Source of the DNA: Candidatus Poribacteria bacterium | Lineage (GTDB): Bacteria; Poribacteria; WGA-4E; PCPOR2b | Reading direction: 5' to 3' | Length of the DNA stretch: 64,000 nt | Assembly (NCBI GenBank): GCA_965116925.1 | Contig: OZ220744.1 | Location: forward strand, 2,729,136 to 2,793,135 | Part shown: piece after piece, positions 1 to 64,000 of the stretch | Position numbering within the stretch: position 1 is the stretch's first letter | Layout of the letters: each line of letters opens with the position of its first letter | Position numbers and translations under genes: made by a program | Notes under the pieces: model-generated | What the model saw: the letters and a program-made list of their open reading frames with translations, nothing else | Told to the model about the DNA's origin: nothing | Databases searched by the model: none

Positions 1-1764
1 TTGTCCGGTGGGGACATCCCACAACCTCACCATCTTGTCATCACCTCCGGTTGCCAGCGTCCTGCCATCTGGACTGAACGCCACACTAAAGGCATTGTAC
101 GTATGTCCTATAAGGGTGGCTTTAAGTTGCCCTGAAGGGACATCCCATAGCCACACCGTACTGTCACGACTCGCAGTTACATAGTCCTGACTCCCGGCTG
201 CCAATGTTCTGCCATCTGGGCTGAACGCTATCTCTCTGATATAGTCTCTAGGTCCCGTGAGCGTCGCTTTGTGCTCCCCTGTGATTGGGTCCCACAGTTG
301 GATTGCTTTGTCTAAACCTGCAGCTGCGAGGAAGGTGCCATCTGGGCTAAACGCCACACTGAAGATATCCGATCTGTTCCACATGAAGGTGGCGTATTGT
401 TGCCCTGTGGCAACATTCCACAGGCGCAATGTCCTGTCCCAGTATCCGTTTGCAGTGGCAAGCGTGTTTCCATCTGGACTGAACGCTACGGTATCGACCG
501 TGTATGTATGCCCAATAAGGACGGTTTTGAGTTGCTCGGTAGCAGTGTCCCACAGTCGCACCGTGTAGTCTGCACTTCCACTCGCCAGTGTATGACCATC
601 GGGACTGAATGCCATACTATAGACGGTTCCCGAATGTCCAGTGAGGGTGGATTTGGGGGTCCATGTCGCAACATCCCATAGCTGTATCTCGCTTCCACCT
701 GCACTTGCGAACGTAGTGCCATCCGGATTGAATGCTATTCTTGAACCACCGCCTGTATGTTCTGCGAAAGTTGTTTTGAATTGCCACGTTGTAGCATCCC
801 ACAGTTGCACCTGATTACCGGTCGCACTTGCGAGTGTCGTACCGTCGGGACTGAATGCTAGACTGCCAATACTACCTGTCTGTCTTGTAAGGGTAGCTTT
901 TAGCGCTCCATTTCTGTCCCACAGCCGTATCGTCTCGTCGCCGCTTCCGCTTACTAGGGTCTGCCCATCGGGACTGAATGCTAGACTACCAACCCCGTCT
1001 GTATGTCCTTCGAGGGTGACTATGGCGTTCCCTGTCCGCGCGTCCCATAGCCGTACCGTTTTGTCCCTACCCCCACTTGCGAGCGTGATTCCATCCGGAC
1101 TGAATGCCAAACTTGAAACCGTGCTCATATGTCCTTTAAGGACAGCTTTTGTATCTTCCGTGGTCGTATCCCATAACCGTATTGTGTCGTCACCCCATCC
1201 TCCTCCACTTGCTACAGTGGTACTATCCGGACTGAACGCTACACTTTCAATCCAACGACTGTGCCCTGTCAGGGTGGCTATGGGTTGTCCTGTCCGCGCA
1301 TCCCACAGTCGTACCGTTTTGTCCGTACTCCCACTTGCCAACGTAGTACCATCCGGACTAAACGCTACACTTGAAATCGCACTCGTATGCCTTGTCAGGG
1401 TGGCTATGGGTTTCCATGTTGCGACATCCCACAGTCGAACTGTCTCATCGTCCCAACTTCCTGAACTTGCGAGCGTGGTACCATCCGGGCTGAACGCTAC
1501 ACTCTCGACTTCGGAAGTATGCTCTGTCAGCAGAGCAAGTTCTGCTCCGCTGTGTACATCGTACACCCAGATTCCGATAGCGGTTCCAACTGCCAAGAGA
1601 TTTCCGTCCGGCGAATACGCGATATCGCTTATCCAGCCTTTGCCAAGCCGCGCTTTAGCTTCCTTGGGTAGATGCCATTGCGGGGAATCTTGGGCGAAGG
1701 TGCTTGATACAAACAGAATGGAGATGAACAATAGGTTGAAGCCAAAAAACATTCCCTTTTTCAT
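1..1764 (-). CDS. Secreted WD40-repeat protein, truncated by the window start (N-terminal signal peptide MKKGMFFGFNLLFISILF, then more than 12 WD40 blades)
   Basis: Minus-strand translation gives repeated 'VAFSPDGTTLASGS.D.TVRLWD' units. RBS AGGAGG lies upstream of the ATG at 1764. Plus-strand ORFs at 257-568 and 1016-1789 are antisense artefacts of these repeats. Confidence 0.85.
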   Translation of the reverse strand, partial: MKKGMFFGFNLLFISILFVSSTFAQDSPQWHLPKEAKARLGKGWISDIAYSPDGNLLAVGTAIGIWVYDVHSGAELALLTEHTSEVESVAFSPDGTTLASSGSWDDETVRLWDVATWKPIATLTRHTSAISSVAFSPDGTTLASGSTDKTVRLWDARTGQPIATLTGHSRWIESVAFSPDSTTVASGGGWGDDTIRLWDTTTEDTKAVLKGHMSTVSSLAFSPDGITLASGGRDKTVRLWDARTGNAIVTLEGHTDGVGSLAFSPDGQTLVSGSGDETIRLWDRNGALKATLTRQTGSIGSLAFSPDGTTLASATGNQVQLWDATTWQFKTTFAEHTGGGSRIAFNPDGTTFASAGGSEIQLWDVATWTPKSTLTGHSGTVYSMAFSPDGHTLASGSADYTVRLWDTATEQLKTVLIGHTYTVDTVAFSPDGNTLATANGYWDRTLRLWNVATGQQYATFMWNRSDIFSVAFSPDGTFLAAAGLDKAIQLWDPITGEHKATLTGPRDYIREIAFSPDGRTLAAGSQDYVTASRDSTVWLWDVPSGQLKATLIGHTYNAFSVAFSPDGRTLATGGDDKMVRLWDVPTGQ

Positions 1765-2389
1765 GAGGTTTAACCTCCTTGTTCTGTGACTGTTCAGCAA
1801 TTTTTGTGCCAAACATCTTGCTGAGGGCGAGAACTGGAATTTGATTGATTAAACAGGTGAACTTCGGCTTTAGATTGGATAGGGGCTGCTATGCGCGAAA
1901 TACCTATGCAGTTCAGGCTGGGGTTGTGGACTTACATCCGATAGAAGGTGGGGTTAAAACCGTCTTGAGATAGGGCTGTATTTCGCTTACAGGCAGGGAG
2001 GAGATTGCCCAACATCGTGCACACCGGTGCTTACTTTTAGCCTTCAATGTGCAAGGAATCCTTTAGATAGTTGGCGGATGGAGTCTATGCAATTGGAGCG
2101 AGGATTTGCCGATTTGTTCGGGGTTTGGGGCGGTGGGTGGAGGATCAGTTGAGGCTTGGAGGTGTAATGCAGCTTGGTTGAACTGTTCAAATTTTGAACA
2201 CCACTGTTTTATGAATAGACACAGTGAAACCAACACGCAATCCACACCTTGGTTATCAAGAGTTGGGTTTCACGGTTTCATTCAACCCAACCTACAACGC
2301 TGTGTTGGTTCATTGGTTCGTGTGTAAGAAAGACTGTCGATTTTGGAAAATCGACCTACAGCAGTCTGTGGGGATCGGGTTTCCTAACT

Positions 2390-3169
2390 TTATAGCTCTG
2401 TATCTTCGAGCCAATCACAGAAAGCCATTACGGCCTCCCGAATATCTTCAAACAATGGAATCGCTTGCTGCGCCAGTGCTACCACCCGTGCTGGTTCTAA
2501 TTCGTATCCGTAAATGTGGCGCAGCCTATGGCGAAAGCGGCGGTATTCATCTGTGTCCGATAACAGGTTCTGAGAAAACAGTGGTGGGCGGTTATCCCGT
2601 GGTTGCCCCATTTGGTAAAGTAACATCCGATGCCACTGTTCCCCTGTTGGCAGTTCGTCATCCAGTGTGACAGCAACCCTTTCACAGATGCGCTCAATGC
2701 CTGAATAAAAATCGTCCACATAGCTTGCCAACGCCCGGGTGGCGAATTGGTCTGGTTCCTCGCCTACTCTCTTCAGAGCTTCAGCAAGCCCTAAAGTGAT
2801 CGGCTCAATCGCAGCGATTTCAGTCGTTAATCTCGATTTCAGTGCAGCGCGAGGATCTTCAGCCATCGGGGACCCTTCCAAAATGTGTTTACGAATTTCT
2901 GCGGGAGTTGATTCCAAAAGTACCAGATGGACAGACAGCCACGATGGCACGATCGTTTCCAGAGCCGCTTCCGCTTCCCAACACGCCTCGTTTGACAGTC
3001 CTTCAATAGCCAGATCGAGATCGGAAGCCTCATGCCAAGGGCTATCCCCGACAAGTGAGCCAAAAGGGATGACCTGCTTCGCGCCGAACTGTTTCTGTAA
3101 GACCTCTGCACACTGCTCGGCGATGGAAAGTGCCTCTTGATGACGTTGGGTTAAGCGAGCTGCATCCAA
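2390..3169 (-). CDS. Fused minimal nucleotidyltransferase (MNT, Pol-beta fold) and HEPN-like domain protein
   Basis: N-terminal 'FGSLVGDS...SDLDLAI' NTase motif and C-terminal 'RFRHRLRHIYG' Rx4-6H HEPN-like motif. Apparent TTG start at 3169 with GAGGTGG RBS, directly abutting the stop of the upstream PfkB gene. Confidence 0.55.
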   Translation of the reverse strand: MDAARLTQRHQEALSIAEQCAEVLQKQFGAKQVIPFGSLVGDSPWHEASDLDLAIEGLSNEACWEAEAALETIVPSWLSVHLVLLESTPAEIRKHILEGSPMAEDPRAALKSRLTTEIAAIEPITLGLAEALKRVGEEPDQFATRALASYVDDFYSGIERICERVAVTLDDELPTGEQWHRMLLYQMGQPRDNRPPLFSQNLLSDTDEYRRFRHRLRHIYGYELEPARVVALAQQAIPLFEDIREAVMAFCDWLEDTEL

Positions 3170-4183
3170 TTACCATCCACCTCTTTCCTCAACAAAATCC
3201 TCGACTTCGCGCATTGTCGGCATAAAGTTCGCGCAACCGTGCCGGGTAACAACAATCGCGCCGGTCGCATTGCCCAAGCGGGCAGATCGTTCCCAGCCCC
3301 AGTCTTTCAGGTGTCCATAAATAAAACCGCTGGCGAAGGCGTCCCCCGCACCAAGTGTGTTATAGACCTCGACAGGAAATGGGGCGGCGTTGATAACGTC
3401 TCCATCGGATAGATGAACGTCGGCACCTTCAACGCCGCGTTTCATCACCAGAGCCTTTGGACCACCACTGAGGATTGTCTTAATTGCTGCGTTCACGTCG
3501 CCTTCGATATCGGGATTGGAGATTTGGGAGTGGGTAATAGAGAGTTGTGAAGTGTCGGAGAGGCTTGCTGCTTTGACCTCCTCCTCCGTTCCGAGTGCAA
3601 TATCGATCACTCGCAGTGCGGATCTGGCGACCACACCGAAAGCGCGGGGGTCATGCCATTGGTCTGCGCGGAAGTCGAGGTCGAAGAACACGGTCGTTCC
3701 AACGGATTGGGCGTATTCAGCGGCAAAGAGGTTCGCGCTTCGACTTGGCTCTTTGCTCAGTCCGGTGCCAGAAATAAGCAGGGCGCGGCTATCGGCAATT
3801 GGCGCAGCGAGGACATCGTCGATGGTGAGTTCGATGTCGGCGCAGTTGTCACGATAGTAGACGAGCGGAAATCGGTCCGGCGGCTCGATCCCAAGTACAA
3901 CCGCACTAGTTCGATGTCCCGATTTGTAACAGACAAACTTTGTTTCGACATCTTCATCATTTAGGAATTTGAGGATGAAGTCCCCCACCGGATCTTCGCC
4001 GAGCGCGGTGAGAACAGCGGATCGGAGTCCAAGTCGTCGTGTCCCAACGCTGATATTCGTTGGGCATCCACCGACAAACGCGCCAAAGCTGCCGATTTCG
4101 GGGAAAGGTGCGCCGATGTCATTGGAGTAGAGATCTATTGAACTGCGTCCGATTGCTAAAATATCATAAGTTCGTTCACTCAT
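3170..4183 (-). CDS. PfkB-family sugar kinase (5-dehydro-2-deoxygluconokinase/IolC-like)
   Basis: 'LAIGRSSIDLY' N-terminus, 'GAGDAFASGFIYG' PfkB signature 2, anion hole 'GG'. Start taken at MSERTYD (4183); the ORF track extends to 4219. Confidence 0.8.
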   Translation of the reverse strand: MSERTYDILAIGRSSIDLYSNDIGAPFPEIGSFGAFVGGCPTNISVGTRRLGLRSAVLTALGEDPVGDFILKFLNDEDVETKFVCYKSGHRTSAVVLGIEPPDRFPLVYYRDNCADIELTIDDVLAAPIADSRALLISGTGLSKEPSRSANLFAAEYAQSVGTTVFFDLDFRADQWHDPRAFGVVARSALRVIDIALGTEEEVKAASLSDTSQLSITHSQISNPDIEGDVNAAIKTILSGGPKALVMKRGVEGADVHLSDGDVINAAPFPVEVYNTLGAGDAFASGFIYGHLKDWGWERSARLGNATGAIVVTRHGCANFMPTMREVEDFVEERGGW

Positions 4184-4187
4184 CGGT

Positions 4188-4976
4188 TCACCTTGATACG
4201 TAATCCTTGAATTTTTCACTTTGTTCTGCGAACCGGCAGGTGATGAGAAAGGCGTCGTTTCCGCAAGCGATTAACTGAACGCCTGCATCCGCCCACCGTT
4301 TGCCACTCTCAAAATCGTTGACGTAGCTGCCGAGGACGATTTGAGATTCCTTCGCCTTGGCGATCACCTTTTCGATGCTATCAACAATTAAGGGGTGGTC
4401 GAGTTGGCCAGATATGCCGAGTGATGTCGAGAGGTCATACGGTCCGAGGAAGATTGCGTCGAGTCCATCGGTGGCAAGAATCTCATCGATGTTCTTCACC
4501 GATTTTGCGGTCTCGATCTGCCCGATGATAAAAATTTCCTCATTTGCCTGAAGGGTATATTTCACACCGTCTAGTTTCCGAAAATCGCCGTAATCGGTGT
4601 GTCCGATTCCGAATGCGACTCCCCTATCTCCGTCAGGCGCGTATTTCGCCCACTTTACAACATTTTCGATATCTTCGCGGGATTCCACACGCGGAATCAT
4701 CACGCCGGAAGCACCGGCATCAAGTGCGCGGGAGACAAAATGCCGCTCTTTATCTGGCACCCGTACAATACTAGGGAGGTCTGATCCCCTCGCCGCTCTG
4801 ACGATACGCCCGACTGTTTCCATCGTGAAGGTTGTGTGTTCCATATCTACAATGATGAAATCCGCCCCGGCACTCGCCAAGATGGTCGCAATCTGCGGCA
4901 CCGCAAACTCCATCACAAAGGTCCCAACAATGACTTCTCCCCTTCGTAAAGTTGATTTAATCTGCTTTGCTCTCAT
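4188..4976 (-). CDS. HpcH/HpaI family 2-keto-3-deoxy-sugar-acid aldolase
   Basis: TIM-barrel aldolase motifs 'GTF...', 'VMIPRVES', 'IGQIET' typical of 2-dehydro-3-deoxyglucarate/rhamnonate aldolases. Confidence 0.75.
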   Translation of the reverse strand: MRAKQIKSTLRRGEVIVGTFVMEFAVPQIATILASAGADFIIVDMEHTTFTMETVGRIVRAARGSDLPSIVRVPDKERHFVSRALDAGASGVMIPRVESREDIENVVKWAKYAPDGDRGVAFGIGHTDYGDFRKLDGVKYTLQANEEIFIIGQIETAKSVKNIDEILATDGLDAIFLGPYDLSTSLGISGQLDHPLIVDSIEKVIAKAKESQIVLGSYVNDFESGKRWADAGVQLIACGNDAFLITCRFAEQSEKFKDYVSR

Positions 4977-5092
4977 TTTTTAATTATACCGTCCGCTATT
5001 AGAAATCGCATTTTTGGGAGAGGAATCCCCGATGAGTTCTAAACATAATTTGATGTGATGCTCAGTACAGAAATCTCCTTGACATTAGATAT

Positions 5093-5225
5093 TGGCTCAT
5101 GTAAAAAGAAAGTGCAAAACACGAATCGAAATCGTAGGGGCGGGGTCTCCCCGCCCGCCGTAAGGGTTGGGGGACCCAACCCCTACGAATATTCGGTTTC
5201 TTTGCACTAAATCTTAACATGAGCG
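5093..5225. repeat. MITE-like element family 2, copy a (TIR GGCTCATGTAAAAAGAAAGTGCAAAA around a double-hairpin GC-rich core)
   Basis: Ends 'ggctcatgtaaaaagaaagtgcaaaa' ... 'tttgcactaaatcttaacatgagc'. Core 'cgtaggggcggggtctccccgcccgccgtaagggttgggggacccaacccctacg'. Near-identical copies at 16793-16922 and 26547-26680. Confidence 0.8.
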
Positions 5226-5233
5226 TAGATATT

Positions 5234-7210
5234 TTATCGCCTCGCTGTAAAGAGATTTTCTATTTCCCGTAATAGTTTTCGCGCACCTGCTTCAGCTTTG
5301 GAAGTTCTTTTCATCCTTTTTGAAATCCTTAAAATTCTGTCACAATAGTCGTATGATAGACTCAAATCTCCTGCGGCACGGGCATTTTCTGCGACATTAA
5401 GATAACAGATTGTTGTGCGTGATAGACTTTGGTTCGCGGCCTCCCATAGGTTGGCATGGGCGTAATTGTCCGCTGAAAGGGCGTATAGTCTGCCGGCATC
5501 AGCCCAAGTCTGTTCTCTTTCCAAGGCGTCCGCCTGCATAGCATAGTAAGTCCCTGCTTCCTGTGCACACTGTCGGGCGCGACCATAACGACGGCCGGCT
5601 GTGTAGGCAAGTCGTGCTCGCGCGTAACAATCTGCGCCCGATTCCCAATTCTCGGATTCAATAAAGTTTTGTGCAGATTGTCTATAAAATTCTCCCAGTT
5701 TTTTGTACGCCACCCGGCTCCGCCGACTTTTCCCCTCTTGTGCATATTCTTCAGCCAATTGACGCGTCTGGGCGGCTATCCTCTCATGGGGTGCCTGAAC
5801 CACCTCATGGAGTTTTCGCAGCACAAATTCTGGGGCAGTCTCCTGTGGGTTGAGCGGTTGAAAGGTTAGATCGGAACCGGTGCCAATGTCTGTAGGAAGT
5901 GGGTCTGAACTTGCGACGGAAGACACATCAGTGGATTCACTAGAAGATAAATGATTGTTAAGCAAGGTTCTGAGCTGCGCTACCTCGTCAGACGACAATT
6001 GGTTAATTAATTCAATCATTTCTCTTGCCGTCGAAGGGGGTTGGAGAGGGATCATTAAGTCCGATAAATGTCGAAATATCCAATCCGCTTTTTTGGTTGC
6101 TTTGACACTGCTCAAGTAGAGGCGGTGCGCCTGTTGTACCTCTTGCAATGCCTGCTGTGACTGTGTGCTACCGAGAAGTTGAATGGCTTTATCGTAGTGT
6201 AGATTGACTTGTGTTTCGAGTTGAAGCTGATTCTGTTTTTCTACTTTTGCTTTTTGTTCTTCAGCTATCTCCGATTCAATTTTCTCTGCCGCCTCGGCAG
6301 AGACGCGTAAATCCTTTCTGTGTCCAGATAGCATTGCGCCTTGTATCGCTGGATTTGATTGGTTTATCATTGTATGCCGCACGGCGTCCGCATACCACGT
6401 TTTACGGACATGATTCAAGTCATTGTACAACTCTGAGGCGGTTTGATACCGAGCCTGTGGATCTCGATGCAATGCCCTCTGCAAAATCTCACGCATATCT
6501 TCAGGCAGTTTGTAGTCGAATTCAACCGATTCGCTCTGTTTTCTTACCTGAATTTCAGCTTGCGTTTTTCCTCGAAATGGGAATTTTCCCATAAACATTT
6601 CGTAAAGGATCAGCCCCGTTGAGTAGAGATCCGCCCGATAATCGTAACTTCCTTCGTACTGTTCAGGTGCCATGTATCTTCGCGTGCCCGTAATTGTTCC
6701 TGCATAGTCGGTGCTTGCCTCAAGAATACGCGCGACACCAAAGTCAGAAATTTTCGCTATTTCGTCAGAAGTCAGCAAAATATTCTGGGGCTTAATGTCT
6801 CGATGGATAATGTTCTGCTCATGGGCGGCGATAAGACCGCGGCAAATATCGAGCGCGATATTGATTGCTAAATTGCGGCGAAGAGGCGTCGCAGTGATTA
6901 ACTGACGCAAACTAGGACCGTCAATGTACTCCATAACGATGTAGGCAACGTATTCATCATTGCCGGGTTCAACGGTATGGATGGAAACAATGTTGGAGTG
7001 TCCCCAATTCCGTCCCATCGCGCTCAACTCGGTGAGCAGGTAACGCATTCGTCCCGTGGGATAGATCGATTTGGGCAACACTTTAATCGCAACGGTACGG
7101 TTCGTAAACTCCTCTTTCGCTCGAAAAACAGAGGCAAAACTACCGTGGTTAATCAGTTTTTCAATGCGATATTTCCCTAAGGCCAGTCCGTTTATCTGCA
7201 TATACACCAT
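5234..7210 (-). CDS. Hanks-type Ser/Thr protein kinase with C-terminal TPR-like/helical repeat region
   Basis: 'AIKVLPK' Lys, 'HRDIKPQNILL', 'DFGVARIL', 'APE' motifs. The C-terminal about 300 aa is helical repeats. Confidence 0.85.
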   Translation of the reverse strand: MVYMQINGLALGKYRIEKLINHGSFASVFRAKEEFTNRTVAIKVLPKSIYPTGRMRYLLTELSAMGRNWGHSNIVSIHTVEPGNDEYVAYIVMEYIDGPSLRQLITATPLRRNLAINIALDICRGLIAAHEQNIIHRDIKPQNILLTSDEIAKISDFGVARILEASTDYAGTITGTRRYMAPEQYEGSYDYRADLYSTGLILYEMFMGKFPFRGKTQAEIQVRKQSESVEFDYKLPEDMREILQRALHRDPQARYQTASELYNDLNHVRKTWYADAVRHTMINQSNPAIQGAMLSGHRKDLRVSAEAAEKIESEIAEEQKAKVEKQNQLQLETQVNLHYDKAIQLLGSTQSQQALQEVQQAHRLYLSSVKATKKADWIFRHLSDLMIPLQPPSTAREMIELINQLSSDEVAQLRTLLNNHLSSSESTDVSSVASSDPLPTDIGTGSDLTFQPLNPQETAPEFVLRKLHEVVQAPHERIAAQTRQLAEEYAQEGKSRRSRVAYKKLGEFYRQSAQNFIESENWESGADCYARARLAYTAGRRYGRARQCAQEAGTYYAMQADALEREQTWADAGRLYALSADNYAHANLWEAANQSLSRTTICYLNVAENARAAGDLSLSYDYCDRILRISKRMKRTSKAEAGARKLLREIENLFTARR

Positions 7211-7312
7211 CCTTATTACTGGGTGGATATGGTAGATTGAAGATTAACACAGACCGAAACAACTGTCAATATACAAATATACACGCATCTGTGAGGCAGG
7301 TGATACCTACAG

Positions 7313-7963
7313 TTATTGATCTGCTTTGGCGATTTGCACGGCTTCTACCAACTTTTTCGCGTTCTCTGTCAGGAGATCGAACCGCCCATCAGCAATCACC
7401 TGATTGTTGACGAGTGCGCTGCCAACACCAAGCGCGGCAGAACCTGCCTTGATGAAGTCTCCGGCATTCTCGACACTCACACCTCCAGTGGGAATCATCG
7501 GGATATGCGGCAATGGTGCCTTCACATCTTTGATGTAGCTGGGTCCCACGCCACTTGACGGGAAAACTTTGACATAGTCCGCCCCGGCTTCCCATGCCGC
7601 CAAAATCTCCGTCGGCGTAAATGCCCCCGGCATCACAATTTTACTATATCGGTTGCAGATTTCGATAACATCCGGTTTTGTCACAGGGCTGACAACAAAC
7701 TCCGCACCTGCTAGCATTGCTGCCCGTGCAGTTTCAGCATCGAGTACCGACCCAACGCCTACTAGCACTTCATCACCGTATTGGGCGGCGACATCACTGA
7801 TAACGCTTAACGCATTCGGAGTTGTCATCGTCACTTCAATCAGATCGACACCACCCGCTTTGATTGCTGCTGCAACCTCAATTAATTCAGCGGAGCTATT
7901 CGCACGAATGATGGCGACAACCCCACAGGATTCGACCCGTTGCATCTGTTCCAGTTTCGTCAT
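7313..7963 (-). CDS. eda: KDPG / 4-hydroxy-2-oxoglutarate aldolase (Eda family)
   Basis: 'VVAIIR', 'GGVDLIEVTMTTP', 'GAGTV...' and 'KVFPSS' class I aldolase (Eda) signature. Co-localised with a PfkB kinase and an HpcH aldolase, suggesting sugar-acid catabolism. Confidence 0.8.
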   Translation of the reverse strand: MTKLEQMQRVESCGVVAIIRANSSAELIEVAAAIKAGGVDLIEVTMTTPNALSVISDVAAQYGDEVLVGVGSVLDAETARAAMLAGAEFVVSPVTKPDVIEICNRYSKIVMPGAFTPTEILAAWEAGADYVKVFPSSGVGPSYIKDVKAPLPHIPMIPTGGVSVENAGDFIKAGSAALGVGSALVNNQVIADGRFDLLTENAKKLVEAVQIAKADQ

Positions 7964-8056
7964 TATTTACCTCAATCACGATAGATCGTTCAAAATCATC
8001 TAGAATGCTTCAAACCTTGCTTTTCTGTTGTTTGTATGTGTAGCGGATATTTTTCT

Positions 8057-8794
8057 TCATAGAACGCCAAGCGGCGGTGTTACAACAATTTCGTCAGTCA
8101 CCATGCCAGCCGGTTGCATAGCCACAAAGAGAATAGTCTCTGCGACGTGTTCTGGTTTCAACATCAAATTCAGGTCGGGGTGCCCCTCAATCTCAGTCCA
8201 GAATGGCGTGTCGACCGAGCCGGGGGAGACCGCCGTGACGCGGATATTCTCACTCCGCACCTCCTCCGCCAAAACCTTTGTAAACGCTAGTGCGCCCGCC
8301 TTTGCTGCACAATACGCACTTGAGGCTTTAAATGCAACTTTTGCGGCAATGGACAGCACATTGATAATTTGACCGGATTGACGTGCCAGCATAGAGGGTA
8401 GCACGTATTTGGAGCAGAGATAGGTGCTTTTGAGGTTGGAAGCGACCACCTGCGTCCACACCTCCGGATCTGAATCAGCGATGGTCTCGAAGACCCCGAT
8501 TCCTGCATTGTTCACAAGGATGTCTATTTGACCATAAGTCTCTAGCGTTCGGTTGACCAGCGTTTCTACCGCTTCCGCTTGTATTACATCCGTCGGTACA
8601 ACGAGAGCTTCCCCCCCCTCTGCGCTTACGAGACTGGCAACTGTTTCGAGGTCATGCTGTGTCCGTGCTGCGAGGACAACTTTCGTCCCTGCTCGCGCAA
8701 ACGCCAAAACGGTTGCACGACCGATGCCTCGCGATGCCCCTGTTACGATTGCAACCTTGTCCTTCAGCATCTCCGCCCCCTTTAAGTTGTCCAC
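8057..8794 (-). CDS. Short-chain dehydrogenase/reductase (SDR)
   Basis: 'VAIVTGASRGIG' Rossmann motif, 'NNAG', 'YCAAK' catalytic Tyr-Lys. Likely start at MLKDK (about 8770). Confidence 0.85.
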   Translation of the reverse strand: MDNLKGAEMLKDKVAIVTGASRGIGRATVLAFARAGTKVVLAARTQHDLETVASLVSAEGGEALVVPTDVIQAEAVETLVNRTLETYGQIDILVNNAGIGVFETIADSDPEVWTQVVASNLKSTYLCSKYVLPSMLARQSGQIINVLSIAAKVAFKASSAYCAAKAGALAFTKVLAEEVRSENIRVTAVSPGSVDTPFWTEIEGHPDLNLMLKPEHVAETILFVAMQPAGMVTDEIVVTPPLGVL

Positions 8795-8895
8795 TATGGT
8801 AGATTTTAGAATTAATGAGACACTCCAAATCGGCGCAGTTGCAAACAGCGCCTACCAAACAAGAGACCGGTAGGTGCGGTTTGCAACCGCACCGG
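8787..8895. repeat. MITE-like element family 1, copy A (reverse orientation, one end degenerate)
   Basis: 'tagattttagaattaatgagacactccaaatcggcgcagtt..cagcgcctaccaaaca' is the reverse complement of the copy-B/C terminus. Shares the 'ggtaggtgcggtttgcaaccgcaccg' internal palindrome with copy C. Confidence 0.65.
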
Positions 8896-8971
8896 GCATC
8901 GTTCGGAAATTACCCAATTAATAAATTAATCTTCATGAGTGTGCCTGCTACTTTGAATGTCCAAGCCCTAT

Positions 8972-9568
8972 CTAGATACATCTCATGAACTCCGTCCGTG
9001 TCGAGATTTTATCTCGAAACTCGCCGAGCATCACGTTGGTCATGGTTTGTGAATGCTGCTTCTGTACGCCGCGAACCATCATGCACAGATGCTGTGCTTC
9101 CATGACAACAGCGACCCCAGCGGGATTCAAAACGTCCTGTAACGCTTCCGCAATCTGCTTCGTCAGTCTCTCTTGTACCTGCAAACGGCGGGCGAACATA
9201 TCCACAATCCGTGGAATTTTACTAAGCCCAATGATTTTTTTGCGAGGGATATACCCAACATGACACTTGCCGAAAAATGGTAGCAGATGGTGTTCACACA
9301 GGCTATAACACTCAATGTCTTTGACGATAACCATTTCGTCGTACTCTTCGTTGAAGATAGCATCATTCACAACGTCTTCGACATTCTGGTTGTATCCCTG
9401 CGTCAAGAACTGGAGGGCTTTCGCTGCGCGTTGCGGTGTTTTGATGATGCCTTCCCTCGTTGGTTCTTCGCCAATACTCTCCAACATCTGCGTGTAGATG
9501 TATTCAAGTTTCGGATCAGCGGCAGCTGTTCCGTTGTCAATTGAATCTGCGTGGTAAATTTTCATCAA
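8972..9568 (-). CDS. folE: GTP cyclohydrolase I
   Basis: '[18 protein letters not shown]' zinc-site motif and '[15 protein letters not shown]' FolE signature. Confidence 0.9.
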
Positions 9569-10402
9569 CTAAATTCCGTCTCCGTAGTAATCAAAGTGAT
9601 TCTTCGGGGTTTCTCTCAATCGAAGCCGATGTAGCTGAATCGGCTTCAGATTCGGTTCAATAACCTCCCAGAGCACCTTCACAAAGTTTTCTGAAGTTGG
9701 ATTGAGGTTCTCAAACTCAGGTGTGTCTAGGTTAAGATGCTTATGATCAAATCGGCCGTAGAGCTGCTTCTGCATTGTTTCATCAAGATCCTCTAAATCT
9801 GCAACCATTCCGGTTCTTGGGTCCACCTCACCTTTTATGGTCACTTCAAGTACATAGTTGTGCCCGTGCCCGTAAAAATTGTTACACTTGCCGAAGATTT
9901 CTTCGTTTTCCGCATCGCTAAGTTGTGGGCTGTGCAATCGGTGTGATGCGCTGAATTCGTAAACTTTCGTGAGATAGACCATTTGCCCTTCTCCATAATA
10001 GTCAGCAAATAGGGTTGAATCCTCATACAATCTGACCCGATGTAAGTTTGTCCCTTTTAGATGCGGTTCAATCGCAGACCAAATCTGAATCGCTAAATTC
10101 TCACTTGTCGGTTGCAGGTGTGGGCTATTCGCGAAGGTGGGGTGTTGTACGTTGATATGCTTATGATCATAATAGGCAACAACCTCTTCCTTGAGAACCT
10201 TGTCCAGATCCGTGATATTGATGACCATCCCGTGTTCGGGATTAAGCCTACCTTTGACTGTCGCCTCTAGAACATAGTTATGTCCGTGACTATTTGGATT
10301 GGCGGTCACTCCAAATAGGGCGTAATTTTCCGCATCGCTGAGGTCAGGAATACGATAGTAGTGTGAGGCTTCAAAAGCGATTTGGCGTGTAAGGTAGTGC
10401 AC
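9569..10402 (-). CDS. Tandem-fused double 6-pyruvoyl-tetrahydropterin synthase / QueD-like protein (two PTPS domains)
   Basis: Two repeated halves each carrying 'CxxxHGHNYVLE' (NSHGHNYVLEATV and GHGHNYVLEVTI) plus Glu/His catalytic residues. Immediately downstream of folE. Confidence 0.8.
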   Translation of the reverse strand: MHYLTRQIAFEASHYYRIPDLSDAENYALFGVTANPNSHGHNYVLEATVKGRLNPEHGMVINITDLDKVLKEEVVAYYDHKHINVQHPTFANSPHLQPTSENLAIQIWSAIEPHLKGTNLHRVRLYEDSTLFADYYGEGQMVYLTKVYEFSASHRLHSPQLSDAENEEIFGKCNNFYGHGHNYVLEVTIKGEVDPRTGMVADLEDLDETMQKQLYGRFDHKHLNLDTPEFENLNPTSENFVKVLWEVIEPNLKPIQLHRLRLRETPKNHFDYYGDGI

Positions 10403-10463
10403 GATGACATTCCTTCTCCATGAAACAAGATGCGTTACTCTGCCATCACATTATTGATCTCAA

Positions 10464-10742
10464 TCACAACCTAGCAACCGTATTATCTACCGTTTCGAGC
10501 TGCACACGCATGACCCACTCCCCACCGCCACGAAAATGCACATGCCGCTTCTTCAGCCATTCTACGAGCGTGTCTCGATCCGGTGCTTCCCATTCGCAGA
10601 CCATTCGACCAAGGACTGTATCACACTGTACTTTCAAGCTCTTGACGCCGTCGCTTTCATCATCAATAAATCGTTTGGCGAGCCTTTCTACGTCTTGTCG
10701 TGTCATGCAGGCGATGATATGAGCAGAAACAAATTTGGGCAT
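10464..10742 (-). CDS. Small DUF4242-like (SCO4226-type) protein
   Basis: About 90 aa with an 'MPKF...' start and 'W..H' pattern resembling nickel-binding DUF4242 proteins. Weak assignment. Confidence 0.4.
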   Translation of the reverse strand: MPKFVSAHIIACMTRQDVERLAKRFIDDESDGVKSLKVQCDTVLGRMVCEWEAPDRDTLVEWLKKRHVHFRGGGEWVMRVQLETVDNTVARL

Positions 10743-10866
10743 ATTTGAACTCCAATTATGAGATAAGGAATAAGGTTCATGTCAAAAGACAGTGCAAGAC
10801 GATTAGAACGTGAAACGTGATGCGTGAAACGTGAAAGTAATTTGTTCATTGGTTCATTAATGCTCT

Positions 10867-10900
10867 AGTGAATTTATAGTAGATTTTAGAATTCACTATA
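10867..10900. repeat. Minimal 'solo-TIR' remnant of MITE family 1 (both termini fused, about 30 bp)
   Basis: 'tatagtagattttagaattcactatag' is the family-1 right terminus joined directly to the left terminus (ctatagtgaattc|taaaatctactata). Confidence 0.5.
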
Positions 10901-11962
10901 GTCGAGCAATTCCTGACAGTTCCAATCCTGAAAATGAGTGTATCGGAGTTTGAATCGGAACACGCTTTGCCAGCCGATCGGAGGGAAGAGGGTCGCAATC
11001 ACCGAGAGCCGGTAGTCGTGGACACAGTCTTCCCAGCTATACCCTAAAACTCCTCCATCGACGAGACCATCGTAATAGTAGCGCAACAGATCCTTCTCGA
11101 TTTCATGCCGTTGCGGTGAGGAATCGCCTCCAACTAAGTAACAGAGATCATAGGGACCCATACCGCGTTTATAGGTTTCCCAATCACCAAAATACAGTCC
11201 ATCTGTTTCCGGGTTTTTAGGATAGAAGAGATTCCAATGATGCAGGTCACCGTGTAGAAGTGTCAAAGCTTTGTTATCTTTGATCCGCTCAGAATACAAC
11301 CGTTCCCAGCCGTTGACAGCGTGATGTACAAAATCGAATGCTTCCTGTGGCAATTCGTCTTGAGCTGTGTCTGAAAATTGGGGAAGCAGCTCGTCTCTCC
11401 AGTGTTCACAATAGGTTCGTATGATTTCGGGGGTTGCAGCATCTGCCATGCGGAGCGGGCCCCCACGCCCTCGCAGAAAATCGGCTTGTGAAATTCGCGG
11501 GTGCTCCCACCATTGCGTATGGAACTTCAGCAGTTCATCAATAATCTGCTTGTAGAGCGCGACGCTGAATCTTCCTTCCACTTTGGGCGGGGATTCGGTG
11601 TGCGTCACAGAGGCATCTTCAAAGATAAAATAGCATTGACGGGCGTCTCGGTCATAATCGAAGTCGTAACATCGGAAGACCGGCGGGTCGGGCATTTGGG
11701 CGACAATTTCGTTGAAGAATACCGATTCAGCAACGCCACCCCCAAACCAACCGTCCCGATAATTTTTGAAGATTAGATCAGTATGTGGACGATGCTCCAA
11801 TTCAGTGGAATAGGCCACTTTCAACCGTGTGAAAAAGGCGGCGGTTGATTCAAATGTCTCACCGATTTGCACGTCAGTTACAGCGTGTTGTGAAAGGTGC
11901 CCGTTCTGTTGCAACCGACCCGTCAGCCATTGTGGTGTGATCTGTTCGGCACAGGTAATCAA
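10886..11962 (-). CDS. Phosphotransferase-family (APH/CHK-like) kinase
   Basis: 'LLHGDLHHWNLFY' catalytic-loop motif and 'DWE' typical of aminoglycoside/choline-kinase-like phosphotransferases. Confidence 0.65.
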   Translation of the reverse strand: MITCAEQITPQWLTGRLQQNGHLSQHAVTDVQIGETFESTAAFFTRLKVAYSTELEHRPHTDLIFKNYRDGWFGGGVAESVFFNEIVAQMPDPPVFRCYDFDYDRDARQCYFIFEDASVTHTESPPKVEGRFSVALYKQIIDELLKFHTQWWEHPRISQADFLRGRGGPLRMADAATPEIIRTYCEHWRDELLPQFSDTAQDELPQEAFDFVHHAVNGWERLYSERIKDNKALTLLHGDLHHWNLFYPKNPETDGLYFGDWETYKRGMGPYDLCYLVGGDSSPQRHEIEKDLLRYYYDGLVDGGVLGYSWEDCVHDYRLSVIATLFPPIGWQSVFRFKLRYTHFQDWNCQELLDYSEF

Positions 11963-11992
11963 TTGATTCTTTACCTCTTTGTGAGTTTGAGG

Positions 11993-12020
11993 AGTAGGGA
12001 ACGCAGATCTGCGTTCCCTA
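11993..12020. terminator. GGGAAC...GTTCCC hairpin family (putative terminator downstream of the rhodanese gene)
   Basis: 'gtagggaacgcagatctgcgttccctac' is a perfect 11-bp stem. Related hairpins at 14222-14241 and 16938-16965, the latter just 3' of recA. Confidence 0.5.
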
Positions 12021-12041
12021 CTCGCTTGGTATCACTATCGA

Positions 12042-12890
12042 CTACCCTTTTGCGATAGGTGCACCGACAAGGTTACCCCATTCTGTCCAGCTACCGTCGT
12101 AGTTGCGGACCTTTTCGTAACCTAAGAGGTACTTGAGCGCGAACCATGTGTGCGAGGAACGTTCTCCAATACGGCAGTAAGCGACCGTCTCTTTATCTGG
12201 ATCCACGCCTGCGCCTTCGTAGATCTCCTTCAACTCGTCGTAGGATTTGAAGGTGCCGTCGTCCGCCACTGCGGTTGCCCACGGTATATTCGCTGCGCCC
12301 GGAATGCGTCCCGGACGTTGTGCCGTTTCGGGCAACCCTGGGGGCGCGATAATCTCGCCGGTGAACTCCGCCGGTGAACGCACATCTACAAGGTTGACCA
12401 CTCCCTGCTCTAGTGTCGGCAGGACGTGATCTTTTGTTGCCCGCACGTTGTCATCGGGGAATTTCGCTTTGTAGTCGGTGGCAGCAGGTGAAGACGTATC
12501 CGTAACTAAATCGCGCCCCTCGTCGATCCATTTTTGGCGTCCGCCGTCCATCACCTTTAGCTTGCTTTCGTCATGCCCATAGTAGCGGAATTGCCACAGC
12601 GCATAGGTGGCGAACCAATTGTTATTGTCGCCGTAGAAGATAACGGTGGTATCGTTGCTGATGCCGTTATCTTGGCACAACTCTTCAAACTGCTCTTTTG
12701 TTAAGATGTCGCGCCGCACTTGGTCACATAGTTGGGTCTGCCAGTTAAGCCCGACAGCGCCGCTGATGTGTCCTTCGTCGTAAGCCGCTGTATCCACATC
12801 GACCTCTACCAAACGGATGCCAGCGTCGCTGCCGTGCTGGGCGACCCAGTCGGTGGTTACTAATACTTCAGGATGAGCATAATCTGCCAT
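12042..12890 (-). CDS. Tandem-rhodanese thiosulfate/3-mercaptopyruvate sulfurtransferase
   Basis: Two rhodanese domains; active-site 'CRIGERSS' (CRxGx[R/T]) in the C-terminal domain. Confidence 0.85.
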   Translation of the reverse strand: MADYAHPEVLVTTDWVAQHGSDAGIRLVEVDVDTAAYDEGHISGAVGLNWQTQLCDQVRRDILTKEQFEELCQDNGISNDTTVIFYGDNNNWFATYALWQFRYYGHDESKLKVMDGGRQKWIDEGRDLVTDTSSPAATDYKAKFPDDNVRATKDHVLPTLEQGVVNLVDVRSPAEFTGEIIAPPGLPETAQRPGRIPGAANIPWATAVADDGTFKSYDELKEIYEGAGVDPDKETVAYCRIGERSSHTWFALKYLLGYEKVRNYDGSWTEWGNLVGAPIAKG

Positions 12891-13101
12891 AACAAAAAAC
12901 CTCCTGCTTTAATTTGAAAATTGATATATTCTGCTGTCTGAGTGGGAGATACAGTTGATGCCCCACCTATTCTTTACTTAGGAATCGTAGCATATTTTTG
13001 TAAGAAATACAAGTTTTTTGATAAGAGGTGCGGTATGAACGGTGACAAGAAGGTGCAAGATCGAGGAAACAAGGGCTTGACGGCAGGATTTGGTTAGGGC
13101 G

Positions 13102-13213
13102 CATTGACATTTCTGCGAGGTGCCTTCATCATTTGTTGATGAGCACGCCATCGTAGGGGCGAGGTTTCCTCGCCCAACGGGTTGGGGAACCCAACCCCTA
13201 CGGATTCAGGCTT
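13102..13213. repeat. About 115-bp repeat (TTGACATTT ... double-hairpin core), copy 1 of a direct-repeat pair flanking the lipoprotein gene
   Basis: About 85% identical to 14534-14647, same orientation. The core 'cgtaggggcgaggtttcctcgcccaacgggttggggaacccaacccctacgg' is related to the MITE family 2 core. Confidence 0.7.
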
Positions 13214-13325
13214 AGTCTATTAGGCGTCGAGATGTGAATCTCGACCTACACAAGCACTTATATACCTGTATCAGAATCTTCCGATCCGATGCCCAATGAC
13301 CACAGATCCGCTTGCATGCTTCATA

Positions 13326-14171
13326 CTAAGGCTTTGGTTTTGTCCGAAACGTCATCCGGAAATCTGAGGTCCAACAGCAGCGATCCTGAACAACAATGTG
13401 AATGATGTATACGGTATCGAATTCCAGTAACGGGGCTCCCTCGGCGGGCATTATCTGTGTCTCTTTTCCGATGTTCTCGCCCTCAACTAGATCGCGAGGT
13501 AACCAACGGAGGGACGCGCCCTTATGATCGTAGAGGTCAATCTCATACTTTATGATATTCCTATCCCATCCAAAGCGAATTCCGTTTGCGTTGAGCGGTC
13601 CAGGGTCGATGTCAGCGGCTCCGTCTTGGACGTCGCCCCATACTAGTGTCGGCGGGTCTATATCAAGCCGAAAGCGTTCACCTGATGGCACAACGGGTGG
13701 TCGTTCTTGCATCACGGGCTCTGGTTCCTCAACCGTAGGTCTCTGCGGTCCTGTCCGAAACTGTATCACTGTCTCTACGACATCGCAGTCGGAATTTGGA
13801 GTGTATATCGTAATCTCGTAGTCGGTGTCGTATTCCAACGGATCGCGGGAATCCATGCGCTCTATAACCACAACTTTTGTTTCCTTGCACCTGTGAGCAT
13901 AGGGGGAATTCCAAGTCAGGCGCTTACCGTGCTTCTTATCGTAGACAGAAACCGAATGGTCATAGACAGGTTCCTTAAATACGAATCGAAATCCGCTGAG
14001 ATTCAATGGTTCAGGATTAACATTAACCTCTCCGTGTTTTACGGTGCCCTCTGCGATCAATTTCGGCTGAGGGAGGGCTTCATCTTTCACCACTGGCTCC
14101 TCAACCACAGACGTTTCGGTGTCGCAGCCGAGAATCAGAAGTGCGAACATCATTAGAGCGAGTTTTTTCAT
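13326..14171 (-). CDS. Secreted lipoprotein with two internally repeated beta-rich domains (unknown function)
   Basis: Lipobox 'LLILGC' after MKKLALMMFA (start 14171 preferred over the track's 14276). Internal duplication 'LNLSGFRFVF...YDKKHGKRLTW' / 'LNANGIRFGW...YDHKGASLRWL'. Confidence 0.6.
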   Translation of the reverse strand: MKKLALMMFALLILGCDTETSVVEEPVVKDEALPQPKLIAEGTVKHGEVNVNPEPLNLSGFRFVFKEPVYDHSVSVYDKKHGKRLTWNSPYAHRCKETKVVVIERMDSRDPLEYDTDYEITIYTPNSDCDVVETVIQFRTGPQRPTVEEPEPVMQERPPVVPSGERFRLDIDPPTLVWGDVQDGAADIDPGPLNANGIRFGWDRNIIKYEIDLYDHKGASLRWLPRDLVEGENIGKETQIMPAEGAPLLEFDTVYIIHIVVQDRCCWTSDFRMTFRTKPKP

Positions 14172-14533
14172 GTGATACCTCATGCAGTATAATGCGTAAT
14201 ACGTGATGCGTAAGAGGAAACGGAACGGAGATCTCCGTTCCCTACGAGGGATCAGGTTAAAGCGGGGGCGTCTCAAATAGTTAATTGCAACTCACTTGGA
14301 TTTACTTCAGAAAAAAGCGGGGATGCTTCCCAGAGCGGTGAGGTAGAGGATCTGAGGCGTTGTCGGGGCAGTCGATTGTAGGAGATGCTGATCGGAGCGA
14401 CAGGGCCACTGGGGAGTAGAGGATGTTGGGTTTCACTATAAGATGATTATACGGCGGGATTGTTGAGAAGCAGAATTGCTATTGTCGTTGATAGGGATTT
14501 GTTTGTATCCGTTCAACCCAACCTACGTGCTGC

Positions 14534-14647
14534 GGCGTGTTGACATTTATGTGGGGTGTGTTCGCTACTCGTCGATGCGTGCGCCATCGTAGGGGCGAGG
14601 TTTCCTCGCCCAATGGGTTGGGGAACCCAACCCCTACGGATTTGGCA
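14534..14647. repeat. About 115-bp repeat, copy 2 of the direct-repeat pair
   Basis: See 13102-13213. Confidence 0.7.
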
Positions 14648-14654
14648 ACTTGAG

Positions 14655-16721
14655 TTATGCTATGCTGAGAAAAAGATTGCCACCTTCGTCCACACGGACA
14701 CGAACCCAAGGTTCGATCCAGATGGTTGTGTCCGGCTGTTCGATGACGGCGGGTCCGGAGAACTCGCTTCCCCACGGGAGCAGTGAGCGGTCATAGATGG
14801 GGCATGATACAAACCTATCTTCCACGTAGACGGGTCTGACACCCTTCTGTGCGTCTTGCAGGGTAGTTTTGGGATTGGGGATAAAGTCTTTCAGGGACAG
14901 GTCTGGGCGCATACCAATCACAGCGGTTCGGAGATTTAACAGGCGGATCGGGATGCTCTCCAGCAGCGTTTCTAATCCGCTAAATGTCTCGTCGACCTGC
15001 CCGTACTGCCGGAGATATGCACGACGAAAGCTCTCCGCGATGACGTGGGGAGATACGGGTCCCGCCGGTAGGGGTGTCCGTATGACATGGGTTTGCCCTT
15101 CATAGGAGATCTCTGCTTCCCGCACAACAGTTACCTGTGTCAGGGGAATCTGCTCGCTCTCAATTAGCTTTTCTCCCTGTGCAAGGTGTTCAGCAAAGAT
15201 TTTTTCTGCTTCGGTGGGGTCGAGTTCAGAGAGACGGCGGTTGATCATGGTAACAAAATCGTGCTGGAGATCGGCGATAACACACCCCCAAGCGGAGGCG
15301 ATGCCGGGATAGTAGGGGACAAGTGCTTGTGACACACCAAGTTCTCGTAGGAGGAAGCTGACCATCAATGGTCCGCCGCCGCCGAAGGAGAAGAGGACAA
15401 AATCTCGTGGATCATGGCCACGGTCGATGGAGATGCGCCGAATACTACCGGCGATTCGGTTATTTGCAATGGTGAGGATTGCTAGTGCCGCTTCTTCTAG
15501 GGATAGACCGAGCGGTTTGCCAACTTTCTCGGTGAGAACAGACCGGGCTGTATCAAGGTCAAACGAAAAATCTGCTGCTCTGGCAATGGGGTAGTCCGGG
15601 TTGATTCGTCCGAGAATCACGTTTGCATCGGTGACGGTGGGTTCGGTGCCGCCCAGTCCGTAGCAGACGGGACCGGGATCAGCACCTGCGCTTTCGGGTC
15701 CCACTTGGAGCAGACCGCCTTCGTCAATTCGGGCGATGCTGCCGCCGCCTGCGCCGATGGTATGAATATCAATCATCGACACCATGATCGGGATGCCGAA
15801 CTCCGGTTCGATCCCGTTTGACACGACCGGCTTGCCCTCTGTTACTAGGGATACATCGAGACTCGTGCCACCCATATCGTAACCGATCAGGTTCTGAAAA
15901 CCGCTTTCTGCGGCGATCTTGGTGGCAGCGATGACCCCAGCTGCGGGACCCGATAGGATGGTGTTTACTGAGAAGTCCTGAGCAGCTTCCACCGACATCA
16001 TCCCACCGTTCGACTGCATAATGAGAAGATTCCCGTTGTAACCGCGTTCTTCCAAGCGGCCTTCAAGGCGATCCAAGTAGCGGCTTACTATCGGCTGAAC
16101 GTAGGCGTTCACCGTAGCGGTGCTGGTGCGTTCAAATTCACGAAAGAGTGGGAGAATATCTGCGGAAGCGACAATATAAACATTAGGGAAGTGCCTTTCG
16201 AGGAGGGTTTTGGCACTGCGCTCGTTAGTGGGATTGATGTAAGCGTTCAGGAAACTGATGACGATGGCTTCGACATGGTCCACAAGCAGTTCTTCAGCAG
16301 CCTCGATTACCTCAGCTTCCGCTAGTGGGACAAGAATTTCGCCTTCTGCCGAGACACGTTCGGAGACCTCTTTACGTCGATCTCGTGGCACTAGCGGTTC
16401 ATAAGATCCAGTGAGGCCGTAAAGGTGCGGTCGATCGCGACGCCTCAGCTCCAGAATATCCCGGAAACCACGCGTTGCGATCAGACCGCAGCGTACACCT
16501 TTGCGCTCCAAGATGGCGTTGGTCGCCACAGTGGTGCCGTGAATGACCAGTTCGATGTCAGGATAGGAAACCTCAAGCGTGTCTAAGCCAGCAATTAAGC
16601 CGATAGATGGCTCGTGTGGCGTGGTTGAAGCCTTTCCAATCTGTAGCCGTTTTTGGTTTTCATCTAAGACAACAATATCGGTGAAAGTACCGCCGATATC
16701 CACACCAACAAGTTTTCCCAT
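14655..16721 (-). CDS. Hydantoinase A / N-methylhydantoinase A / acetone-carboxylase beta-like (HyuA family)
   Basis: 'VGVDIGGTFTDIVV' N-terminus and ASKHA-fold hydantoinase_A motifs throughout. No HyuB partner is visible in the window. Confidence 0.8.
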   Translation of the reverse strand: MGKLVGVDIGGTFTDIVVLDENQKRLQIGKASTTPHEPSIGLIAGLDTLEVSYPDIELVIHGTTVATNAILERKGVRCGLIATRGFRDILELRRRDRPHLYGLTGSYEPLVPRDRRKEVSERVSAEGEILVPLAEAEVIEAAEELLVDHVEAIVISFLNAYINPTNERSAKTLLERHFPNVYIVASADILPLFREFERTSTATVNAYVQPIVSRYLDRLEGRLEERGYNGNLLIMQSNGGMMSVEAAQDFSVNTILSGPAAGVIAATKIAAESGFQNLIGYDMGGTSLDVSLVTEGKPVVSNGIEPEFGIPIMVSMIDIHTIGAGGGSIARIDEGGLLQVGPESAGADPGPVCYGLGGTEPTVTDANVILGRINPDYPIARAADFSFDLDTARSVLTEKVGKPLGLSLEEAALAILTIANNRIAGSIRRISIDRGHDPRDFVLFSFGGGGPLMVSFLLRELGVSQALVPYYPGIASAWGCVIADLQHDFVTMINRRLSELDPTEAEKIFAEHLAQGEKLIESEQIPLTQVTVVREAEISYEGQTHVIRTPLPAGPVSPHVIAESFRRAYLRQYGQVDETFSGLETLLESIPIRLLNLRTAVIGMRPDLSLKDFIPNPKTTLQDAQKGVRPVYVEDRFVSCPIYDRSLLPWGSEFSGPAVIEQPDTTIWIEPWVRVRVDEGGNLFLSIA

Positions 16722-16792
16722 AAAATTGTCGCAGGTCTCTGTGCAGAGAACACTTCCCTCCTTCTATAACGCTGTTTTGCACATAAAGTTTT

Positions 16793-16922
16793 TGCTCATG
16801 TTAAGATTTAGTGCAAAAAAACCGAATGTTCGTAGGGGTTGGGTCCCCCAACCCTTACAGCGGGCGGGAGACCCCGCCCCTACGATTTCGCTTCGTGTTT
16901 TGCACTTTCTTTTTACATGAGC
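16793..16922. repeat. MITE-like element family 2, copy b (inverted relative to copy a)
   Basis: 'gctcatgttaagatttagtgcaaaa...cgtaggggttgggtcccccaacccttacagcgggcgggagaccccgcccctacg...tttgcactttctttttacatgagcc'. Confidence 0.8.
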
Positions 16923-17040
16923 CAAAGTTTTTGGTTAGTAGGGAACAACGGTCGTTGTTCCCTACAACTTGCGTTATAGTAACATCTGAAATGTCTGCCG
17001 TCAAGTATCAAAGAGTCAACTACTCAACCTTGATTTTATT

Positions 17041-18093
17041 TCATTCGTTGTCGTCAACGGCAGGATCAGTTTCCGACAATGAAGCGGTGCCAGATGGGGG
17101 ATGAATACCAAGATTGGCACGAATTTTAGTACTGATCTCGGCGGCGATTTCAGGGTGTTCCACTAGGAAATCTTTGGCGTTGTTCTTACCCTGTCCGAGT
17201 CGTTCATCGTTATAGGAGAACCAAGGACCACTTTTCTGAACAATTCCCGCTTCCACACCGACATCCAAGATCTCCCCGATTTTACAGATGCCTTCGCCAA
17301 AAATAACGTCGAATTCAGCTTGGCGGAATGGCGGAGCGACCTTGTTTTTGGCGACTTTCACACGGATGCGGTTTCCAACTATCTCGTCGCCATCTTTCAG
17401 ACGATCTGCTCTGCGTATCTCCAACCGAACCGAGGCGTGAAATTTGAGTGCTAATCCACCGGGTGTCGTTTCTGGATTGCCAAACATAACGCCAATCTTC
17501 TGCCGGATCTGATTGGTGAAGATGACAGAGGCTTTGGACTTGTTGGTGACGCTGGACAGTTTACGCAAGGCTTTAGACATTAAACGCGGCAACAGTCCAA
17601 CGTGGGCGTCCTCCATACTGCCCTCAATCTCTGCATGAGGGGTGAGTGCTGCAACAGAATCGACAACCACAACGTCAACAGCCCCGCTACGAATTAAGGT
17701 CTCAACAATATCTAGTGCTTGTTCCCCGGTATCAGGTTGGGAGATTAAGACGTTTTCCATATTCACGCCAATCTGTTTGGCATACATCGGGTCTAGCGCG
17801 TGCTCGACATCGACAAACGCTGCGACACCTCCCTGCTTCTGTGCCTCTGCGATGATGTGAAGTGCAAGTGTGGTTTTACCACTCGCTTCGTGACCAAAGA
17901 TTTCAACAATTCGCCCGCGGGGAACACCGCCGACCCCTAGCGCAATATCTAACGCTATTGAGCCTGTCGGGACGACCGCAACAGGAATTACCTCGTCACT
18001 ATCTAGCCGCATAATCGAGCCTTTACCGTGCTGCCGCTCAATTTGAGAAACTGCGAGATCTATCGCTTTCTGCTTATCTGTACTCAGTTCCAT
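17041..18093 (-). CDS. recA: Recombinase RecA
   Basis: Walker A '[12 protein letters not shown]', L1/L2 loops and '[12 protein letters not shown]'. Unmistakable RecA. Confidence 0.97.
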
Positions 18094-18293
18094 GTTGATA
18101 ATTCTCCTTGTTATGAATTAGGATTGTTTTGGCAAGTTAATTATAACATAACATTTGTTAAAAACCAACAAAAAAAGGGGCTTATGTAAAAAGAAAGTAC
18201 AGAGAGCGCAGAAACACCGAGTGTTTATCGTATCGGGGGGGTGTAGGGGGGCAAGATGCCCCGCCTATGATGGGTGTGGAGTGATGTTGTCTC

Positions 18294-20246
18294 TCATTTT
18301 CCTACCACGATAACGCCGTTGTGGACTTCGACCTGATCGCCAGTTTTCAGCCGAATCTGGTAGATATAGGGACCGATGTTCACGATTTCTCCCGCCTCAT
18401 CCCTACCGTCCCATTCGACACTCATTGTGTTAGAACTCATTGCCGTTTGATTCACTAAGGTTCGGATAAGTTTATTATGGAGATCAAAAATTTCAACGAC
18501 CGGCTCCGTCCCCCCGATGTGGGATGTGTTGTGATTGACGATTGTTAAACGGGTTCGATCGGCGATCCCATTTCCGTCGGGTGAGAACGGGTTAAAGCTC
18601 CACACAGCCTGAATCTGTGATGGAACTGCCTGAAACAGGGCAACTTGAGAGATGAAATTAAGTTCTATACGGACGATCCCCCGATTCAAGTCAATTTCGC
18701 CGCCCACCAACTGCCATTCTTGCGCGGACGCATCCCAAGCAAAGATTTTCAGATCCGCTTCTCGCGTAATGTTTGCAACTATCAGATCGGAAGGGTGATA
18801 GGCTAATTCAAGTAGCGCAGGACGTTCAAGAATAAGATGCTCAAAGGGGTCAAATGACACAATTTTCGCGCCTGATACATCAAAAAACTCGACTTCGTTG
18901 AGTTGGAGATTATTCGCCTGCTTGCTCTCCGCGATTTCGAGGCGAAAGTAACGAGCAGAAGGTCGGGTTGGTAGTTCAATGGTCGTAACTTGATCGTCGA
19001 AGGCCGTGACCTCAAGAATGCTTGTAAAATTTTCGTTGTCGTCTGATGTGAGGAGTGTCGCACGCTGTGGTCCAAAGGAGGTTTCCCCTTCCACGTTAGC
19101 GTGCACAACGATACGGCTGACGGTGCGTTGAACCTCAAGATCAATTGTCAGGCTGACAGGTAGCGGCACAAGCCCTGCAACCCACGTAGATGGTGGTTCC
19201 AAGATACCATCCACGGCGAAAGTTGGGGGTTGATCATGCAGTGCACTTGTCGCTTCAGCAGCAAATACACCTTGGCGAAGTGCTTCAAAGCGGTACACAA
19301 CCACTGGCCCTGTTCCTTTAACAATGCGACTGTTGCCCCGATAGGTGAATGGATTAACCGTTTCAGGCGGCACCGAAAAAAATTGTAGTTTCGTAATGCG
19401 TTCGTCAAAAGCCACCGCCGGAATGACAACGGTTGCTCGGTCACCATCACTCAAGGTGAAAACCCCGCCTTCAGCTGCATCAGGATTTAGCTCCGGAAGA
19501 TAAGAGAGGGAAATCATTTCTCGGTCCACAGTGTTCGGTGAATCCGGATCCGATGGTGCTAGTTCCCTAGCAGTCATCGAAAGTCGGTTCACGCCGGCTT
19601 CTAGCATCACCTTTATAGAAAAACTTGCACAGTAGGGTCCAGTCAGATTTGGGGGACAGGCATCTGCTAGGAGCAGCCGAATTGCGATGGACTGGATCTG
19701 CCCCTGTATAACTCGATCGTTCGTGTCTAAGAACTGAATTGACTCAATCGCAATTGGTTTAATCTGCCATCCTTCTATCATCTCAATTTGGATGAATTGT
19801 GCGGAGGCGGCTGATGGAAAGTCAACAACAGTGGTGTCGAAATTGGGATCTATGCCCGATGGAATGTTGAAGGGTTGACTGGGGGAGAAATTGGTGCCAG
19901 CTTGAGAGAACGCAAGACGTGCCAATCGGGGACCGCGTGGGAGCCCTTGATCAACTACATGTCGAATCAGCATTCCCTTGAGCTCCTGTGTGCTTCCAAG
20001 ATCTACGATGACTCCATAAATGGAGTGTGTCAGTTGCGCGAGATCTGGGATACCGCCGGGCGTGTTGGTCGAAACGATAACTTCCCCTCCGGCTGAGGAC
20101 TCAACGATTCCTTTGATTTCCACTGTTTGATTGTTGGTCGTGAAATCGGTAGCCGGGCTGAAAATAGAGAGATTCGTCCGAGCTACTAATTCGCCGGCAC
20201 TTAGGAGGATGAGGATAATTGAGGGAAGGGAGAGGTAAAATCGCAT
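18294..20246 (-). CDS. Secreted multi-domain protein with discoidin/F5-8-C-like modules and a C-terminal FlgD-Ig-like domain
   Basis: Signal peptide 'LSLPSIILILLSAG'. C-terminus 'FSPDGNGIADRT...EWDGRDEAGEIVNIGPYIYQI' matches the FlgD Ig-like fold of many secreted proteins. Confidence 0.55.
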   Translation of the reverse strand: MRFYLSLPSIILILLSAGELVARTNLSIFSPATDFTTNNQTVEIKGIVESSAGGEVIVSTNTPGGIPDLAQLTHSIYGVIVDLGSTQELKGMLIRHVVDQGLPRGPRLARLAFSQAGTNFSPSQPFNIPSGIDPNFDTTVVDFPSAASAQFIQIEMIEGWQIKPIAIESIQFLDTNDRVIQGQIQSIAIRLLLADACPPNLTGPYCASFSIKVMLEAGVNRLSMTARELAPSDPDSPNTVDREMISLSYLPELNPDAAEGGVFTLSDGDRATVVIPAVAFDERITKLQFFSVPPETVNPFTYRGNSRIVKGTGPVVVYRFEALRQGVFAAEATSALHDQPPTFAVDGILEPPSTWVAGLVPLPVSLTIDLEVQRTVSRIVVHANVEGETSFGPQRATLLTSDDNENFTSILEVTAFDDQVTTIELPTRPSARYFRLEIAESKQANNLQLNEVEFFDVSGAKIVSFDPFEHLILERPALLELAYHPSDLIVANITREADLKIFAWDASAQEWQLVGGEIDLNRGIVRIELNFISQVALFQAVPSQIQAVWSFNPFSPDGNGIADRTRLTIVNHNTSHIGGTEPVVEIFDLHNKLIRTLVNQTAMSSNTMSVEWDGRDEAGEIVNIGPYIYQIRLKTGDQVEVHNGVIVVGK

Positions 20247-20329
20247 ATTTTTATCTGTGTAATGCGTAAAACGTGAAACGTAAAAACATCCGCGAATAAA
20301 CGTGAAAAAAAGAGTGTTGGTTCATTATA

Positions 20330-20435
20330 GTGAATTCAAAAAATAAAGAAACACTTGCGCCACCCCTGTTTGGTAGGCGCTGTTTATAACTGCGCCGATT
20401 TGGAGTGTCTCATTAATTCTAAGGTCCACTATAGT
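20330..20435. repeat. MITE-like element family 1, copy B (short form, about 106 bp)
   Basis: 'tatagtgaattcaaaaaataaagaaacacttgcgccacccctgtttggtaggcgctgtttataactgcgccgatttggagtgtctcattaattctaaggtccactatag'. Termini share CTATAGTG inverted. Confidence 0.75.
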
Positions 20436-20685
20436 TCATTGGTTCATTAAAACAAGTCGACAACACCTGTAGGTCGAGATTCATATCTCGACATCTTCAT
20501 ACTGTGATCACAGGTTGGGAAACCTGTGACTACGAAAGACTATTGATTTTGAAAAATCAGTCTCCAGCAGGGCAACCACAAGGGTTACCCCTACAGGAGT
20601 TATCCAATGTAGGGGCAGGTCTTGTGCCTGCCCAAAACCTGACACGCAATTTATCTCACTCGCTGGTACGCGAACTGCGATGTGA

Positions 20686-21846
20686 TTAGAGTGCTTGTTG
20701 ATACAGGTTGATCATGTCACCCTCGGTGCAAGGGCGAGGATTGGTCAGGTGGCACTGATCCGCCACTGCCTGCTGCGCGAGGCGAGGAATCATTTCTGCC
20801 GTCACATTGACCTCTCGCAAATGCGACGGAATGCCGATATCTTTGCACAGCTGCGTGACCTGATCTATTGCGGCTTGTGCGGCTTCCTCTGGTGGTAGGG
20901 GGTGGGTATTCACGCCAAATGCCGCAGCGATGTCCCTTAATTGATCCGTTGCAGCATTTTTGTTAAACGCCATTGTGTATGGAAGGAGAATCGCGTTTGC
21001 AAGCCCGTGGTGTAGGTCGGTGAGGGTCGAAAGCGGGTGTGCTAGTGAATGGGTGACACCTAGTTCTTTCTGAAACGCGATGGCACCCATCATCGCCGCC
21101 ATCATCATCGCACCACGCGCTTCAAGGTCACTGCCATTTTCGACAGCACGACGTAGGTTCTGAGCGACGAGTTTTACACCGGCGAGGGCGATCCCATCGC
21201 AAATCGGGTGATAGACGGTGGAGAGGTAGGATTCGAGATTGTGGGTGAGTGCGTCCATCCCTGTCGCAGCGGTCAAGGACTTGGGCAATCCGACGGTCAA
21301 TTCTGGATCTACGATAGCGGTTTTGGGAAGTAGGTGGGGACTAAACACCAACGCCTTGCGCTCCAGCGATTTTATTGTAACAACTGCCCCTCGTCCCACC
21401 TCACTCCCGGTCCCCGCAGCGGTTGGAATGGCGAGCATCGACGGTAGGTCGGACGAGATTTTCTCCAATCCCCCGTTGAGGACTTCGTATTCCGCTAGCG
21501 GTAGGGGATGGGTCGCCTTCAAGCAGATGAGCTTGGCGACATCTAGCGGACTTCCACCGCCCATGCCAATTACAAAATCGCAGCCCTCCTTCTGGAAAAT
21601 CTCCACACCGTCGAACACATCCGCTTCGACCGGATTGCCGTGGACGCCGTCGTAGATTGCGTAGTCGATTCGCGCTGCTTCGAGTCGATGCGTTATTTTA
21701 TCTGCTAGTCCTACTTGGCGAATCCCGTTATCCGTTACCACTAACACTTTCTGGGGCGAGAATGGCGAGAGTTGTTCGGCAAGTGTGTCAATTGTCCCGA
21801 CGCCGAAGATGATTCTGTTAGGAAAACTGAAGGTGGAAGGGGACAT
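20686..21846 (-). CDS. Iron-containing (group III) alcohol dehydrogenase
   Basis: 'GGGSPLDVAK' NAD-binding motif and Fe ligands in 'HSLAHPLS..HG'. Confidence 0.85.
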   Translation of the reverse strand: MSPSTFSFPNRIIFGVGTIDTLAEQLSPFSPQKVLVVTDNGIRQVGLADKITHRLEAARIDYAIYDGVHGNPVEADVFDGVEIFQKEGCDFVIGMGGGSPLDVAKLICLKATHPLPLAEYEVLNGGLEKISSDLPSMLAIPTAAGTGSEVGRGAVVTIKSLERKALVFSPHLLPKTAIVDPELTVGLPKSLTAATGMDALTHNLESYLSTVYHPICDGIALAGVKLVAQNLRRAVENGSDLEARGAMMMAAMMGAIAFQKELGVTHSLAHPLSTLTDLHHGLANAILLPYTMAFNKNAATDQLRDIAAAFGVNTHPLPPEEAAQAAIDQVTQLCKDIGIPSHLREVNVTAEMIPRLAQQAVADQCHLTNPRPCTEGDMINLYQQAL

Positions 21847-21885
21847 GTAGTTATCCTTTTTCTGATACGTGATGCGTAAGTTGGC

Positions 21886-22467
21886 TCATTGGTTTGCCAA
21901 TCGTAGTTCTGCGGTTGTCTTTCCGCCGTGTTCGACAAGCACCTCAATAACGGCTTCATTGCCTTTCCGAATTGCATCGTCTAACGCGGTTTGGTCACGA
22001 TCCCCCGTTGCCCGGCGGTTAATATCTACTCCGTGTGTTATAAGCAACAGCGCAGTTCTACGATAGGCATCTGAGTTTTCCTTGCCGCTGGTTGAGCCGC
22101 CTTGCGCTGCGGCGTGGAGTGCTGTTGTCATACCGAACGCATCTCCATTGACGTCTGCTCCATCTCCGAGTAGCAATTCAACGGCTTCGGCACACCCTGC
22201 ATCCGCCGCCCAAGCGATCGGGGTTCGCCACCATTGGGCGCGACGTGAGTTGAGGTCTGCCCCTGATTGAATGAGTCGCTCACACAGGCCGGTCATATTT
22301 CTGTGGGCTGCCCAATGCAGTGGTGTTGCCCCTCGGAGCACACCTTCTCGGAGCGATTCACCGATGGCGAGTGCCGGTTGTTGTTCGATAAGTTCTTGTG
22401 CAGCTTGTTCATTCCCGTTGTCAATTGCATCGATCAGTTCATCTACAGATGCCATACTTTGCTCCAA
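21886..22467 (-). CDS. Ankyrin-repeat protein
   Basis: Four or more ANK repeats ('GATPLHWAAHRN...LIQSGADLN', 'TALHAAAQGG'). Confidence 0.85.
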   Translation of the reverse strand: MEQSMASVDELIDAIDNGNEQAAQELIEQQPALAIGESLREGVLRGATPLHWAAHRNMTGLCERLIQSGADLNSRRAQWWRTPIAWAADAGCAEAVELLLGDGADVNGDAFGMTTALHAAAQGGSTSGKENSDAYRRTALLLITHGVDINRRATGDRDQTALDDAIRKGNEAVIEVLVEHGGKTTAELRLANQ

Positions 22468-22660
22468 TGAAACTCTGGTTTTTATTCGCGTGATTCACGG
22501 ACGTTTATTTTTTTTCACGAATCGACATGAATCTTTATTGTTGGTGTTGTAAACTTTCGTAACTCTGAAAGGATTATAATCAAAAGCTACCGGCTAAGTA
22601 TAAGGGGACTGCGCGTAAATGTCAACTATCTTTCAAAGTAGCGGAGGCACGGAAATTCTA

Positions 22661-22689
22661 TTGACACCAAATTGGGTCAGTGCTATAAT
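22661..22689 (+). promoter_or_regulatory. Consensus sigma-70-type promoter (TTGACA-17-TATAAT) driving the FNR gene
   Basis: TTGACA at 22661-22666, 17-nt spacer, TATAAT at 22684-22689. A leader of about 100 nt precedes the CDS. Confidence 0.6.
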
Positions 22690-22795
22690 GTGCAAACCAC
22701 AGTTAGATTAGTACGCCGATTAAGCACTTATATCTAAAAAATTAACACTGATCCATGCTCAGAATTTTCATCATTAAATTGACGGGAGGCGGACC

Positions 22796-23791
22796 GTGAT
22801 AACGTCTTTCTTAGAAAAACCTGCTGATTCATCGCTTATGCCAATTCCAGAAACAGCGGTAAATATTTATACACCAAAAAATCCCTTTTCGGCAGAGGTC
22901 GTGAGTAAATATCGGATTACAGACAGTTCCAGTCCGAACTACGGTTGGCATGTCGTCCTTAATCTGAAGGGAAGCAAAATGGTGGGAAAATATCGCATCG
23001 GTCAGAGTATCGGCGTGGTGCCGACTGGACGCTTCAATGACGCTGAGTTCAATTATGCACATGAGGCACTGAACGATAAGATTCGCTTGTATTCAATCAC
23101 TTCTGCTTGCTGGGGCGATGATTGGAACGGAGAAACCGTATCGCTATGTGTAAAACGCGAAATCGCAGAGGATGCAGAAACAGGCGAATTGGTTTTGGGC
23201 GTGGATTCAAACTATATCTGTGATGCAAAGCCCGGCGATGAGATGCTCATCACGGGACCCGTCGGTAAGAGCTTCCTACTACCGGATAACCCGCTCGACT
23301 ACAATTACGTTTTCACAGCAACGGGAACTGGGATTGCCCCGTTTGTCGGGATGCTCATCGAGTTATTCAATCAGGGCTTTGAGCGGGAGGTCTGGCTTGT
23401 CTTTGGCGTTCCGTATTCGACAGACATCATGTATAACGAAGAATTTCTTTATTTCGCAGAACGCCACCCGAATTTTCATTATGCAACTGCGATCAGCCGA
23501 GAACAGACCAACGCACGCGGCGGCAAGATGTATGTGCAGGACCGGCTCGAAGAGCATCAGGACGAACTTATCCCCCTGCTAGCACAGCCGGATACCCTGT
23601 TTTATATGTGTGGGCTAAAGGGCATGGAATACGGCATCTATCCGTGGCTCTATCGGATCGGATCGAACCTTGTCAACCTTCCGGACGGTCTGACTGTAGC
23701 GGACATTGAGGGGTTGCCCCGTGATGCTCCGGAGTGGTCAAAGATTGAGAGGGCGCGAGATAAAGAACGCCTGTTCAAGGAAACGTACTAA
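22796..23791 (+). CDS. Plant-type ferredoxin-NADP+ reductase (FNR family)
   Basis: FAD 'RLYSITSA', NADP 'GTGIAPF', 'YMCGLKGME' and C-terminal '...ETY' Tyr. The true start may be the internal Met MPIPE. Confidence 0.8.
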   Translation: MITSFLEKPADSSLMPIPETAVNIYTPKNPFSAEVVSKYRITDSSSPNYGWHVVLNLKGSKMVGKYRIGQSIGVVPTGRFNDAEFNYAHEALNDKIRLYSITSACWGDDWNGETVSLCVKREIAEDAETGELVLGVDSNYICDAKPGDEMLITGPVGKSFLLPDNPLDYNYVFTATGTGIAPFVGMLIELFNQGFEREVWLVFGVPYSTDIMYNEEFLYFAERHPNFHYATAISREQTNARGGKMYVQDRLEEHQDELIPLLAQPDTLFYMCGLKGMEYGIYPWLYRIGSNLVNLPDGLTVADIEGLPRDAPEWSKIERARDKERLFKETY

Positions 23792-23955
23792 AACTTTAGA
23801 AGCACATTTGTTCTTCGGTACATTAGTTCATTTTTATCGTCCTACAGGGGTTAATGAAGCATAATGCGTAACGAGTCATACGTAACGTCAAAACCTCTGG
23901 AAACGGCGAAAAGGACTTACGCATTATTCCTTACGCATCACGTTTCAATCCCCGT

Positions 23956-24780
23956 TTATCCTACCTCTTCACCATCAAGCCTACCAACCTGCAGATCGAT
24001 CTCTTCACGGGTCTCCATCTTATCGATTTTGCCGTCCGCCATGTAGAAAATTCGATCCGAGACATCAAGCATCTTTGTGTCGTGGGTGGCTGTGATAATC
24101 GTGACCCCATTCTCCTCATTTAGACTTTTCAGGAGGTCAATAATTTCAAGCCCGGTCCGTGTGTCTAGGTTTCCTGTTGGCTCATCCGCGAGGACAATCG
24201 CGGGATCGTTTGCGAGGGAGCGCGCAACGGCGACACGTTGTTGCTGACCACCGGAGAGTTCAAGCGGCTTATGCTGGACCCGTTCTCCTAACCCCACAGT
24301 GGTTAGCAGTTCAACCGCTTTTGTGCGGCTATCATCAGCAGTCATCCCAGCGAAAATCATGGGGAGGGAGACATTTTCGAGGGCGGTCATCACAGGGATG
24401 AGGTTGAACGACTGGAAAATGTAACCGATTTTACGGCAGCGCAGCCATGCCAATTCGTAGGCATCTAGTTGTGCGATATCCACTTCATCTATGTAGACCC
24501 TGCCCTCTGTCGGCTTGTCCAAGCCACCGATCATGTTGAAAAGCGTTGACTTACCGGAGCCTGATGGTCCCATAATCGAGATGTACTCTCCACGGCGGAT
24601 TTCAAAGTTGGTGCCTCGCAACGCCTCAACGACAGTGGTGCCCATCTCGTATTTCTTAATTAGATTCCTGACCCGTACCGTGTTTTCCTTGGGTAGATCC
24701 CTTGCAAATCGGGCGGGCGTTTCTGTCGGCACGGCGGTCTGCCCTGCTGTTTCCGGAGATAGTCCTTCTAATTCTGCCAT
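23956..24780 (-). CDS. ABC transporter ATP-binding protein, MacB/LolD/FtsE-type
   Basis: Walker A 'GPSGSGKSTLFNMIGG', Q-loop 'IGYIFQSFNL', signature 'LSGGQQQRVAVARSL', Walker B 'VLADEPTGNLD'. Start at MAELEG preferred because of the overlap with the upstream gene. Confidence 0.85.
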   Translation of the reverse strand: MAELEGLSPETAGQTAVPTETPARFARDLPKENTVRVRNLIKKYEMGTTVVEALRGTNFEIRRGEYISIMGPSGSGKSTLFNMIGGLDKPTEGRVYIDEVDIAQLDAYELAWLRCRKIGYIFQSFNLIPVMTALENVSLPMIFAGMTADDSRTKAVELLTTVGLGERVQHKPLELSGGQQQRVAVARSLANDPAIVLADEPTGNLDTRTGLEIIDLLKSLNEENGVTIITATHDTKMLDVSDRIFYMADGKIDKMETREEIDLQVGRLDGEEVG

Positions 24781-24781
24781 T

Positions 24782-25201
24782 TTACCTGTTTCCTTTCTTC
24801 GCTTTTTGGGGAACCGCAAATCCTACCATTCCCCGCTTGCCTAACTGCCGCATAAACGTGAACAGCGATGTCTCCGCCTCTTTTCTCGTCATGCGATATT
24901 TGTCACAAAGTTGTTTGACGATATAACCGATGGAATTATGTCCATCGCATAGTTGCCACACAAAGCCTCCGACATCGTCCAAGACAACCACACGGTTGGG
25001 AGGCAGCATAAAGAGTTTCGCTACCAACTTTAACCACAGCGTCTCCTTCTGAGGAATAACCAATGCAACTTCCCCTTTGTCATCGACCTCCCATTCGATT
25101 AACTGGTTGCGTAGCGGCAATGATTTTAAGATGTCCCCTCGATCCAGTTGGGATTCTGGACGTTTCTTGAGTCTGAGTTTGTAAAGGATTGCATTAATCA
25201 T
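24782..25201 (-). CDS. PqqD-family (RiPP-recognition-element-like) protein
   Basis: 'VVLDDVGGFVWQLCDGHNSIGYIVKQLCDKYRMTRKEAETSLFTFMRQLGKRGMV' matches the PqqD/RRE winged-helix pattern. Confidence 0.6.
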   Translation of the reverse strand: MINAILYKLRLKKRPESQLDRGDILKSLPLRNQLIEWEVDDKGEVALVIPQKETLWLKLVAKLFMLPPNRVVVLDDVGGFVWQLCDGHNSIGYIVKQLCDKYRMTRKEAETSLFTFMRQLGKRGMVGFAVPQKAKKGNR

Positions 25202-25250
25202 CGGTCTATTTGGTTCATTGGTACATTAGTTCATTGGTACATTATCCGTG

Positions 25251-25559
25251 CTATAGCGCAATTTCTGCCGTCGCGTACGCGAGAGCAAAGAGGAGGAATA
25301 GTATAGCGTAACCAATTTTTGAATTGCAATCAGGAAACTTCCTTTTGAGATCCGTTGCACAATACACGGCAACCGCTGCGGAACCTGTTAGGCTCACGCC
25401 GAGAAAAATCGGATCTGGAATGTCGAGTTCTCCGATGAAGTACCCCATCAAACCACAGAGAATACACCACAAGAACCAGACGGGACCAGAATCATACCAC
25501 TTCATCTCTCTTTCCCCCTTTGCCGTAATTGTGGTGCGTGGGTTCATGTTACGTTTCAC
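25251..25559 (-). CDS. Small two-TM membrane protein (unknown)
   Basis: Hydrophobic segments 'VWFLWCILCGLMGYFIG' and 'IGYAILFLLFALAYA'. Confidence 0.45.
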   Translation of the reverse strand: MKRNMNPRTTITAKGEREMKWYDSGPVWFLWCILCGLMGYFIGELDIPDPIFLGVSLTGSAAVAVYCATDLKRKFPDCNSKIGYAILFLLFALAYATAEIAL

Positions 25560-25576
25560 GTTTCACGCGTCACGTT

Positions 25577-26506
25577 TTAATGACGCCGGATGCTCGCCGC
25601 AATCTCTTCGGCTGTTCTCGCTGCATCCTGTTTGGCGATCGCTTGGACGACGTAGATCCGATTGGAGTGATGACAGTACCAGAGGTTCACGGCGAAAGTT
25701 TTGCGACGCATAATTTTGTCGATCACCAGCGCGGGACCAAAAGGCACGCGGTCTATGAGACGAGTTTCCTCTCCGATTAACGTTAGCCGTTCTTCTGCAT
25801 CGCCGTTGCTGGATTCAATTGAGAAGCCATATCCACGGATGGCTTTGGCGTATCTCCCTCGAAACCACTCCTCAAGATCTTGTTCCTTGAGCGTAACATC
25901 TGCGACTCCATACCGTTCGATGCTAACTTTTCGACTTCCATCTACGAACGAAAAGAGCAGGTAGCCCGACAACAGTTTATGCTTGTCGAGGCGATACCGC
26001 CGCGGAACTTCTGCATTGAGTTGGTAGGCACTCCAGAGCGTCGCCTGTCCTACCGGGTGATCTTGAACCGACCTAAATATTCGGCTAGTTGTCTCCTTAA
26101 TATTTTCCTTGAGATGTCCCATAACCTGCACGATTGTAATTCGCTTGCAGATATGGCAGTGGAAGATAACGCCGCTCGCCCGAAAATCGCCCTTCCAGTT
26201 GAAGAAAACAACCTCTCTGTCCTCGAAAAACGCCTCATCCTTGATTAGATTGACGTTACGCTGGATGTGCAGGTTTGTATCTTTGCGTTTATAATTTTTG
26301 CGGACGAGCTTGAAATAGTCGTCGAGGACCTTTTGGAGGTCTGGTTTCTTCTGCTTTGATTCAGACCATTTTAACTCAAGGCGCGGCATATCCGCGTCCT
26401 CTAGGCGCAGGTATCCACTTTTATCGTCACCAGATAATCCACTCAATTCCCAATCTGCGGGTAGTTCAAGGGTAATGCCACCCCACCCTAAAGTTGTCCA
26501 TTCCAT
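25577..26506 (-). CDS. Hypothetical 309-aa protein (no recognisable family), first gene of the PqqD/ABC operon
   Basis: Long ORF with codon usage like its neighbours. Tight spacing (17 bp) to the downstream gene. Confidence 0.5.
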   Translation of the reverse strand: MEWTTLGWGGITLELPADWELSGLSGDDKSGYLRLEDADMPRLELKWSESKQKKPDLQKVLDDYFKLVRKNYKRKDTNLHIQRNVNLIKDEAFFEDREVVFFNWKGDFRASGVIFHCHICKRITIVQVMGHLKENIKETTSRIFRSVQDHPVGQATLWSAYQLNAEVPRRYRLDKHKLLSGYLLFSFVDGSRKVSIERYGVADVTLKEQDLEEWFRGRYAKAIRGYGFSIESSNGDAEERLTLIGEETRLIDRVPFGPALVIDKIMRRKTFAVNLWYCHHSNRIYVVQAIAKQDAARTAEEIAASIRRH

Positions 26507-26546
26507 AGTTGGTTCATCGGTACATTAGTTCATTGATTATGAAGTT

Positions 26547-26680
26547 GGCTCATGTTAAGAAAGCGTGCAACAGCAACCGAGTTTTCGTAGGGGTTGGGTC
26601 ACCCAACCCTTACGGCGGGCGGGGAAACCCCGCCCCTACGATTTCGCTTCATATTTTGCACTTTCTTTTTACATGAGCCA
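26547..26680. repeat. MITE-like element family 2, copy c
   Basis: 'ggctcatgttaagaaagcgtgcaa...cgtaggggttgggtcacccaacccttacggcgggcggggaaaccccgcccctacg...tttgcactttctttttacatgagcc'. Confidence 0.8.
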
Positions 26681-26743
26681 TGAAGTTAACGGTTGAGGGC
26701 ATCTAGGGCTTCCACACATGTCACTGATGGTCCCTGACGAATC

Positions 26744-27475
26744 TTAAAGCATTGGACTGTCAGGTCTGGGATTAGTCTCAGTCCTCTTATTCTCGGAAAT
26801 CTTGGGGGTAGTGGACGAAGGAATTTCAAGTCCGGTCAAATTCTTAAGAATGGAACGAGCAGCCATATGTACCAATTCATCAACAGCCCGTTTGTAAGTC
26901 CACTGATCCCCTGTTTGTACAGAAATCTCACCTGTTCCTTCCCAGACGACATCACCCATTGTACATGACCAGACTTGTCCAAATATATTCATTTTGATTT
27001 CTTTTACTACTAATGGGTCTTTGCTCAAGATCCTTGGTGCAAGTCCCTCTGTTTGTGATTGCTCTAAGAGTTCGACGTACAATAGATATTCGACACCTAC
27101 CACTGTCCCAATTTTTATCAGACTGCCTTTGTTCAAGATAGCTGAACGGTTATAGTTGTTTATCAGTCGTGAATAGTCTTCTATCAATCCCGCATTGCTG
27201 ATTAAGGCTATTGTTTCAAGGTCCCCTATAAACTTACCTTCAGGAAATTTATTGCTAAGATCTTTATTCAACTTATTTCCAAACGGTCTTCGTAATCCTT
27301 CCTGACTGGCGCTGGCAACAACAGGAAGTAAGCCCAATCCTCCTGCAGCGAGTGCCCCCTGTTTAGATTCTGTGGCAAAATAATCGAATTTGACATTCTG
27401 TGTAATAGGCGCTGCACAACCTGAAAAAATCACCAACATAAGGGGGAACAGTTTTTGGTGTATTGATCGTTTCAT
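26744..27475 (-). CDS. Lipoprotein (unknown function)
   Basis: Signal peptide plus lipobox 'LVIFSGC'. Confidence 0.55.
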   Translation of the reverse strand: MKRSIHQKLFPLMLVIFSGCAAPITQNVKFDYFATESKQGALAAGGLGLLPVVASASQEGLRRPFGNKLNKDLSNKFPEGKFIGDLETIALISNAGLIEDYSRLINNYNRSAILNKGSLIKIGTVVGVEYLLYVELLEQSQTEGLAPRILSKDPLVVKEIKMNIFGQVWSCTMGDVVWEGTGEISVQTGDQWTYKRAVDELVHMAARSILKNLTGLEIPSSTTPKISENKRTETNPRPDSPML

Positions 27476-27581
27476 CGGTTTTTCCTCTTTGAATGTCGAG
27501 ATATGAATCTCGACCTACACGATCTGGTTACAGCACATTGCCTTGAATCCCGATTTATCGGGGCGGAGTGTGCCCACTACT

Positions 27582-29579
27582 TTAGAAAGGCTTGACAATC
27601 ACCGCTTTAGAGACTAGCGCAATTGCAACCGTTCCCATTCCAATCAGTCCGACACCACAGACAAAGCCTGCTGCTAAAACGGGATTAAACATGAACCATC
27701 GTTTCAGTCCGAATATCTTAATCATGTAAAATCGACCGATAATTGCTCCCATTACCTTTGGAAGCATCATGCCTGGATCTGCTCCGATGCCGCCGACGAT
27801 CCCGTAGAACCACATACTCGGCATCTTTGCCACCCAGAGTATGCCGTAGATTGCCAGCGAGGAGGCGAAGCCTGCCGCAACATAGTTGCCACGAATGGCT
27901 TGCAACATCTGGCTGTTTCCGTCACGAAGCGAGGTTTTCCAGAGGCATTCGTTGGTCGCATAGAGGGGCCACCACGTCTGTGCGAATGGGTATTGCGCCG
28001 ACGGAATTGGCGCAACTTTCCAGACAAAATGCCAGACCACAATGCCGGAGACGATCAGGATCGGCATAAGCAGCAATCGTGCAGCGATACTACTGGTGAA
28101 GGTGGTGCCTGTCAATTCGAGGACACGCCAACTTTGGGTGCCACGTCCGTAGTCTTCGTCCGGCAGCGGGACGAACCAGATATCGATCTCCTCATAACGA
28201 CTCAGGATAAATGTAGTTTCGTGGAGATAAGGGATCTCGAAAAGGTCACGGCCGAGGATCCCGTACGTTCGCGCAGTGATGTATGAATTGATCGGGGTGT
28301 ACAAAAAGGCGAATCCGATAAGGAAAACCAGTGGGAAGTTCGGCGCCATATAGGTGTGGACAATATAGATAAAAGTGGTCATCCCAAAGAGCCATAGGAT
28401 TGCCATCAACCAGAGCGGAAAATCGCCGCGTCCCGGTGGTGGTTCTCTTAACGATCTGCCTGCCCCTGTCTGTTCCTGTCGGGCTTGCTTAAACTTTATC
28501 ACCATCGGAATCGAGGCTGCCATGCCAACGAGGGCGAAGCTGAACGATTTTCCCATCCCAAAGCTAATCCAAAAATCGAGACCGTTATATAAGCCTACAC
28601 CGCGGACATCCAAGCCGGGACGCCACTGATGTAAAATCTCTGCGGGATAGAGAAGTCGTGGGTTCAGAATAAACTGGGTAAAGAATGCCCCTGCCAGCTC
28701 CGTCATGATAATGGGAAATGGCAGCACAAAACCGGTGAGTACCGCTCCGAAGTCGGTCGATAATGCGAATACACCTGTTGGCGCGATTTCTTCAATTACA
28801 TTCGTGAAATCGATAAATGGAATTTTCAGGAGCTGTATCGGCGTTGTCATCATCACGCCTGTAAGTGAGGGGATACCGATATAGATAAATCCCCAGATCA
28901 AACCCGCCATAGATCCGACCGAAAAAACCCGCCACCGCCACGTTTCGACACGTCCGGTGGTTTCTGCTAAGGCGGTCGCGCCCTGTGCTTCGATGGGTGC
29001 CATTGGGTAGGGTAGCCGCTCCATATCCGCTGTCAGTCGAAACAGAAAGTAGCCTGCACTGATATAGCGGATCTCCCCCAGCAGCTTGAATATCAGGAAG
29101 AATGCGATGGGCCAGAACCAGTCCATGTGCAAGAGCGAACGCTCTGCAATCGCTATCGCATCTTTCGGCGGCACAATCCAGAAAGGGATTTTATCCGCAA
29201 TTTCATACGACGCAGCTTGTGGCGTATTGATAAAGTATGCGTACCAGATAAAGCCGCGATACTGACCCCCGGACCCGACCGCTGCACCGGTGAGTCCAAG
29301 TAACATATAAAGCTCTTGTCGCCGAGCGGTTGTGAAAGATCGACGGGCTAGCTCTGTGAACAGGATAACTGCGACCCACGGTGCTGCCCCTGCCCCGGAT
29401 TGACCAGAGACGAGGGTCAGGTAGATTGACCCCGGCATCATCAGCAAGCCGACAAAAAGTGCGCCCAAAAAGACCTTCAGCGTTAGACCCGATTCAAAAG
29501 TGCGGATACCACCATCGATGTCGTAGCGCTGTGCCCAAACTTGCCACTCTTCTGCTTGTGTAATTCGTTCTCTTGCCAT
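27582..29579 (-). CDS. Polytopic membrane protein (about 14-16 TM; possible transporter, family not recognised), paralog 2
   Basis: 665 aa, about 70% identical to the product of 30966-32963. Many hydrophobic helices. Conserved N-terminus 'MARER.TQAEEWQ.WAQRYD'. Confidence 0.6.
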   Translation of the reverse strand: MARERITQAEEWQVWAQRYDIDGGIRTFESGLTLKVFLGALFVGLLMMPGSIYLTLVSGQSGAGAAPWVAVILFTELARRSFTTARRQELYMLLGLTGAAVGSGGQYRGFIWYAYFINTPQAASYEIADKIPFWIVPPKDAIAIAERSLLHMDWFWPIAFFLIFKLLGEIRYISAGYFLFRLTADMERLPYPMAPIEAQGATALAETTGRVETWRWRVFSVGSMAGLIWGFIYIGIPSLTGVMMTTPIQLLKIPFIDFTNVIEEIAPTGVFALSTDFGAVLTGFVLPFPIIMTELAGAFFTQFILNPRLLYPAEILHQWRPGLDVRGVGLYNGLDFWISFGMGKSFSFALVGMAASIPMVIKFKQARQEQTGAGRSLREPPPGRGDFPLWLMAILWLFGMTTFIYIVHTYMAPNFPLVFLIGFAFLYTPINSYITARTYGILGRDLFEIPYLHETTFILSRYEEIDIWFVPLPDEDYGRGTQSWRVLELTGTTFTSSIAARLLLMPILIVSGIVVWHFVWKVAPIPSAQYPFAQTWWPLYATNECLWKTSLRDGNSQMLQAIRGNYVAAGFASSLAIYGILWVAKMPSMWFYGIVGGIGADPGMMLPKVMGAIIGRFYMIKIFGLKRWFMFNPVLAAGFVCGVGLIGMGTVAIALVSKAVIVKPF

Positions 29580-29843
29580 AACAACCTAAGTCCATTAGTT
29601 CAAGGGTTCATGGCTAATTAAGTTACATTAAGGGACTCGATCCGAAACGATTCGGTCCTTCAGTGCCTTTAATGAGAAGAAGATTCTCCAAACTATCATC
29701 GCAATAGGAAGTCTCAGTTATGCTCAATTTCAGTTAGGTGTTGAGATATGAATCTCGACCTACTTACCCAATCGGGAATCTATGTTTGTTTGGGGAATAA
29801 CAATCCTCGTTTTCTGTTTCTTCTGTATGCTGCTCTATCCACG

Positions 29844-30938
29844 TTAGTCCAATGCTTGTAGGAACGCTTCAAAACTGGAGGCTTGGATTGCTCTGAGATG
29901 CAGTTGTGTCAGACGCTCGGTATCTAGTATCAATTCAAGTTTCTGCTGAACGTGTTGTAGGTTATTCTGCGGGAATCTCGCATTGAGTACTGAGAGAATA
30001 TTTTTGATAGTAGTTTCGCGCGCGCCTTGTTCAATGCCTTGTTCAATACCTTGTGCCTTGCCTTGTTCAATGCCTTGTGCCTTGCCACGTTCAAGCAGCA
30101 CTTCTGCCATTGACTGTGCCATTGAGGATACCTCCATTTCTTCTGTATGCCGATCTACCAAGGTTAGTAACTCGTTGTGTTCTTCAGCAGGACGGCGATG
30201 CAGAATCAATAACAACAGATACATAATTGCTCTATACCGCTGCTCCGATTCTGTCACATCCAGCGAGTTCAACTGTGATAGTGCTTGAACCAACGCTTCG
30301 CTTAGTGCCTCTCGACTTGCACCCTCTTTTTGAAGAACCGTTAGCAGCCAGCCCAACGGGTGCCCTGTCTTTGTTAAATCCGTCTCATCTGTTTCCTTCA
30401 CGCTTAAAAACAAAGTGTCAAATTTGGGAACAAACCGAGAGAGTAGGTCCGGAATGTCCATTATGTCAGTGAGTGCCAAGGAAACGCTCCAACGCCGTTC
30501 CCCCGTATATAACACCATCGGGAGGATCGGACGCAAACGCCGCTCACTTCCCGGAACATCATCTGACTCCCATTCCCTACGTTGTGCGTCCCACAGTTGC
30601 GTCATGTAAAACAGCACTCGAAATCCCATCAGCGGATCTACTGTAGATTGGTGTTCAAGCAAGATATAGATGAGCAGTTCATCGGTTTCCGAACCCCGCC
30701 GAAATGGCACGCTGAACACGAGGTCCGATTCCTGTTCTCGGAGTGTGTCAGAAATGAAGCTTCTGTTGAGTGGTGTAAGTTGGTCAAAATCTAAAAACGC
30801 TACCAGCTCGTTTGCAACGATTTCTACCAAGCCACGGACATATTGCTTGTCTTGGAACAACCACCGCGCGCTTCGGTCAGGAAAGTGTTCAATCGGAAAA
30901 TCGACAGAAGCGCGTTCTTCTGTTTCCTCAGTTTGCAT
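29844..30938 (-). CDS. Rpn-family (YhgA-like, PD-(D/E)XK) recombination-promoting nuclease / putative transposase with a DUF4351-like C-terminal tail
   Basis: 'IYILLEHQSTVDPLMGFRVLFYMTQLW' matches the EHQS..D..M.FR hallmark of Rpn/Transposase_31. C-terminal 'ERGKAQGIEQGKAQGIEQGIEQGARE' repeat tail. Confidence 0.65.
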   Translation of the reverse strand: MQTEETEERASVDFPIEHFPDRSARWLFQDKQYVRGLVEIVANELVAFLDFDQLTPLNRSFISDTLREQESDLVFSVPFRRGSETDELLIYILLEHQSTVDPLMGFRVLFYMTQLWDAQRREWESDDVPGSERRLRPILPMVLYTGERRWSVSLALTDIMDIPDLLSRFVPKFDTLFLSVKETDETDLTKTGHPLGWLLTVLQKEGASREALSEALVQALSQLNSLDVTESEQRYRAIMYLLLLILHRRPAEEHNELLTLVDRHTEEMEVSSMAQSMAEVLLERGKAQGIEQGKAQGIEQGIEQGARETTIKNILSVLNARFPQNNLQHVQQKLELILDTERLTQLHLRAIQASSFEAFLQALD

Positions 30939-30965
30939 AGTTTGATGAACTATTGAACCAATGAG

Positions 30966-32963
30966 CTAAAACGGCTTGACAATAACCGCTTTGGAGACTA
31001 GTGCGATTGCAACCGTTCCCATGCCAACAAGCCCGACACCACAGATGAAGCCTGCCGCCAAGACGGGATTATACATGAACCATCGTTTCAGACCAAACTG
31101 TTTGATCATGTAAAACCGACCGATGAGGGCACCCACCACTTTTGGAACCATCATCCCCGGGTCTTGACCGATCCCCCCAACAATGCCGTAGAACCACATA
31201 CTTGGCGCCTTTGCCATCCAGAGCAGCCCGTAAATTGCCACTGAGGAGGTAAAGCCGGCTGACACGTAATCGCCGCGAATGGCTTGTAACATCTGGCTAT
31301 TTCCATCTCGAAGTGAGGTTTTCCAGAGACATTCATCGGTTGCGTAGAGAGGCCACCATGTCTGTGCAAAGGGATACTGTGAGGACGGGATAGGTGCGAT
31401 CTGCCAGATGAAATGCCAGACCACGATTGTCGCAACAATCAAGAGCGGCACCATCAAGGCACGCGCTAGGACGTCGCTGGTGAAAGTTGTGCCGGTCAAT
31501 TCAAGCACACGCCAATGCTGCGTACCCGCTCCGTAATCTTCATCTGGCAGGTGGACAAACCAGATATCAATCTCCTCGTAGCGGCTTAAAATAAACGTTG
31601 CCTGATGGATGTAGGGCAGCACGAAGAGCGGTCGCCCTAACACTCCAAATGTTCGTGCGTTGATATAGGAGTGCAAAGGGGTATACAGAAAGGCAAAGCC
31701 GAGGAGGAAAGAAACGGGAAAGTTCGGGACCATCCGATGCACAATCCATACATACACCACCATGCTGAGACCCCATAAGCCGCCCATGAACCAAATTGGG
31801 AAATCACCACGTCCCGGCGGCGTTTGCAGCGAGCCTCGCGCCCCCGCCTCTTGTTGTTTTTTCCTTCTGAGGCTCAACATGATTGGGATGGACGCTGCCA
31901 AACCGACGGCAGCAAAGCTGAAGGATTTGCCCATGTTGAAACTCAACCAGAAATCGAGGTCATTAAACAGCTTAACGCCACGCATATCCAAGCCCGGACG
32001 CCACTGATGTAGGATCTCCAATGGGTAGAGGATTCGCGGGTTCAGGATAAACTGGGTGAACATCGCTGCAACGAATTCGCTAATAATAAGTGGAAACGGT
32101 AGCACAAACCCCTGTAGCATCATGCCAAAATCTGTCCATAGGGCAAACATCCCCGATGGTGCAAAGCTTTCGATGCTTGGGGTGAAGTCAATAAATGGGA
32201 TTTTCAGAATCTGTATCGGTGTTGACATCATCACGCCTGTGAGCGCAGGAATACCGATATAGAAAAACCCCCAGAACAGTCCCGCCATGGAACCGATTGA
32301 AAAGACACGCCAACGCCATGTTTCGCCCTGACCCGTGGTTTCGGCTAATGCGGTCGCGCCTTGCGCTTGAATCGGTGCCAACGGGTAGGGGAGTCGCTCT
32401 AAATCTGCTGTCAGACGGAACAGAAAATAGCTCGCGCTAATATAGCGAACCTCTGCTAGCAACTTCATGACCAGAAAGATCGCAAGGGGCCAGAACCAAT
32501 CCATATGCAACAGCGAACGCTCTGCAATTGCCATCGCGTCCTTTGCGGGTGCAACCCAATAAGGGACTTTGTCCGCGATTTCATACGACTGTGCCTGCGG
32601 CGTGTTGATAAAGTAGGCGTACCAGACAAACGGATAGGCACGATATTGGATTCCAGAACCGACCGCCATGCCGGTTAGTCCCAGCAAAATGTAAAGTTCT
32701 TGTCTCCTTGCAGTTGTGAAAGACCGGCGCGCCAATTCTGTAAATAGAATGACCGCCACCCAAGGCGCAGCACCTGCGCCCGACTGACCTGCAACTAAGG
32801 TCAGATAGATTGACCCCGGCATCATCAATAGACCGATGAAGAGTGCACCTAGAAAGACTTTCAAGGTTAAGCCGGACTCAAAGGTTCTTAAACCGCCTTC
32901 AACATCATAACGTTGTGCCCAAGCTTGCCACTCTTCTGCTTGCGACACCCTTTCTCTTGCCAA
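30966..32963 (-). CDS. Polytopic membrane protein, paralog 1
   Basis: See 27582-29579. Collinear over the full length. Confidence 0.6.
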   Translation of the reverse strand: MARERVSQAEEWQAWAQRYDVEGGLRTFESGLTLKVFLGALFIGLLMMPGSIYLTLVAGQSGAGAAPWVAVILFTELARRSFTTARRQELYILLGLTGMAVGSGIQYRAYPFVWYAYFINTPQAQSYEIADKVPYWVAPAKDAMAIAERSLLHMDWFWPLAIFLVMKLLAEVRYISASYFLFRLTADLERLPYPLAPIQAQGATALAETTGQGETWRWRVFSIGSMAGLFWGFFYIGIPALTGVMMSTPIQILKIPFIDFTPSIESFAPSGMFALWTDFGMMLQGFVLPFPLIISEFVAAMFTQFILNPRILYPLEILHQWRPGLDMRGVKLFNDLDFWLSFNMGKSFSFAAVGLAASIPIMLSLRRKKQQEAGARGSLQTPPGRGDFPIWFMGGLWGLSMVVYVWIVHRMVPNFPVSFLLGFAFLYTPLHSYINARTFGVLGRPLFVLPYIHQATFILSRYEEIDIWFVHLPDEDYGAGTQHWRVLELTGTTFTSDVLARALMVPLLIVATIVVWHFIWQIAPIPSSQYPFAQTWWPLYATDECLWKTSLRDGNSQMLQAIRGDYVSAGFTSSVAIYGLLWMAKAPSMWFYGIVGGIGQDPGMMVPKVVGALIGRFYMIKQFGLKRWFMYNPVLAAGFICGVGLVGMGTVAIALVSKAVIVKPF

Positions 32964-33205
32964 ATTTATGCTCCTTTCAGGACGCGAAGCGTAAAACGTA
33001 AAACGTGAAACGTGAAGGGAATGGGTAAATACAGGTTTTTAATGAAACACAGTTGTAAGATGTGTTCATGAGCTCAACCCTTCATTGGTATATTGCTTGG
33101 TTACCGATTTCTTAAAATCTTACATAACCACGAATCCACGATAACGAAATAGGGAGATTTGAAGCAATCTTTTCTCACGTTTCACACATCACGTTTCACG
33201 ATCCT

Positions 33206-33374
33206 GCTATTTTTTTTCTCGAAAAAGCTCTTCCCAAACGTGGGCGATAATAATTCCAACAATGAGAATTAGGGCAGCGAGTAGTTGTGCCTGCCATCTG
33301 CCTTGCATAGCAAAAATCGAAAATACCCAAAAAATTGCACCGATAAAAATTAAGACATACGCTAGTTTTTCCAT
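33206..33374 (-). CDS. 55-aa two-TM membrane peptide, translationally coupled to the giant upstream gene
   Basis: ATG at 33374 with AAGGAG 8 nt upstream. The RBS overlaps the TAA stop (33393-33395) of the 7.4 kb gene. Product MEKLAYVLIFIGAIFWVFSIFAMQGRWQAQLLAALILIVGIIIAHVWEELFREKK. Confidence 0.55.
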
Positions 33375-33392
33375 TGATTCTGTTTTCTCCTT

Positions 33393-36300
33393 TTAATCCG
33401 CTGGTGCGGGTTGAGCAGCCAGACCGCCAACGCCCGGAGCGTCTTCCGTCTCGCTCTCTTGCCGTCCACGCTCATGGAACTCACCGCGGATATCAGCACT
33501 GAACGTCCGCCAAATTAGTAGCTGTTTTCGGACAAGGTTCAAGAAACGACGGTTGACGCGCTTCCATGAAGCAATCTCCCCGCTCTCACGGTGGACATCG
33601 AGGTGAATCTTATACAACTCTTCCTCTTCTCCGCCGACCGGTGAGGTGACAAGCCGAATGGATTGGCTGACTCCGAGATCGTAGGGGGCGAGCCACACCA
33701 TCATGCTGATGTTGTAGGCTTCTTCCTCTTCCTCTTTCCCTTCCACTACCACAGGCGTTCGACCGAAGGCGACCTGATCCGTGTAGAAATCGCTTGCGGA
33801 TTCGTCGGCGTGTGCTTCAAAGTAATCGCGCATAAAGATATTTAAGCCGAGCGATTCTTCTGCCAACACGGTGAAGGGGAGATCGAAGTGCCACTCGTCG
33901 CCTTCAGGCTCCGGCAGCTGCCATTTCCGTTCGATGTCAGGCACCGCCATGCGACTGGCTTTAATTGCAGGATACAGTGTACTTCCAATCACGACAATCA
34001 TTACAATAATGGTTGCTACCACTGTTGACATTGACGAGTAGTTGAGGGTCAATCCAGCAAGCAAGCCAAAGTTGACAAGGACGGTTGCGACTGCCTGGCC
34101 GAGCAGGTAACCGAGCACAGCACCGACAATCGCATACACACACGCTTCCGCGAGGAACAGGAAGGCGATATGCACGGGAGCGAGTCCGACAGAACTGTAG
34201 ATGCCGATTTCACGGACCCGTTCGTAGACCGCACCGAGCATCGTGTTCAGAACGATCAGCGACGCAATTAAAATTGGTATGAATAGGTTACCCATACCGG
34301 AGAAAGAGGTCATTCCGATGGAACTGTAGAGATAGGTGTCCCGATCTTTTCCAACAAAGAAGTCGAGTGCGATTCGGTTCATCAGCGGTGCCATGATCAG
34401 GTCCAGTTTATCTGCCGCACTGAAGATTGTTGGATCGCCGGGCTGTGCTTCCATGTTGACAGCGACGGAGCGTAACGTCCCGCCCTGATTCATGACTACA
34501 TCATACGGCAGGATAGCCACAGCATCGGGAGGTAGATGAATATATTTCTCCAACTCTCCTTCCATGGCTTGGTTCTGTCCTTGGGCGCCACCGCCTCGCG
34601 CTTCCTGCTGCTGCATCAGTTGGTAGTCAACAGGTGTCAGTTCTTCGCCATCATTATCCTGTAAGTCTTTGAAGCCGATACCGAGAACACCCGTAACGGT
34701 GAAGTCTGCGCCGTATACGGATACAGTCGCTTTGCCCATATCGGCTTCGGTGATGCCGAGCAGATCCGCCATACCTTTGGGGAGGACACAAGCATAGGGC
34801 CATTGTGTGGGCCACTCTGCTTCATCGTCGGGGTGATACCATCGACCATACTGGAGGTAACGGTCAATTCCTGTTACACCGGGTTCATCTTGACTCATCC
34901 CGACCAACATGGTAGCAGAGTAGGTCTTTGGCTGACCGGTGGTAGTATTGACAGGCGGTACAGGATCTTGCAGGTTGGGGGTGCGCTCTAGCTGCACAAA
35001 CGACTGATCGCCGGTGCCCGCGGACTGATACCATGCGCGTGGCGCGACGATGTTATGCACTCGGAGGACGGATTCTTCGCCCAGCTCAATCAACGATCCC
35101 TCCTGACGTAATTGGGCTATGATTGCTTCAACCTCTACGTCAGCCTGCTCTGCCGATTTACCTTGCTGCCCCAGTCGTTTCTTCAGCAGTAACCGTAGAT
35201 CTTTTTCAGGGATTTGTGTTTTCCGCAGATCATTTGTGAGTGAGTTGACAACAGGTTCTTCGAGCGGATTCCAATACTGATCTCGGATAAGCATCCCGGT
35301 GTAGCGCGGCGTTACGGAAGGTAGGTTGGTGCTGTTGGGATGCATAAAGGTACGCACCGATGTAAAGGAGATGACCGTAAAGGTGAGAATAACCAGTGTG
35401 CTACAGGTGAGGATGGTGCGGCCCTTCCGCTTACGCATATTGGAAATACCTAGACTGAAAGCGGCAGCGGAGGCAGACAAGCGTCCCACGTCTGCCTTGT
35501 ACACTTTTGATCCCTCCTGCTTAATTTTTTCCACCTGTTCTTCAAATTTCCGGACGATGATGCTGATCACAATTGCCGTCAACGCAAGGACGACGAACGC
35601 AATCAGGATGATAACCGGCGTCGTGGTAATCTGGAATGCGGGGTGCACCTGCGCCAAGAAGAAAAAGACAACGAGGAAGATCGCAGCTGTCCCCATAATC
35701 TGTTTTTGGACGGTTGGGAAAGCGAATATCAACCGTTCCATGAAGTAGGCGAACGGGATCAGGAGGGCGAGATAGAACATCACACCATTGACTACGTCAT
35801 TGCCGGTTTTCTTCACATCGGGGTAGGCGCGGGATTCGTATCCCCACGCGGCGCGGGCAAGTTTGAGTGCCTGCTGATAGTCTTTTTGGGTGAGGGCAGC
35901 CTCCGCCTGATTTAGATGTTCGTTGGCGAATTGGTGGAGCTGATCAAGCCGATCGCTGCTGATGCCGAACCGTTTATACAGACTCGCCCGGTTCTCATCG
36001 AGCCACCACATATCGCGGACGACAACGTATGGGGTTACGCGAATGCTACCGTTCTCGCGGACAACAAACCCTTCTCCGGTATAGAGTGTCGGGTTCTTCG
36101 TTCCGCTTTTACTCGCCTTGATCAATAGTAACCGTTTGCCGATTTGTCCATACGCCATGCCGACCTTGATACGACTGTTAGGCTCCGAATAAACGAGCGC
36201 GATAGGCTCAGTTGCCGAGATACCTTCCTGCTGCCACGGCTTCGATACGCCATACTTTTCTGGTGGGCTATCGCTTGCGGCATCAAAAACTTCCAGTTCA

Positions 36301-39300
36301 CGAAGCGTTCGTAGGTATCGCTGATCCACAAGATCGTAGATAGTGGTAGACACACAGGGGAAAACCACGATACGGCATCCACGACGGTGGGTGTTAATCG
36401 GTATCAGGTTCGGCAAGAGTTTCGCGCCGAAGTTACCGAGATCCGGTGCGTAGACAATATCACCGGAATCCGGGTGGAGGATATAAGCTTCCACCTCTTG
36501 CGTTCCTTTGAGGCGGATGGTGGCACGCCCCTCCATCGCAAGTCCTGCAACCTCAAAGTTTCCTTTATTGTCGCCCATTGCAATGAGATCGCCTCGCACC
36601 CCCATCATGGTTTTGTGCTGATTCCGCAAAGCGAGAATAGGATACTCCACCGGTTTGTTTGGTAGCGCGCTCTCACGGGCATCATACTCGACGACATCAC
36701 CAAACAGGTTGCAGTAGAAGTTCCCCACCCGTGCTGCGGTGGGCATCTTCGGATCGCGCATCGCTTGGATAAGAATAGCGGCAAGGGTTTTCGCCTGTTT
36801 ATGCAAGGCACCATCGTGGCTCAAATCCATTCGGTCAATTGTGTCGAGCGGGGTATCGGTCAACACGCGTGCATCGTCGATGGTGGCAAAAGCAATTCCG
36901 GTAAAGCCGGTCAGGGTTGCCACTTCGCTATCAAAGGCTATCTTACCAGGTATGTAGGTCTTCCAGATCTTACCGCCACTAGCAGAGATTGCGTTGACAA
37001 AGTTGGTCTCACCACCAAACCCGGCGATATCAATGAGTGCCTTAATATCATCGACTTCCTCTTGTGTAAATTCGGACGGGTCCTCGTGGCGCAGGGCAAG
37101 CATCGCATCCATTCGATTGAGCAGGCGCACCTTATTCTTCCGGTTCTTCCGCGCCTCCCGGATATCGTTTCGGATGAATCGTTCGACTTCCTTACGGATA
37201 TAGTCCATATCCTTGAGCATATCCTCGGAAGGTTCGCCCTGATTTTTCATCTGCTCAAACTGCATCTTCATCAATCGAGACACTCCGGATAGCCCGACCA
37301 ACGTTGCGTAATGCTCAGTAACTAAGCTTTCAAGGCTCTTGCCCTCGATGGCTTTTTTCGGATCGATGCCAGCTGCAACTGTCCATTGAGTATTCATCAC
37401 CGCTTGGCGGATCTGATCGTCGGTGAAGGTCCATAGTTTCTGGATACGTTCACCGAAATCGGCACCCTCTGCGTATTCGGCAAGTTTATTTCCGATGGAA
37501 GCGAACTCGCGGCGGAGGACAAATTCGGGCTGCTGGTCATAGAACCACCCTTTGTTGAATACGCCAAACTGGTCGTTCTGGCTGGAGAGGTCAATGGCGA
37601 TAAAGAGAGAGGTGTAGTAACGATTAAAGATGTCTTGCAGTGCAATCGCTTGTTCGATGGAACGTATCTTCCGTGTGTATTCTGACTCGCTGATACGTGC
37701 AATTTTCTCGACCCGTTTTTGTAGATTGCGAAATCGAGCGTTCCGCATCGTGAGCAGGTTATCACGGAGGAGAATCTTGGTCTCCTCGTCCGGATCGCGG
37801 TCAAGACGGTCAAGGATGTTCAGCAGGTTCTGGAGTTCGACAATATCGTTTTTGGCTCGCCGCTTCACCATCTCTAGTAGATGCTGTTCTTCAAGCTGAC
37901 CGAAGATCTGCTCTCGGACAGCCATCGCTCGGTCTGCTGCATCTTCAGGGAGATAGTGGCGGAGGACGAGTGCCTCTTCGGCGAGGTAGGGACGGTTCAG
38001 CGACGCATGGCGTTCAAGGAGGGATTCAATTCGATAGCGTTCAAGGCGAGCGTTCCGCATCGCGGTTTCGAGGATACTCTGTTTATCTCTGGTCAGGTCA
38101 TCAACCAAAATTTGGTCTAATTCTCGTGAGGTTGCTGTTCCCGTTGTCGGGTCCATCATCTCCAACTTCTGGTGGAGTTGAGTCTGAACAATCTCAAACT
38201 GCTTGAGGGTTGCCTCATTGAGGAAGAGTTCTAGCTCATCCGCAAAGCCTGCCGGGAGGTGATCCGGTTTAGAACTTAACTGGGTGATAGCGTTTTTGAT
38301 ACTATCCTCTGCATCGCTGCTTGCGGGAATATTGGCGAGCGTTCGTTCAAGGAGTTGCCGTTCTTCTTCGATGTAGGCTTCCAGAGATTTTTCAGCGCGG
38401 TTGACAACCCTACGAGCTGACTTGATTCGTTCCAAACCCTTAAAGTCAAGATGGCGGTCTAACAACTTCTCTTGGGCATACTGGAGGGTGAATTTCCGTG
38501 GATCTTCAAATTCCCAGTCCTGCAAATTGTCCGAGAGTCGCTGAACATCTACCTCCAGATACGACGGTAGGTCACTCGGTACTGGTAGATAATAACGTCC
38601 CCCCTCCCGTTCCTTCGGTACGAGATAGCTGCTGTCTGGCGTTTGTACATATTTCCCTTCAATCCGTTCTGCCCTTAAATCCGCTTCCAATTTATCTATT
38701 GCCCAAACGTCCAACCGAGCCATCGGTAGGGCAATCTGTTCAATCAATTCACGTTGGGTGTCACGGCATTCAGCTAATGCTTGTGTGCGCAGTTTTAGGG
38801 TACGGTTAAGCATTGAACGCAGGAATTGAGTGGTCTGCAGCGCGTCTTTCTTGAACTTCGCGAGGTTGACCTCTAGTCGTGATTTTTCCTCTTCGGTGAA
38901 TCCTTGCTTCTCCCGTTTCTTGGTTGTTTCGAGTTTCTTCTTCTCTTTCTCTTTTGCGTCACGCTGGGCGTTACGCAACGAGTCAATGTTGCCTTTGGTT
39001 GTCTGTAGATCGGAGAGGGTTGTTGCTAGGGAGGCGACATCTGCTTTGAGTTCGTGGACATCGTGGAAGAAGTTAGGGGGTAAATCTACCAGCACATTTC
39101 GGTCGATCGATAGCAGTAGCTTACGTCCCAGTTCCTCAAACTCAAAGAGGTCGGTACTTAAACCGCGACGCAGCCCGCGCATTGTCGGTGTGCCGGGAGA
39201 ATCCGCTTCTCGTCCGACGATATCTTGACCAATCCCCTCCATAAATGCGCGCATACCCCCCAGTCCTTGGAAGTGGGCATCTGTTGCGACAAACAGAAGG

Positions 39301-40814
39301 GAACGCCCCGGTCGAAATTCCTCTTGGCTGAAGATACGAGCAAGCTCCAACAGAGTGGCAATGCCGCCGGTGGGATCGGCACCGGGTGCCATTGCGGGAA
39401 CGACAGACATTGAGTCGTAATAGCCGGTGATAACAACCAATTCGTCCTTTAGGGTTGGGTCGCCACCTTCAAGGAAACCACGAATGTTCTGCCCAATACG
39501 CTGTTCCCAAGTAATGGTACTAGTGAGACGTGCGTAAATTTTCTGAGGAGACGATTCCGATTGTGCTTCCCCTTCGCCAAGCATAGCCAAGAGTTCGTCG
39601 GCGTCCTCTTTAGCAATCCAGAAGCGGGGGATGTTGGCAGGGACCGTCAGGAATTTGTTCTCAGCCTCACCGCGGATAGTTGTCTCCGGCTCGATGAAGA
39701 GGACAGCTTTCGCGCCAAGCATGGCGGCGTTAATCCATTTGGTACTAGAGTTGAAGTCAACCAGTACAACGCTGCCTTGGGGGATAAAGATGCTGGATTC
39801 ATAGGCGGCAACAAACTCGCCTTCTTCGTCAATTTGCCCATTGTTGTTGTTATCAATACCATCAGTTGCATCGCCGGGGATTTCGTCTACGAAGGCGTCA
39901 CCATCGTTGTCGATGCCGTCGGTATCCCATTGCAAGATCTCAGTTAGTGGGGGAATCTCACCGTATTCGTCGATCTGTCCGTCTTCATTGTTGTCAATAC
40001 CATCTTGCGTCTTTTGGAGATGGCCGTTAAGCACATCGTCAGTGATGCTGCCGACACCGATACGGAAACGGTGGGCGAGGTCTTCCAAAGTATCGCCAGG
40101 TTCAACTTTGTGCCAGAAACCGCCGATATCTTTGCCGTTGAACGAGGAGAGTTCCCCACTTCCCCCATAAAAGAGGGGCGCGGTCAGTCCACCGGTGGGA
40201 ATAAAGAGCGAGTTGCCTTCGACCAGCACTAACTCGCCCGGTTCGTCGATTTCACCATCATCATCGTTATCGCTGCCATCGGTTGCTTGGTCACGGAGGT
40301 ATTGGTTATGCGGGTCAGCCAAGATAGCTTGTGGGTCAACTTGATAGGATTTAGCAATTCCGTCAAAGGTTTCGCCTTGAACGACTACATGCGAGACACC
40401 GTTGGGGAGGAAGGAGGTGCGAACAAGGTTGGGCCAGATTGACCAGATTCGGTAAGTCTTCAGAAGCGTTTGATCTTCGGAAAGAATTTCTACCTTTCCA
40501 TCACCGTGATCTATTGGAACAGAAACGGGAAACTCACGGCTCTCAACGTTTTGTAAGCCGATCTCGACAAATTGGTCAAAGATGTACTTGCTGCCTGAAG
40601 CGGCTTCATCGTAACCGGTGACGCGGGTGGGCAGATTGGAGAGTCGAGCGATGTCTTTTCGCATTCGGCCGATATCGACTTTGTCACTGATTTTGACTGC
40701 AACCTCCGAAAGCCCGACAGACAGCTGTTCGTCAACAGCGAAACCGCCGTGTGGAGATAGTAGCGCGAGAATGCAGAGCCATAGACTGATGTAATAATAT
40801 CTCTTGATGATCAT
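33393..40814 (-). CDS. Giant (about 2470 aa) secreted/membrane multidomain protein: signal peptide, M28-family Zn peptidase with Ca-binding Asp-rich repeats and LysM-like motifs, about 1000-aa coiled-coil, then 3 TM and a FtsX/MacB-type permease module with a large extracytoplasmic domain and a C-terminal cytoplasmic tail
   Basis: M28: 'ITGYYDSMSVVPAMAPGADPTGGIATLLELARIF...LLFVATDAHFQGLGG'. Repeats 'DGIDNNEDGQIDEYGE', 'DTDGIDNDGDAFVDEIPGDATDGIDNNNNGQIDEEGE'. FtsX TM1 'FSLGISNMRKRKGRTILTCSTLVILTFTVIS'. FtsX core 'GNLFIPILIASLIVLNTMLGAVYERVREIGIYSSVGLAPVHIAFLFLAEACVYAIVGAVLGYLLG'. Start set at Met40814 (GGAGG RBS, signal peptide IIKRYYYISLWLCILALLSPHGGFA) rather than the track's 40898. Confidence 0.8.
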   Translation of the reverse strand: MIIKRYYYISLWLCILALLSPHGGFAVDEQLSVGLSEVAVKISDKVDIGRMRKDIARLSNLPTRVTGYDEAASGSKYIFDQFVEIGLQNVESREFPVSVPIDHGDGKVEILSEDQTLLKTYRIWSIWPNLVRTSFLPNGVSHVVVQGETFDGIAKSYQVDPQAILADPHNQYLRDQATDGSDNDDDGEIDEPGELVLVEGNSLFIPTGGLTAPLFYGGSGELSSFNGKDIGGFWHKVEPGDTLEDLAHRFRIGVGSITDDVLNGHLQKTQDGIDNNEDGQIDEYGEIPPLTEILQWDTDGIDNDGDAFVDEIPGDATDGIDNNNNGQIDEEGEFVAAYESSIFIPQGSVVLVDFNSSTKWINAAMLGAKAVLFIEPETTIRGEAENKFLTVPANIPRFWIAKEDADELLAMLGEGEAQSESSPQKIYARLTSTITWEQRIGQNIRGFLEGGDPTLKDELVVITGYYDSMSVVPAMAPGADPTGGIATLLELARIFSQEEFRPGRSLLFVATDAHFQGLGGMRAFMEGIGQDIVGREADSPGTPTMRGLRRGLSTDLFEFEELGRKLLLSIDRNVLVDLPPNFFHDVHELKADVASLATTLSDLQTTKGNIDSLRNAQRDAKEKEKKKLETTKKREKQGFTEEEKSRLEVNLAKFKKDALQTTQFLRSMLNRTLKLRTQALAECRDTQRELIEQIALPMARLDVWAIDKLEADLRAERIEGKYVQTPDSSYLVPKEREGGRYYLPVPSDLPSYLEVDVQRLSDNLQDWEFEDPRKFTLQYAQEKLLDRHLDFKGLERIKSARRVVNRAEKSLEAYIEEERQLLERTLANIPASSDAEDSIKNAITQLSSKPDHLPAGFADELELFLNEATLKQFEIVQTQLHQKLEMMDPTTGTATSRELDQILVDDLTRDKQSILETAMRNARLERYRIESLLERHASLNRPYLAEEALVLRHYLPEDAADRAMAVREQIFGQLEEQHLLEMVKRRAKNDIVELQNLLNILDRLDRDPDEETKILLRDNLLTMRNARFRNLQKRVEKIARISESEYTRKIRSIEQAIALQDIFNRYYTSLFIAIDLSSQNDQFGVFNKGWFYDQQPEFVLRREFASIGNKLAEYAEGADFGERIQKLWTFTDDQIRQAVMNTQWTVAAGIDPKKAIEGKSLESLVTEHYATLVGLSGVSRLMKMQFEQMKNQGEPSEDMLKDMDYIRKEVERFIRNDIREARKNRKNKVRLLNRMDAMLALRHEDPSEFTQEEVDDIKALIDIAGFGGETNFVNAISASGGKIWKTYIPGKIAFDSEVATLTGFTGIAFATIDDARVLTDTPLDTIDRMDLSHDGALHKQAKTLAAILIQAMRDPKMPTAARVGNFYCNLFGDVVEYDARESALPNKPVEYPILALRNQHKTMMGVRGDLIAMGDNKGNFEVAGLAMEGRATIRLKGTQEVEAYILHPDSGDIVYAPDLGNFGAKLLPNLIPINTHRRGCRIVVFPCVSTTIYDLVDQRYLRTLRELEVFDAASDSPPEKYGVSKPWQQEGISATEPIALVYSEPNSRIKVGMAYGQIGKRLLLIKASKSGTKNPTLYTGEGFVVRENGSIRVTPYVVVRDMWWLDENRASLYKRFGISSDRLDQLHQFANEHLNQAEAALTQKDYQQALKLARAAWGYESRAYPDVKKTGNDVVNGVMFYLALLIPFAYFMERLIFAFPTVQKQIMGTAAIFLVVFFFLAQVHPAFQITTTPVIILIAFVVLALTAIVISIIVRKFEEQVEKIKQEGSKVYKADVGRLSASAAAFSLGISNMRKRKGRTILTCSTLVILTFTVISFTSVRTFMHPNSTNLPSVTPRYTGMLIRDQYWNPLEEPVVNSLTNDLRKTQIPEKDLRLLLKKRLGQQGKSAEQADVEVEAIIAQLRQEGSLIELGEESVLRVHNIVAPRAWYQSAGTGDQSFVQLERTPNLQDPVPPVNTTTGQPKTYSATMLVGMSQDEPGVTGIDRYLQYGRWYHPDDEAEWPTQWPYACVLPKGMADLLGITEADMGKATVSVYGADFTVTGVLGIGFKDLQDNDGEELTPVDYQLMQQQEARGGGAQGQNQAMEGELEKYIHLPPDAVAILPYDVVMNQGGTLRSVAVNMEAQPGDPTIFSAADKLDLIMAPLMNRIALDFFVGKDRDTYLYSSIGMTSFSGMGNLFIPILIASLIVLNTMLGAVYERVREIGIYSSVGLAPVHIAFLFLAEACVYAIVGAVLGYLLGQAVATVLVNFGLLAGLTLNYSSMSTVVATIIVMIVVIGSTLYPAIKASRMAVPDIERKWQLPEPEGDEWHFDLPFTVLAEESLGLNIFMRDYFEAHADESASDFYTDQVAFGRTPVVVEGKEEEEEAYNISMMVWLAPYDLGVSQSIRLVTSPVGGEEEELYKIHLDVHRESGEIASWKRVNRRFLNLVRKQLLIWRTFSADIRGEFHERGRQESETEDAPGVGGLAAQPAPAD

Positions 40815-41043
40815 GATAATTCCTCCGATTTTTTTAATAGGCTGACCGGCGCATAGTATGCTATTGTGTTTAGATCTGTCAGATTCTATCATAGTCACAA
40901 AGTCTTGTCAAGATGCAAAACGGATCTAATTCACAAAAACATAAAACGTGATTGGTTCATTTATCATGTTTTAGATTTCATTCATGGAATGCCGATAAAA
41001 TCGGGGATGCAGGGCGTAACTTCTATCAATTTCGTTTTATACC

Positions 41044-41072
41044 TTGCATTGGGCGACGTAATATGTTAAAAT
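41044..41072 (+). promoter_or_regulatory. Sigma-70-like promoter (TTGCAT-17-TAAAAT) for the XRE/ImmA pair
   Basis: TTGCAT at 41044-41049, 17-nt spacer, TAAAAT at 41067-41072. AAGGAGG RBS at 41148-41154. Confidence 0.5.
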
Positions 41073-41157
41073 GTGAATCACAATCGTTAGAAGGTGCAAT
41101 AAACACGCTTTTCTGCGATCGTACACCGTTTTTTACCCTAACCCCATAAGGAGGTAT

Positions 41158-41502
41158 GTGATTATGTCTGTTTCAGTACGTATTAAGGAACGTCGTGATA
41201 AACTCGGAATGACACAAACACAACTCGCCAAATCGGCGAAGTTGACTCCCGCAGCGATTTCACAGTTTGAGTCCGGTGCCCGGAAACCGGCATTCGACAC
41301 ACTTTCGAGCCTTGCCGATGCGTTAAAAGTTACCACAGATTACCTGCTCGGCAAAAAGGCGCACGACTACGACGACCTTCTGGCGGATCCGAAGGTTAGT
41401 GTTATGTTTAGAGGTATCATGGACCTTTCTGAGGAAGATAAGGAGACGCTGATCGAGTTCTACCAATTTCTTAAAGATAAAAACGGCAAAAACACGCAGT
41501 AA
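41158..41502 (+). CDS. XRE-family helix-turn-helix transcriptional regulator
   Basis: HTH_3 'LGMTQTQLAKSAKLTPAAISQFESGARKPAFDTLSSLADALKVTTDYLLG'. ATG at 41164 is more likely the real start (RBS spacing). Confidence 0.85.
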   Translation: MIMSVSVRIKERRDKLGMTQTQLAKSAKLTPAAISQFESGARKPAFDTLSSLADALKVTTDYLLGKKAHDYDDLLADPKVSVMFRGIMDLSEEDKETLIEFYQFLKDKNGKNTQ

Positions 41503-41530
41503 CACAATTTGATGGATCTGCTGCTTTGAC

Positions 41531-42418
41531 ATGAACCAGAGATCGTCCCAAAAACATCAGATTGCAGAACAGGTGTCCTCCAAACCCGCTCTAGAACCTG
41601 CCGAGGGTGCGCGACAGTTGTTGCGTGAACTAAATGTTCAGGACATCCCGATTCAACCGCGAAATATTGCAGAACAGTTGCAAATCGTCGTCTGGGAACG
41701 GGAGATGGAAAGCCAGTACGATGGCTGCTTAATGCGGGTTGGCGATACGTGGGGCATTCTGCTCAACAATCTGATTCAATCAGAGTCCCGAAAGAACTTT
41801 ACAATCGCTCACGAACTGGGGCATTACTACTTGGATGGGGGACAAACTGAGAGGCAAAATTTCGCTACAGATGCAAAGAACAGAGCGGCGGAATTTGCCC
41901 CTCAGCACCGTTGTCAGCGCGAAGATTTGCGTGGATTTGATTCGCACCAATTGGAAGAGCAACGTGCCAATCAGTTCGCAGTTGAGCTGCTGATGCCCTC
42001 TCCCATTTTTCGAGCGGACGCTACCGATCTGCCTAAAATCGGGTTGACGGCGATTGATACCCTCACTGCCAAATATTCTACCTCTTTGACCAGCACGGCT
42101 ATTCGCTACACACGCTTGAGTCCGCATGTTTGTGCGATTGTGCTGTCTGAGCGGGGGCAGATTAAATACTTTGCTTATTCAGATGGCTTTCGTCAGAATA
42201 GTGATTGCTATCTCGCGAAAAATAAGCCCCTCCATCCCGACTCGGTCGCAGCCCTGCTTGACAAAGGTAAATCGAAAGAGGTGAAAGAACACCAGCGGAA
42301 AGTTCCGTTGTCCCATTGGTGTTCGACGCAATCGGATCAACCCCTCGTCGAGCAATCCCGCCGATTGCCCCGCATGAATCAGGTGCTCTCGTTTCTTTGG
42401 TTGCCGGACGGGGCGTGA
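41531..42418 (+). CDS. ImmA/IrrE-family (DUF955) zinc metallopeptidase
   Basis: 'FTIAHELGHYYLD' HEXXH motif plus a downstream Glu. Paired with the upstream XRE HTH, as in ImmR/ImmA and CapH/CapP modules. Confidence 0.8.
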   Translation: MNQRSSQKHQIAEQVSSKPALEPAEGARQLLRELNVQDIPIQPRNIAEQLQIVVWEREMESQYDGCLMRVGDTWGILLNNLIQSESRKNFTIAHELGHYYLDGGQTERQNFATDAKNRAAEFAPQHRCQREDLRGFDSHQLEEQRANQFAVELLMPSPIFRADATDLPKIGLTAIDTLTAKYSTSLTSTAIRYTRLSPHVCAIVLSERGQIKYFAYSDGFRQNSDCYLAKNKPLHPDSVAALLDKGKSKEVKEHQRKVPLSHWCSTQSDQPLVEQSRRLPRMNQVLSFLWLPDGA

Positions 42419-42439
42419 AACGTGAATAATCGCCTGCCT

Positions 42440-42463
42440 GTAGGTCGAGTTTCTGTACTCGAC
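42440..42463. repeat. REP-like hairpin family 3 (GTAGGTCGAGAT..ATCTCGAC), one of six copies
   Basis: Copies at 13226-13249, 20467-20490, 27495-27518, 29749-29772, 42440-42463 and 52639-52663. Each has a 7-8 bp stem GTCGAGA/TCTCGAC around an A/T loop. Confidence 0.7.
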
Positions 42464-42577
42464 ATCGACTCAGTTAGTTCATTAGTTCATTGATGATAGA
42501 GCCCATCAGAAAACTTAACGGGGCACAAAAAAGGGGTGCATCCGAAGATACACCCCTAGTCTATGAAGCATTTGCTC

Positions 42578-43909
42578 CTATTGTTCCGCTTCCCCGCCAT
42601 CAGGCGTGTCGCGGGAAGGAGGCGTCCCGCTTGCAGGACGGTCGGGAGGGTGCGGCTCAAATTGCCGAGCCGCGTCAGGATCAGACTCCCGCAGACGACG
42701 AAGCCCCTCCTCTGTGCCGTATTGGTCTATCAACCGTTGCGCCTTATCAGCAGGATTAGTTGATAGTCCTTCAATCAAATCCGATCCAATCCCCTGTGGT
42801 GTCAACTGTTTTTCGAGATCTGCTACACTTTGAGGGGATATAGGCTTGACTATATCGGGAAGATCTGATGGAGAGACAGGAACATCAGAGCGAACCGGGG
42901 CACCATTGGCATTTTCATTGATGCTTCCCTCAGAAAAAGGGTCTGTTGCTGAATAGTCCCCACCGAATTCTGTTTCGCTACTTCCTGACGGGAGGGTGCC
43001 CTCTAATTTTCGCATCCACCCCGGTAGTGCGTCTTCAGCGATATCAGACAGCAACCGCACCTTCACCGGCGGTTTATCAGACTGCCCCGGTTTGGCAAAA
43101 GAGTTTAATATACGTCCTCTTTCCTTCATTGCCAGATTGTTGTCGACATTCTCTTTTGCTCTTGCCGATAACGACACATCAATTTCGCCCTTTGCTATCT
43201 TTGCCTCAATCTCCGCCATCGAGATCTTTAATTGTTTACTGAGCCAGACCTTTTTTATGAACTCTTGACGTTCATAGGGATCTTTTATCGCATAGTATTC
43301 ATCGGGTATCGGTTCGCCTGCTACCTCAACACGCGCTGGGTGCTGGTCCTGCTCAAATGCTTCTAAAATCGGCGGGTCCAACTCTGACGGTAATATCGCG
43401 TCCCCTTCCTCGTACTGCCTGTCGTGCGGGACAATCACGTTATGCAGTTGACCGTCAGGAGTTACGATTCGCTGGACAACCTGACCTTTATAGGGCGAGT
43501 TCTCAGCGAGCCTTTTTAGATGTTTCTTGACATAAGGGTTTTTTTTACCCGTTATCTCCCACGCTTGCAGTTCTATATCCTCACGATCAAAAGGCACAGG
43601 TGTATAGATATACGTCCCAGCTACCATATAGACATACTCATCGCCCCGTTTCCCCTTGTAATAGGGGTTCGTGGTATCCGCCGTTGTGCTTGGGTCTGGA
43701 TTTCCGCCCCCATGGGTATGCCCTTCGGTTAGATGGTCATGCCCATCTGTTTCTGTATGTTTAACAGAACGATTAAACGCCTGAGTGGACGATATAAAAT
43801 GCTCGAATGCAACATGCTTCTGGTATTCTCTATAACCGATGTAGCAGACCAACAGTAACGCAATCAGACCCACCACAACGAGATAAGGAGTAAAACGGTA
43901 ATTCAACAT
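42578..43909 (-). CDS. N-terminally membrane-anchored 443-aa protein with a His/Gly-rich segment (unknown function)
   Basis: TM 'YLVVVGLIALLLVCYIGY', then an 'HTETDGHDHLTEGHTHGGGN' metal-binding-like stretch and an acidic low-complexity C-terminus. Confidence 0.5.
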   Translation of the reverse strand: MLNYRFTPYLVVVGLIALLLVCYIGYREYQKHVAFEHFISSTQAFNRSVKHTETDGHDHLTEGHTHGGGNPDPSTTADTTNPYYKGKRGDEYVYMVAGTYIYTPVPFDREDIELQAWEITGKKNPYVKKHLKRLAENSPYKGQVVQRIVTPDGQLHNVIVPHDRQYEEGDAILPSELDPPILEAFEQDQHPARVEVAGEPIPDEYYAIKDPYERQEFIKKVWLSKQLKISMAEIEAKIAKGEIDVSLSARAKENVDNNLAMKERGRILNSFAKPGQSDKPPVKVRLLSDIAEDALPGWMRKLEGTLPSGSSETEFGGDYSATDPFSEGSINENANGAPVRSDVPVSPSDLPDIVKPISPQSVADLEKQLTPQGIGSDLIEGLSTNPADKAQRLIDQYGTEEGLRRLRESDPDAARQFEPHPPDRPASGTPPSRDTPDGGEAEQ

Positions 43910-43987
43910 AGTAAAAACCTCCTCAATAGTTATGAGTCAGGACGAGGTTAACCGCCTGCCCCAACCCACACGCTCATACGGATTCAC

Positions 43988-44362
43988 CTAACCTCCGCAG
44001 CTTGAATTGGAACACGTTACCGAATCAATGCGCCAATAATACCGCCCCCATTTTATACTATTCCAATGGAAGTGTGTTAACTCACCAGTTATTAAGTGAT
44101 AGGTGTTTGTTACATTCCAGCACTCCTCTCTGACGCGGGTTCGATGGATTGTGGTCGAACTTCCACAATACGAGCAAGTGCCACTGATCGTATCCGATGA
44201 CATATCTTTCCACTTGTATTTGTGACCAGACTCACTATACTCTAACCACCCTTGGTCAGCCTCAGCTCTCTCAGGTTGAAAACCAGCATATATCCCCAAA
44301 CCAACTACCAATACCCCAACAATCAACAACGAAACTTTCAACTGTCCTTTTGCTGCAAACAT
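43988..44362 (-). CDS. Small single-TM protein with a Cys-rich extracytoplasmic domain
   Basis: Start MFAAKG (GGGAGA RBS). TM 'LLIVGVLVVGLGIYAGF'. Six Cys in the C-terminal half. Confidence 0.5.
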   Translation of the reverse strand: MFAAKGQLKVSLLIVGVLVVGLGIYAGFQPERAEADQGWLEYSESGHKYKWKDMSSDTISGTCSYCGSSTTIHRTRVREECWNVTNTYHLITGELTHFHWNSIKWGRYYWRIDSVTCSNSSCGG

Positions 44363-44404
44363 GGTAAATCTCCCTATTACCATAGTTCCGGCCAAAAACA
44401 AAAA

Positions 44405-44445
44405 GGGGCTGCGCCCTCAAATCGCGCAGCCCCTTTTTGTTTTAA
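44405..44445 (-). terminator. Intrinsic terminator hairpin within the 5' leader of the small-protein operon (leader copy A)
   Basis: Minus-strand RNA 'GGGGCUGCGCgauuugaggGCGCAGCCCC' followed by UUUUUGUUUUU. Sits 35 nt upstream of the RBS of the 43988-44362 gene. Confidence 0.6.
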
Positions 44446-44504
44446 GTTGAAACTAATAGTTTAATAAGGGTATACTATAAACAATTGTTAGGTGTTCATC
44501 CTAA

Positions 44505-44614
44505 CAATGGCGAAGCGACTCGAGGTCGTGTCTCGTTTTGCTTCAGGGGGCTTCGAGCTGGACCTCGGAGCTCCCACAACTACCCATTCTATACCATCTT
44601 GAAAAATCTGTCAA
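44505..44614 (-). promoter_or_regulatory. Minus-strand promoter (TTGACA-17-TAGAAT) plus conserved structured leader motif 'R', copy A
   Basis: -35 at 44614-44609 and -10 at 44591-44586 (minus strand). The transcribed leader contains 'GUGGGAGCUCC...CCCUGAAGCAA...CGAG..CCUCGAGUCGC', homologous to 47397-47470 and 46088-46150. Confidence 0.5.
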
Positions 44615-44650
44615 CACTTTTTTTCTTAAAATCAACAATTTGCTGAGATT

Positions 44651-45916
44651 ATGGCAAAACCTTTTCGCGTTGCCGCTATCGTAACCACCTTTTTTCCGAA
44701 CAGTCATGCCGGGGTGATAGTTCCCAAATTCCTGCGTGGCTTTCCCACCGACGATGGACTGATTGCGCCGCGTACCCAGCTCGCGTCACTCTTCATTGAC
44801 CAGATCCATCAAAATGATGTTGGGCGGCAGATCGCTCACGAATACGATATCCCCATCTACGAGAGCATTCGTGCCGCGCTCACGCTCGGCGGCGATAGTC
44901 TGGCTGTGGATGCGGTGCTGCTCATCGGTGAGCACGGGGACTACCCACGCTCTGTACTGGGTCAGGAGATGCTGCCGCGGCGATATTTCTTTGAGCAGAT
45001 CTGCGGCGTTATTGCGGAGTCGGATCGCCCCATTCCTATCTACAACGACAAGCATCTGTCCTACCGTTGGGATGATGCTCACTGGATGTACACAACCGCC
45101 ACGCAGCTGGACATACCGCTCTGGGCGGGATCGGCGTTGCCGGTGGGTTGGCGGTGCCCGAACTTTGAGCATCCGTTGGGCGCACCAATCGAGGAAGCGT
45201 TGTCCATCGGGTTTCACATGATTGAACGGTACGGTTTTCATGCGCTGGAAAGCCTACAGTGTCAGGTGGAACGGCGACAGGGAGGCGAAACGGGTGTCTG
45301 TGCGGTGCAATGTTTGTCCGGTGATGCGGTTTGGCGCGCTGCCGATGAGGGACGATGGTCGTTTGAACTTGCTAACCATGCCCTCGGTACGATTGAAGAC
45401 GGGCCCAAATCCCTCGATCCGTCGCAGGTCGAAGATCCACACGTCTTCTTGATTGAGTATAGCGATGGGTTGAAAGGTGCGGCGTTGATGCTTGGCGATA
45501 ACGGCTATGTGCGGAAGTTCGCCTACGCAGCCAAGCGTGGAGAAGTCATTGATGCAATGGAATACCACACCGATTCGGGGGCGACCCATGCGGTTTTCAG
45601 CTATATGGGGCTGAATATTGAGGACTTCTTCCTGAGCGGTGTCCCGCCCAGTCCGGTTGAGCGAACCTATCTGACGACTGGCATCTTGGAGGCGGTGATG
45701 CGCTCCCACGGCAGCGGTGGCTCACAGATCGAAACCCCGCACTTGGCTATAGGTTATACGGCTACTGAATCCCAACTTCGACGACCCACTAGCACTCGCC
45801 CAACCGGTGCGTCCCTTTCGGCGTGGGAGATGCCGGAGCCGGGTGCCACTCCCGCTGCGGATTTGATTCCTATCGGGCGCGATGGGACAATTCGGGGGCG
45901 TCGGCGTTTCAACTAG
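44651..45916 (+). CDS. Hypothetical 421-aa cytoplasmic protein (no family recognised)
   Basis: Long ORF with consistent codon bias. The minus-strand ORFs inside it (44786-45241, 45254-45709) are judged spurious. Confidence 0.5.
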   Translation: MAKPFRVAAIVTTFFPNSHAGVIVPKFLRGFPTDDGLIAPRTQLASLFIDQIHQNDVGRQIAHEYDIPIYESIRAALTLGGDSLAVDAVLLIGEHGDYPRSVLGQEMLPRRYFFEQICGVIAESDRPIPIYNDKHLSYRWDDAHWMYTTATQLDIPLWAGSALPVGWRCPNFEHPLGAPIEEALSIGFHMIERYGFHALESLQCQVERRQGGETGVCAVQCLSGDAVWRAADEGRWSFELANHALGTIEDGPKSLDPSQVEDPHVFLIEYSDGLKGAALMLGDNGYVRKFAYAAKRGEVIDAMEYHTDSGATHAVFSYMGLNIEDFFLSGVPPSPVERTYLTTGILEAVMRSHGSGGSQIETPHLAIGYTATESQLRRPTSTRPTGASLSAWEMPEPGATPAADLIPIGRDGTIRGRRRFN

Positions 45917-46087
45917 GTTCTGTTGACATTTTATATTGATGCACCTACAACAGTATTTTGGGCAGGCACAAGCCCCCGATGAATCGGGATTAAGAAACCT
46001 GCCCCTACATTACATCGAATGACCCGAGCCAGCCCCGTCCACACTTTCTGATTGTATATTCGAGCGTTTCTGCTATTTATACACTCG

Positions 46088-46150
46088 AAGCGATTCGAGG
46101 ACCCGCTCGGATCGTTTCACGGGGTCGGGAGGTGTCAGCTCCCAACCCCA
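46088..46150 (-). promoter_or_regulatory. Orphan third copy of leader motif 'R' (no downstream minus-strand gene)
   Basis: 'UGGGAGCUGACACCUCCCGACCCCGUGAAACGAUCCGAGCGGGUCCUCGAAUCGCUUCGAG' (minus strand) aligns with copies A and B. Confidence 0.4.
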
Positions 46151-46159
46151 CCATTTTTT

Positions 46160-46867
46160 TCAAGGTTCAGCCCACCCGTTTTCACGTAACATCTCCAACA
46201 ACAGGGTATAGCCCTGATCCTTCAATTCAGGGTTTTGGGCATACAACACTTGCACCGCTGGCGGCGCAGCATTGCCCATCTGCGATTTGACTTCTGCTAA
46301 AAAATCACGCTGATCCTCTGCAGATAACGTATTGAGATGATCGACAATCATCGGGATCGCTTGATTCATCGTCTGCAGCACTCGCTTGCGGACCACCGCT
46401 GCATCTTCGAGCGCTGCTTCCGTTTTGGCTGCCATTTCCTCTAGCTCCGCAAGGGATTGCTCAAAAGCAGCCGTATCGGCTGCAGTAGACGCCGAAACCG
46501 ATGCTTTGTCGGGTTCAACTTCGCTCACAATTGGATCTAACAAGCCATCCGTATCCGATACGAGTGGATCCACCGCTTCATCAATTGGACGATGCGAAAC
46601 GCTATCCGTCGATTCGACCGGTGGCGTCGTGCGCTCGTTCAGGATTGCCCGCCGTTCCGATGGATCCGGTAGCAGATAGACCCGCTCCGACTCGACCGAC
46701 TTCGACGGGCGCACATAAGCGAAATATACCACCCACGAAATGATCAGCGTCAAAACTACGACAATCCCTAACCCGATGAACAGTGGCGACCGAAGCTCTT
46801 TCAGATACTCCCGCCACGATCGCCAGCCCTTGCCTGTCCGATCTCGCCAGTCGTAAAAAATCGGCAT
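46160..46867 (-). CDS. Single-TM membrane-anchored 235-aa protein with an acidic/Ala-rich ectodomain (unknown)
   Basis: TM 'LFIGLGIVVVLTLIISWVVYFAY'. Follows the 46886-47260 gene with a 19-bp gap. Confidence 0.5.
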   Translation of the reverse strand: MPIFYDWRDRTGKGWRSWREYLKELRSPLFIGLGIVVVLTLIISWVVYFAYVRPSKSVESERVYLLPDPSERRAILNERTTPPVESTDSVSHRPIDEAVDPLVSDTDGLLDPIVSEVEPDKASVSASTAADTAAFEQSLAELEEMAAKTEAALEDAAVVRKRVLQTMNQAIPMIVDHLNTLSAEDQRDFLAEVKSQMGNAAPPAVQVLYAQNPELKDQGYTLLLEMLRENGWAEP

Positions 46868-46885
46868 TTGAAACCTCCTTTAAGA

Positions 46886-47260
46886 CTATCCTGCACCCTG
46901 ACGCTGCATGCACTCCCAATACTCCTGATCAGCGACAATGGCTTGAAGCATCGCCGCAGCCAAAGCCGCCTCCGCAGCCAAAAGAAAACCGAACGCAACC
47001 GCAATCGCAATCGGGTTTGCAGACGCGATCGCGGCAACTAAAGCGCCCTCCGCAGCAATGACCGCGACCAGTGCGGCTGCCTGCCATGCGAGCGCTACAT
47101 TCAACGCATTGCGCTCCGATTGACAGACCTGTGCGATCGCTTCGACTGCCAAAAACGCCATAACACATAACAGAATAACGCTGATTAACCGTAACAGGTT
47201 CCGATTCAACCTAAACGTAGGGACAGTGATTTGTGGTACGGGTAAAGCAAACGCAAACAT
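46886..47260 (-). CDS. Small Ala-rich multi-TM membrane protein
   Basis: Start at MFAFALPV (GGGAGA RBS) because the track's longer ORF runs through the leader hairpin. Helices 'LLRLISVILLCVMAFLAVEAIA' and 'ALVAVIAAEGALVAAIA'. Confidence 0.5.
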   Translation of the reverse strand: MFAFALPVPQITVPTFRLNRNLLRLISVILLCVMAFLAVEAIAQVCQSERNALNVALAWQAAALVAVIAAEGALVAAIASANPIAIAVAFGFLLAAEAALAAAMLQAIVADQEYWECMQRQGAG

Positions 47261-47303
47261 AACAAAATCTCCCAACCGCCACCGGAAGCCACAAACAAAA
47301 AAA

Positions 47304-47470
47304 GGCTGCGTCGTCACGAATCGCGCAGCCCTAAGAAGTTTGTTGCCAAGCCAGTTGGCGTGATAGGTTGTGGGTTGACCGTCGGCATATTTTCCGACGA
47401 CCGAAATTGGGCGATTCGAGGATCTGCTCGGGTTGCTTCAGGGAGGTGCGGAGGTATCAGCTCCAAGTCT
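47304..47470 (-). promoter_or_regulatory. Leader copy B: motif 'R' plus an intrinsic terminator hairpin upstream of the 46886-47260 operon
   Basis: Minus-strand 'GGGCUGCGcgauucgugacgaCGCAGCC' followed by UUUUUUUGUUUG at 47330-47290. Upstream motif 'GUGGGAGACUUGGAGCUGAUACCUCCGCACCUCCCUGAAGCAACCCGAGCAGAUCCUCGAAUCGCCC'. Confidence 0.55.
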
Positions 47471-47589
47471 CCCACTTTATCTAAGGCGCAATTGACATGC
47501 CAAAAGTGACAATAATCGCACAAAGCCAGTCACCATCGAGCTTTCAACGCGAAATGTTAAAAAAGTCGTTGAAGTGATTAACCCAATTA

Positions 47590-47639
47590 TTAGCAACAGT
47601 TGCTAAGCAATAGTTGCTAACGTTAGCAACAGTTGCCAA
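47590..47639. promoter_or_regulatory. Array of three tandem palindromes TTAGCAAC-A-GTTGCTAA (candidate operator)
   Basis: Perfect 17-bp palindrome at 47590-47606, with two imperfect copies centred at 47612 and 47631. Confidence 0.45.
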
Positions 47640-47933
47640 CCTTCTCGCAGACACCAACAGACTTAAAAAGCTGCGCGAAGTACACGGAGCATTTTATTAT
47701 GACTTATCCCGACAAAAAGATAGGGAGTTATTAAAGTATTTTAACCAACTCAAACCAGAAACAGTCAAAGGCAAGCGTTTCGTGAACACAAAAAAGCGGT
47801 ATCATGCCAGGGAATGAAACGACGCTTTAACATCTGATTCACCTCCTTGAGGGAGGTTTTCAGCAGGAGCGAATTCAGGAGTAGTGGGAGCGTAGGTGGG
47901 TTCCACACTCCCACTGACCCTACTTTGCGAAGA

Positions 47934-50883
<2,950 letters not shown>

Positions 50884-50885
50884 TT

Positions 50886-51055
50886 TATAGTGAATTCAAA
50901 AAATAAAGAAACAGTTGCGCCACCCGGTAGGTGCGGTTTGTAACCGCACCGCATCGGCGCAGTTAGAAACAGCGCCTACCAAACAGAAGAACGGTCGTTT
51001 CATTTTCCTAACCGCACCGGTTTGGCGTGTCCCATTAATTCTAAAATCTACTATA
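50886..51055. repeat. MITE-like element family 1, copy C (long form, 170 bp)
   Basis: Same termini as copy B plus an internal 'ggtaggtgcggtttgtaaccgcaccg...gcgcagttagaaacagcgcctaccaaaca' segment shared with copy A. Confidence 0.75.
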
Positions 51056-51102
51056 ATCACCGAATATGTTAGATGTCAGGATTCGGAGATCCCTCCTACA
51101 GT

Positions 51103-51546
51103 TTATTCAAGAGGTCTTTTCATCTGAAAATGTGTTGCGTTTTCATCGACGATTGTGAATCCTAGTCTTTGGTAGAAGGCGGTAGCACGGGTGTTAATTT
51201 TTAGCACCTGAAGCGTCACAGGTTTTTGTTCACGGTTGGCATCCTCGATAATGCGCTTCATGCACGCCGCCCCGATTCCTTTGCCTTGGTGCTCAGGCAG
51301 GATATAGAGTTGGTCAACCTTGAACGTGTCAGGGGTGTTCCGCGTTGACAAGAAACCGACGTCAGTGCCGTGCAACTGGATGATGCGAATCCCCTGTGAA
51401 TCGAACCGCCTATTGTGCAGATCTCTTTGATAGGTGTCATCCCAGCCCCAGATCTGCTCCACATATTCTCGGAACGCTGCTTTCTTAACGGCAAAAACAA
51501 ATTCGCGGTCAGTTGCCTCTGCCTTGCGAATGCTCAACGCTTCCAT
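51103..51546 (-). CDS. GNAT-family N-acetyltransferase
   Basis: 'HQGKGIGAACMKRIIEDA' acetyl-CoA binding motif A. Confidence 0.8.
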   Translation of the reverse strand: MEALSIRKAEATDREFVFAVKKAAFREYVEQIWGWDDTYQRDLHNRRFDSQGIRIIQLHGTDVGFLSTRNTPDTFKVDQLYILPEHQGKGIGAACMKRIIEDANREQKPVTLQVLKINTRATAFYQRLGFTIVDENATHFQMKRPLE

Positions 51547-51555
51547 CCAAGACCT

Positions 51556-51951
51556 CTATGTTCCCCCGCAGGGAAATTTATGCAAGCCATCGGGGATCTT
51601 AGACCATGGGACTGCCATTTCGGTCCAGATTTCTCGTGTGGGTCGTAGATCCTCAGAATTGTCTAGGGTGCCCGCCTTGATGAACACCAAGTCGGGGTAA
51701 CGTGTAAACAATTGCGAACCACATTCCGGGCAGAATTCACGACTCTTTGTGAGGCCCTCATCATTCGTAGATTCGTATCCCTTAGTTTTACCGCTCAGTC
51801 GAAACGTGCTCGTTGGCACCCTAACTCCGACGTTGAACGCGCTGCCTGTGACTCGACGACAGTCATCACAGTGGCAATAGGTCACAGACAGGGGTTCCGA
51901 TTCGCTTGTATAGCTGACCGCCCCACAAAGACATCGACCTGTTAACGGCAT
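51556..51951 (-). CDS. GFA-family (glutathione-dependent formaldehyde-activating / CENP-V-like) zinc protein
   Basis: 'GRCLCGAVSY...CHCDDCRR...CPECG' Cys pattern of the GFA domain. Confidence 0.75.
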   Translation of the reverse strand: MPLTGRCLCGAVSYTSESEPLSVTYCHCDDCRRVTGSAFNVGVRVPTSTFRLSGKTKGYESTNDEGLTKSREFCPECGSQLFTRYPDLVFIKAGTLDNSEDLRPTREIWTEMAVPWSKIPDGLHKFPCGGT

Positions 51952-52007
51952 TGGCAGCCTACCTTTCCAGATAGTTGGGTGCATCAATTCAAAAGGTTGA
52001 ACCTATA

Positions 52008-52424
52008 TCAACTTCGTTCGGTCGCACACGTCGGACACAAGCCGTACAACTCTAGTTTGTATCCCTTCACTTCAAATCCCCGCGCTTTGAACTGCTGCGT
52101 ATTAAGCGGTTCGGAGAGCGGTGCGTCAACATCAAGTAACCGATCACAACCTGTACAGATCAGGTGGTGATGGTCTGTGAGGTTTGCGTCAAAGCGCGCA
52201 TATTCGCCATGCTCCACCTTCCGAATCAGACCGAGTTCGACCAACACGCTTAATCCCCGATAGACAGTGCCCAAGCTGATGTGTGGCAGACGAACCTTTA
52301 CCGCATCATAAACCTCTTTCGCGCTTGGGTGGTGTTGCTGCTCTCGCACCTCTTCAAGGATAATCTGGCGTTGACGGGTAAATCGATAGCCTTCTTGCCT
52401 GAGCCCTTCGCTTAACTCTTTCAT
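52008..52424 (-). CDS. Fur-family metalloregulator (possibly PerR-like given the adjacent katG)
   Basis: 'HPSAKEVYDAV...ISLGTVYRGL' winged helix, 'HHH' and CxxC...CxxC. Confidence 0.8.
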   Translation of the reverse strand: MKELSEGLRQEGYRFTRQRQIILEEVREQQHHPSAKEVYDAVKVRLPHISLGTVYRGLSVLVELGLIRKVEHGEYARFDANLTDHHHLICTGCDRLLDVDAPLSEPLNTQQFKARGFEVKGYKLELYGLCPTCATERS

Positions 52425-52751
52425 ATTGACCCGCTTAGTTCATTGGTTCACTAGTTCATTGAACTGATGAACGATATACATTGCGTGCTTCATACAGCAG
52501 TTACGGCATACGGAATATACTTGCCATATTATTAGTAATAATTCCTATTACTGATAGATAGAATTATACCAAAAAGGAATTGGATAGGTCAAGTTAAAAA
52601 TGTTTTTTTTATTATGAAAAGGATATTGGGTTCCATGGACATTCTGTTGTCGAGATATGAATCTTGACCTACAGGATACTTGCTCGTTTTGGGCGTGGTG
52701 GGAGGGTCGGGCAAGATGCCCGACCTATGTGTTCTCAAATGTCAACACGCC

Positions 52752-53816
52752 CTAGACGAGCGCGCTTACCACAGCATCCCCGACCTGTGAGGTGGTGGCT
52801 TGACCGTCGAGGTCCGGCGGTCGGGTTTCGCCCTTTTCGACTACGTTTAATACGGCTGCGTCGATCGTGTCTGCTGCTTCCGTCTCGCCGACGAAGCGCA
52901 GCATCATGGAACCGGAGACAATCGCCGCCAACGGATTGGCGATACCTTGCCCCATAATGTCCGGAGCACTGCCATGAACCGGCTCGAACATTGAGGGAAA
53001 TCGGCGTTGCGGATCGAGATTGCCACTCGGTGCCAGTCCCATGCTTCCGCTGATAATCGCGCCGATGTCCGTGAGGATATCGCCAAACAGGTTGCTAGCG
53101 ACCACCACATCGAAGTCCTCCGGCCTGCGGACAAAATCCATACATGCCGCGTCCACAAGCAGCGATTCTGTCTCTATATCGGGATACTTCTCTGCCACAC
53201 GCTCGAAGGCGGTATCCCATACAATCATGCCGTAACCTTGCGCGTTTGACTTGGTAACTGAAGTAACTTTGCGTTTCTTGTTTCGTGCGCGCGCTTGCTC
53301 GAAGGCGTAGGTGATGACGCGCTCGCTGCCGTGACGGGTAAATACGCCGACCTGTACGCCAATCTCTTCGGGGAACCCTTGGTACTGAAACCCACCGACG
53401 TTGGCATATTCGCCCTCTGTGTTCTCCCGTATCACTACCAGATCGATGTCCCAAGGTTCTTTATCCTTGAGCGGTGCGTTGATACCGGGATAGAGGACGT
53501 TGGGTCGCTCGCAGACGTACTGATCGAATCTGCGCCGGATCGGCAGTAGAAGCCCGTTGAGTGTCAGATGGTCTTGGATGTCGGGGTGCCCGACTGCGCC
53601 GAGATAGATCTGGTCGAATTCTGCCAATATATCAAGGGCATCGGGTGGCATCATGTGCCCATGCTCGAAGTAGTAGTCTGAACCCCAAGGGAACTCAACA
53701 AAATCCCATGTGATGTCGTACCTGTCGGCGATGGTGTTGAGGACCTTGAGACCTTCTTCCATCACCTCGATCCCAATTCCATCGCCTCGAATTACTGCAA
53801 TTTTGTATTTAGCCAT
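52752..53816 (-). CDS. Tartrate dehydrogenase / D-malate dehydrogenase (decarboxylating)-like isopropylmalate-DH-family enzyme
   Basis: 'KIAVIRGDGIG', 'VRENTEGEY', 'NLFGDILTD', 'FEPVHGSAPDI'. Collinear with TtuC-type enzymes. Confidence 0.8.
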   Translation of the reverse strand: MAKYKIAVIRGDGIGIEVMEEGLKVLNTIADRYDITWDFVEFPWGSDYYFEHGHMMPPDALDILAEFDQIYLGAVGHPDIQDHLTLNGLLLPIRRRFDQYVCERPNVLYPGINAPLKDKEPWDIDLVVIRENTEGEYANVGGFQYQGFPEEIGVQVGVFTRHGSERVITYAFEQARARNKKRKVTSVTKSNAQGYGMIVWDTAFERVAEKYPDIETESLLVDAACMDFVRRPEDFDVVVASNLFGDILTDIGAIISGSMGLAPSGNLDPQRRFPSMFEPVHGSAPDIMGQGIANPLAAIVSGSMMLRFVGETEAADTIDAAVLNVVEKGETRPPDLDGQATTSQVGDAVVSALV

Positions 53817-53877
53817 ATTTGTCCTTTCTGATGTTGGTTCATTGGTTCATTGATCTATTGGTGCCTCATTGCTATGC

Positions 53878-53951
53878 ACATTGCGCTCCTCTGGAGCGCG
53901 TGGATTTGCCACATTGTCATTCTATAAACATTGCGCTCCTCTGGAGCGCGT
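53878..53951. promoter_or_regulatory. Two direct copies of the 24-bp palindrome-containing site CATTGCGCTCCTCTGGAGCGCGTG upstream of the TDH-like gene
   Basis: Copies at 53878-53901 and 53928-53951. Each contains the inverted repeat GCGCTCC-tct-GGAGCGC. They lie 60-135 bp upstream of the start at 53816. Confidence 0.45.
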
Positions 53952-53981
53952 GTTTCTGCTGCAGCTTACTTGGCTGGTGTA

Positions 53982-55283
53982 TTAAGAAGTGGTAAAGTCG
54001 TTCAATAGTTTCAATGCTGCGTCCACCATTTGGCCGCCGGCGTCGGGTGCGAGATAGCTGCTCCGCGCTAGCCATGTCTCATAGCCGCCGTGTTCATGCC
54101 CAAGTGGAGTTGGGACATAACCGGTGTAGTCGTTGGCGAGTTCGATGATAAATGTCGGGTCGAGCGGTGAGGCAGCCTTGAGATCAATACCGAATTGACA
54201 GAAGATCTCTCCCGTCAGCGCGGCCACTCCACAATCTCCGATGCGGAAGGCTTGGATCGGTGTCCTACGGGTATCTTCCCACTCGTTGACGAGGATCCGT
54301 TCACGTGCGTAGAGTTCATCAACAGTCGGATCATCGCTGGCGTTCCCCCATTTTGCTTCGTATTCGGCGAGTTCTGCGCTGGTCGGTTTCCGTATGCCGC
54401 ATGTGATTTGCGTCTGCGCCGCCGAGAGCTCTATATCATCGTCCATCGGGGTGGTTTGCCACGTCCGCCACACCTCTGCTGCAACTATCCGAGCGACCTT
54501 TCGTGTCTGTACAAAGGGACGTCGATCCATCGGCGGGTGATGGACATTGATGTTATTGATGTCGCCGGAGCAACCGTTGGAGAGCATCGCAACAAAGTCC
54601 GTGCCTGCTGTCCGTTGAAGTTCTTCGGCAAACAGCCCGAAATAGTCTGCCGAGATCATGTGTCCTGGCGCACCGACATAGTGTAGGGCATAGTTGGCGA
54701 GAACGGCTATCGGTTCACCATCAACCGTCTCAACGAAGAGCGCGGCGATATCCGGATCGGTGGGCCCGACGGTTTCAATGATGTCGGGATTGTTATACCC
54801 CGGATTCATCTTCACCGTGCCATCTTTCATGCGGAACCGCCGGTTGAACACGCATCGTGGCTCTTTCCCGACACCGTAACCGAGTTTCGCCGGCTGCGCC
54901 CGTCCCGCTGCCAACTGGACAGCATCGGCGACGCGCACTGAAAAGAAGTCGAGGTAGCCCGGATCGGGAACGGTCTCAAAGCCCAGCTTCATCGCGGGGG
55001 CGGAGTGTGTATGCGTTCCCGCTATCAGCACTTGTTCTCCCGGAATCCCGACATGTTCCGCAATCAAGGCTTTGGCGGCGTCACATACTTCGCGGGGGAT
55101 GCAGATGACATCACAGATGACAAAGGCGAGTTGCGTTGTCCCGTCGTCAAGTACCAGTGCCTTCGCGTGCAGTTCGTCGTGGACTTCCGTCGCATAGCGC
55201 GCCTTGAGTGAACCTGCAAGATATGCGCCGAGCGGCGGCGTGATGTTGGTCTGTGCAGCACCGGCTTTCAGCGTAGCCATCAT
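53982..55283 (-). CDS. Neutral/alkaline ceramidase-like hydrolase (putative)
   Basis: N-terminal 'AGAAQTNITPPLGAYLAGS...' and 'AGTHTHSAP' resemble Ceramidase_alk N-domain signatures. Assigned from memory only. Confidence 0.5.
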   Translation of the reverse strand: MMATLKAGAAQTNITPPLGAYLAGSLKARYATEVHDELHAKALVLDDGTTQLAFVICDVICIPREVCDAAKALIAEHVGIPGEQVLIAGTHTHSAPAMKLGFETVPDPGYLDFFSVRVADAVQLAAGRAQPAKLGYGVGKEPRCVFNRRFRMKDGTVKMNPGYNNPDIIETVGPTDPDIAALFVETVDGEPIAVLANYALHYVGAPGHMISADYFGLFAEELQRTAGTDFVAMLSNGCSGDINNINVHHPPMDRRPFVQTRKVARIVAAEVWRTWQTTPMDDDIELSAAQTQITCGIRKPTSAELAEYEAKWGNASDDPTVDELYARERILVNEWEDTRRTPIQAFRIGDCGVAALTGEIFCQFGIDLKAASPLDPTFIIELANDYTGYVPTPLGHEHGGYETWLARSSYLAPDAGGQMVDAALKLLNDFTTS

Positions 55284-55392
55284 TTTCTCCTTTAGTTCAT
55301 GCTAAGAAATGGTGTAGTGGAATTGGCGATTCCTATTCTGACTGCGCCAATGAACTGATGTACAAATGATTTTTCACGTTTCACGCATCACG

Positions 55393-56124
55393 TCACCGAG
55401 TGTAACGGGCAAAGTAGAACGTCTTGAGCGGCGCCTCCGTATCGTTGATGAGGGTATGCCCTGGGTTTGACGGTGCAACAGAGACCGCATCGCCCGGAAC
55501 TTGCCGATAGACGTTCTGGCTCACCACGTGGATGCCGTTCCCCTCTAACATATACCACACCTCATCCATATCGTCAGCGTGTCCGTGGGTATCGGGGGTC
55601 TGCATCGCATCGATCGTTACCATCAGGACGGAATGCAGCTTCGCGAGTCCATCAGCCTCTCCGAAAATCGGGTGGACGAGATGGGTCCAATGTCCCTGAC
55701 TAAGAGGATTCTTCCGATAATTTCTGATCAGGACATCTTCGCGGGGTGTTCCTTCAGCATCGGCGAGGGTTTCCTCCAATATCAGAAGTTCTAAGGGCGT
55801 GGTATTTGCCTCGTTGTTTAGGACATGCGTCGTCCCCGGCGGTACGATAATGCCGTCGCCTTCGCGGACCTCCTGCTTGAGGTCACCGCCTTCAAAAATT
55901 GCCTCCCCATCGACGATGTAGAAAATCAGTTGCCGATCGTCGAAAGATGTCGGTACCGAGGCGATTCTCGACTCAAGGTAGCACCGGGAGAAGCTATCAA
56001 TATAGTTGAGAGTTGCTCCCGGTTTGTGGGGATCGTCGGGATCTTTCTTGGAGAAGATTTCTCGGCGGATGATGTTGCCGTGTGTGAGACTTGAGGGGGA
56101 TTGTAACCAACTTCTCATTTCCAT
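55393..56124 (-). CDS. Bicupin protein, tandem paralog 1
   Basis: Two cupin 'G..H.H...E..Y...G' motifs. About 95% nucleotide identity to the adjacent 56207-56941 copy. Confidence 0.65.
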   Translation of the reverse strand: MEMRSWLQSPSSLTHGNIIRREIFSKKDPDDPHKPGATLNYIDSFSRCYLESRIASVPTSFDDRQLIFYIVDGEAIFEGGDLKQEVREGDGIIVPPGTTHVLNNEANTTPLELLILEETLADAEGTPREDVLIRNYRKNPLSQGHWTHLVHPIFGEADGLAKLHSVLMVTIDAMQTPDTHGHADDMDEVWYMLEGNGIHVVSQNVYRQVPGDAVSVAPSNPGHTLINDTEAPLKTFYFARYTR

Positions 56125-56206
56125 CTTTTGTTACCTCCAATTTCTCTAATTAGGGGTTATGCACTTCAGTAGCAAGGGCAACCACAAGTTTCTTAGTCCC
56201 GATCTA

Positions 56207-56941
56207 TCAGGGGTCTGCACTGCGTCGAAAGTAGAACGTCTTGAGCGGCACCTCCGTATCGTTGATGAGGGTATGTCCTGGATTTGACGGTGCAACAGAG
56301 ACCGCATCGCCCGGAACTTGCCGGTAGACATTCTGGCTTACCACGTGGATGCCGTTGCCTTCGAGCATATACCACACCTCATCCATATCGTCGGCATGTC
56401 CATGGGTATCAGCGGTCTGCATTGCGTCGATTGTTACCATTAGGACAAAGTGCAGCTTCGCGAGTCCATCAGTCTCTCCGAAGATGGAGTGGACGAGATG
56501 GGTCCAATGCCCTTGAGTCAGGTGTTGTTCTCGGTAGTTTCTGATAAGTACATCTTCGCGGGGTGCTCCTGGAGCATCGGCGAGGGTTTCTTCCAATATC
56601 AGAAATTCTAAGGGCGTGGTATTTGCCTCGTTGTTTAGAACATGCGTCGTCCCTGGCGGCACGATGATGCCGTCGCCTTCGCGGACCTCCTGCTTGACGT
56701 CGCCGCCCTCGAAAATGGCTTCCCCGTCAACGATGTAGAAAATCAGTTGCCGATCGTCGAAAGACGTTGGTACTGATGCGATTCGCGACTCAAGGTAGCA
56801 CCGAGAGAAGCTATCAATAGAGTTAAGGATTGCTCCCGGTTTGTGGGGATCATCGGGGTCTTTCTTGGAGAAGATTTCCCGTCTGATGATATTGCCGTGT
56901 GTGAGACTTGAGGGGGATTGCAACCAGCTTCTCATTTCCAT
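56207..56941 (-). CDS. Bicupin protein, tandem paralog 2
   Basis: Near-identical to 55393-56124. Start at MEMRSW. Confidence 0.65.
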   Translation of the reverse strand: MEMRSWLQSPSSLTHGNIIRREIFSKKDPDDPHKPGAILNSIDSFSRCYLESRIASVPTSFDDRQLIFYIVDGEAIFEGGDVKQEVREGDGIIVPPGTTHVLNNEANTTPLEFLILEETLADAPGAPREDVLIRNYREQHLTQGHWTHLVHSIFGETDGLAKLHFVLMVTIDAMQTADTHGHADDMDEVWYMLEGNGIHVVSQNVYRQVPGDAVSVAPSNPGHTLINDTEVPLKTFYFRRSADP

Positions 56942-57220
56942 TTTTCGTTCTCTCCCATTTTTTTCAGACGCAATAATTTTATTCAAACTGACCGCAGAGG
57001 CACAGAGAACGCCGAGAAATACAGAGAAGGATTAAAAAAGTAGTGTTAGACATAACCCTTTCTCCGAAAGAGATTTAATGAAAATTGAAGGTGGTCATAT
57101 TATTTCTTTTTTTGCCTTTCTCTGTGCCCTCTGCGTCTCTGCGGTGAATCTATCCAGCAAAATTATAGCACGATTTCTGAAAAAATGAGAGTCGAAAATG
57201 GATTAGCGGTCACAAGAAAA

Positions 57221-58786
57221 TTATGCAGGCATTACTACTACTTCAACTTCGTCAATGACAACCTCGCTATTTGTATCGGCGGCAATGTGTGTGAGTTGAA
57301 TCCTTATACGGTTGTCACCATAGTTAAGCATCTCCTGATTCAGGTTGAACCACACGCTCGAAAACGGCGGCAGCGGTCGTCCAAATGTTTCCAATCGACC
57401 ATCTGGGTGAAAGACGCGCTGAAAATCTCGGATTTCAGTCCCGTTGAGTTCCACGGTGATTTCATCTTTAGGGAGCAGCCCTTGTGCGGTGAAGTACAGG
57501 ACGACTTGTGTTCTGGGTGCGGATTGTTCGCAGAGGCGGAAACGGTATTCTCCATCTGATCCGACTTCACGGATGAGGGTTAGCTTGTCGTCCTTCACAG
57601 CCCCGGTCGGTGATACACCGCCCCATAGCGGATGGTAGCGGTAATGACGTGTCCCATTGGCGATGGTTTTGGGAGCACGTAGATCTCGCAGATAGCTCAA
57701 TGAGAGCGGATAGCCTTCGACGGGGCCCGGATAGCGGGCGGTGCCTCCCTTTCGCGCCCAGTGATATTGGTAGTTGAAAACCGAAACACCGTTAGCACCC
57801 GCACCATAGAAATTTTGTGCAAGTGCCCGATAGTTCTCAGGTGTGAGCAGTGTCGTATCATCTCCGCGACACAACATAGGACTTAGTGTGGGGTACATCA
57901 GACAATCCGATCCGCGTGTCAACTGGCTAAATTCCTCGTAGGGCGCGTTGAAATCGGCAAAATGAAAATCACAGGGACAGATGTAGTCGATGAGACCTTC
58001 CCGAATCCATGTGCGGATATCGAACCCCAAGTTATGGCACTCTTCCAACGTTTGTGGGATCATTACCCCCAATGTCAGAGTTTTCCGCTGCTGCGCGCCC
58101 CGCCGGTCCAACATCTCGCGTATCCGCCGCAGAAACTCGGTCATCACCGGCTGACGGTCGCGGGCAACGTCGGTGGGGAAACAGTGCCCGTGCCGAATAT
58201 AGTTGAACAGCAAACCGTCAACATCGAACCGTTCTACCACCTCATCGGCGACGGAGAAGACGTAATCCCGCACCGGCTCAAAGCTAAAGTCCTGACCGCC
58301 GGGAAATTCCGCTAGCTGCCACGCAGGGTTGTCCAGTATGAACCGTGCACCTTGATCACCGTTGCCGTGGCGATCGTTCATGCGAAACTTTGCGATGAAC
58401 TCCATGCCTCGCTTGTGTGTCTGATCGATCAGCACCTCCAACGGTATGATGCCGGCGTCCATCATGGAGACGAAACGTTGATGTTGGGGTCTCGCGTCGT
58501 ACTCGAACTGGTCTGAACGAAAAAAGACTGTCCACCCCTGTGCGTAGATCGCTTGTGCGTAGGTATCCACGCCGTGATGGGCAAGCTGATCAACCCATTC
58601 GATCAGATCCTCTCGTCGAGCGGGGTCCGCTTTCGCTGTAGCTGCATCTGGGGTGTGAGTGACCTGTTGTCCTACCTGATAGAACGCGAGATTGGATGGA
58701 TCGCTTGTGTAGATCAGCCTTCGCTCGCCACGGGGTTCAAAGGTGGATAGTGCTTGATATTCAGGTTTTGTTGTTTCGTTGGTCAT
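57221..58786 (-). CDS. Hypothetical 521-aa protein, possibly a TIM-barrel glycoside-hydrolase-like fold
   Basis: No firm motif. Spacing of acidic residues is vaguely GH-like. Confidence 0.35.
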   Translation of the reverse strand: MTNETTKPEYQALSTFEPRGERRLIYTSDPSNLAFYQVGQQVTHTPDAATAKADPARREDLIEWVDQLAHHGVDTYAQAIYAQGWTVFFRSDQFEYDARPQHQRFVSMMDAGIIPLEVLIDQTHKRGMEFIAKFRMNDRHGNGDQGARFILDNPAWQLAEFPGGQDFSFEPVRDYVFSVADEVVERFDVDGLLFNYIRHGHCFPTDVARDRQPVMTEFLRRIREMLDRRGAQQRKTLTLGVMIPQTLEECHNLGFDIRTWIREGLIDYICPCDFHFADFNAPYEEFSQLTRGSDCLMYPTLSPMLCRGDDTTLLTPENYRALAQNFYGAGANGVSVFNYQYHWARKGGTARYPGPVEGYPLSLSYLRDLRAPKTIANGTRHYRYHPLWGGVSPTGAVKDDKLTLIREVGSDGEYRFRLCEQSAPRTQVVLYFTAQGLLPKDEITVELNGTEIRDFQRVFHPDGRLETFGRPLPPFSSVWFNLNQEMLNYGDNRIRIQLTHIAADTNSEVVIDEVEVVVMPA

Positions 58787-58865
58787 GGTGTTATGGCTCC
58801 GTTCGTTAGGGGTTCATTTGTTCATTCACTTTTCACGCATCAGGTTTTGGGTTTGAACCTTACAT

Positions 58866-60083
58866 CTAAAGGACACCGTTCCGGCGAAGTTTTTCAATCT
58901 CCTGCGGCGATATGTTGAGATAATCTTCGAGCACTTCCTCTGTATGTTCGCCCAGCTTCGGTCCCCGGCGATGTTCCGTTTTGGAATCACTGATTTTAAT
59001 TGGGCTCGCCACCTGACGCGCAACGCCAAACTCCGGATGCGGAATCTCAAGAATCATCTCATCTTCGGCTACTTGTGGGTCACGGAATGCTTCCTCGACG
59101 GTGTTCACAGGAGCGCACGGGACTTCACCTTTGAGTCGTTCTAACCACTCAGCAGTTGTCCGCTGGCGAAACAGATCTTTCAGGATCGGCACCAGCGTCT
59201 CACGATTCTCCAAGCGATCAGCGAACCCCCGAAAGCGCAGGTCGTCCGCCAGTTCGGGTGCCCCCAGGATTCGCACCAGACTTTGGTAGAAGTTCTCCTT
59301 GGCGCACGCCACGACAATCCAGCTATCCTTTGTGGGCATCACCTGAAACGGCACCTGAGACGGATGTGAGGAATCCGCCATCCGTTGTGGTTGATACCCC
59401 TTTGTTAGATGCCAAGCCCCCACATAACCCAGTTGCGACAGGGCGGTGTTGAACAGGCTCACATCGACATCGCATCCGAAGCCAGTGTCCCGCGCTCGCA
59501 GGATGGCACTCATTAAGCCGAGTGCCGCCATCACACCCGCACTCAGATCCACCAGCGATAGCCCCGTCTTCTGTGGTGGAGAATCAGGCTCGCCGGTTAT
59601 GCTCATCCAACCGGCATAGCCTTGCATCAGATAGTCGTACCCCGGCTCCGCAGCGCGGGAGCCGCTGCGTCCAAAGGCGGAGAGAGAGCAGCATACGATT
59701 GAAGGCTTCACCTTTCCGAGAGCTGCGTAGTCCAAGCCGAGTTTGGCAGGTAGGTCGCCGCGCAGGTTGTTGAAAACGCCGTCCGAGATAGAGACCAGCC
59801 GGTGAAAGACCTCGGTTGTGTCGGGGTGTTGTAGATTTAGGGTGATACTCTTTTTGTTTCGATTGAAGCTTTGAAAATAGACGCTATCGCACTCAACCGT
59901 GTAGGGTGGGACATAGCGCGCCACGTCTCCGCCTGTTTCAGGGTTTTCGATTTTAAGGATCTCTGCTCCCAAGTCTGCAAGCATCATCGTTCCCCATGGA
60001 CCGGCACCGAACTGTTCAACTGAGATGATCCGTACCCCCTCCAGAGGCGGGTGAGCACCGATATTACTTTGATCTTCTGTCAT
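58866..60083 (-). CDS. Family III CoA-transferase (CaiB/BaiF)
   Basis: 'GVRIISVEQFGAGPWGTMMLADLGAEILKIE' N-terminus and catalytic Asp region 'LVDLS'. Confidence 0.85.
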   Translation of the reverse strand: MTEDQSNIGAHPPLEGVRIISVEQFGAGPWGTMMLADLGAEILKIENPETGGDVARYVPPYTVECDSVYFQSFNRNKKSITLNLQHPDTTEVFHRLVSISDGVFNNLRGDLPAKLGLDYAALGKVKPSIVCCSLSAFGRSGSRAAEPGYDYLMQGYAGWMSITGEPDSPPQKTGLSLVDLSAGVMAALGLMSAILRARDTGFGCDVDVSLFNTALSQLGYVGAWHLTKGYQPQRMADSSHPSQVPFQVMPTKDSWIVVACAKENFYQSLVRILGAPELADDLRFRGFADRLENRETLVPILKDLFRQRTTAEWLERLKGEVPCAPVNTVEEAFRDPQVAEDEMILEIPHPEFGVARQVASPIKISDSKTEHRRGPKLGEHTEEVLEDYLNISPQEIEKLRRNGVL

Positions 60084-60199
60084 CTATTTGTCCTTTGCTG
60101 ATTTTCCTTTTGTCACGTGTGATTTAGGGCTCATTAGTTCATTGGTGGATCGGTTCATTTATTTTTTTATCCATCACGCATCACGTTTCACGTTTCAGT

Positions 60200-60715
60200 C
60201 TAAGCTGTTTCGGGGAAAAGATCCCTTTTAGGGGCACTGTCCCGTTTGTAGACCATGATAGCGCGCACGAGATCGATGACCACCGCCCCGTCCTGATTAA
60301 TGCCCCGCGAGCAGACCCTGACAATACCCGCTTCGGGATAGGAGCTCGACTCGCGCTTCGATAGCACCTCAGTTTCGCAGTAGAGGGTATCTCCAATAAA
60401 GACGGGGTTTGGCAGCTTGACCGCCTCCCAGCCCAGATTTGCCATTGCGTTCTCACTGACATCTGGAACGCTCATGCCGGTAATCAGTGCCAGCGTGAAG
60501 GTGCTATTGACGAGGATTTGCCCCCACTTTGTCTGTTGGGCGTAGTGCAGATCGAAGTGGAGCGGGTTGGTGTTATGGGTAAGTTGGGTGAACAGTGCGT
60601 TGTCTGCTTCCGTGACGGTATGTCCAAACCTGCTACGGTAGACATCCCCGACTTCAAAATCTTCGTAGAAACGCCCCTCCCAACCCGTTTGAATTTTATC
60701 TTTGGATCTCGGCAT
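60200..60715 (-). CDS. MaoC-like (R)-specific enoyl-CoA hydratase/dehydratase
   Basis: Hot-dog fold: 'FTQLTHNTNPLHFD', 'GQILVNSTF'. Confidence 0.8.
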   Translation of the reverse strand: MPRSKDKIQTGWEGRFYEDFEVGDVYRSRFGHTVTEADNALFTQLTHNTNPLHFDLHYAQQTKWGQILVNSTFTLALITGMSVPDVSENAMANLGWEAVKLPNPVFIGDTLYCETEVLSKRESSSYPEAGIVRVCSRGINQDGAVVIDLVRAIMVYKRDSAPKRDLFPETA

Positions 60716-60936
60716 CTATCCCTCCTGTTATATTTGGTTCATTGGTACAATAGTTCATTGGTTCATTTCGTTTTCGCGTTTCACGTCCCGATTTCATCGA
60801 GGATCCCGCTACGCGGAGCATCACGTTTCACGCATCACGTTTCAGATGTTACCTATAACTCTACAACGGATGTGGGGAATAATCAAGCCTTTTTGCCCTT
60901 GCGTCACCTTTGTGTATGTGCTATAATTCACCCACT

Positions 60937-61401
60937 ATGAAAGCTGAGAAGTCTGTTGCGACTACGGGTCCAATTGCTAGGAATAAGAAAGCGCGGTTCG
61001 ATTATCATTTGATGGATCGTTTCGAGGCAGGGATTGCCCTCCAAGGAACGGAGGTCAAGGCGATTCGTGCGGGTCGGATGAATTTGACCGATAGCTACGC
61101 TCGCGTTGACGATGGGGAGGTCTTTCTGATTGATGCCCATATCGGTCCTTACGAGCAAGGCAGTCGCGAGAATCATGAGCCGAAGCGGAAGCGGAAACTC
61201 CTGTTGAACCGTCGGGAGATTAAGCGGATCGAAGGGAAAACTCGACCGACCGGCATGACGATTGTGCCGACGAAGGCTTATTTCAGCAAGGGTAGAGTAA
61301 AGGTTGAAATCGCAGTGGCGCGTGGTAAGCACGACTACGATAAGCGCGAAGATATGCGGCGGGAAGTAGATCAACGGGCAATCCAATCGTATATGAGGTA
61401 G
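60937..61401 (+). CDS. smpB: SsrA-binding protein
   Basis: 'IARNKKARFDYHL...GIALQGTEVKAIRAGRMNL..SY' canonical SmpB. Start at MKAEK. Confidence 0.95.
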   Translation: MKAEKSVATTGPIARNKKARFDYHLMDRFEAGIALQGTEVKAIRAGRMNLTDSYARVDDGEVFLIDAHIGPYEQGSRENHEPKRKRKLLLNRREIKRIEGKTRPTGMTIVPTKAYFSKGRVKVEIAVARGKHDYDKREDMRREVDQRAIQSYMR

Positions 61402-61442
61402 CACTTGCGTATACCGATTATGCGTTAGGAGGAGGCGCAATT

Positions 61443-61898
61443 ATGGCTCTGAAATTTCGGTGTGAAAACTGTAGTAAAGATATTGCTGTTAGGTTCTTGG
61501 AAGTTGATGAGGTCGCCAAATGCAGAAACTGTGGGGCAAGTAATTCTGTTCCCGAATCTGCAGAAGCCATTAGTGACGAAGCCGCAGAAAGCATAATTAA
61601 GGCTACTGTTCCCGAACCAATAGAGGACATTAGTGCGGAAGCCATGAGTGTCGAACCCACGCAAAGTGTACCTATGGCTAAGGCGTTACGCAGAGTCAGT
61701 AGAATAGTAATAGGCATCGGAATTATTGTGGGAATAGTTACGGCTATAAGAGTAATGATTCGACATCCCGCGCCCGATCAAACTATGGCAGTGGCTCTTA
61801 GCGGAGGGATGACATGGCTTATGAACATGTTTTTTTTCTGCATTCTTAATCTGCTTTGTTTAGGTATTGCCAAGGTTGTGGCCTTGTTCAACAGATAG
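61443..61898 (+). CDS. Hypothetical zinc-ribbon (CxxC...CxxC) protein with a C-terminal TM region, located between smpB and ssrA
   Basis: 'CENCSKD...CRNCGAS'. AGGAGGA RBS. AT-richer than its neighbours. Confidence 0.45.
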   Translation: MALKFRCENCSKDIAVRFLEVDEVAKCRNCGASNSVPESAEAISDEAAESIIKATVPEPIEDISAEAMSVEPTQSVPMAKALRRVSRIVIGIGIIVGIVTAIRVMIRHPAPDQTMAVALSGGMTWLMNMFFFCILNLLCLGIAKVVALFNR

Positions 61899-61928
61899 AA
61901 AAATCGGGATAGTTACACACTTACATAC

Positions 61929-62518
61929 GGGGGTGAAAAGGTTTCGACGAGAGTAGATGATGTAAAGGTTGCATGCCGAGGTCTCCGCAGGCCTCGTTAA
62001 ACAGGCGGAAACAATTTAATTGCCGATGAAGAATTGGCTCTAGCTGCTTAATAAAAGCGGCTCGTCCGGCTAATTTGCGGTCCCGTCGAGTTAGCCCGAC
62101 GTCAACAAACGGGCTGTGCGCCTTACTTGTTCTCAAGGGGCATGGCGCGAGATTTAACTTGAGATAGTCCGCAGCGAATCCGGCATAAGGGAGTCCTATG
62201 GACGAAACACCAAAGCTTATGCTAAGCATGTAGTAGCCTTTATTGAAATGCTCTCGGACGCGGGTTCGATCAGTCTGGTCGACTTGGAGGGCAACCTCCT
62301 CGATTAAACTTGGCTTACATCGGTGAAACCTAAGAGATGGCGACATCTTATGGCAACACCGAGGGATTGTATGGTCCTGTAGAGACTGTAATGATAGGAG
62401 ATAATGTCAACGACAAATCTAGATCTCCTATAACACGCTAGGCTCCACCATTTTGGGTGGATGAAGATATAGTCCACGCCTCTGGGAAACCGGGGGGTCA
62501 CGTGTCCCGCCACCTCCA
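61929..62518 (+). ncRNA. ssrA: tmRNA (ssrA) interrupted by a group I intron in the T-loop. Exon 1 is 61929-62270 and exon 2 is 62505-62518. The tag reading frame spans 62022-62054
   Basis: 5' 'GGGGGUGAAAAGGUUUCGACG...GGUUGCAUGCCGAGG..CCUCG' (D-loop analog and PK1) closely parallels E. coli ssrA. Tag ORF GCC GAU GAA GAA UUG GCU CUA GCU GCU UAA UAA gives ...ADEELALAA. 3' 'GGACGCGGGUUCGAU | intron | UCCCGCCACCUCCA' restores a canonical T-arm and a 7-bp acceptor stem with a G3-U70 wobble. A T-run follows. Confidence 0.85.
62271..62504 (+). other. Group I intron (234 nt) inserted in the tmRNA T-loop
   Basis: 5' exon ends in U paired to an internal guide 'GUCGA' (P1: UCGAU/GUCGA with a U-G wobble at the splice site). 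The intron ends in G. Core-like elements 'GUAGAGACUGUAAUG' and 'GAAGAUAUAGUCC' resemble the P7/P9.0 region (AAGAUAUAGUC) of Tetrahymena-type group I introns. Confidence 0.7.
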
Positions 62519-62725
62519 TCTTTTTTAAGATTTTGAAACATTGGTTCAAGTGTAGTTACGGCATACGGAGTATGCCTACTACTTTGGTTCATTGGTTCAT
62601 TTTGTTTTCACGTTTCACGCATCACGTTTCATCTCCCATGAATGGCAATATCCTTGTAACCTCTGTTAGGCATAATTGAGTTAGTCATTTTGAACCCTAA
62701 CAGTGTTACAAGGAGGAACTGAACC

Positions 62726-63424
62726 GTGCAAACGTTAAACCGAGCCAAGCTCATCGTGAGATCGCATGTGAACGATCTCCTAGAGAAAGCAGAAGATACG
62801 CGTAAAACGCGAGGTCTTATGGTGGAAGAGATGCGCCAGAACGTGCGCCATGTCAAGGCTTTAATCGCAGGTGCGATCGCAGATCTCAAGCTGATCGAAC
62901 GGGAGATCGACGCTCATGGAACTGAAGCCAATAGGTGGGAGGATAAAGCGGTCTTCGCTTTAAAAAAAGGGGAGGAAGATCTCGCCCGTCGTGCACTCAC
63001 TCGCAAAGGTGAGCATATAAAGAAGGCAGACCTGTATCGGGAACAGATCGAGACACAGCAGGAGATAATTGACTCCCTCAAGTCCAGTTTGAAAACGCTG
63101 GAGACCAAGCTAGACACAATACGCTATCAAACTGCGAAATTGGCTGCCGCTGAAAGTTTAGGGGCATTGCAATCCACCGTCGGCGCAACACCACCGGCTG
63201 ATACAGTGATTGATACGACTGCGTTTGATGCCTACGATCGGTTGGTTGATCGTGTACGCGATCTCGAAGTACATGCAGAGGCGTTAGCGGAGTTGACGCA
63301 AGGCGATGACCTTGAGCAGCAATTTCATGAACTTGAGAACAGCGAAAAGGTCGAGGCGGACCTTGCGGCATTAAAAACCAAAGTCCGTCCTGATGATCCA
63401 GGGAGTGCACCCGCAACGGAGTGA
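62726..63424 (+). CDS. pspA: PspA/IM30-family protein (phage-shock protein A / Vipp1-like)
   Basis: All-helical coiled coil. 'LIVRSHVNDLLEKAEDTRK...' PspA N-terminal amphipathic helix. GTG start with an AAGGAGGA RBS. Confidence 0.8.
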   Translation: MQTLNRAKLIVRSHVNDLLEKAEDTRKTRGLMVEEMRQNVRHVKALIAGAIADLKLIEREIDAHGTEANRWEDKAVFALKKGEEDLARRALTRKGEHIKKADLYREQIETQQEIIDSLKSSLKTLETKLDTIRYQTAKLAAAESLGALQSTVGATPPADTVIDTTAFDAYDRLVDRVRDLEVHAEALAELTQGDDLEQQFHELENSEKVEADLAALKTKVRPDDPGSAPATE

Positions 63425-63807
63425 TGCGGATGGCTGATTTTCATCGGTTACCGTCTCGTATTCAGGAGACAACCCAAGATCAACTGAGTGCAGATGAACA
63501 GGTCCGATTGTGCACCCTTGGCAGGTCTAGCCTGCTGAACCCCGATTTTGTTGTTATCACTTCTGACCGGGTGTTGGTGTTGGAGGAGCGTCAGATGGGC
63601 AGTATGAGTGCTTCATACATCAACATTCGGTGCAATCTCTCATTTGCTCAGATTACGGGGGTCAAACTGGACCAAAGCCTCAAACACCGCATCTTTGGTC
63701 AAGCTGCCCTTGAAATTACGGTGAACGGGGATAAACATCTGATTGACAACATCAGCTACCGCGATGCGAAACGCGCAATGGCATTGATTTCCTCTTGCCA
63801 CGAATAA
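63421..63807 (+). CDS. Bacterial PH-domain (bPH_2/YdbS-like) protein
   Basis: 'DEQVRL...SSLLNPDFVVITSDRVLV...' pattern of the bacterial pleckstrin-homology domain. The stop of pspA overlaps its start. Confidence 0.6.
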   Translation: MMRMADFHRLPSRIQETTQDQLSADEQVRLCTLGRSSLLNPDFVVITSDRVLVLEERQMGSMSASYINIRCNLSFAQITGVKLDQSLKHRIFGQAALEITVNGDKHLIDNISYRDAKRAMALISSCHE

Positions 63808-63826
63808 CTTGTAGGAGGAAGCAGAT

Positions 63827-64000
63827 ATGGGCGATTTTCTAAACTACATCCTTGTTTGGTATAATGTCTGGTTCACAGCACCGATTGCGTGTGTCTTTCT
63901 CTTTGCCATCTTCCAACTTGTTATGGGCGGTCTGGATTTTGGGGGCGGAGATACCGATGTAGGTGCTGATGCCGATGTAGAGGTTGATACCGATGTCGAT
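63827..64000 (+). CDS. Membrane protein with an Asp-rich tail, truncated by the window end (likely a PspA-operon member)
   Basis: 'FLNYILVWYNVWFTAPIACVFLFAIFQLVMGG' TM segments followed by DxDV repeats. Runs off the window. Confidence 0.4.
   Translation, partial: MGDFLNYILVWYNVWFTAPIACVFLFAIFQLVMGGLDFGGGDTDVGADADVEVDTDVD

Follow-up and report, generated by a model that had tools for sequence, protein, structure and literature searches.

The stretch analysed here (64,000 nucleotides of one Poribacteria genome; below, the window) contains several short repeats with AT-rich ends, one of which occupies positions 50886–51055. The question is whether these repeats are copies of a mobile element, to what type this element belongs, and what moves it. 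A sequence-only reading had taken them for a recently active non-autonomous element served by a transposase located elsewhere. The part of this suggestion concerning a MITE mobilised from elsewhere is borne out by the copy number, the duplication of TA and the polymorphism described below. The repeat is a real and abundant MITE, a new family of an already well-known type of element, and its hosts are sponge-associated Candidatus Poribacteria. The best explanation of the data as a whole, which we regard as very probable, is a non-coding, TA-duplicating MITE family of Poribacteria moved in trans by a DDE transposase.

Copies, termini and internal modules

The copy at 50886–51055 (plus strand), denoted copy C, is a complete long form of 170 bp. 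It consists of the left terminal inverted repeat (TIR), hairpin H1, inverted hairpin H2, a degenerate H1, and the right TIR. The left TIR, TATAGTGAATTCAAAAAATAAAGAAACAGTTGCGCC (50886–50921, plus strand), fits the family consensus and is identical to that of copy B over 28 nt; the reverse complement of the right TIR, GGTTTGGCGTGTCCCATTAATTCTAAAATCTACTATA (51019–51055, plus strand), agrees with the consensus of the left end in 23 positions out of 30. The two outermost TA dinucleotides (50886–50887 and 51054–51055) represent the duplicated target. H1 is a GTAG-headed palindrome at 50926–50950 on the plus strand (GGTAGG TGCGGTT TGT AACCGCACC, the complete sequence being GGTAGGTGCGGTTTGTAACCGCACC). 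H2, GGTAGGCGCTGTTTCTAACTGCGCC, lies at 50956–50980 on the minus strand and thus points the other way from H2 of copy B.

Copy B (20326–20433, plus strand) is a complete short form of 108 bp, with only one GC-rich palindrome, H2 (GGTAGGCGCTGTTTATAACTGCGCC), between the left and right TIRs. Its start, initially placed at 20330, is in fact 20326, and it sits at a TA within an array of ATGAACCA-type 8-mers. The entire window contains the 28-nt left end TATAGTGAATTCAAAAAATAAAGAAACA at just two places, 20326 and 50886, and the right end CATTAATTCTAAAATCTACTATA, with up to three mismatches, at four, namely, at 8795 and 10875 on the minus strand and at 20411 and 51033 on the plus strand; the number expected from shuffled sequences is zero for the left end, and zero matches were expected for the right end as well.

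Copy A is atypical. It is a hybrid, a 164-bp block at 8795–8958 (minus strand) containing the right TIR (8795–8829), H2 (8832–8856) and H1 (8869–8893), whereas the left TIR of the family is absent. Instead, H1 is joined to a foreign arm (...AATTACCCAATTAATAAATTAATCTTCATGAG, 8894–8940) that comes from a second MITE-like family: the far arm of the block (...CGGGCATCGTTCGGAAATTACCCAATTAATAAATTAATCTTCATGAG, up to 8958) coincides at 73 of 77 bases with an arm of the MITE-like repeat in locus L048, which possesses inverted repeats of its own and, likewise, a central H1. A hybrid similar to copy A is seen in locus L017. Hence recombination between the two families takes place at the hairpin they have in common, or the hairpin itself is exchanged. 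The initial description of three copies with common termini, among them one at 8787–8895, is therefore correct for copies B and C, but copy A has the right terminus only, as its other arm belongs to a different family.

To assess the family beyond the window, one genome per species was scanned with the right-end motif CATTAATTCTAANNTCNACNATA, and the matches were counted in 8-kb blocks. Among the matches listed, the motif is present in more than 108 eight-kb blocks from about 17 Poribacteria assemblies; among the same matches, all but two blocks belong to Candidatus Poribacteria, and the two Mucilaginibacter matches do not contain the extended motif. Pairing of the blastn-short matches to both ends yielded 97 pairs, 94 of them complete elements. 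Thus, the additional copies that would be expected of a MITE are indeed present. The 94 complete copies range from 98 to 298 bp, with clusters at about 102, 108, 129, 139, 163–170 and 190–228 bp. In sequence not selected by the motif, that is, in the window and the orthologous loci retrieved via flanking proteins, the density is approximately one element per 20–25 kb. This corresponds, by rough extrapolation, to a few hundred copies per 6-Mb genome; per-genome copy numbers are extrapolations, since the scan provides a lower bound.

There is no ORF of 180 or more amino acids between any pair of ends, and the small size without transposase coding, the TIRs, the target-site duplication and the dispersed, polymorphic copies are all general features of MITEs. 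In the literature searched there is no description of MITEs in Poribacteria, and a published survey covering 183,232 genomes is silent on this phylum. A search of IMG/VR produced no matches, and viral carriage of the family, which thus has no support, was rejected.

The left end of the elements reads TATAGTGAATTCtAAAAATAAATAGACAC, and the right end, ...GTGTCTCATTAATTCTAAGATCCACTATA. The consensus of the left end over the 94 copies is TATAGTGAATTCTAAAAATAAATAGACACTTTCGCC, and that of the right end, in reverse complement, is TATAGTGGATCTTAGAATTAATGAGACACTCCAAACC. These two are identical at 23 of 30 positions, hence the inverted repeat is about 30–35 bp long and imperfect, and the two ends can be distinguished; the 8-mer CTATAGTG, proposed initially as the inverted repeat, is considerably shorter. 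Most positions of the left end are conserved in at least 90% of copies, although this end was not used for ascertainment, whereas the conservation of the right end is inflated, as the right-end motif served as the search pattern.

The interior is built of GC-rich hairpin modules with a GTAG head, from one to several per element, and the length classes depend on how many there are and how they are oriented. The modules are H1, H2, a CCCGATTTATCGGG hairpin and G-rich hairpins; they vary in number and orientation, occurring in both orientations, as head-to-head doublets and, in loci L013, L046 and L050, as tandem arrays. The initial suggestion that GC-rich palindromes distinguish the long form from the short one agrees with this, as the internal modules differ between copies. 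The length variants may result from gain, loss, inversion and tandem duplication of hairpin modules inside the elements, and further variants, from recombination at the shared hairpin H1 with the second MITE family.

The hairpins suggest an alternative description. REPs have a conserved GTAG head, and all internal hairpins of our elements are 25-nt imperfect palindromes starting with GGTAGG, similar to this head. The repeats could then be a system of the REP/BIME type, in which GTAG-headed palindromes move as single strands by means of a RAYT, an IS200/IS605-like Y1 enzyme, and the AT-rich termini are simply linkers. REPs and RAYTs are treated in PMC2817692. The variable orientation, the head-to-head doublets (observed in copies A and C, as in REPINs) and the tandem arrays are consistent with such a system, as is the presence of H1 in the second repeat family and of several other families of GTAG-headed palindromes in the genome. 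However, H1 and H2 almost never occur away from the AT-rich termini. Stretches reaching up to 330 nt from an element end make up 11.6% of the sequence, and they contain 80 of 87 H1 hairpins (92%), 46 of 51 H2 hairpins (90%) and 24 of 27 G-rich modules (89%), whereas for the other GTAG-headed palindrome families of the genome the respective numbers are only 1 of 12, 3 of 18 and 2 of 15. H1, H2 and the G-rich modules hence belong to the element, and their interpretation as free REPs was rejected on the basis of this co-location with the element ends. In REPINs the palindromes are the likeness; the difference is that here they are not free-standing, 90–92% of H1 and H2 being inside the MITE, and that the mobile unit is bounded by AT-rich inverted repeats. 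Moreover, the termini are true inverted repeats of 30–35 bp, the boundaries between filled and empty sites coincide exactly with the outer TATA ends and are accompanied by duplication of TA, whereas Y1 single-strand transposition yields no duplication, and no Y1_Tnp gene was found among the 30 of 52 window ORFs scanned directly. Taken together, these observations make the REP-type description improbable, and we retain the MITE with internal hairpin modules.

Insertion sites, polymorphism and a remnant

Orthologous loci were retrieved via three proteins encoded in the flanks. In related Poribacteria, the loci orthologous to all four sites of the window are unoccupied, and three clean comparisons of filled and empty sites (copy B with L122, L088 with L035, and copy C with L117–L119) show duplication of TA, located inside the TATA ends. 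The target-site duplication expected for a MITE is thus confirmed.

For copy B, the empty site in L122 is ATGAACCAATGAAT-TA-ATGAACCG, and the filled site in the window is ATGAACCAATGAAC-TA-(element)-TA-ATGAACCA. The same comparison on the minus strand of the window gives AATGAACCAATGAAC-TA-(TAGTGG...CACTA)-TA-ATGAACCAACAC, the L122 sequence being ATGAACCAATGAAT-TA-ATGAACCGATAC. For copy C, the filled site is ATTCGGTGAT-TA-(element)-TA-AAATGGGAC, and the empty one, in both L118 and L119, is ATTCGGTGACGT-TA-GTGGAAATTCC; L117 is likewise empty. Unless one TA is taken out, gaps appear in the alignment of copy C with the empty sites. The independent pair consists of L088, with GACGAGT-TA-(element)-TA-ATTTATTTTATC, and L035, with GGGGACC-TA-ATCTTATTTTAC. 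A duplication extending beyond the TATA ends was not seen: direct matches of 2–8 nt between the flanks are no more frequent than in shuffled partners, and a candidate 3-bp duplication, AWT, was rejected because such flank matches stay at the shuffle level.

The target context derived from the 94 copies is symmetric, roughly palindromic and AT-rich, A-W-Y-TA-R-W-T. In the upstream flank, position −3 is A in 60 copies, position −2 is A or T, and position −1 is T in 62 copies and C in 21. In the downstream flank, position +1 is A in 63 copies and G in 26, position +2 is A or T, and position +3 is T in 72.

The 164-bp block of copy A is missing in five orthologous loci, where the spacer between the GTP-cyclohydrolase and SDR genes is 31–45 nt; copy A thus splits a gene pair that relatives keep at this short distance. 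In the orthologous loci L060 and L079, whose flanks are 86–89% identical, the element occupies one site in opposite orientations.

The activity of the family can be judged from such comparisons. In the relatives with empty sites, the flanking proteins are 88–92% identical to those of the window. On the other hand, the copy C site is also filled in L116, where the neighbouring protein is 97% identical. Within a genome, the identity of copies reaches 98.6% in the closest pair seen. The forms with G-rich modules were observed only in OY764061, their best match in any other genome being 66–78%; such genome-specific architectures indicate lineage-specific amplification. The suggested recent activity is therefore upheld by the sites empty in relatives at 88–92% and by the closest pair, but, given that copy C is shared at 97%, the family is recently active only at the scale of species divergence.

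The fourth site is a 26-bp remnant at 10875–10900 (minus strand), in which two termini are fused, TATAGTGAATTC being joined to TAAAATCTACTATA. The fusion noted initially is real, although the coordinates 10867–10900 assigned to it are not. The left end contributes 12 nt to the remnant and the right end 14 nt, with the junction at the shared AATTC, and the remnant is adjoined by an extra inverted head fragment (CTAGTGAATT) at 10865–10874. Two origins had been offered for this site, internal deletion and excision footprint. Judged from the sequence of the junction, where 12 and 14 nt of the ends meet at the shared AATTC, it looks like an internal deletion at microhomology, and not like a classical excision footprint. 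No second fused 26-bp form was found in about 0.93 Mb of Poribacteria sequence. Metagenome contigs, few of them from Poribacteria, likewise yielded zero matches, which is a weak negative, as the control scan recovered five true family members among 17 matches. With no second instance in these two data sets, the fused form as a recurrent product was rejected.

The remnant has become a part of a gene. It forms the end of an APH/EcKL-like gene (10886–11962, minus strand), both the final codons and the stop: the tip of the remnant replaces the original stop and adds YSEF*, whereas in the orthologs from L110, L112 and L113, which do not have the remnant, the gene ends with ...CTTGA(T/G)TAA.

Genes nearby and the mobilising enzyme

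All copies had been placed in 3' intergenic regions. This does not hold, as copy C ends 2 nt before the downstream ATG, copy A ends about 25 nt ahead of a start codon, and the remnant overlaps a stop codon. Another alternative is an immobile regulatory cassette of the host (a promoter, terminator or protein-binding site) maintained by selection at particular genes. Both termini carry −10-like hexamers, TATAGT or TATAAT. A consensus scan predicts sigma-70-like sites at copies C and B, with the −10 box TATAGT at the very tip of the element and the −35 box in the flank. Many right ends are 8–41 nt upstream of a start codon, and the termini are very similar between species. However, the elements show no preferred orientation: the numbers of gene starts and gene ends faced are 60 and 58 for the right end and 43 and 47 for the left one. 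A mobile promoter, for which an excess of gene starts adjoining the right end was expected, was rejected on the same counts. Furthermore, orthologous genes manage without the element, either orientation is possible at one site, and the promoter-like matches are no more numerous than expected from shuffled sequences. It is therefore highly improbable that the repeats are a host cassette. Within the mobile family, the terminal TATAGT may act as a −10 box where the flank provides −35, any effects on host genes being incidental.

If transcribed, the copies would, according to folding models, form a long hairpin, and one may ask whether such an RNA is the functional product of a family of structured non-coding RNA genes. 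The long copy C indeed folds with paired ends at −47.3 kcal/mol (z = −3.1 against shuffles). On the other hand, the short copy B has z = −1.8, no better than many shuffles, and in 19 short copies none of the 23 predicted pairs has a compensatory change, the covariation term being about zero. Neither strand is preferred relative to genes, and the element has no match in Rfam, the only Rfam hit in the window being tmRNA. With covariation and an Rfam match both absent, this explanation was rejected, and we consider it extremely improbable.

The observations show that the termini are long inverted repeats, that insertion duplicates a TA, preferably in a palindromic AT-rich context, and that species differ in which sites are occupied. 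From this we infer a DDE cut-and-paste transposase acting in trans, which would bind the long termini and cut beside the (T/C)AGTG tips. The ends of Tc1 and Tc3 have the form TA-CAGTG, and some elements of the IS5 family, namely, those of the IS427 group, also produce a TA duplication. The transposase is probably of the IS630/Tc1-mariner kind, to judge solely from the duplicated TA, the palindromic form of the target and the (T/C)AGTG tips; since IS427-group elements duplicate TA as well, another class may be involved.

The search for a transposase with matching TIRs, suggested by the initial reading, gave a negative result. In about 1 Mb of Poribacteria sequence there is no transposase ORF between TATAGTG-type ends, that is, no autonomous copy, and no IS630-family element with matching ends was found in the about 1 Mb of Poribacteria loci. 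Among the 30 of 52 window ORFs (at least 100 aa) scanned directly, none encodes a DDE transposase. The sole transposase-like gene found in the window, at 29844–30938, belongs to PF04754 (YhgA/Rpn-like, "Transposase_31"); it was rejected as the mobiliser, since its second copy, an insertion in L117, has no TATAGTG repeats at the borders.

Several candidate autonomous partners were considered. In L052, two ends are 1076 bp apart, but the intervening sequence is an IS5/IS427-like IS inside the left TIR, with ends unrelated to those of the element; altogether, three copies contain an IS5/IS427-like IS with unrelated ends. In L016, the ends separated by 2440 bp belong to two separate elements around ordinary genes. 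A regular-expression scan for heads and tails at distances of 0.6–3.5 kb with an enclosed ORF produced only one chance pairing. The cognate autonomous IS is often missing for accepted MITEs, including the Correia repeats (PMC2649163).

Relation to known repeat families

The closest known element is the Correia repeat (CREE, NEMIS) of Neisseria, and the Poribacteria family works alike without being a member of it. Both are non-coding MITEs of 100–200 bp with two distinguishable ends, both have TATAGTG(G/A)AT at the termini, duplicate TA and occur in a long and a short form, and in both the tip carries the −10-like TATAGT. Correia repeats begin with tatagtggattaa... (PMC5039591). The right end of our elements in reverse complement, TATAGTGGAT, coincides with this start at 10 of 10 positions, and the left end, TATAGTGAAT, at 9 of 10.

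The insertion of Correia repeats has been characterised in some detail. Their termini carry TA, and the size difference given for filled versus empty sites is 2 bp (PMC2229807, PMC2649163), more exactly, the length of the repeat minus 2 bp (PMC2229807); the insertion is "often at a TA target site" (PMC2649163). Their two forms, of about 105 and about 155 bp, differ in an internal segment (PMC2229807, PMC2649163, PMC5039591, PMC3184786, PMC10969869). The abundance is also comparable: there are a couple of hundred Correia copies per genome, and the Poribacteria family is of the same order by extrapolation from the sampled density. In Correia repeats the −10 hexamer is formed by the first six bases and the flank supplies −35 (the "Snyder promoter", PMC2649163), a layout matched here by the predicted promoters at copies C and B. 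Correia repeats also provide functional promoters and undergo processing by RNase III; the counterparts in our family are predictions, namely, the consensus −10 and −35 matches and the folded hairpin. Inversion of a Correia repeat at a fixed site has been described (PMC10969869), comparable to the opposite orientations in L060 and L079. As regards the enzyme, the mechanism mobilising Correia repeats was undetermined as of 2009 (PMC2649163); no transposase has been named for them, and likewise none was found for the Poribacteria family in about 1 Mb of loci.

At that, the two families differ in several respects. The 26-bp inverted repeat of Correia (tatagtggattaaca/aattt...ccggtacgg or ...tcaggacaa) has only its first 10 nt in common with our termini, which are about 30–35 bp long. 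When the inner termini were compared with those of Correia, 5–49% of 20,000 shuffles per comparison scored as well or better, so that past the first 10 nt or so the resemblance is not significant. The core of the long Correia form contains an IHF site, whereas here the interior consists of GTAG-headed GC-rich hairpins, the cores being set apart by their description; by eye, no IHF-like motif is seen in the terminal repeats. Finally, CREE has been described as unique to Neisseria (PMC5039591), and Poribacteria are a different phylum.

Other repeats share particular features. MITEs derived from IS630/Tc1-mariner elements, such as RUP of pneumococcus and those of the Stowaway type, insert at TA with duplication in an AT-rich palindromic context; they are likewise non-autonomous and depend on a transposase in trans, and the TA-(T/C)AGTG tips of our family are Tc1/Tc3-like, the link being made through the insertion signature only. 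The BOX elements of Streptococcus pneumoniae and the BIMEs of E. coli, as described in PMC10969869 and PMC2817692, likewise have end modules around a variable number of internal ones and alternate the module orientation, and such repeat families cluster and insert into each other. Unlike the Poribacteria family, BOX elements and BIMEs have no long terminal inverted repeats, and BIMEs consist of REPs and linkers only, with no TA duplication.

The terminal TATAGTG(G/A)AT, the TA duplication and the two-ended asymmetry common to both families may be read as a sign that the Poribacteria family and the Correia repeats are substrates of one transposase lineage. We consider this reading unlikely, as well as a second one compatible with it, in which the interior would be a REPIN-like module of GTAG-headed hairpins passed between different MITE families; the elements would then be chimeras, with DDE-type ends and Y1-type hairpins.

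If the common lineage were real, an autonomous element recovered from complete Poribacteria genomes would name the enzyme that moves the Correia repeats; the Correia-like tips thus provide a second, independent place to look for it. For the biology of mobile elements, the family offers a well-sampled MITE whose filled and empty sites are clean, whose subfamilies are lineage-specific and whose interior is modular. By extrapolation, a few hundred copies per genome lie beside start codons, beside stop codons and inside operons of Poribacteria. Hence, gene-start calls, operon predictions and the assembly of MAGs in these uncultured bacteria should allow for the family.

Genes of the window and the MITE

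The DUF123 / GIY-YIG ('Uri superfamily') nuclease gene, encoding a protein of 192–195 aa, is conserved across the Poribacteria beside katG, and in the window it occupies 50302–50883 on the reverse strand. The MITE, the non-coding TA-inserting element, is situated 2 nt from its start codon and has thus pushed the gene's native upstream region (GGTGA...) 170 bp away.

The PF04754 'Transposase_31' (YhgA/Rpn-like) gene at 29844–30938, also on the reverse strand, is flanked by two tandem 665-aa paralogues (27582–29579 and 30966–32963), whose DNA is 70–80% identical. Another PF04754 copy, at 299–1369 of the poribacterial locus L117, is inserted between the FUR and GFA genes, with no inverted repeats at the borders of the insertion.

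The tmRNA gene lies on the forward strand at 61937–62272 (Rfam RF00023, 136.7 bits); since the mechanical ORF at 61921–62346 on the reverse strand overlaps it, the latter is spurious. Also present are a 2501-aa ORF (33393–40898), a fused nucleotidyltransferase/HepT-like protein (2390–3169), an ankyrin-repeat protein (21886–22467), and a repeat protein with a 123–132 nt periodicity that runs off the window start (1–1812) and, to guess by this period, may be WD40-like.

Other palindromes and repeats

At least three additional palindrome families in the window are GC-rich and have a GTAG head: CGTAGGGGTTGGG..CCCAACCCCTACG, TGTAGGTCGAGAT..ATCTCGACA and CGTAGGGGCGAGGTTTCCTCGCCC. Their positions are 5156, 13171, 14607, 16828 and 26583; 13225, 20468, 27494, 29739 and 52648; and 13150, 14581 and 26617. 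These families resemble REP sequences and are found independently of the MITE, whereas H1 and H2, the GTAG-headed hairpin modules inside it, are not. No gene for RAYT, the transposase type that mobilises REP sequences, was seen in the window.

A dispersed repeat of about 109 nt, containing the palindrome GGGTTGGG, is present at 5093–5201, 26572–26680 and 16794–16925, the arms being 93% complementary between the first two; it is probably an additional MITE- or BIME-like family. Many intergenic regions hold micro-tandem arrays, in which the repeated unit is an 8-mer (GTTCATTG/A) or a 7-mer (CACGTTT/CACGCAT), for example, at 10806–10860, 20252–20320, 20434–20450, 25199–25243, 60731–60844 and 62580–62631. 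Copy B, the short MITE of the window, occupies a TA within one such 8-mer array.

Orientation, neighbours and hybrids of the MITE

At orthologous loci of two species, the same TA site is occupied by MITEs in opposite orientations (L060, 6759–6860, versus L079, 453–588, with the left end of the L079 copy missing its first 10 nt). Either the insertions were independent, or the element was inverted in place, as reported for the Correia elements of Neisseria.

Three different MITE copies from three genomes carry, at a TA within their left terminal repeat, an IS5/IS427-like insertion sequence with two overlapping ORFs and the ends GGTTGTGTTTACATT / AATGTAAACACTACC (L052, 4999–6074; L078; L032).

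The repeat CTGTAGGAGGGATCTCCGAATCCYGACATCTAAC adjoins the MITE in 16 of its 23 occurrences (window 51062–51095; also L036, L056, L083, L086 and L087), and the opposite end is often abutted by the short motif CTAGGGTCATT, which in L110 is present without the MITE and followed by TA. These adjoining sequences may be a preferred target or, alternatively, parts of a composite element.

The central hairpin H1 of the main MITE is also that of a second MITE-like family, whose inverted repeats, TTGCGCTCC..ATGAAGATTAATTTATTAATTGGGTAATT, are different and match at 29 of 40 positions. This second family and the hybrids are seen in L048 (about 6650–6850), L050, the window (8894–8940) and L017; window copy A and one L017 copy are hybrids of the two families.

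Follow-up and report, generated by a model that had tools for sequence, protein, structure and literature searches.

A 64-kb stretch of poribacterial DNA (hereafter the window) carries two short motifs which recur in front of many of its genes, and this raises the question of what these motifs are and what they might do at such positions. Analysis with TRF and register-aware scans revealed that both are tandem repeats, with 2-4 or more units in each array. The first is a head-to-tail octamer array, (AATGAACN)n in gene sense, with a period of 8 bp, rather than the tandem GTTCATT heptad proposed in the preliminary description of this DNA. The second is a tandem heptamer, (CGTGAAA)n, with a period of 7 bp and with CGTGATG and CGTAAAA as variant units. 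The sequence GCAT, taken previously for a separator between repeats, is a portion of the CGTGATG unit and belongs to the 7-bp array itself. All nine sites originally given as examples hold at least one of the motifs (Table 1), with two corrections: the supposed TDH-like gene encodes an Iso_dh family protein, and the array ascribed to pspA (62587-62631), although present, is located between the tmRNA gene and pspA, its octamer being antisense to the latter.

The matches to GTTCATTGGTTCATT (at most 2 mismatches) in the 64-kb window numbered 19, against 0.26 expected, and those to the 23-mer CACGTTTCACGCATCACGTTTCA (at most 3 mismatches) numbered 6, against 0 expected. With an intergenic fraction of 14.8% in the window, 27 of the 28 copies of AATGAAC (p~1e-21) and 19 of 26 copies of CGTGAAA (p~4e-11) are intergenic. 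The motifs are non-random, repeat-like and tied to gene starts, as had been suspected, far above chance and nearly purely intergenic. They do recur near starts, but the claim that they precede most genes went too far: arrays are present in 14 of the 40 spacers of at least 30 nt in the window, and about 6-8 of its 53 genes are preceded, at no more than 70 nt from the start, by a pair of octamers in sense orientation. Nor do the two families form an obligatory pair, since each also occurs alone, and outside this lineage they do not co-occur.

The three characteristics of long simple sequence repeats (LSSR) were all found here, namely tandem units of 5-11 nt, excess combined with intergenic concentration, and whole-unit change among relatives. 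The units are non-palindromic 7-8-mers, unlike the 20-40 nt imperfect palindromes in inverted pairs that define REP and REPIN elements. The arrays can thus be assigned securely to an already described, mechanistically unexplained kind of bacterial repeat, of which they represent two new units. Neither the CGTGAAA unit nor the octamer was found as a described tandem repeat in the searchable literature, whose coverage leaves out most subscription journals, and within a similarly limited range of journals the work on heptamer repeats in Chloroflexi, Poribacteria and Bacteroidetes did not describe these units as tandem repeats. A search of the window against Rfam returned tmRNA (plus its intron) and no family covering the arrays. 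The same spacers also harbour REP-like palindromes of separate families (D12, D13 and D17), small hairpin modules and MITE-like insertions. For genome annotation it is worth noting that array-bearing spacers yield spurious ORFs and mis-stranded calls.

Table 1. Repeat arrays and neighbouring features in the window
Feature	Coordinates (strand)	Position and remarks
MaoC leader octamer array, AATGAACcAATGAACtattgtaccAATGAAC	60737..60767 (-)	ends 21 nt before ATG at 60715, directly 5' of SD GGAGGG
MaoC leader heptamer array, TGAAA CGTGATG CGTGAAA CGTGATG	60819..60844 (-)	begins ~14 nt past conserved promoter-like -10
Short heptamer array, CGTGAAA CGCGAAA	60772..60785 (-)	between MaoC octamer and heptamer arrays
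MaoC promoter-like block, TTGATT-N17-TAGAGT	60858..60886 (-)	putative promoter; kept in window, L122, L123, L124 and L125; downstream leader variable
Octamer array, AATGAACcgatccaccAATGAACtAATGAGC, MaoC>CoA-transferase spacer	60129..60159 (-)	45 nt before CoA-transferase ATG at 60083
Heptamer array, TGAAA CGTGAAA CGTGATG CGTGATG	60172..60197 (-)	starts 2 nt past MaoC stop codon
Octamer array, AATGAACaAATGAAC	58812..58826 (-)	25 nt before GHL10 start at 58786; 3-4 units at L122 site
Octamer array, tmRNA 3' exon/pspA spacer	62587..62601 (-)	antisense to both flanking genes; kept in L122, L123 and L124
32-nt hairpin module	62555-62586	abuts octamer array 62587..62601
Heptamer array, CACGTTTCACGCATCACGTTTCA in pspA sense	62606..62631 (-)	~95 nt before pspA start at 62726
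Octamer array, Iso_dh leader	53837..53851 (-)	20 nt before Iso_dh start at 53816
Octamer array, AATGAACtAGTGAACcAATGAAC, Fur leader	52438..52460 (-)	13 nt before Fur start at 52424
Fur promoter-like site	52592-52563	11/12 matches plus TG; ~100 nt upstream of Fur octamer array
Heptamer array, cupin>ceramidase spacer	55372..55397 (-)	followed by one antisense octamer unit at 55349-55355; two in L122
Octamer array, four units, AATGTACcAATGAACtAATGTACcAATGAAC	25213..25243 (-)	11 nt before PqqD-domain gene start at 25201, without SD
Heptamer array	25551..25579 (-)	junction of genes 25251-25559 and 25577-26506
Octamer array, AATGAACtAATGTACcGATGAAC	26512..26534 (-)	immediately before 309-aa gene start
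Octamer array	23818..23832 (-)	spacer of genes 22796-23791 (+) and 23956-24819 (-); points at stop codon
Octamer array	20434..20448 (-)	187 nt upstream of discoidin-domain gene start at 20246
Single octamer unit	20320-20326	near discoidin-domain gene start at 20246
Heptamer array, CGTAAAA CGTGAAA CGTAAAA	20265..20285 (+)	TTTTACGTTTCACGTTTTACG in gene sense; ends 18 nt before discoidin-domain gene ATG at 20246
Octamer array	10844..10858 (-)	28 nt past stop of gene 10886-11962; 101 nt before 92-aa ORF start at 10742
Heptamer array	10809..10836 (+)	inverted relative to neighbouring octamer array 10844..10858
Heptamer array, TTTCACG/TTTTACG in gene sense	32982..33017 (+)	~20-25 nt before 665-aa paralog start at 32963
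Heptamer array	33173..33200 (-)	forms with 32982-33017 an inverted pair, CGTGAAA...(155 nt)...TTTCACG
Octamer array	42477..42491 (-)	convergent (3'/3') spacer, upstream of no start; short heptamer array at 42414-42427

The placement of the octamer follows the genes. In poribacterial sequence, 19 of 25 classifiable arrays are sense to the downstream gene (about 20 of 27 when an edge-case array of the relative L122 is counted, 574-588 (-), which is also sense and lies 25 nt before a (-) gene), and half of the arrays located upstream in this orientation end 11-25 nt from the start codon. Six of nine lie at 25 nt or less from the start, against 2.5 expected if they were placed at random inside the same spacers (p=0.005). 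The arrays at 42477, 23818, 62587 and 55349 are antisense or occupy 3'/3' spacers. The previous remark that orientation is not constant thus applies to the heptamer alone, which is unbiased in Poribacteria (10 vs 8). Replication-strand bias was considered as the reason why 18 of the 19 matches fall on the plus strand, and was rejected, as the bias tracks gene orientation (42 of the 53 genes are on the minus strand). GC skew within the window was uninformative on this question. In L010 the octamer array and the genes are both on the plus strand, and the other arrays of L122 are on plus before plus genes; since the array shares the strand of its downstream gene in L010 and both strands are used in L122, the strand bias is gene-following and not absolute.

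The same sense and start-proximal bias was found for octamer arrays in unrelated metagenome contigs, one of them Mucilaginibacter-like. Among 76 bacterial-type arrays, 29 loci were sense-only and 11 antisense-only (p=0.006), and half of the sense arrays lay at 24 nt or less from the start; start choices in these contigs were identical to independently called proteins in 9 of 10 cases. Metagenome matches with N=G, which are (GAAT/GAAC)n microsatellites and probably eukaryotic, were left out of the statistics. The distance from array to ATG in Bacteroidota-like contigs is 2-10 nt, and no SD is present. In the poribacterium an SD-like GGAG/AGGA usually follows the array (MaoC, CoA-transferase, GHL10, Iso_dh), and it is absent for Fur, the PqqD-domain gene and the 309-aa gene. 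As most array-bearing poribacterial genes retain the SD, the array is not required as its replacement.

Where recognisable promoter-like blocks are conserved, the arrays lie downstream of them, and this would place them in transcribed 5' leaders or intercistronic spacers. The blocks of MaoC and SmpB are kept in five genomes, the stretch from -10 to SD being variable, and at MaoC and Fur the arrays lie between the promoter-like -10 and the Shine-Dalgarno sequence. This location rests on conserved blocks at few loci. A consensus promoter scan of the window gave 9 sites vs 12.6 expected, which is not above chance, and Fur was its only strong site, so that promoter positions rest mainly on conservation. 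Both the octamer and the heptamer in TTTCACG sense are G-poor and predicted to be unstructured. In 13 leaders, orthologs included, predicted single-strandedness was 0.64 in the arrays vs 0.48 elsewhere in the leader (p=0.005), an elevation expected for any non-self-complementary direct repeat.

One explanation, which we favour tentatively and with somewhat less than even confidence, is that two short tandem-repeat families populate gene boundaries, and that the octamer is an unstructured leader element which, at the RNA level, tunes translation initiation. Of the roles that the octamer may have, a translational one appears most likely. A/U-rich unstructured elements located just 5' of the SD enhance initiation via ribosomal protein S1. 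The octamer would similarly provide an A-rich unstructured RNA segment immediately 5' of the ribosome-binding site, a landing or standby place offered to the 30S subunit (through protein S1) or to a different protein that binds single-stranded RNA, and the number of its units, changing by slippage, would tune the initiation. We know of no convincing site in E. coli 16S rRNA complementary to AAUGAAC. The sense unit holds an ATG and a TGA, which form a mini-ORF (ATG AAC NAA TGA) that could equally be neutral or inhibitory. The heptamer would constitute adjoining spacer or hairpin-arm material.

The preliminary description suggested a binding array for a regulator, and the arrays might indeed be dsDNA sites at which an abundant nucleoid-associated protein or global regulator coats or represses promoter-proximal DNA. 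Many sites per genome, their proximity to gene starts and a direct-repeat architecture known from several regulator families would agree with such a role. Nevertheless, it is poorly supported, and we consider it quite improbable, because the arrays run downstream of the conserved promoter-like blocks up to the SD, the octamer is mRNA-strand-specific in two independent data sets, and unit number and presence vary freely among close relatives. Operators and iterons are phased with the helix (~10-11 bp or multiples) at or upstream of the promoter, whereas with periods of 7 and 8 bp neighbouring sites face different sides of the helix. A further point in favour of DNA binding is that GTGAAAC is the conserved half of parS, and ParB of Pseudomonas was reported to bind isolated half-parS heptamers (bioRxiv 10.1101/280743, PMC10419367). 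Arrays of ParB half-sites were nevertheless rejected as the main explanation. The 16-bp parS palindrome TGTTNCACGTGAAACA has no match in the window at up to 2 mismatches. CGTGAAA is one of 124 heptamer units of array-rich genomes; it is missing from octamer-selected loci and from other array-rich lineages, and the relative L126 has other units. Moreover, the TTTCACG|CGTGAAA junction, which would create parS, is exactly the polarity avoided by inverted heptamer pairs (1 vs 43).

Heptamer arrays lie farther from the starts than the octamer, in either orientation. Such arrays occur in many phyla, and 120 loci contained 124 different heptamer units. In phyla other than Poribacteria a preference of the heptamer is visible: the TTTCACG sense precedes starts in 45 cases vs 19, and inverted pairs are arranged as CGTGAAA...loop...TTTCACG in 43 cases vs 1 of opposite polarity. 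The resulting rule is that CGTGAAA follows stop codons and TTTCACG precedes start codons. The former orientation contains TGA in all three frames, often as the upstream gene's own stop, and the latter is free of start and stop codons; the heptamer may in this way supply stops after genes and a start- and stop-free stretch before them. Since inverted pairs would fold into long hairpins, and arrays are also found directly past stop codons and in 3'/3' spacers, one may think of leader or trailer RNA elements acting on transcription termination or mRNA stability, either as unstructured, C-over-G Rho-loading sites, with which the G-poor arrays would agree, or as REP-like protective or terminator hairpins. 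This we regard as highly improbable: inverted pairs are rare in the window, a scan of the window for terminator-like sites showed no enrichment (13 found vs 14 expected), and arrays spaced so tightly from the SD and start codon point more naturally to initiation.

Comparison of relatives at 90-95% protein identity demonstrated that arrays grow or shrink by whole units and may be present in one relative and missing from another, a behaviour to be expected of simple repeats prone to slippage. The spacer between CoA-transferase and the next gene has 2 units in the window vs 3 in L122, the cupin>ceramidase spacer has 1 antisense octamer unit vs 2, and the MaoC leader of L122 has one additional CGTGATG unit. 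The Iso_dh octamer array is missing at the orthologous sites of L122 and L123, where antisense heptamers are found instead, and the Iso_dh and Fur leader arrays are gone in L124/L123 without obvious replacement. Such losses argue against strong selection at each locus. It is possible, if somewhat unlikely in our opinion, that the arrays arise through slippage on 7-8 nt units and inter-array recombination as a neutral or selfish by-product, tolerated in non-coding DNA, and that their biases in orientation and position reflect where they are least harmful (a stop-rich or start-free strand being acceptable) and not a function. Besides the rapid turnover and the codon content of the two heptamer orientations, this is favoured by the lineage-specificity of units (GATTGCG/CAATCCG in L126, and the diversity of heptamers mentioned above), by the lack of a common function among genes downstream of the arrays, and by the over-representation of heptamers as a unit length across bacteria, for which slippage has been held responsible (Mrazek 2007, as cited in PMC4679880 and PMC4692102). 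However, slippage only expands seeds and leaves unexplained one unit at hundreds of gene boundaries and in different phyla. In its favoured orientation the octamer places ATG and TGA right in front of real starts, contrary to what least harm would predict, and several orthologous leaders keep their arrays across these relatives despite replacement of the surrounding leader sequence.

Presence/absence polymorphism at orthologous sites might also be ascribed to mobility, with the arrays being miniature mobile elements or their ends (MITE, REPIN or similar small dispersed repeats) that favour leaders and spacers. The 32-nt hairpin module adjoins or sits inside octamer arrays in four genomes, L122 contains an inserted 980-aa gene with octamer arrays at both junctions and an IS605 OrfB/TnpB gene nearby, and the fixed polarity of inverted heptamer pairs in other phyla looks as if ends were defined. 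Yet in a repeat search of the window no family covering the motifs exceeded about 40 nt, which is also the size of the largest composite, and the window showed no terminal inverted repeats, target duplications, fixed length or conserved flanks. Octamer and heptamer arrays vary in their order and orientation relative to each other, their flanks are unrelated, and the differences between relatives are whole-unit steps, typical of slippage. Thus, a single long mobile element holding both motifs, a finding that by its own terms would have refuted the preliminary description, was rejected, the idea of a promoter-targeting miniature element found no support for the arrays themselves, and we judge mobility of the arrays to be a rather remote explanation.

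A broader proposal can be made, unlikely in our estimate: (AAUGAACN)n could be a sequence-specific leader signal, shared by Poribacteria and Bacteroidota, and the heptamer hairpins of fixed polarity could be the footprint of a repeat-generating machinery. The signal would be read by a mobile RNA-binding factor or by some conserved part of the translation apparatus, and a strand-specific machinery generating or mobilising repeats would give rise, in many phyla, to identical arrays of 7-8 nt units where genes adjoin. Such a reading of the octamer and heptamer hairpins, if true, would mean that post-transcriptional control has a further layer, widespread and so far undescribed, and that the generator of this layer is at hand as well. 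As octamer-bearing contigs cluster with cultured Mucilaginibacter, both translation-tuning and spread of the arrays are testable by ordinary genetics.

Several known repeat systems may be compared with the arrays. Like proteobacterial REP/BIME and REPIN elements, they are abundant short extragenic repeats which build mosaic intergenic spacers. REPs, however, depend on RAYT transposases for their mobility and consist of imperfect palindromes of 20-40 nt, whereas the poribacterial arrays repeat a non-palindromic unit of 7-8 nt in direct tandem. Among simple repeats, short tandem units of 7 nt show the strongest over-representation in many bacterial genomes. The arrays resemble LSSR with units of 5-11 nt (Mrazek et al. 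2007, as cited in PMC4692102 and PMC4679880) and the heptameric STRR of cyanobacteria such as Calothrix PCC 7601 (PMC4692102, PMC4679880) in being heptamer-dominated, intergenic and scattered among lineages, with lineage-specific units and a copy-number instability attributed to slippage. Those surveys, as represented in the two citing papers, describe abundance, while gene-boundary placement and strand rules are given here. The GGGAATC and GGGGAYT repeats of Xanthomonas and Nostoc (Rehm et al. 2015, PMC4692102) likewise form intergenic heptamer arrays and sometimes inverted pairs able to form stem-loops. Their units are rich in G and were investigated for the formation of G-quadruplexes, a structure that the poribacterial units cannot adopt, and no start-proximal sense rule like that of the octamer was reported for them (PMC4692102).

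The best-described case is TAACTGA, a heptamer found as direct repeats in marine Beggiatoaceae, uncultivable giant sulfur bacteria, and also in some Cyanobacteria and Bacteroidetes (MacGregor 2015, PMC4679880). As there, the arrays consist of 2-6 short direct copies, often split by related variant units, are nearly all intergenic and mostly forward just upstream of start codons, precede genes without a functional theme, and share the same unit between distant phyla with no known mechanism of transfer. The forward orientation characterises the octamer and not the heptamer in Poribacteria. A post-transcriptional or translational role was proposed, and not tested, for TAACTGA (PMC4679880), and the similar placement of the octamer suggests, by analogy, that it may act at the same level. 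On the other hand, the poribacterial units are AATGAACN and CGTGAAA, and one of the families has a period of 8 nt. TAACTGA repeats overlap the position of the ribosome-binding site and an SD is mostly absent, whereas the poribacterial octamer ends 11-25 nt upstream of the start and an SD is usually present. A second, co-resident heptamer family is located farther out, with no orientation bias in this genome. What this study adds to the known repeats is thus two units with explicit, statistically supported placement rules, and the turnover of these units between close relatives.

Recurrence of the two motifs, first noticed by eye, is real and strongly non-random, and the preliminary description was correct in outline. 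In the window, GTTCATTGGTTCATT was matched 19 times with at most two mismatches (0.26 expected from shuffled sequences) and CACGTTTCACGCATCACGTTTCA 6 times with at most three (0 expected), and each example site listed earlier bears at least one of them. Both motifs are tandem repeats with short units. Read in gene sense, which for most genes means the minus strand, one is (AATGAACN)n (the octamer), with a period of 8 bp and the variants AATGTAC and AGTGAAC, and the other is (CGTGAAA)n (the heptamer), with a period of 7 bp and the variants CGTGATG, CGTGAAG and CGTAAAA; the GCAT formerly regarded as a separator belongs to the CGTGATG unit. As many as 27 of 28 AATGAAC copies are intergenic, intergenic DNA making up 14.8% of the window (p~1e-21), as are 19 of 26 CGTGAAA copies. 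Location in front of genes was rightly noted, but not for most of them: among spacers 30 nt or longer, 14 of 40 contain an array, and a pair of octamer units in gene sense lies no more than 70 nt from the start in about 6-8 of the 53 window genes. The motifs are not parts of one longer transposable element, because no repeat family above about 40 nt enclosing either array was found in the window, array flanks are mutually unrelated, and octamer and heptamer arrays occur singly or paired in either relative orientation. That the arrays are miniature elements is also a less likely explanation. Rfam gave no match over the arrays of the window, and they can be securely classified as intergenic long-unit simple sequence repeats, evolving by unit slippage.

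Placement in the poribacterial clade was counted in the window and seven related loci. Of 25 octamer arrays that could be classified, 19 had the orientation of the next gene and preceded its start; an edge case from the relative L122 (574-588, 25 nt 5' of a minus-strand gene) comes on top of these, and about half of the arrays ended 11-25 nt from the start codon. Such proximity (25 nt or less) was found in 6 of 9 cases, versus 2.5 expected from random placement in the same spacers (p=0.005). The excess of plus-strand octamer matches in the window (18 of 19) results from skewed gene orientation, 42 of 53 genes lying on the minus strand; in L010, another poribacterial locus, the genes and the octamer array are all on the plus strand, and in L122 arrays occur on both strands, each agreeing with its downstream gene. 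Binding sites for a DNA-binding regulator, as proposed initially, are a less likely reading of arrays placed in this way. Heptamer arrays of the clade showed no orientation preference (10 versus 8) and were more distant from starts, or directly followed stop codons.

Orthologous spacers were compared with relatives whose CoA-transferases are 95% (L122), 93% (L123) and 90% (L124/L125) identical to that of the window. Promoter-like blocks upstream of MaoC (TTGATT-N17-TAGAGT), of divergent SmpB (TTGCGT-N17-TATAAT) and of the cupin gene (TGcTATAAT) are conserved across relatives, as is that of Fur (TTGACC-N18-TATAAT), the sole strong match of a consensus promoter scan. From such a block to the Shine-Dalgarno sequence, the spacers form a rapidly changing mosaic, in which units turn over. 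Two AATGAAC units follow the CoA-transferase gene in the window and three in L122, which also has one CGTGATG more in the MaoC leader and two antisense units, against one, in the cupin>ceramidase spacer. The Iso_dh leader carries an octamer pair in the window and antisense heptamers in L122 and L123, and the Fur octamer array is absent from L124; at several orthologous leaders arrays persist. Small modules are interleaved as well, among them a MITE-like hairpin whose arms are CGCAGAG and, beside or within octamer arrays, a hairpin of 32 nt. Conserved blocks followed by a mosaic changing in unit steps suggest that the DNA holding the arrays is transcribed, as leader or as spacer between cistrons, and that arrays probably evolve by slippage-type unit changes and frequent turnover. 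Neither family was found in 21 kb of a further relative, L126 (84%), which has its own heptamers, GATTGCG/CAATCCG; the choice of unit is therefore lineage-specific.

The window lies on a 6.6-Mb metagenome-assembled contig, and its CoA-transferase is 95% identical to one on OZ242315.1, a complete 6.79-Mb chromosome labelled Candidatus Poribacteria. Gene calls of related loci and Rfam place a 151-aa ORF, the tmRNA gene and pspA on the plus strand, as SmpB, and show two minus-strand "ORFs" of the SmpB-pspA region to be spurious. SmpB is seemingly almost leaderless, its promoter-like block stopping 9 nt 5' of the ATG. The tmRNA gene, not detected in the window by ARAGORN, is interrupted in the T-loop by a group I intron that three relatives keep; an intron in tmRNA has a precedent in Clostridium botulinum. 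The hairpin module (about 32 nt, aaagtagtaggcaYACtccgtRTgccgtaacc) recurs directly beside AATGAACc units and in L122 splits an octamer array that is intact in the window, as might be expected of a tiny element, mobile or copy-pasted, with arrays as its putative site. In the same relative a 980-aa LRR/dockerin-domain gene sits between the CoA-transferase and GHL10 genes, with octamer arrays at both junctions, where the window has a single array; octamer arrays may be places where gene cassettes recombine or insert. The arms of the MITE-like insertion consist of another heptamer (GCAGAGA/CGCAGAG ... CTCTGCG), predicted to form a long hairpin. REP-like palindromic spacer families, D12/D17 (CGTAGGGGCGGGGTYTCCCCGCCC / GGGTTGGGGRACCCAACCCC) and D13 (GTCGAGATATGAATCTCGACCTACA), are distinct from both tandem-repeat families.

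Coordinates of features in the window and, where named, in related loci
Feature	Position	Strand	Remarks
Repeats in first genes	1-1800		about 126 nt (42 aa); families D1, D3, D9
Paralog pair, 665-aa proteins	27582-29579 / 30966-32963		tandem; about 80% DNA identity
ORF of 2501 aa	33393-40898
Cupin paralog pair	55393-56124 / 56207-56986		tandem; 89% identity
MITE-like insertion, GHL10>cupin leader	56987-57220; L123 13100-13351		absent at L122 16282-16397
CoA-transferase/GHL10 interval, with a single octamer array	58787-58865
980-aa gene	L122 11219-14715
Heptamer array	60172-60197		begins 2 nt 3' of MaoC stop
SmpB promoter-like block	60899-60939	+	conserved; TG precedes -10
SmpB	60937-61401	+	gene calls of related loci
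tmRNA gene	61928-62518	+
tmRNA 5' exon	end at 62270		ends ...GGGTTCGAT
tmRNA group I intron	about 62271-62504		matches RF00028 over the full model; 37 bits, E=8e-8, under the gathering cutoff
tmRNA 3' exon	62505-62518		TCCCGCCACCTCCA; gives back consensus T-arm and acceptor stem with G3.U
Intron-split tmRNA gene in relatives	L122 7396-7955; L123 7580-8140; L124 7442-7999
32-nt hairpin module	62555-62586; ~52495-52525; L122 ~9150-9180 (MaoC leader)		also in L123, L124, L109
REP-like palindromes D12/D17 and D13	5131-5190, 13150-13205, 14586-14641, 16828-16862, 26583-26617; 2335, 13225, 27494, 29739, 52648
ATTGCGG/GATTGCG arrays	L126 (8.08 Mb) 1430-1461, 20410-20441, 20452-20483		one inverted pair included

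Outside the clade, a scan for TGAAACGTG-N5-TGAAACGTG in one genome per species returned at least 120 stretches versus about 17 expected by chance (our estimate, from 18 specified bases). Among the matches listed, Chloroflexota predominate, and Desulfococcaceae, Verrucomicrobiota, Nitrospirota, NC10, Acidobacteriota, Bacteroidota and others are represented. Short tandem arrays among them have mostly period 7 (n=327; period 8, n=80; period 6, n=32), with 124 distinct units, so heptamer arrays are general here and CGTGAAA is the unit that the scan selected. Also among the matches listed, start-adjacent arrays (1-28 nt) read TTTCACG in gene sense in 45 cases versus 19 (p=0.0016), and 3' of genes the TGA stop is often supplied by the CGTGAAA orientation. 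One heptamer strand contains TGA in all three frames, as well as GTG, and the other neither starts nor stops, which fits these orientations 3' of stops and 5' of starts. Inverted pairs among the matches listed (L002-L121) are arranged as CGTGAAA...loop...TTTCACG in 43 cases versus 1 opposite; both arrangements would give equivalent hairpins, and per-flank preferences alone do not explain the ratio. An action of the arrays in termination or stability is among the less likely possibilities.

Metagenomes were scanned with three exact octamer units, and the results concern the matches listed. About 40% of these are (GAAT/GAAC)n microsatellites (N=G), probably eukaryotic. Among 76 bacterial-type arrays, a long ORF beginning within 120 nt was found in sense only for 29 and in antisense only for 11 (p=0.006), with half of the sense distances at 24 nt or less, and 9 of 10 start choices agreed with independently called proteins; the sense and proximity bias is therefore seen in two independent data sets. 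The contig with 11 octamer units (L218) groups with Mucilaginibacter (Bacteroidota) proteins at 90% identity or more. No CGTGAAA family was found at octamer-selected loci among the matches listed, hence it is specifically in the poribacterial clade that the two motifs are paired. A separate observation is that in several non-poribacterial contigs (L232, L167, L160, L221, L246 and others) the long ORF begins at an ATG in phase with the array (distance 2 or 10 nt), so that a final and frequently degenerate unit contains the start codon; duplications around start codons may give rise to arrays, or arrays may contribute start codons.

The main rival explanation is that some process which generates repeats leaves arrays behind as neutral or selfish products, and that the biases are set by what is tolerated. 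With moderate confidence we favor a role of the octamer at the RNA level, as an A-rich segment that would act directly 5' of the ribosome-binding site, which is the site of action of A/U-rich enhancers that ribosomal protein S1 recognises. Predicted single-strandedness is higher in arrays than in the rest of the leader (0.64 vs 0.48, p=0.005). We infer that arrays are transcribed and may influence translation; the number of octamer units would be a tunable parameter, and the heptamer would be neighbouring spacer or hairpin-arm material.

The nearest described system is that of TAACTGA heptamer repeats, known from marine Beggiatoaceae and some Cyanobacteria and Bacteroidetes (PMC4679880). Shared features are 2-6 copies per set with variant "split" units, intergenic location with forward orientation directly 5' of starts, downstream genes of mixed function, cross-phylum spread without a known transfer route, and a translational role that is only proposed (PMC4679880). 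The repeats described here differ in unit sequences, in the 8-nt period of the octamer and in the presence of a second co-resident family; moreover, they lie just 5' of a usually present Shine-Dalgarno sequence, whereas TAACTGA repeats take its place. The broader class comprises LSSRs of 5-11 nt, mostly heptamers, together with cyanobacterial STRRs and G-rich heptamers of Xanthomonas and Nostoc (PMC4692102). In the searchable literature, whose coverage is incomplete, we found no description of the window units as repeats, and both families are best filed as new additions to a known, mechanistically unexplained kind of bacterial repeat. The placement rules are now explicit, and what such repeats do, an old question, becomes directly testable in a carrier that can be cultured.

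Follow-up and report, generated by a model that had tools for sequence, protein, structure and literature searches.

Genes with an intron are one of the three recognised forms of the tmRNA gene (ssrA), with 883 of 97,179 unique sequences spread over 21 phyla (PMC11915505); an earlier survey had counted 343 of them (bioRxiv 10.1101/2020.01.27.920355). In all of these genes the intron lies in the T-loop, mostly at internucleotide position 7. The family follows the rules of a U at position -1 and a terminal G, and the P7.1 region is the usual host of insertions, with a homing endonuclease gene found in only 4.1% of the cases (PMC11915505). The smallest intron-form gene on record measures 545 bp and the mean intron 293 nt, and for Poribacteria the survey (Supplementary Table 2) gives 114 genomes, with 88 standard and 2 'Intron (7)' genes (PMC11915505). 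The first intron-form tmRNA was that of Clostridium botulinum, from 2002 (Williams, NAR 30:179; cited in PMC1995217 and PMC2729099). Its intron is 287 nt long, is reported to self-splice, and as a ribozyme was used with the substrate oligonucleotide 5'-CGAU-3' (PMC2729099). A preliminary interpretation of the present locus from its letters (the sequence-only reading) had described intron-containing tmRNA genes as rare and confined to a few lineages; the counts above agree with the former but not with the latter, Poribacteria itself being among the 21 phyla.

The locus lies in a 64-kb stretch of DNA, referred to as the window, from a sponge-associated Candidatus Poribacteria bacterium. We interpret it, with a probability of about 0.88, as the single orthologous ssrA of this bacterium, carrying a 234-nt group I intron at T-loop 'position 7' (in the terms of the tmRNA database) that would be removed by ordinary group I splicing. 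The coordinates of the features are collected in Table 1.

The only Rfam feature at gathering thresholds across the window is a tmRNA (RF00023, positions 61937-62272, 136.7 bits for a cut-off of 47, E 2e-53). The match is regular across PK1, the tag frame and PK2-PK4, and ends inside the T-loop after GGGUUCGAU; the last 15 positions of the model are absent from it and fall past the intron. Exon 1 comprises the acceptor 5' strand (GGGGGTG, 61929-61935), PK1, the tag frame (codons GCC GAT GAA GAA TTG GCT CTA GCT GCT TAA TAA), PK2-PK4, the 5' strand of the T-stem and nucleotides 1-6 of the T-loop (UUCGAU), the 5' half of the split T-arm being GGACGCGGGTTCGAT at 62256-62270. Exon 2 supplies T-loop nucleotide 7 (U), the T-stem 3' strand CCCGC, the acceptor 3' strand CACCUCC and the discriminator A. 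The discriminator is followed by TCT, so that CCA is not encoded and must be added. The whole gene measures 590 nt (593 with the CCA-equivalent positions).

On the native DNA, ARAGORN reports no tRNA or tmRNA in the whole window, and its intron option (-i) also returns nothing on the undeleted sequence, because introns are permitted there in the anticodon loop only. After the deletion of 62271-62504 in silico, the same program recognises a complete tmRNA of 356 nt, whose tag ADEELALAA is followed by two stops. In the spliced product the T-arm is GCGGG/UUCGAUU/CCCGC, and the 7 bp of the acceptor stem include a G3·U70 pair; a tRNA-like domain together with an ...ALAA tag and its stop, by which a tmRNA is recognised, is present only once the intron is removed. 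The sequence-only reading had called most of the gene a textbook tmRNA with an ADEELALAA tag and double stop, and had rejoined the split T-arm into the arm given above with its G3-U70 pair. The Rfam score and the ARAGORN call on the spliced sequence bear out the former, while the latter is reproduced by ARAGORN after the deletion and is identical in intronless orthologues. All of its coordinates (GGGGGTG, both T-arm halves, the 234-nt gap, the guide, the P7 strand and the terminal G) are correct. Its suggestion of an ARAGORN run with intron detection succeeded only in the modified form, with the intron deleted beforehand. Two other RNA models were considered for the gene and rejected: the permuted (two-piece) tmRNA RF04321 gives a sub-threshold cross-match to its 5' part (34.8 bits for a cut-off of 47) and the gene order is standard, and an sR11 snoRNA match (E 6.4) is due to chance.

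Table 1. Features of the smpB-ssrA locus and of the intron (positions in the window).
Feature	Position	Strand	Basis and remarks
smpB, protein partner of tmRNA	60910..61401	+	Pfam PF01668; ATG at 60937 is the likelier start
ssrA exon 1	61929..62270	+	RF00023, 136.7 bits; ARAGORN on spliced sequence
Tag reading frame (resume codon GCC, peptide ADEELALAA, two stops)	62022..62054	+	ARAGORN (spliced); sequence
Group I intron, 234 nt	62271..62504	+	Intron_gpI match; empty-site orthologues; same intron in L001, L002, L003, L008, L040
P1, exon UCGAU and intron CA (62266-62272) / internal guide UGGUCGA (62276-62282)	62266..62282	+	7 pairs, invariant in 6 copies
P2 hairpin, GGAGG/CCUCC, GCAA tetraloop	62286..62299	+	Hand structure; six copies; MFE
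P3, 5' strand (partner 62437-62442)	62309..62314	+	Double change C-G to U-A; single changes U·G to C-G and G·U to A-U
P4 (62320-62325 / 62357-62362), J4/5 AAA, J5/4 CAA	62320..62362	+	Rfam alignment; hand structure; MFE
P5, inside the P4 span, GCGA loop	62330-62339 / 62344-62353	+	Rfam alignment; hand structure; MFE
P6 hairpin	62363..62378	+	Closing pair U·G, U-A or C-G among copies; in MFE fold
P7, 5' strand GACUG (partner UAGUC, 62470-62474)	62384..62388	+	Rfam alignment; invariant
P7.1 hairpin, 9 bp, AUAGGAGAU/AUCUCCUAU, 20-nt loop	62394..62431	+	Hand structure; copies; MFE
P3, 3' strand GCUAGG	62437..62442	+	Six-copy alignment
P8 hairpin	62444..62461	+	Two copies show a C-G to U-A double change, a third the U·G intermediate
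J8/7 and P7 3' strand, UGAAGAUAUAGUC, most conserved group I core string	62462..62474	+	Sequence; Rfam alignment
P9.0 (62476-62478 / 62501-62503) around P9 (62479-62485 / 62490-62496, GAAA tetraloop)	62476..62503	+	Six-copy alignment; MFE
Terminal (omega) G, last intron nucleotide	62504..62504	+	Sequence; empty sites; in all 6 copies
ssrA exon 2, TCCCGCCACCTCCA	62505..62518	+	Sequence; ARAGORN (spliced); empty-site orthologues

The insert is matched by the group I model Intron_gpI (RF00028) from end to end (62261-62496, model positions 1-253, the full model). The score of 37.3 bits lies below the gathering cut-off of 50, with an E-value of 7.8e-8 for the local stretch and 6.3e-6 over the whole 64 kb; an Rfam search had been proposed in the sequence-only reading, and this is the group I part of its outcome. 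The model is built on 12 seed sequences, none of them a bacterial intron, and the tFind pipeline works with a 20-bit threshold (bioRxiv 10.1101/2020.01.27.920355). As the 5' exon is followed by C and the 3' exon is preceded by G, only one register rebuilds UUCGAUU, and the intron therefore corresponds to 62271-62504, inserted between T-loop nucleotides 6 and 7 (UUCGAU, intron, U). No homing-endonuclease ORF is present in 62271-62504, and no maturase-like ORF is found inside or adjoining the intron.

The P1-P9 structure was drawn by hand with the Rfam alignment as a guide, and compared in an alignment of six copies (the window, L001, L002, L003, L008 and L040; the L081 copy introduced below was left out). 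The core helices P3-P9 occur in the canonical order, the P3/P7 pseudoknot included, with P7.1 located between P7 and the 3' strand of P3. The wobble pair at the 5' splice site, U62270·G62278, is present in all six copies, the GTCGA part of the guide being 62278-62282. Following P8, the J8/7 string UGAAGAUA leads into the P7 strand (AAGATATAGTC, 62464-62474), and the stretch GAUGAAGAUAUAGUCC at 62460-62475 fits the RF00028 consensus at a posterior probability given as an asterisk. The hallmarks of a group I intron listed in the sequence-only reading (a U at the 5' splice site pairing with the guide, a G at the end of the intron, and the P7 strand) thus belong to a full core that can be drawn and that is kept in six copies.

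The structure contains 69 base pairs. Over the 414 pair cells of the six copies (P7.1 loops trimmed), 99.0% are standard pairs, while in a control with the partners slid by 1-3 columns the paired fraction is 39-45%. Double compensatory changes are observed in P3, P8 and P9 (in P9, one G-C to A-U double change plus two single changes), and 13 other pairs vary on one side with the pairing kept. Of the 69 pairs, 54 never vary, and a shuffle control equals the covariation score in 3 of 500 trials. The covariation support is real yet modest, because the six copies are few and closely related. P4 and P7 never vary, and both rest on the model alignment.

The unconstrained minimum free energy (MFE) fold of 62261-62512 recovers P2, P4, P5, P6, P7, P7.1, P8, P9 and P9.0, and also the T-stem across both exons. 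The guide GGUCGA (62277-62282) is paired in this fold with the internal J2/3 segment UCGAUU (62300-62305) and not with the exon, extending P2, so that a fold competing with P1 exists. The J2/3 segment exactly repeats the 3' part of the ligated T-loop and is invariant in all six copies, so covariation says nothing either way. The stability of the intron fold, compared with shuffled sequence, corresponds to z = -1.98. No convincing P10 pairing was found by eye.

A scan of genome collections with the window SmpB returned nine Candidatus Poribacteria MAGs at 87-96% identity (L001-L009) and about thirty further ones at 64-72%; the smpB to ssrA order, with ssrA downstream, is common to all of them. 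Five of the close relatives (L004-L007 and L009) have an intronless ssrA with exons 95-99% identical to those of the window and full-length standard tmRNA matches of 191-199 bits. Their T-arm reads GCGGGTTCGATTCCCGCCACCTCCA, which is the predicted ligation product of the window gene, and the empty site in the T-loop reads GCGGGTTCGATTCCCGCC; the intronless orthologues being exactly the predicted ligated sequence, the intron boundaries are fixed. In the other four (L001, L002, L003 and L008) the tmRNA match is broken off in the same way, at about 135 bits, and an insert of 234-264 nt occupies the identical site (in L008, 3831-4094).

A diverged copy of the intron occupies the same site in L040, a distant Poribacteria-like MAG with an SmpB identity of 64%. 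L081, a JGI metagenome contig and the sole contig of the metagenome scan with the exon-intron junction pattern, is nearly identical to L040, intron included (3861-4446 in L040, 849-1432 in L081). An insertion of 365 nt in one hairpin loop brings the intron of this pair to 586 nt. This loop, of P7.1, is the variable site of the intron: four copies have 20-21 nt there, L008 has 49 nt, and both L040 and L081 have 365 nt. A search for a homing-endonuclease remnant in the 365-nt insert of L040 gave six ORFs, none with a Pfam match at E <= 1; the insert may be what is left of a homing endonuclease gene, or an insertion of another kind. Intron-form outgroups from other phyla were also sought beside smpB in L041-L080, where ARAGORN gave standard tmRNAs or none, and Rfam found no tmRNA in 20 of these loci that had no ARAGORN call; these loci yielded no outgroup sequence.

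Pairwise identity within the close clade is 94-98% for the intron core and likewise 94-98% for the exons, and against L040 it is 87-88% for the core and 81-84% for the exons. By these identities the intron is constrained no less than the tmRNA, and this speaks against a relic in decay. In neighbour-joining trees, whether built from smpB or from the exons, species-level genomes with the intron are interspersed with genomes that lack it, and the exons of the window are 99% identical to the intron-free L007. The interleaving points to recurrent precise loss, or to transfer between alleles, of an endonuclease-free intron. That endonuclease-independent mobility is still going on, through reverse splicing at the UCGAU of the T-loop or through recombination of alleles, instead of old vertical descent with repeated precise loss, seems to us improbable; in the same speculative vein, UCGAUU at 62300-62305 might lock the guide after splicing.

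The surroundings of the gene are as follows. An intact smpB is located just upstream of ssrA (Pfam SmpB PF01668, E 4e-58). Between the two lies a small clade-specific ORF (61443-61898, plus strand, 151 aa) whose product has CxxC...CxxC at the N-terminus, an acidic repeat region encoded by the direct repeats at 61546-61658, and a C-terminus that is hydrophobic. Pfam gives no match for it, and tblastn found it in 8 of the 9 close-clade loci at only 43-79% identity; it is therefore far less conserved than the adjoining SmpB. A promoter and terminator consensus scan around ssrA gave nothing on the plus strand. Downstream of ssrA (62726-63807, plus strand) a PspA/IM30 family gene (E 4e-32) is followed by a bacterial PH-domain gene (E 1e-6), the start of which overlaps the PspA stop codon, an ordinary context. 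The smpB-ssrA unit is flanked on both sides by composite copies of a short intergenic repeat family (60118-60197, 60726-60858 and 62580-62631), with dispersed copies elsewhere, e.g. at 10811-10856, 25212-25241, 26511-26532, 52437-52458 and 53836-53849. An octamer-type repeat, GGTTCATTGGTTCA, has 21 matches with up to 2 mismatches (0.6 expected), 19 of which are on the plus strand, and the repeat TCACGTTTCACGCATCACGTTTCA has 6 matches with up to 3 mismatches (0 expected). A weak match to the Ocean-VII RNA of Rfam at 11135-11163 (plus strand, 23 bits for a gathering threshold of 53.5, E 0.022) is probably due to chance.

In the proposed reaction, a precursor of roughly 590 nt would be transcribed, and the UCGAU of the T-loop would pair with the guide GGUCGA to form P1, in which U62270·G62278 would set the 5' splice site. 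The core would fold into the P3-P8 and P4-P6 domains with the guanosine pocket in P7. An exogenous guanosine would attack after U62270, and the freed 3'-OH of the 5' exon would in turn attack after the terminal G62504, with ligation giving the 356-nt tmRNA. The T-stem, one strand of which lies in each exon, probably tethers the exons, standing in for the missing P10. Both ends would then be matured and CCA added. The complete core, together with the reported self-splicing of the tmRNA intron of C. botulinum, leads us to infer that the RNA is autocatalytic; the window gene is likewise expected to be transcribed and to function as a tmRNA.

Several small group I introns depend on a host protein for splicing. 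The window intron may be a real group I intron that is inefficient alone in vivo and needs a host protein, either a co-opted RNA-binding protein or an RNA chaperone, as its short length of 234 nt, few peripheral elements, lack of an obvious P10, guide sequestered in the alternative MFE helix and only modest gain in stability over shuffled sequence would suggest. We consider such a dependence unlikely, since the intron has three GNRA tetraloops (L2 GCAA, L5 GCGA and L9 GAAA), elements that typically stabilise small self-splicing bacterial introns, and the survey of its interior and borders gave no maturase-like reading frame. Self-splicing is also reported for the intron that C. botulinum has at this site of its tmRNA gene (PMC2729099). 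Less probable still is that this ssrA copy is a pseudogene with an inactive intron, ribosomes being rescued through another ssrA or an alternative rescue factor. Neither ARAGORN nor Rfam at gathering level sees an intact gene or an intron, and the search for ssrA covered the 64-kb window of this genome; however, the gene holds the smpB-linked syntenic place of the intronless orthologue, differs in 1% of its exon positions from the intact L007 gene, has an intact smpB beside it, and contains a core that is kept, with compensatory changes, between lineages showing 16-19% difference in their exons.

The remaining explanation, that the insert is no intron and is instead a miniature transposable element or another insertion of that kind, what is left of an attachment site for a genomic island, or an artefact of assembly, takes its plausibility from the frequent use of tmRNA 3' ends in genomic-island integration (PMC11915505). 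The insert nevertheless shows no target-site duplication, terminal inverted repeat or duplicated ssrA 3' end, and is found in six independent assemblies, which include complete long-read chromosomes. Complete chromosomes that carry the intron include OZ242036.1, OZ242335.1, OZ244042.1 and OY282444.1. The end-to-end group I match, the empty sites, this recurrence and the conserved fold effectively refute it. The preferred reading is thus that of an orthologous ssrA interrupted by a group I intron which would be spliced in the ordinary way.

Both ARAGORN and Rfam at gathering thresholds miss this ssrA or report a fragment of it, and as a consequence a gene of an essential pathway would look absent or broken in the genomes of sponge symbionts. 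If the RNA splices as proposed, the rescue of ribosomes in these bacteria must await a ribozyme reaction, a dependence recognised since the C. botulinum case. The near-identical orthologues with and without the insert offer a natural series in which to follow how a group I intron without an endonuclease is gained and lost. The series opens no new question.

Group I cores related to that of the window were also met outside tmRNA genes. A scan of viral contigs with the P7/J7-9 string gave five contigs with similarity at the level of the core only, of which L083 was examined; blastn of the intron against phage genomes gave no match. On L083, an Intron_gpI match (1933-2217, minus strand, 30.7 bits) splits a recA/UvsX-like gene between the ORFs 2205-2834 and 1528-2019. 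The 21-nt string GATGAAGATATAGTCCACGCC is common to this intron and the window, and the P3'-P8-P7'-P9 half can be aligned, whereas the 5' half is not alignable by nhmmer and the interrupted gene is protein-coding; the kinship is at the group I core only. The string GATGAAGATATAGTCCACGCC also occurs on the viral contigs L082, L085 and L086.

Small bacterial group I introns in tRNA anticodon loops are, as here, mostly without an ORF, with the loop forming P1 and the adjoining stem bridging the exons. They differ in their site, the anticodon loop being absent from tmRNA and the window intron lying in the T-loop, and the window intron also has the P7.1 hairpin between P7 and P3'. This hairpin is a trait of subgroup IA and not of the IC3 type of tRNA-Leu introns. 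Subgroup IA3, to which the C. botulinum tmRNA intron is assigned, is marked by additional pairing in this segment, P7.1 and also P7.2. The window intron has a single P7.1 of 9 bp, and no P7.2 was seen.

With the C. botulinum intron, likened here by its published description, the window intron shares the kind of exon (the T-loop of a tmRNA), and the 5'-CGAU-3' substrate of the former is the end of the 5' exon in the latter. The two differ in size and periphery, with 287 nt and a P6a extension in C. botulinum and 234 nt and a simple P6 here, and in their hosts, which are Bacillota and Poribacteria, respectively. The closest agreement is with the position-7 intron-form tmRNA genes, which have the same site, the -1 U·G pair in P1, the terminal G, P7.1 and, in 96% of the family, no homing endonuclease, and which have two entries from Poribacteria. 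Nothing qualitative differs; the window intron is shorter than the family mean of 293 nt, and the gene, at 590 nt, is on the short side of the family and above its 545-bp minimum. The window gene is an example of the catalogued intron form, already recorded in this phylum, and does not depart from the family in any respect.
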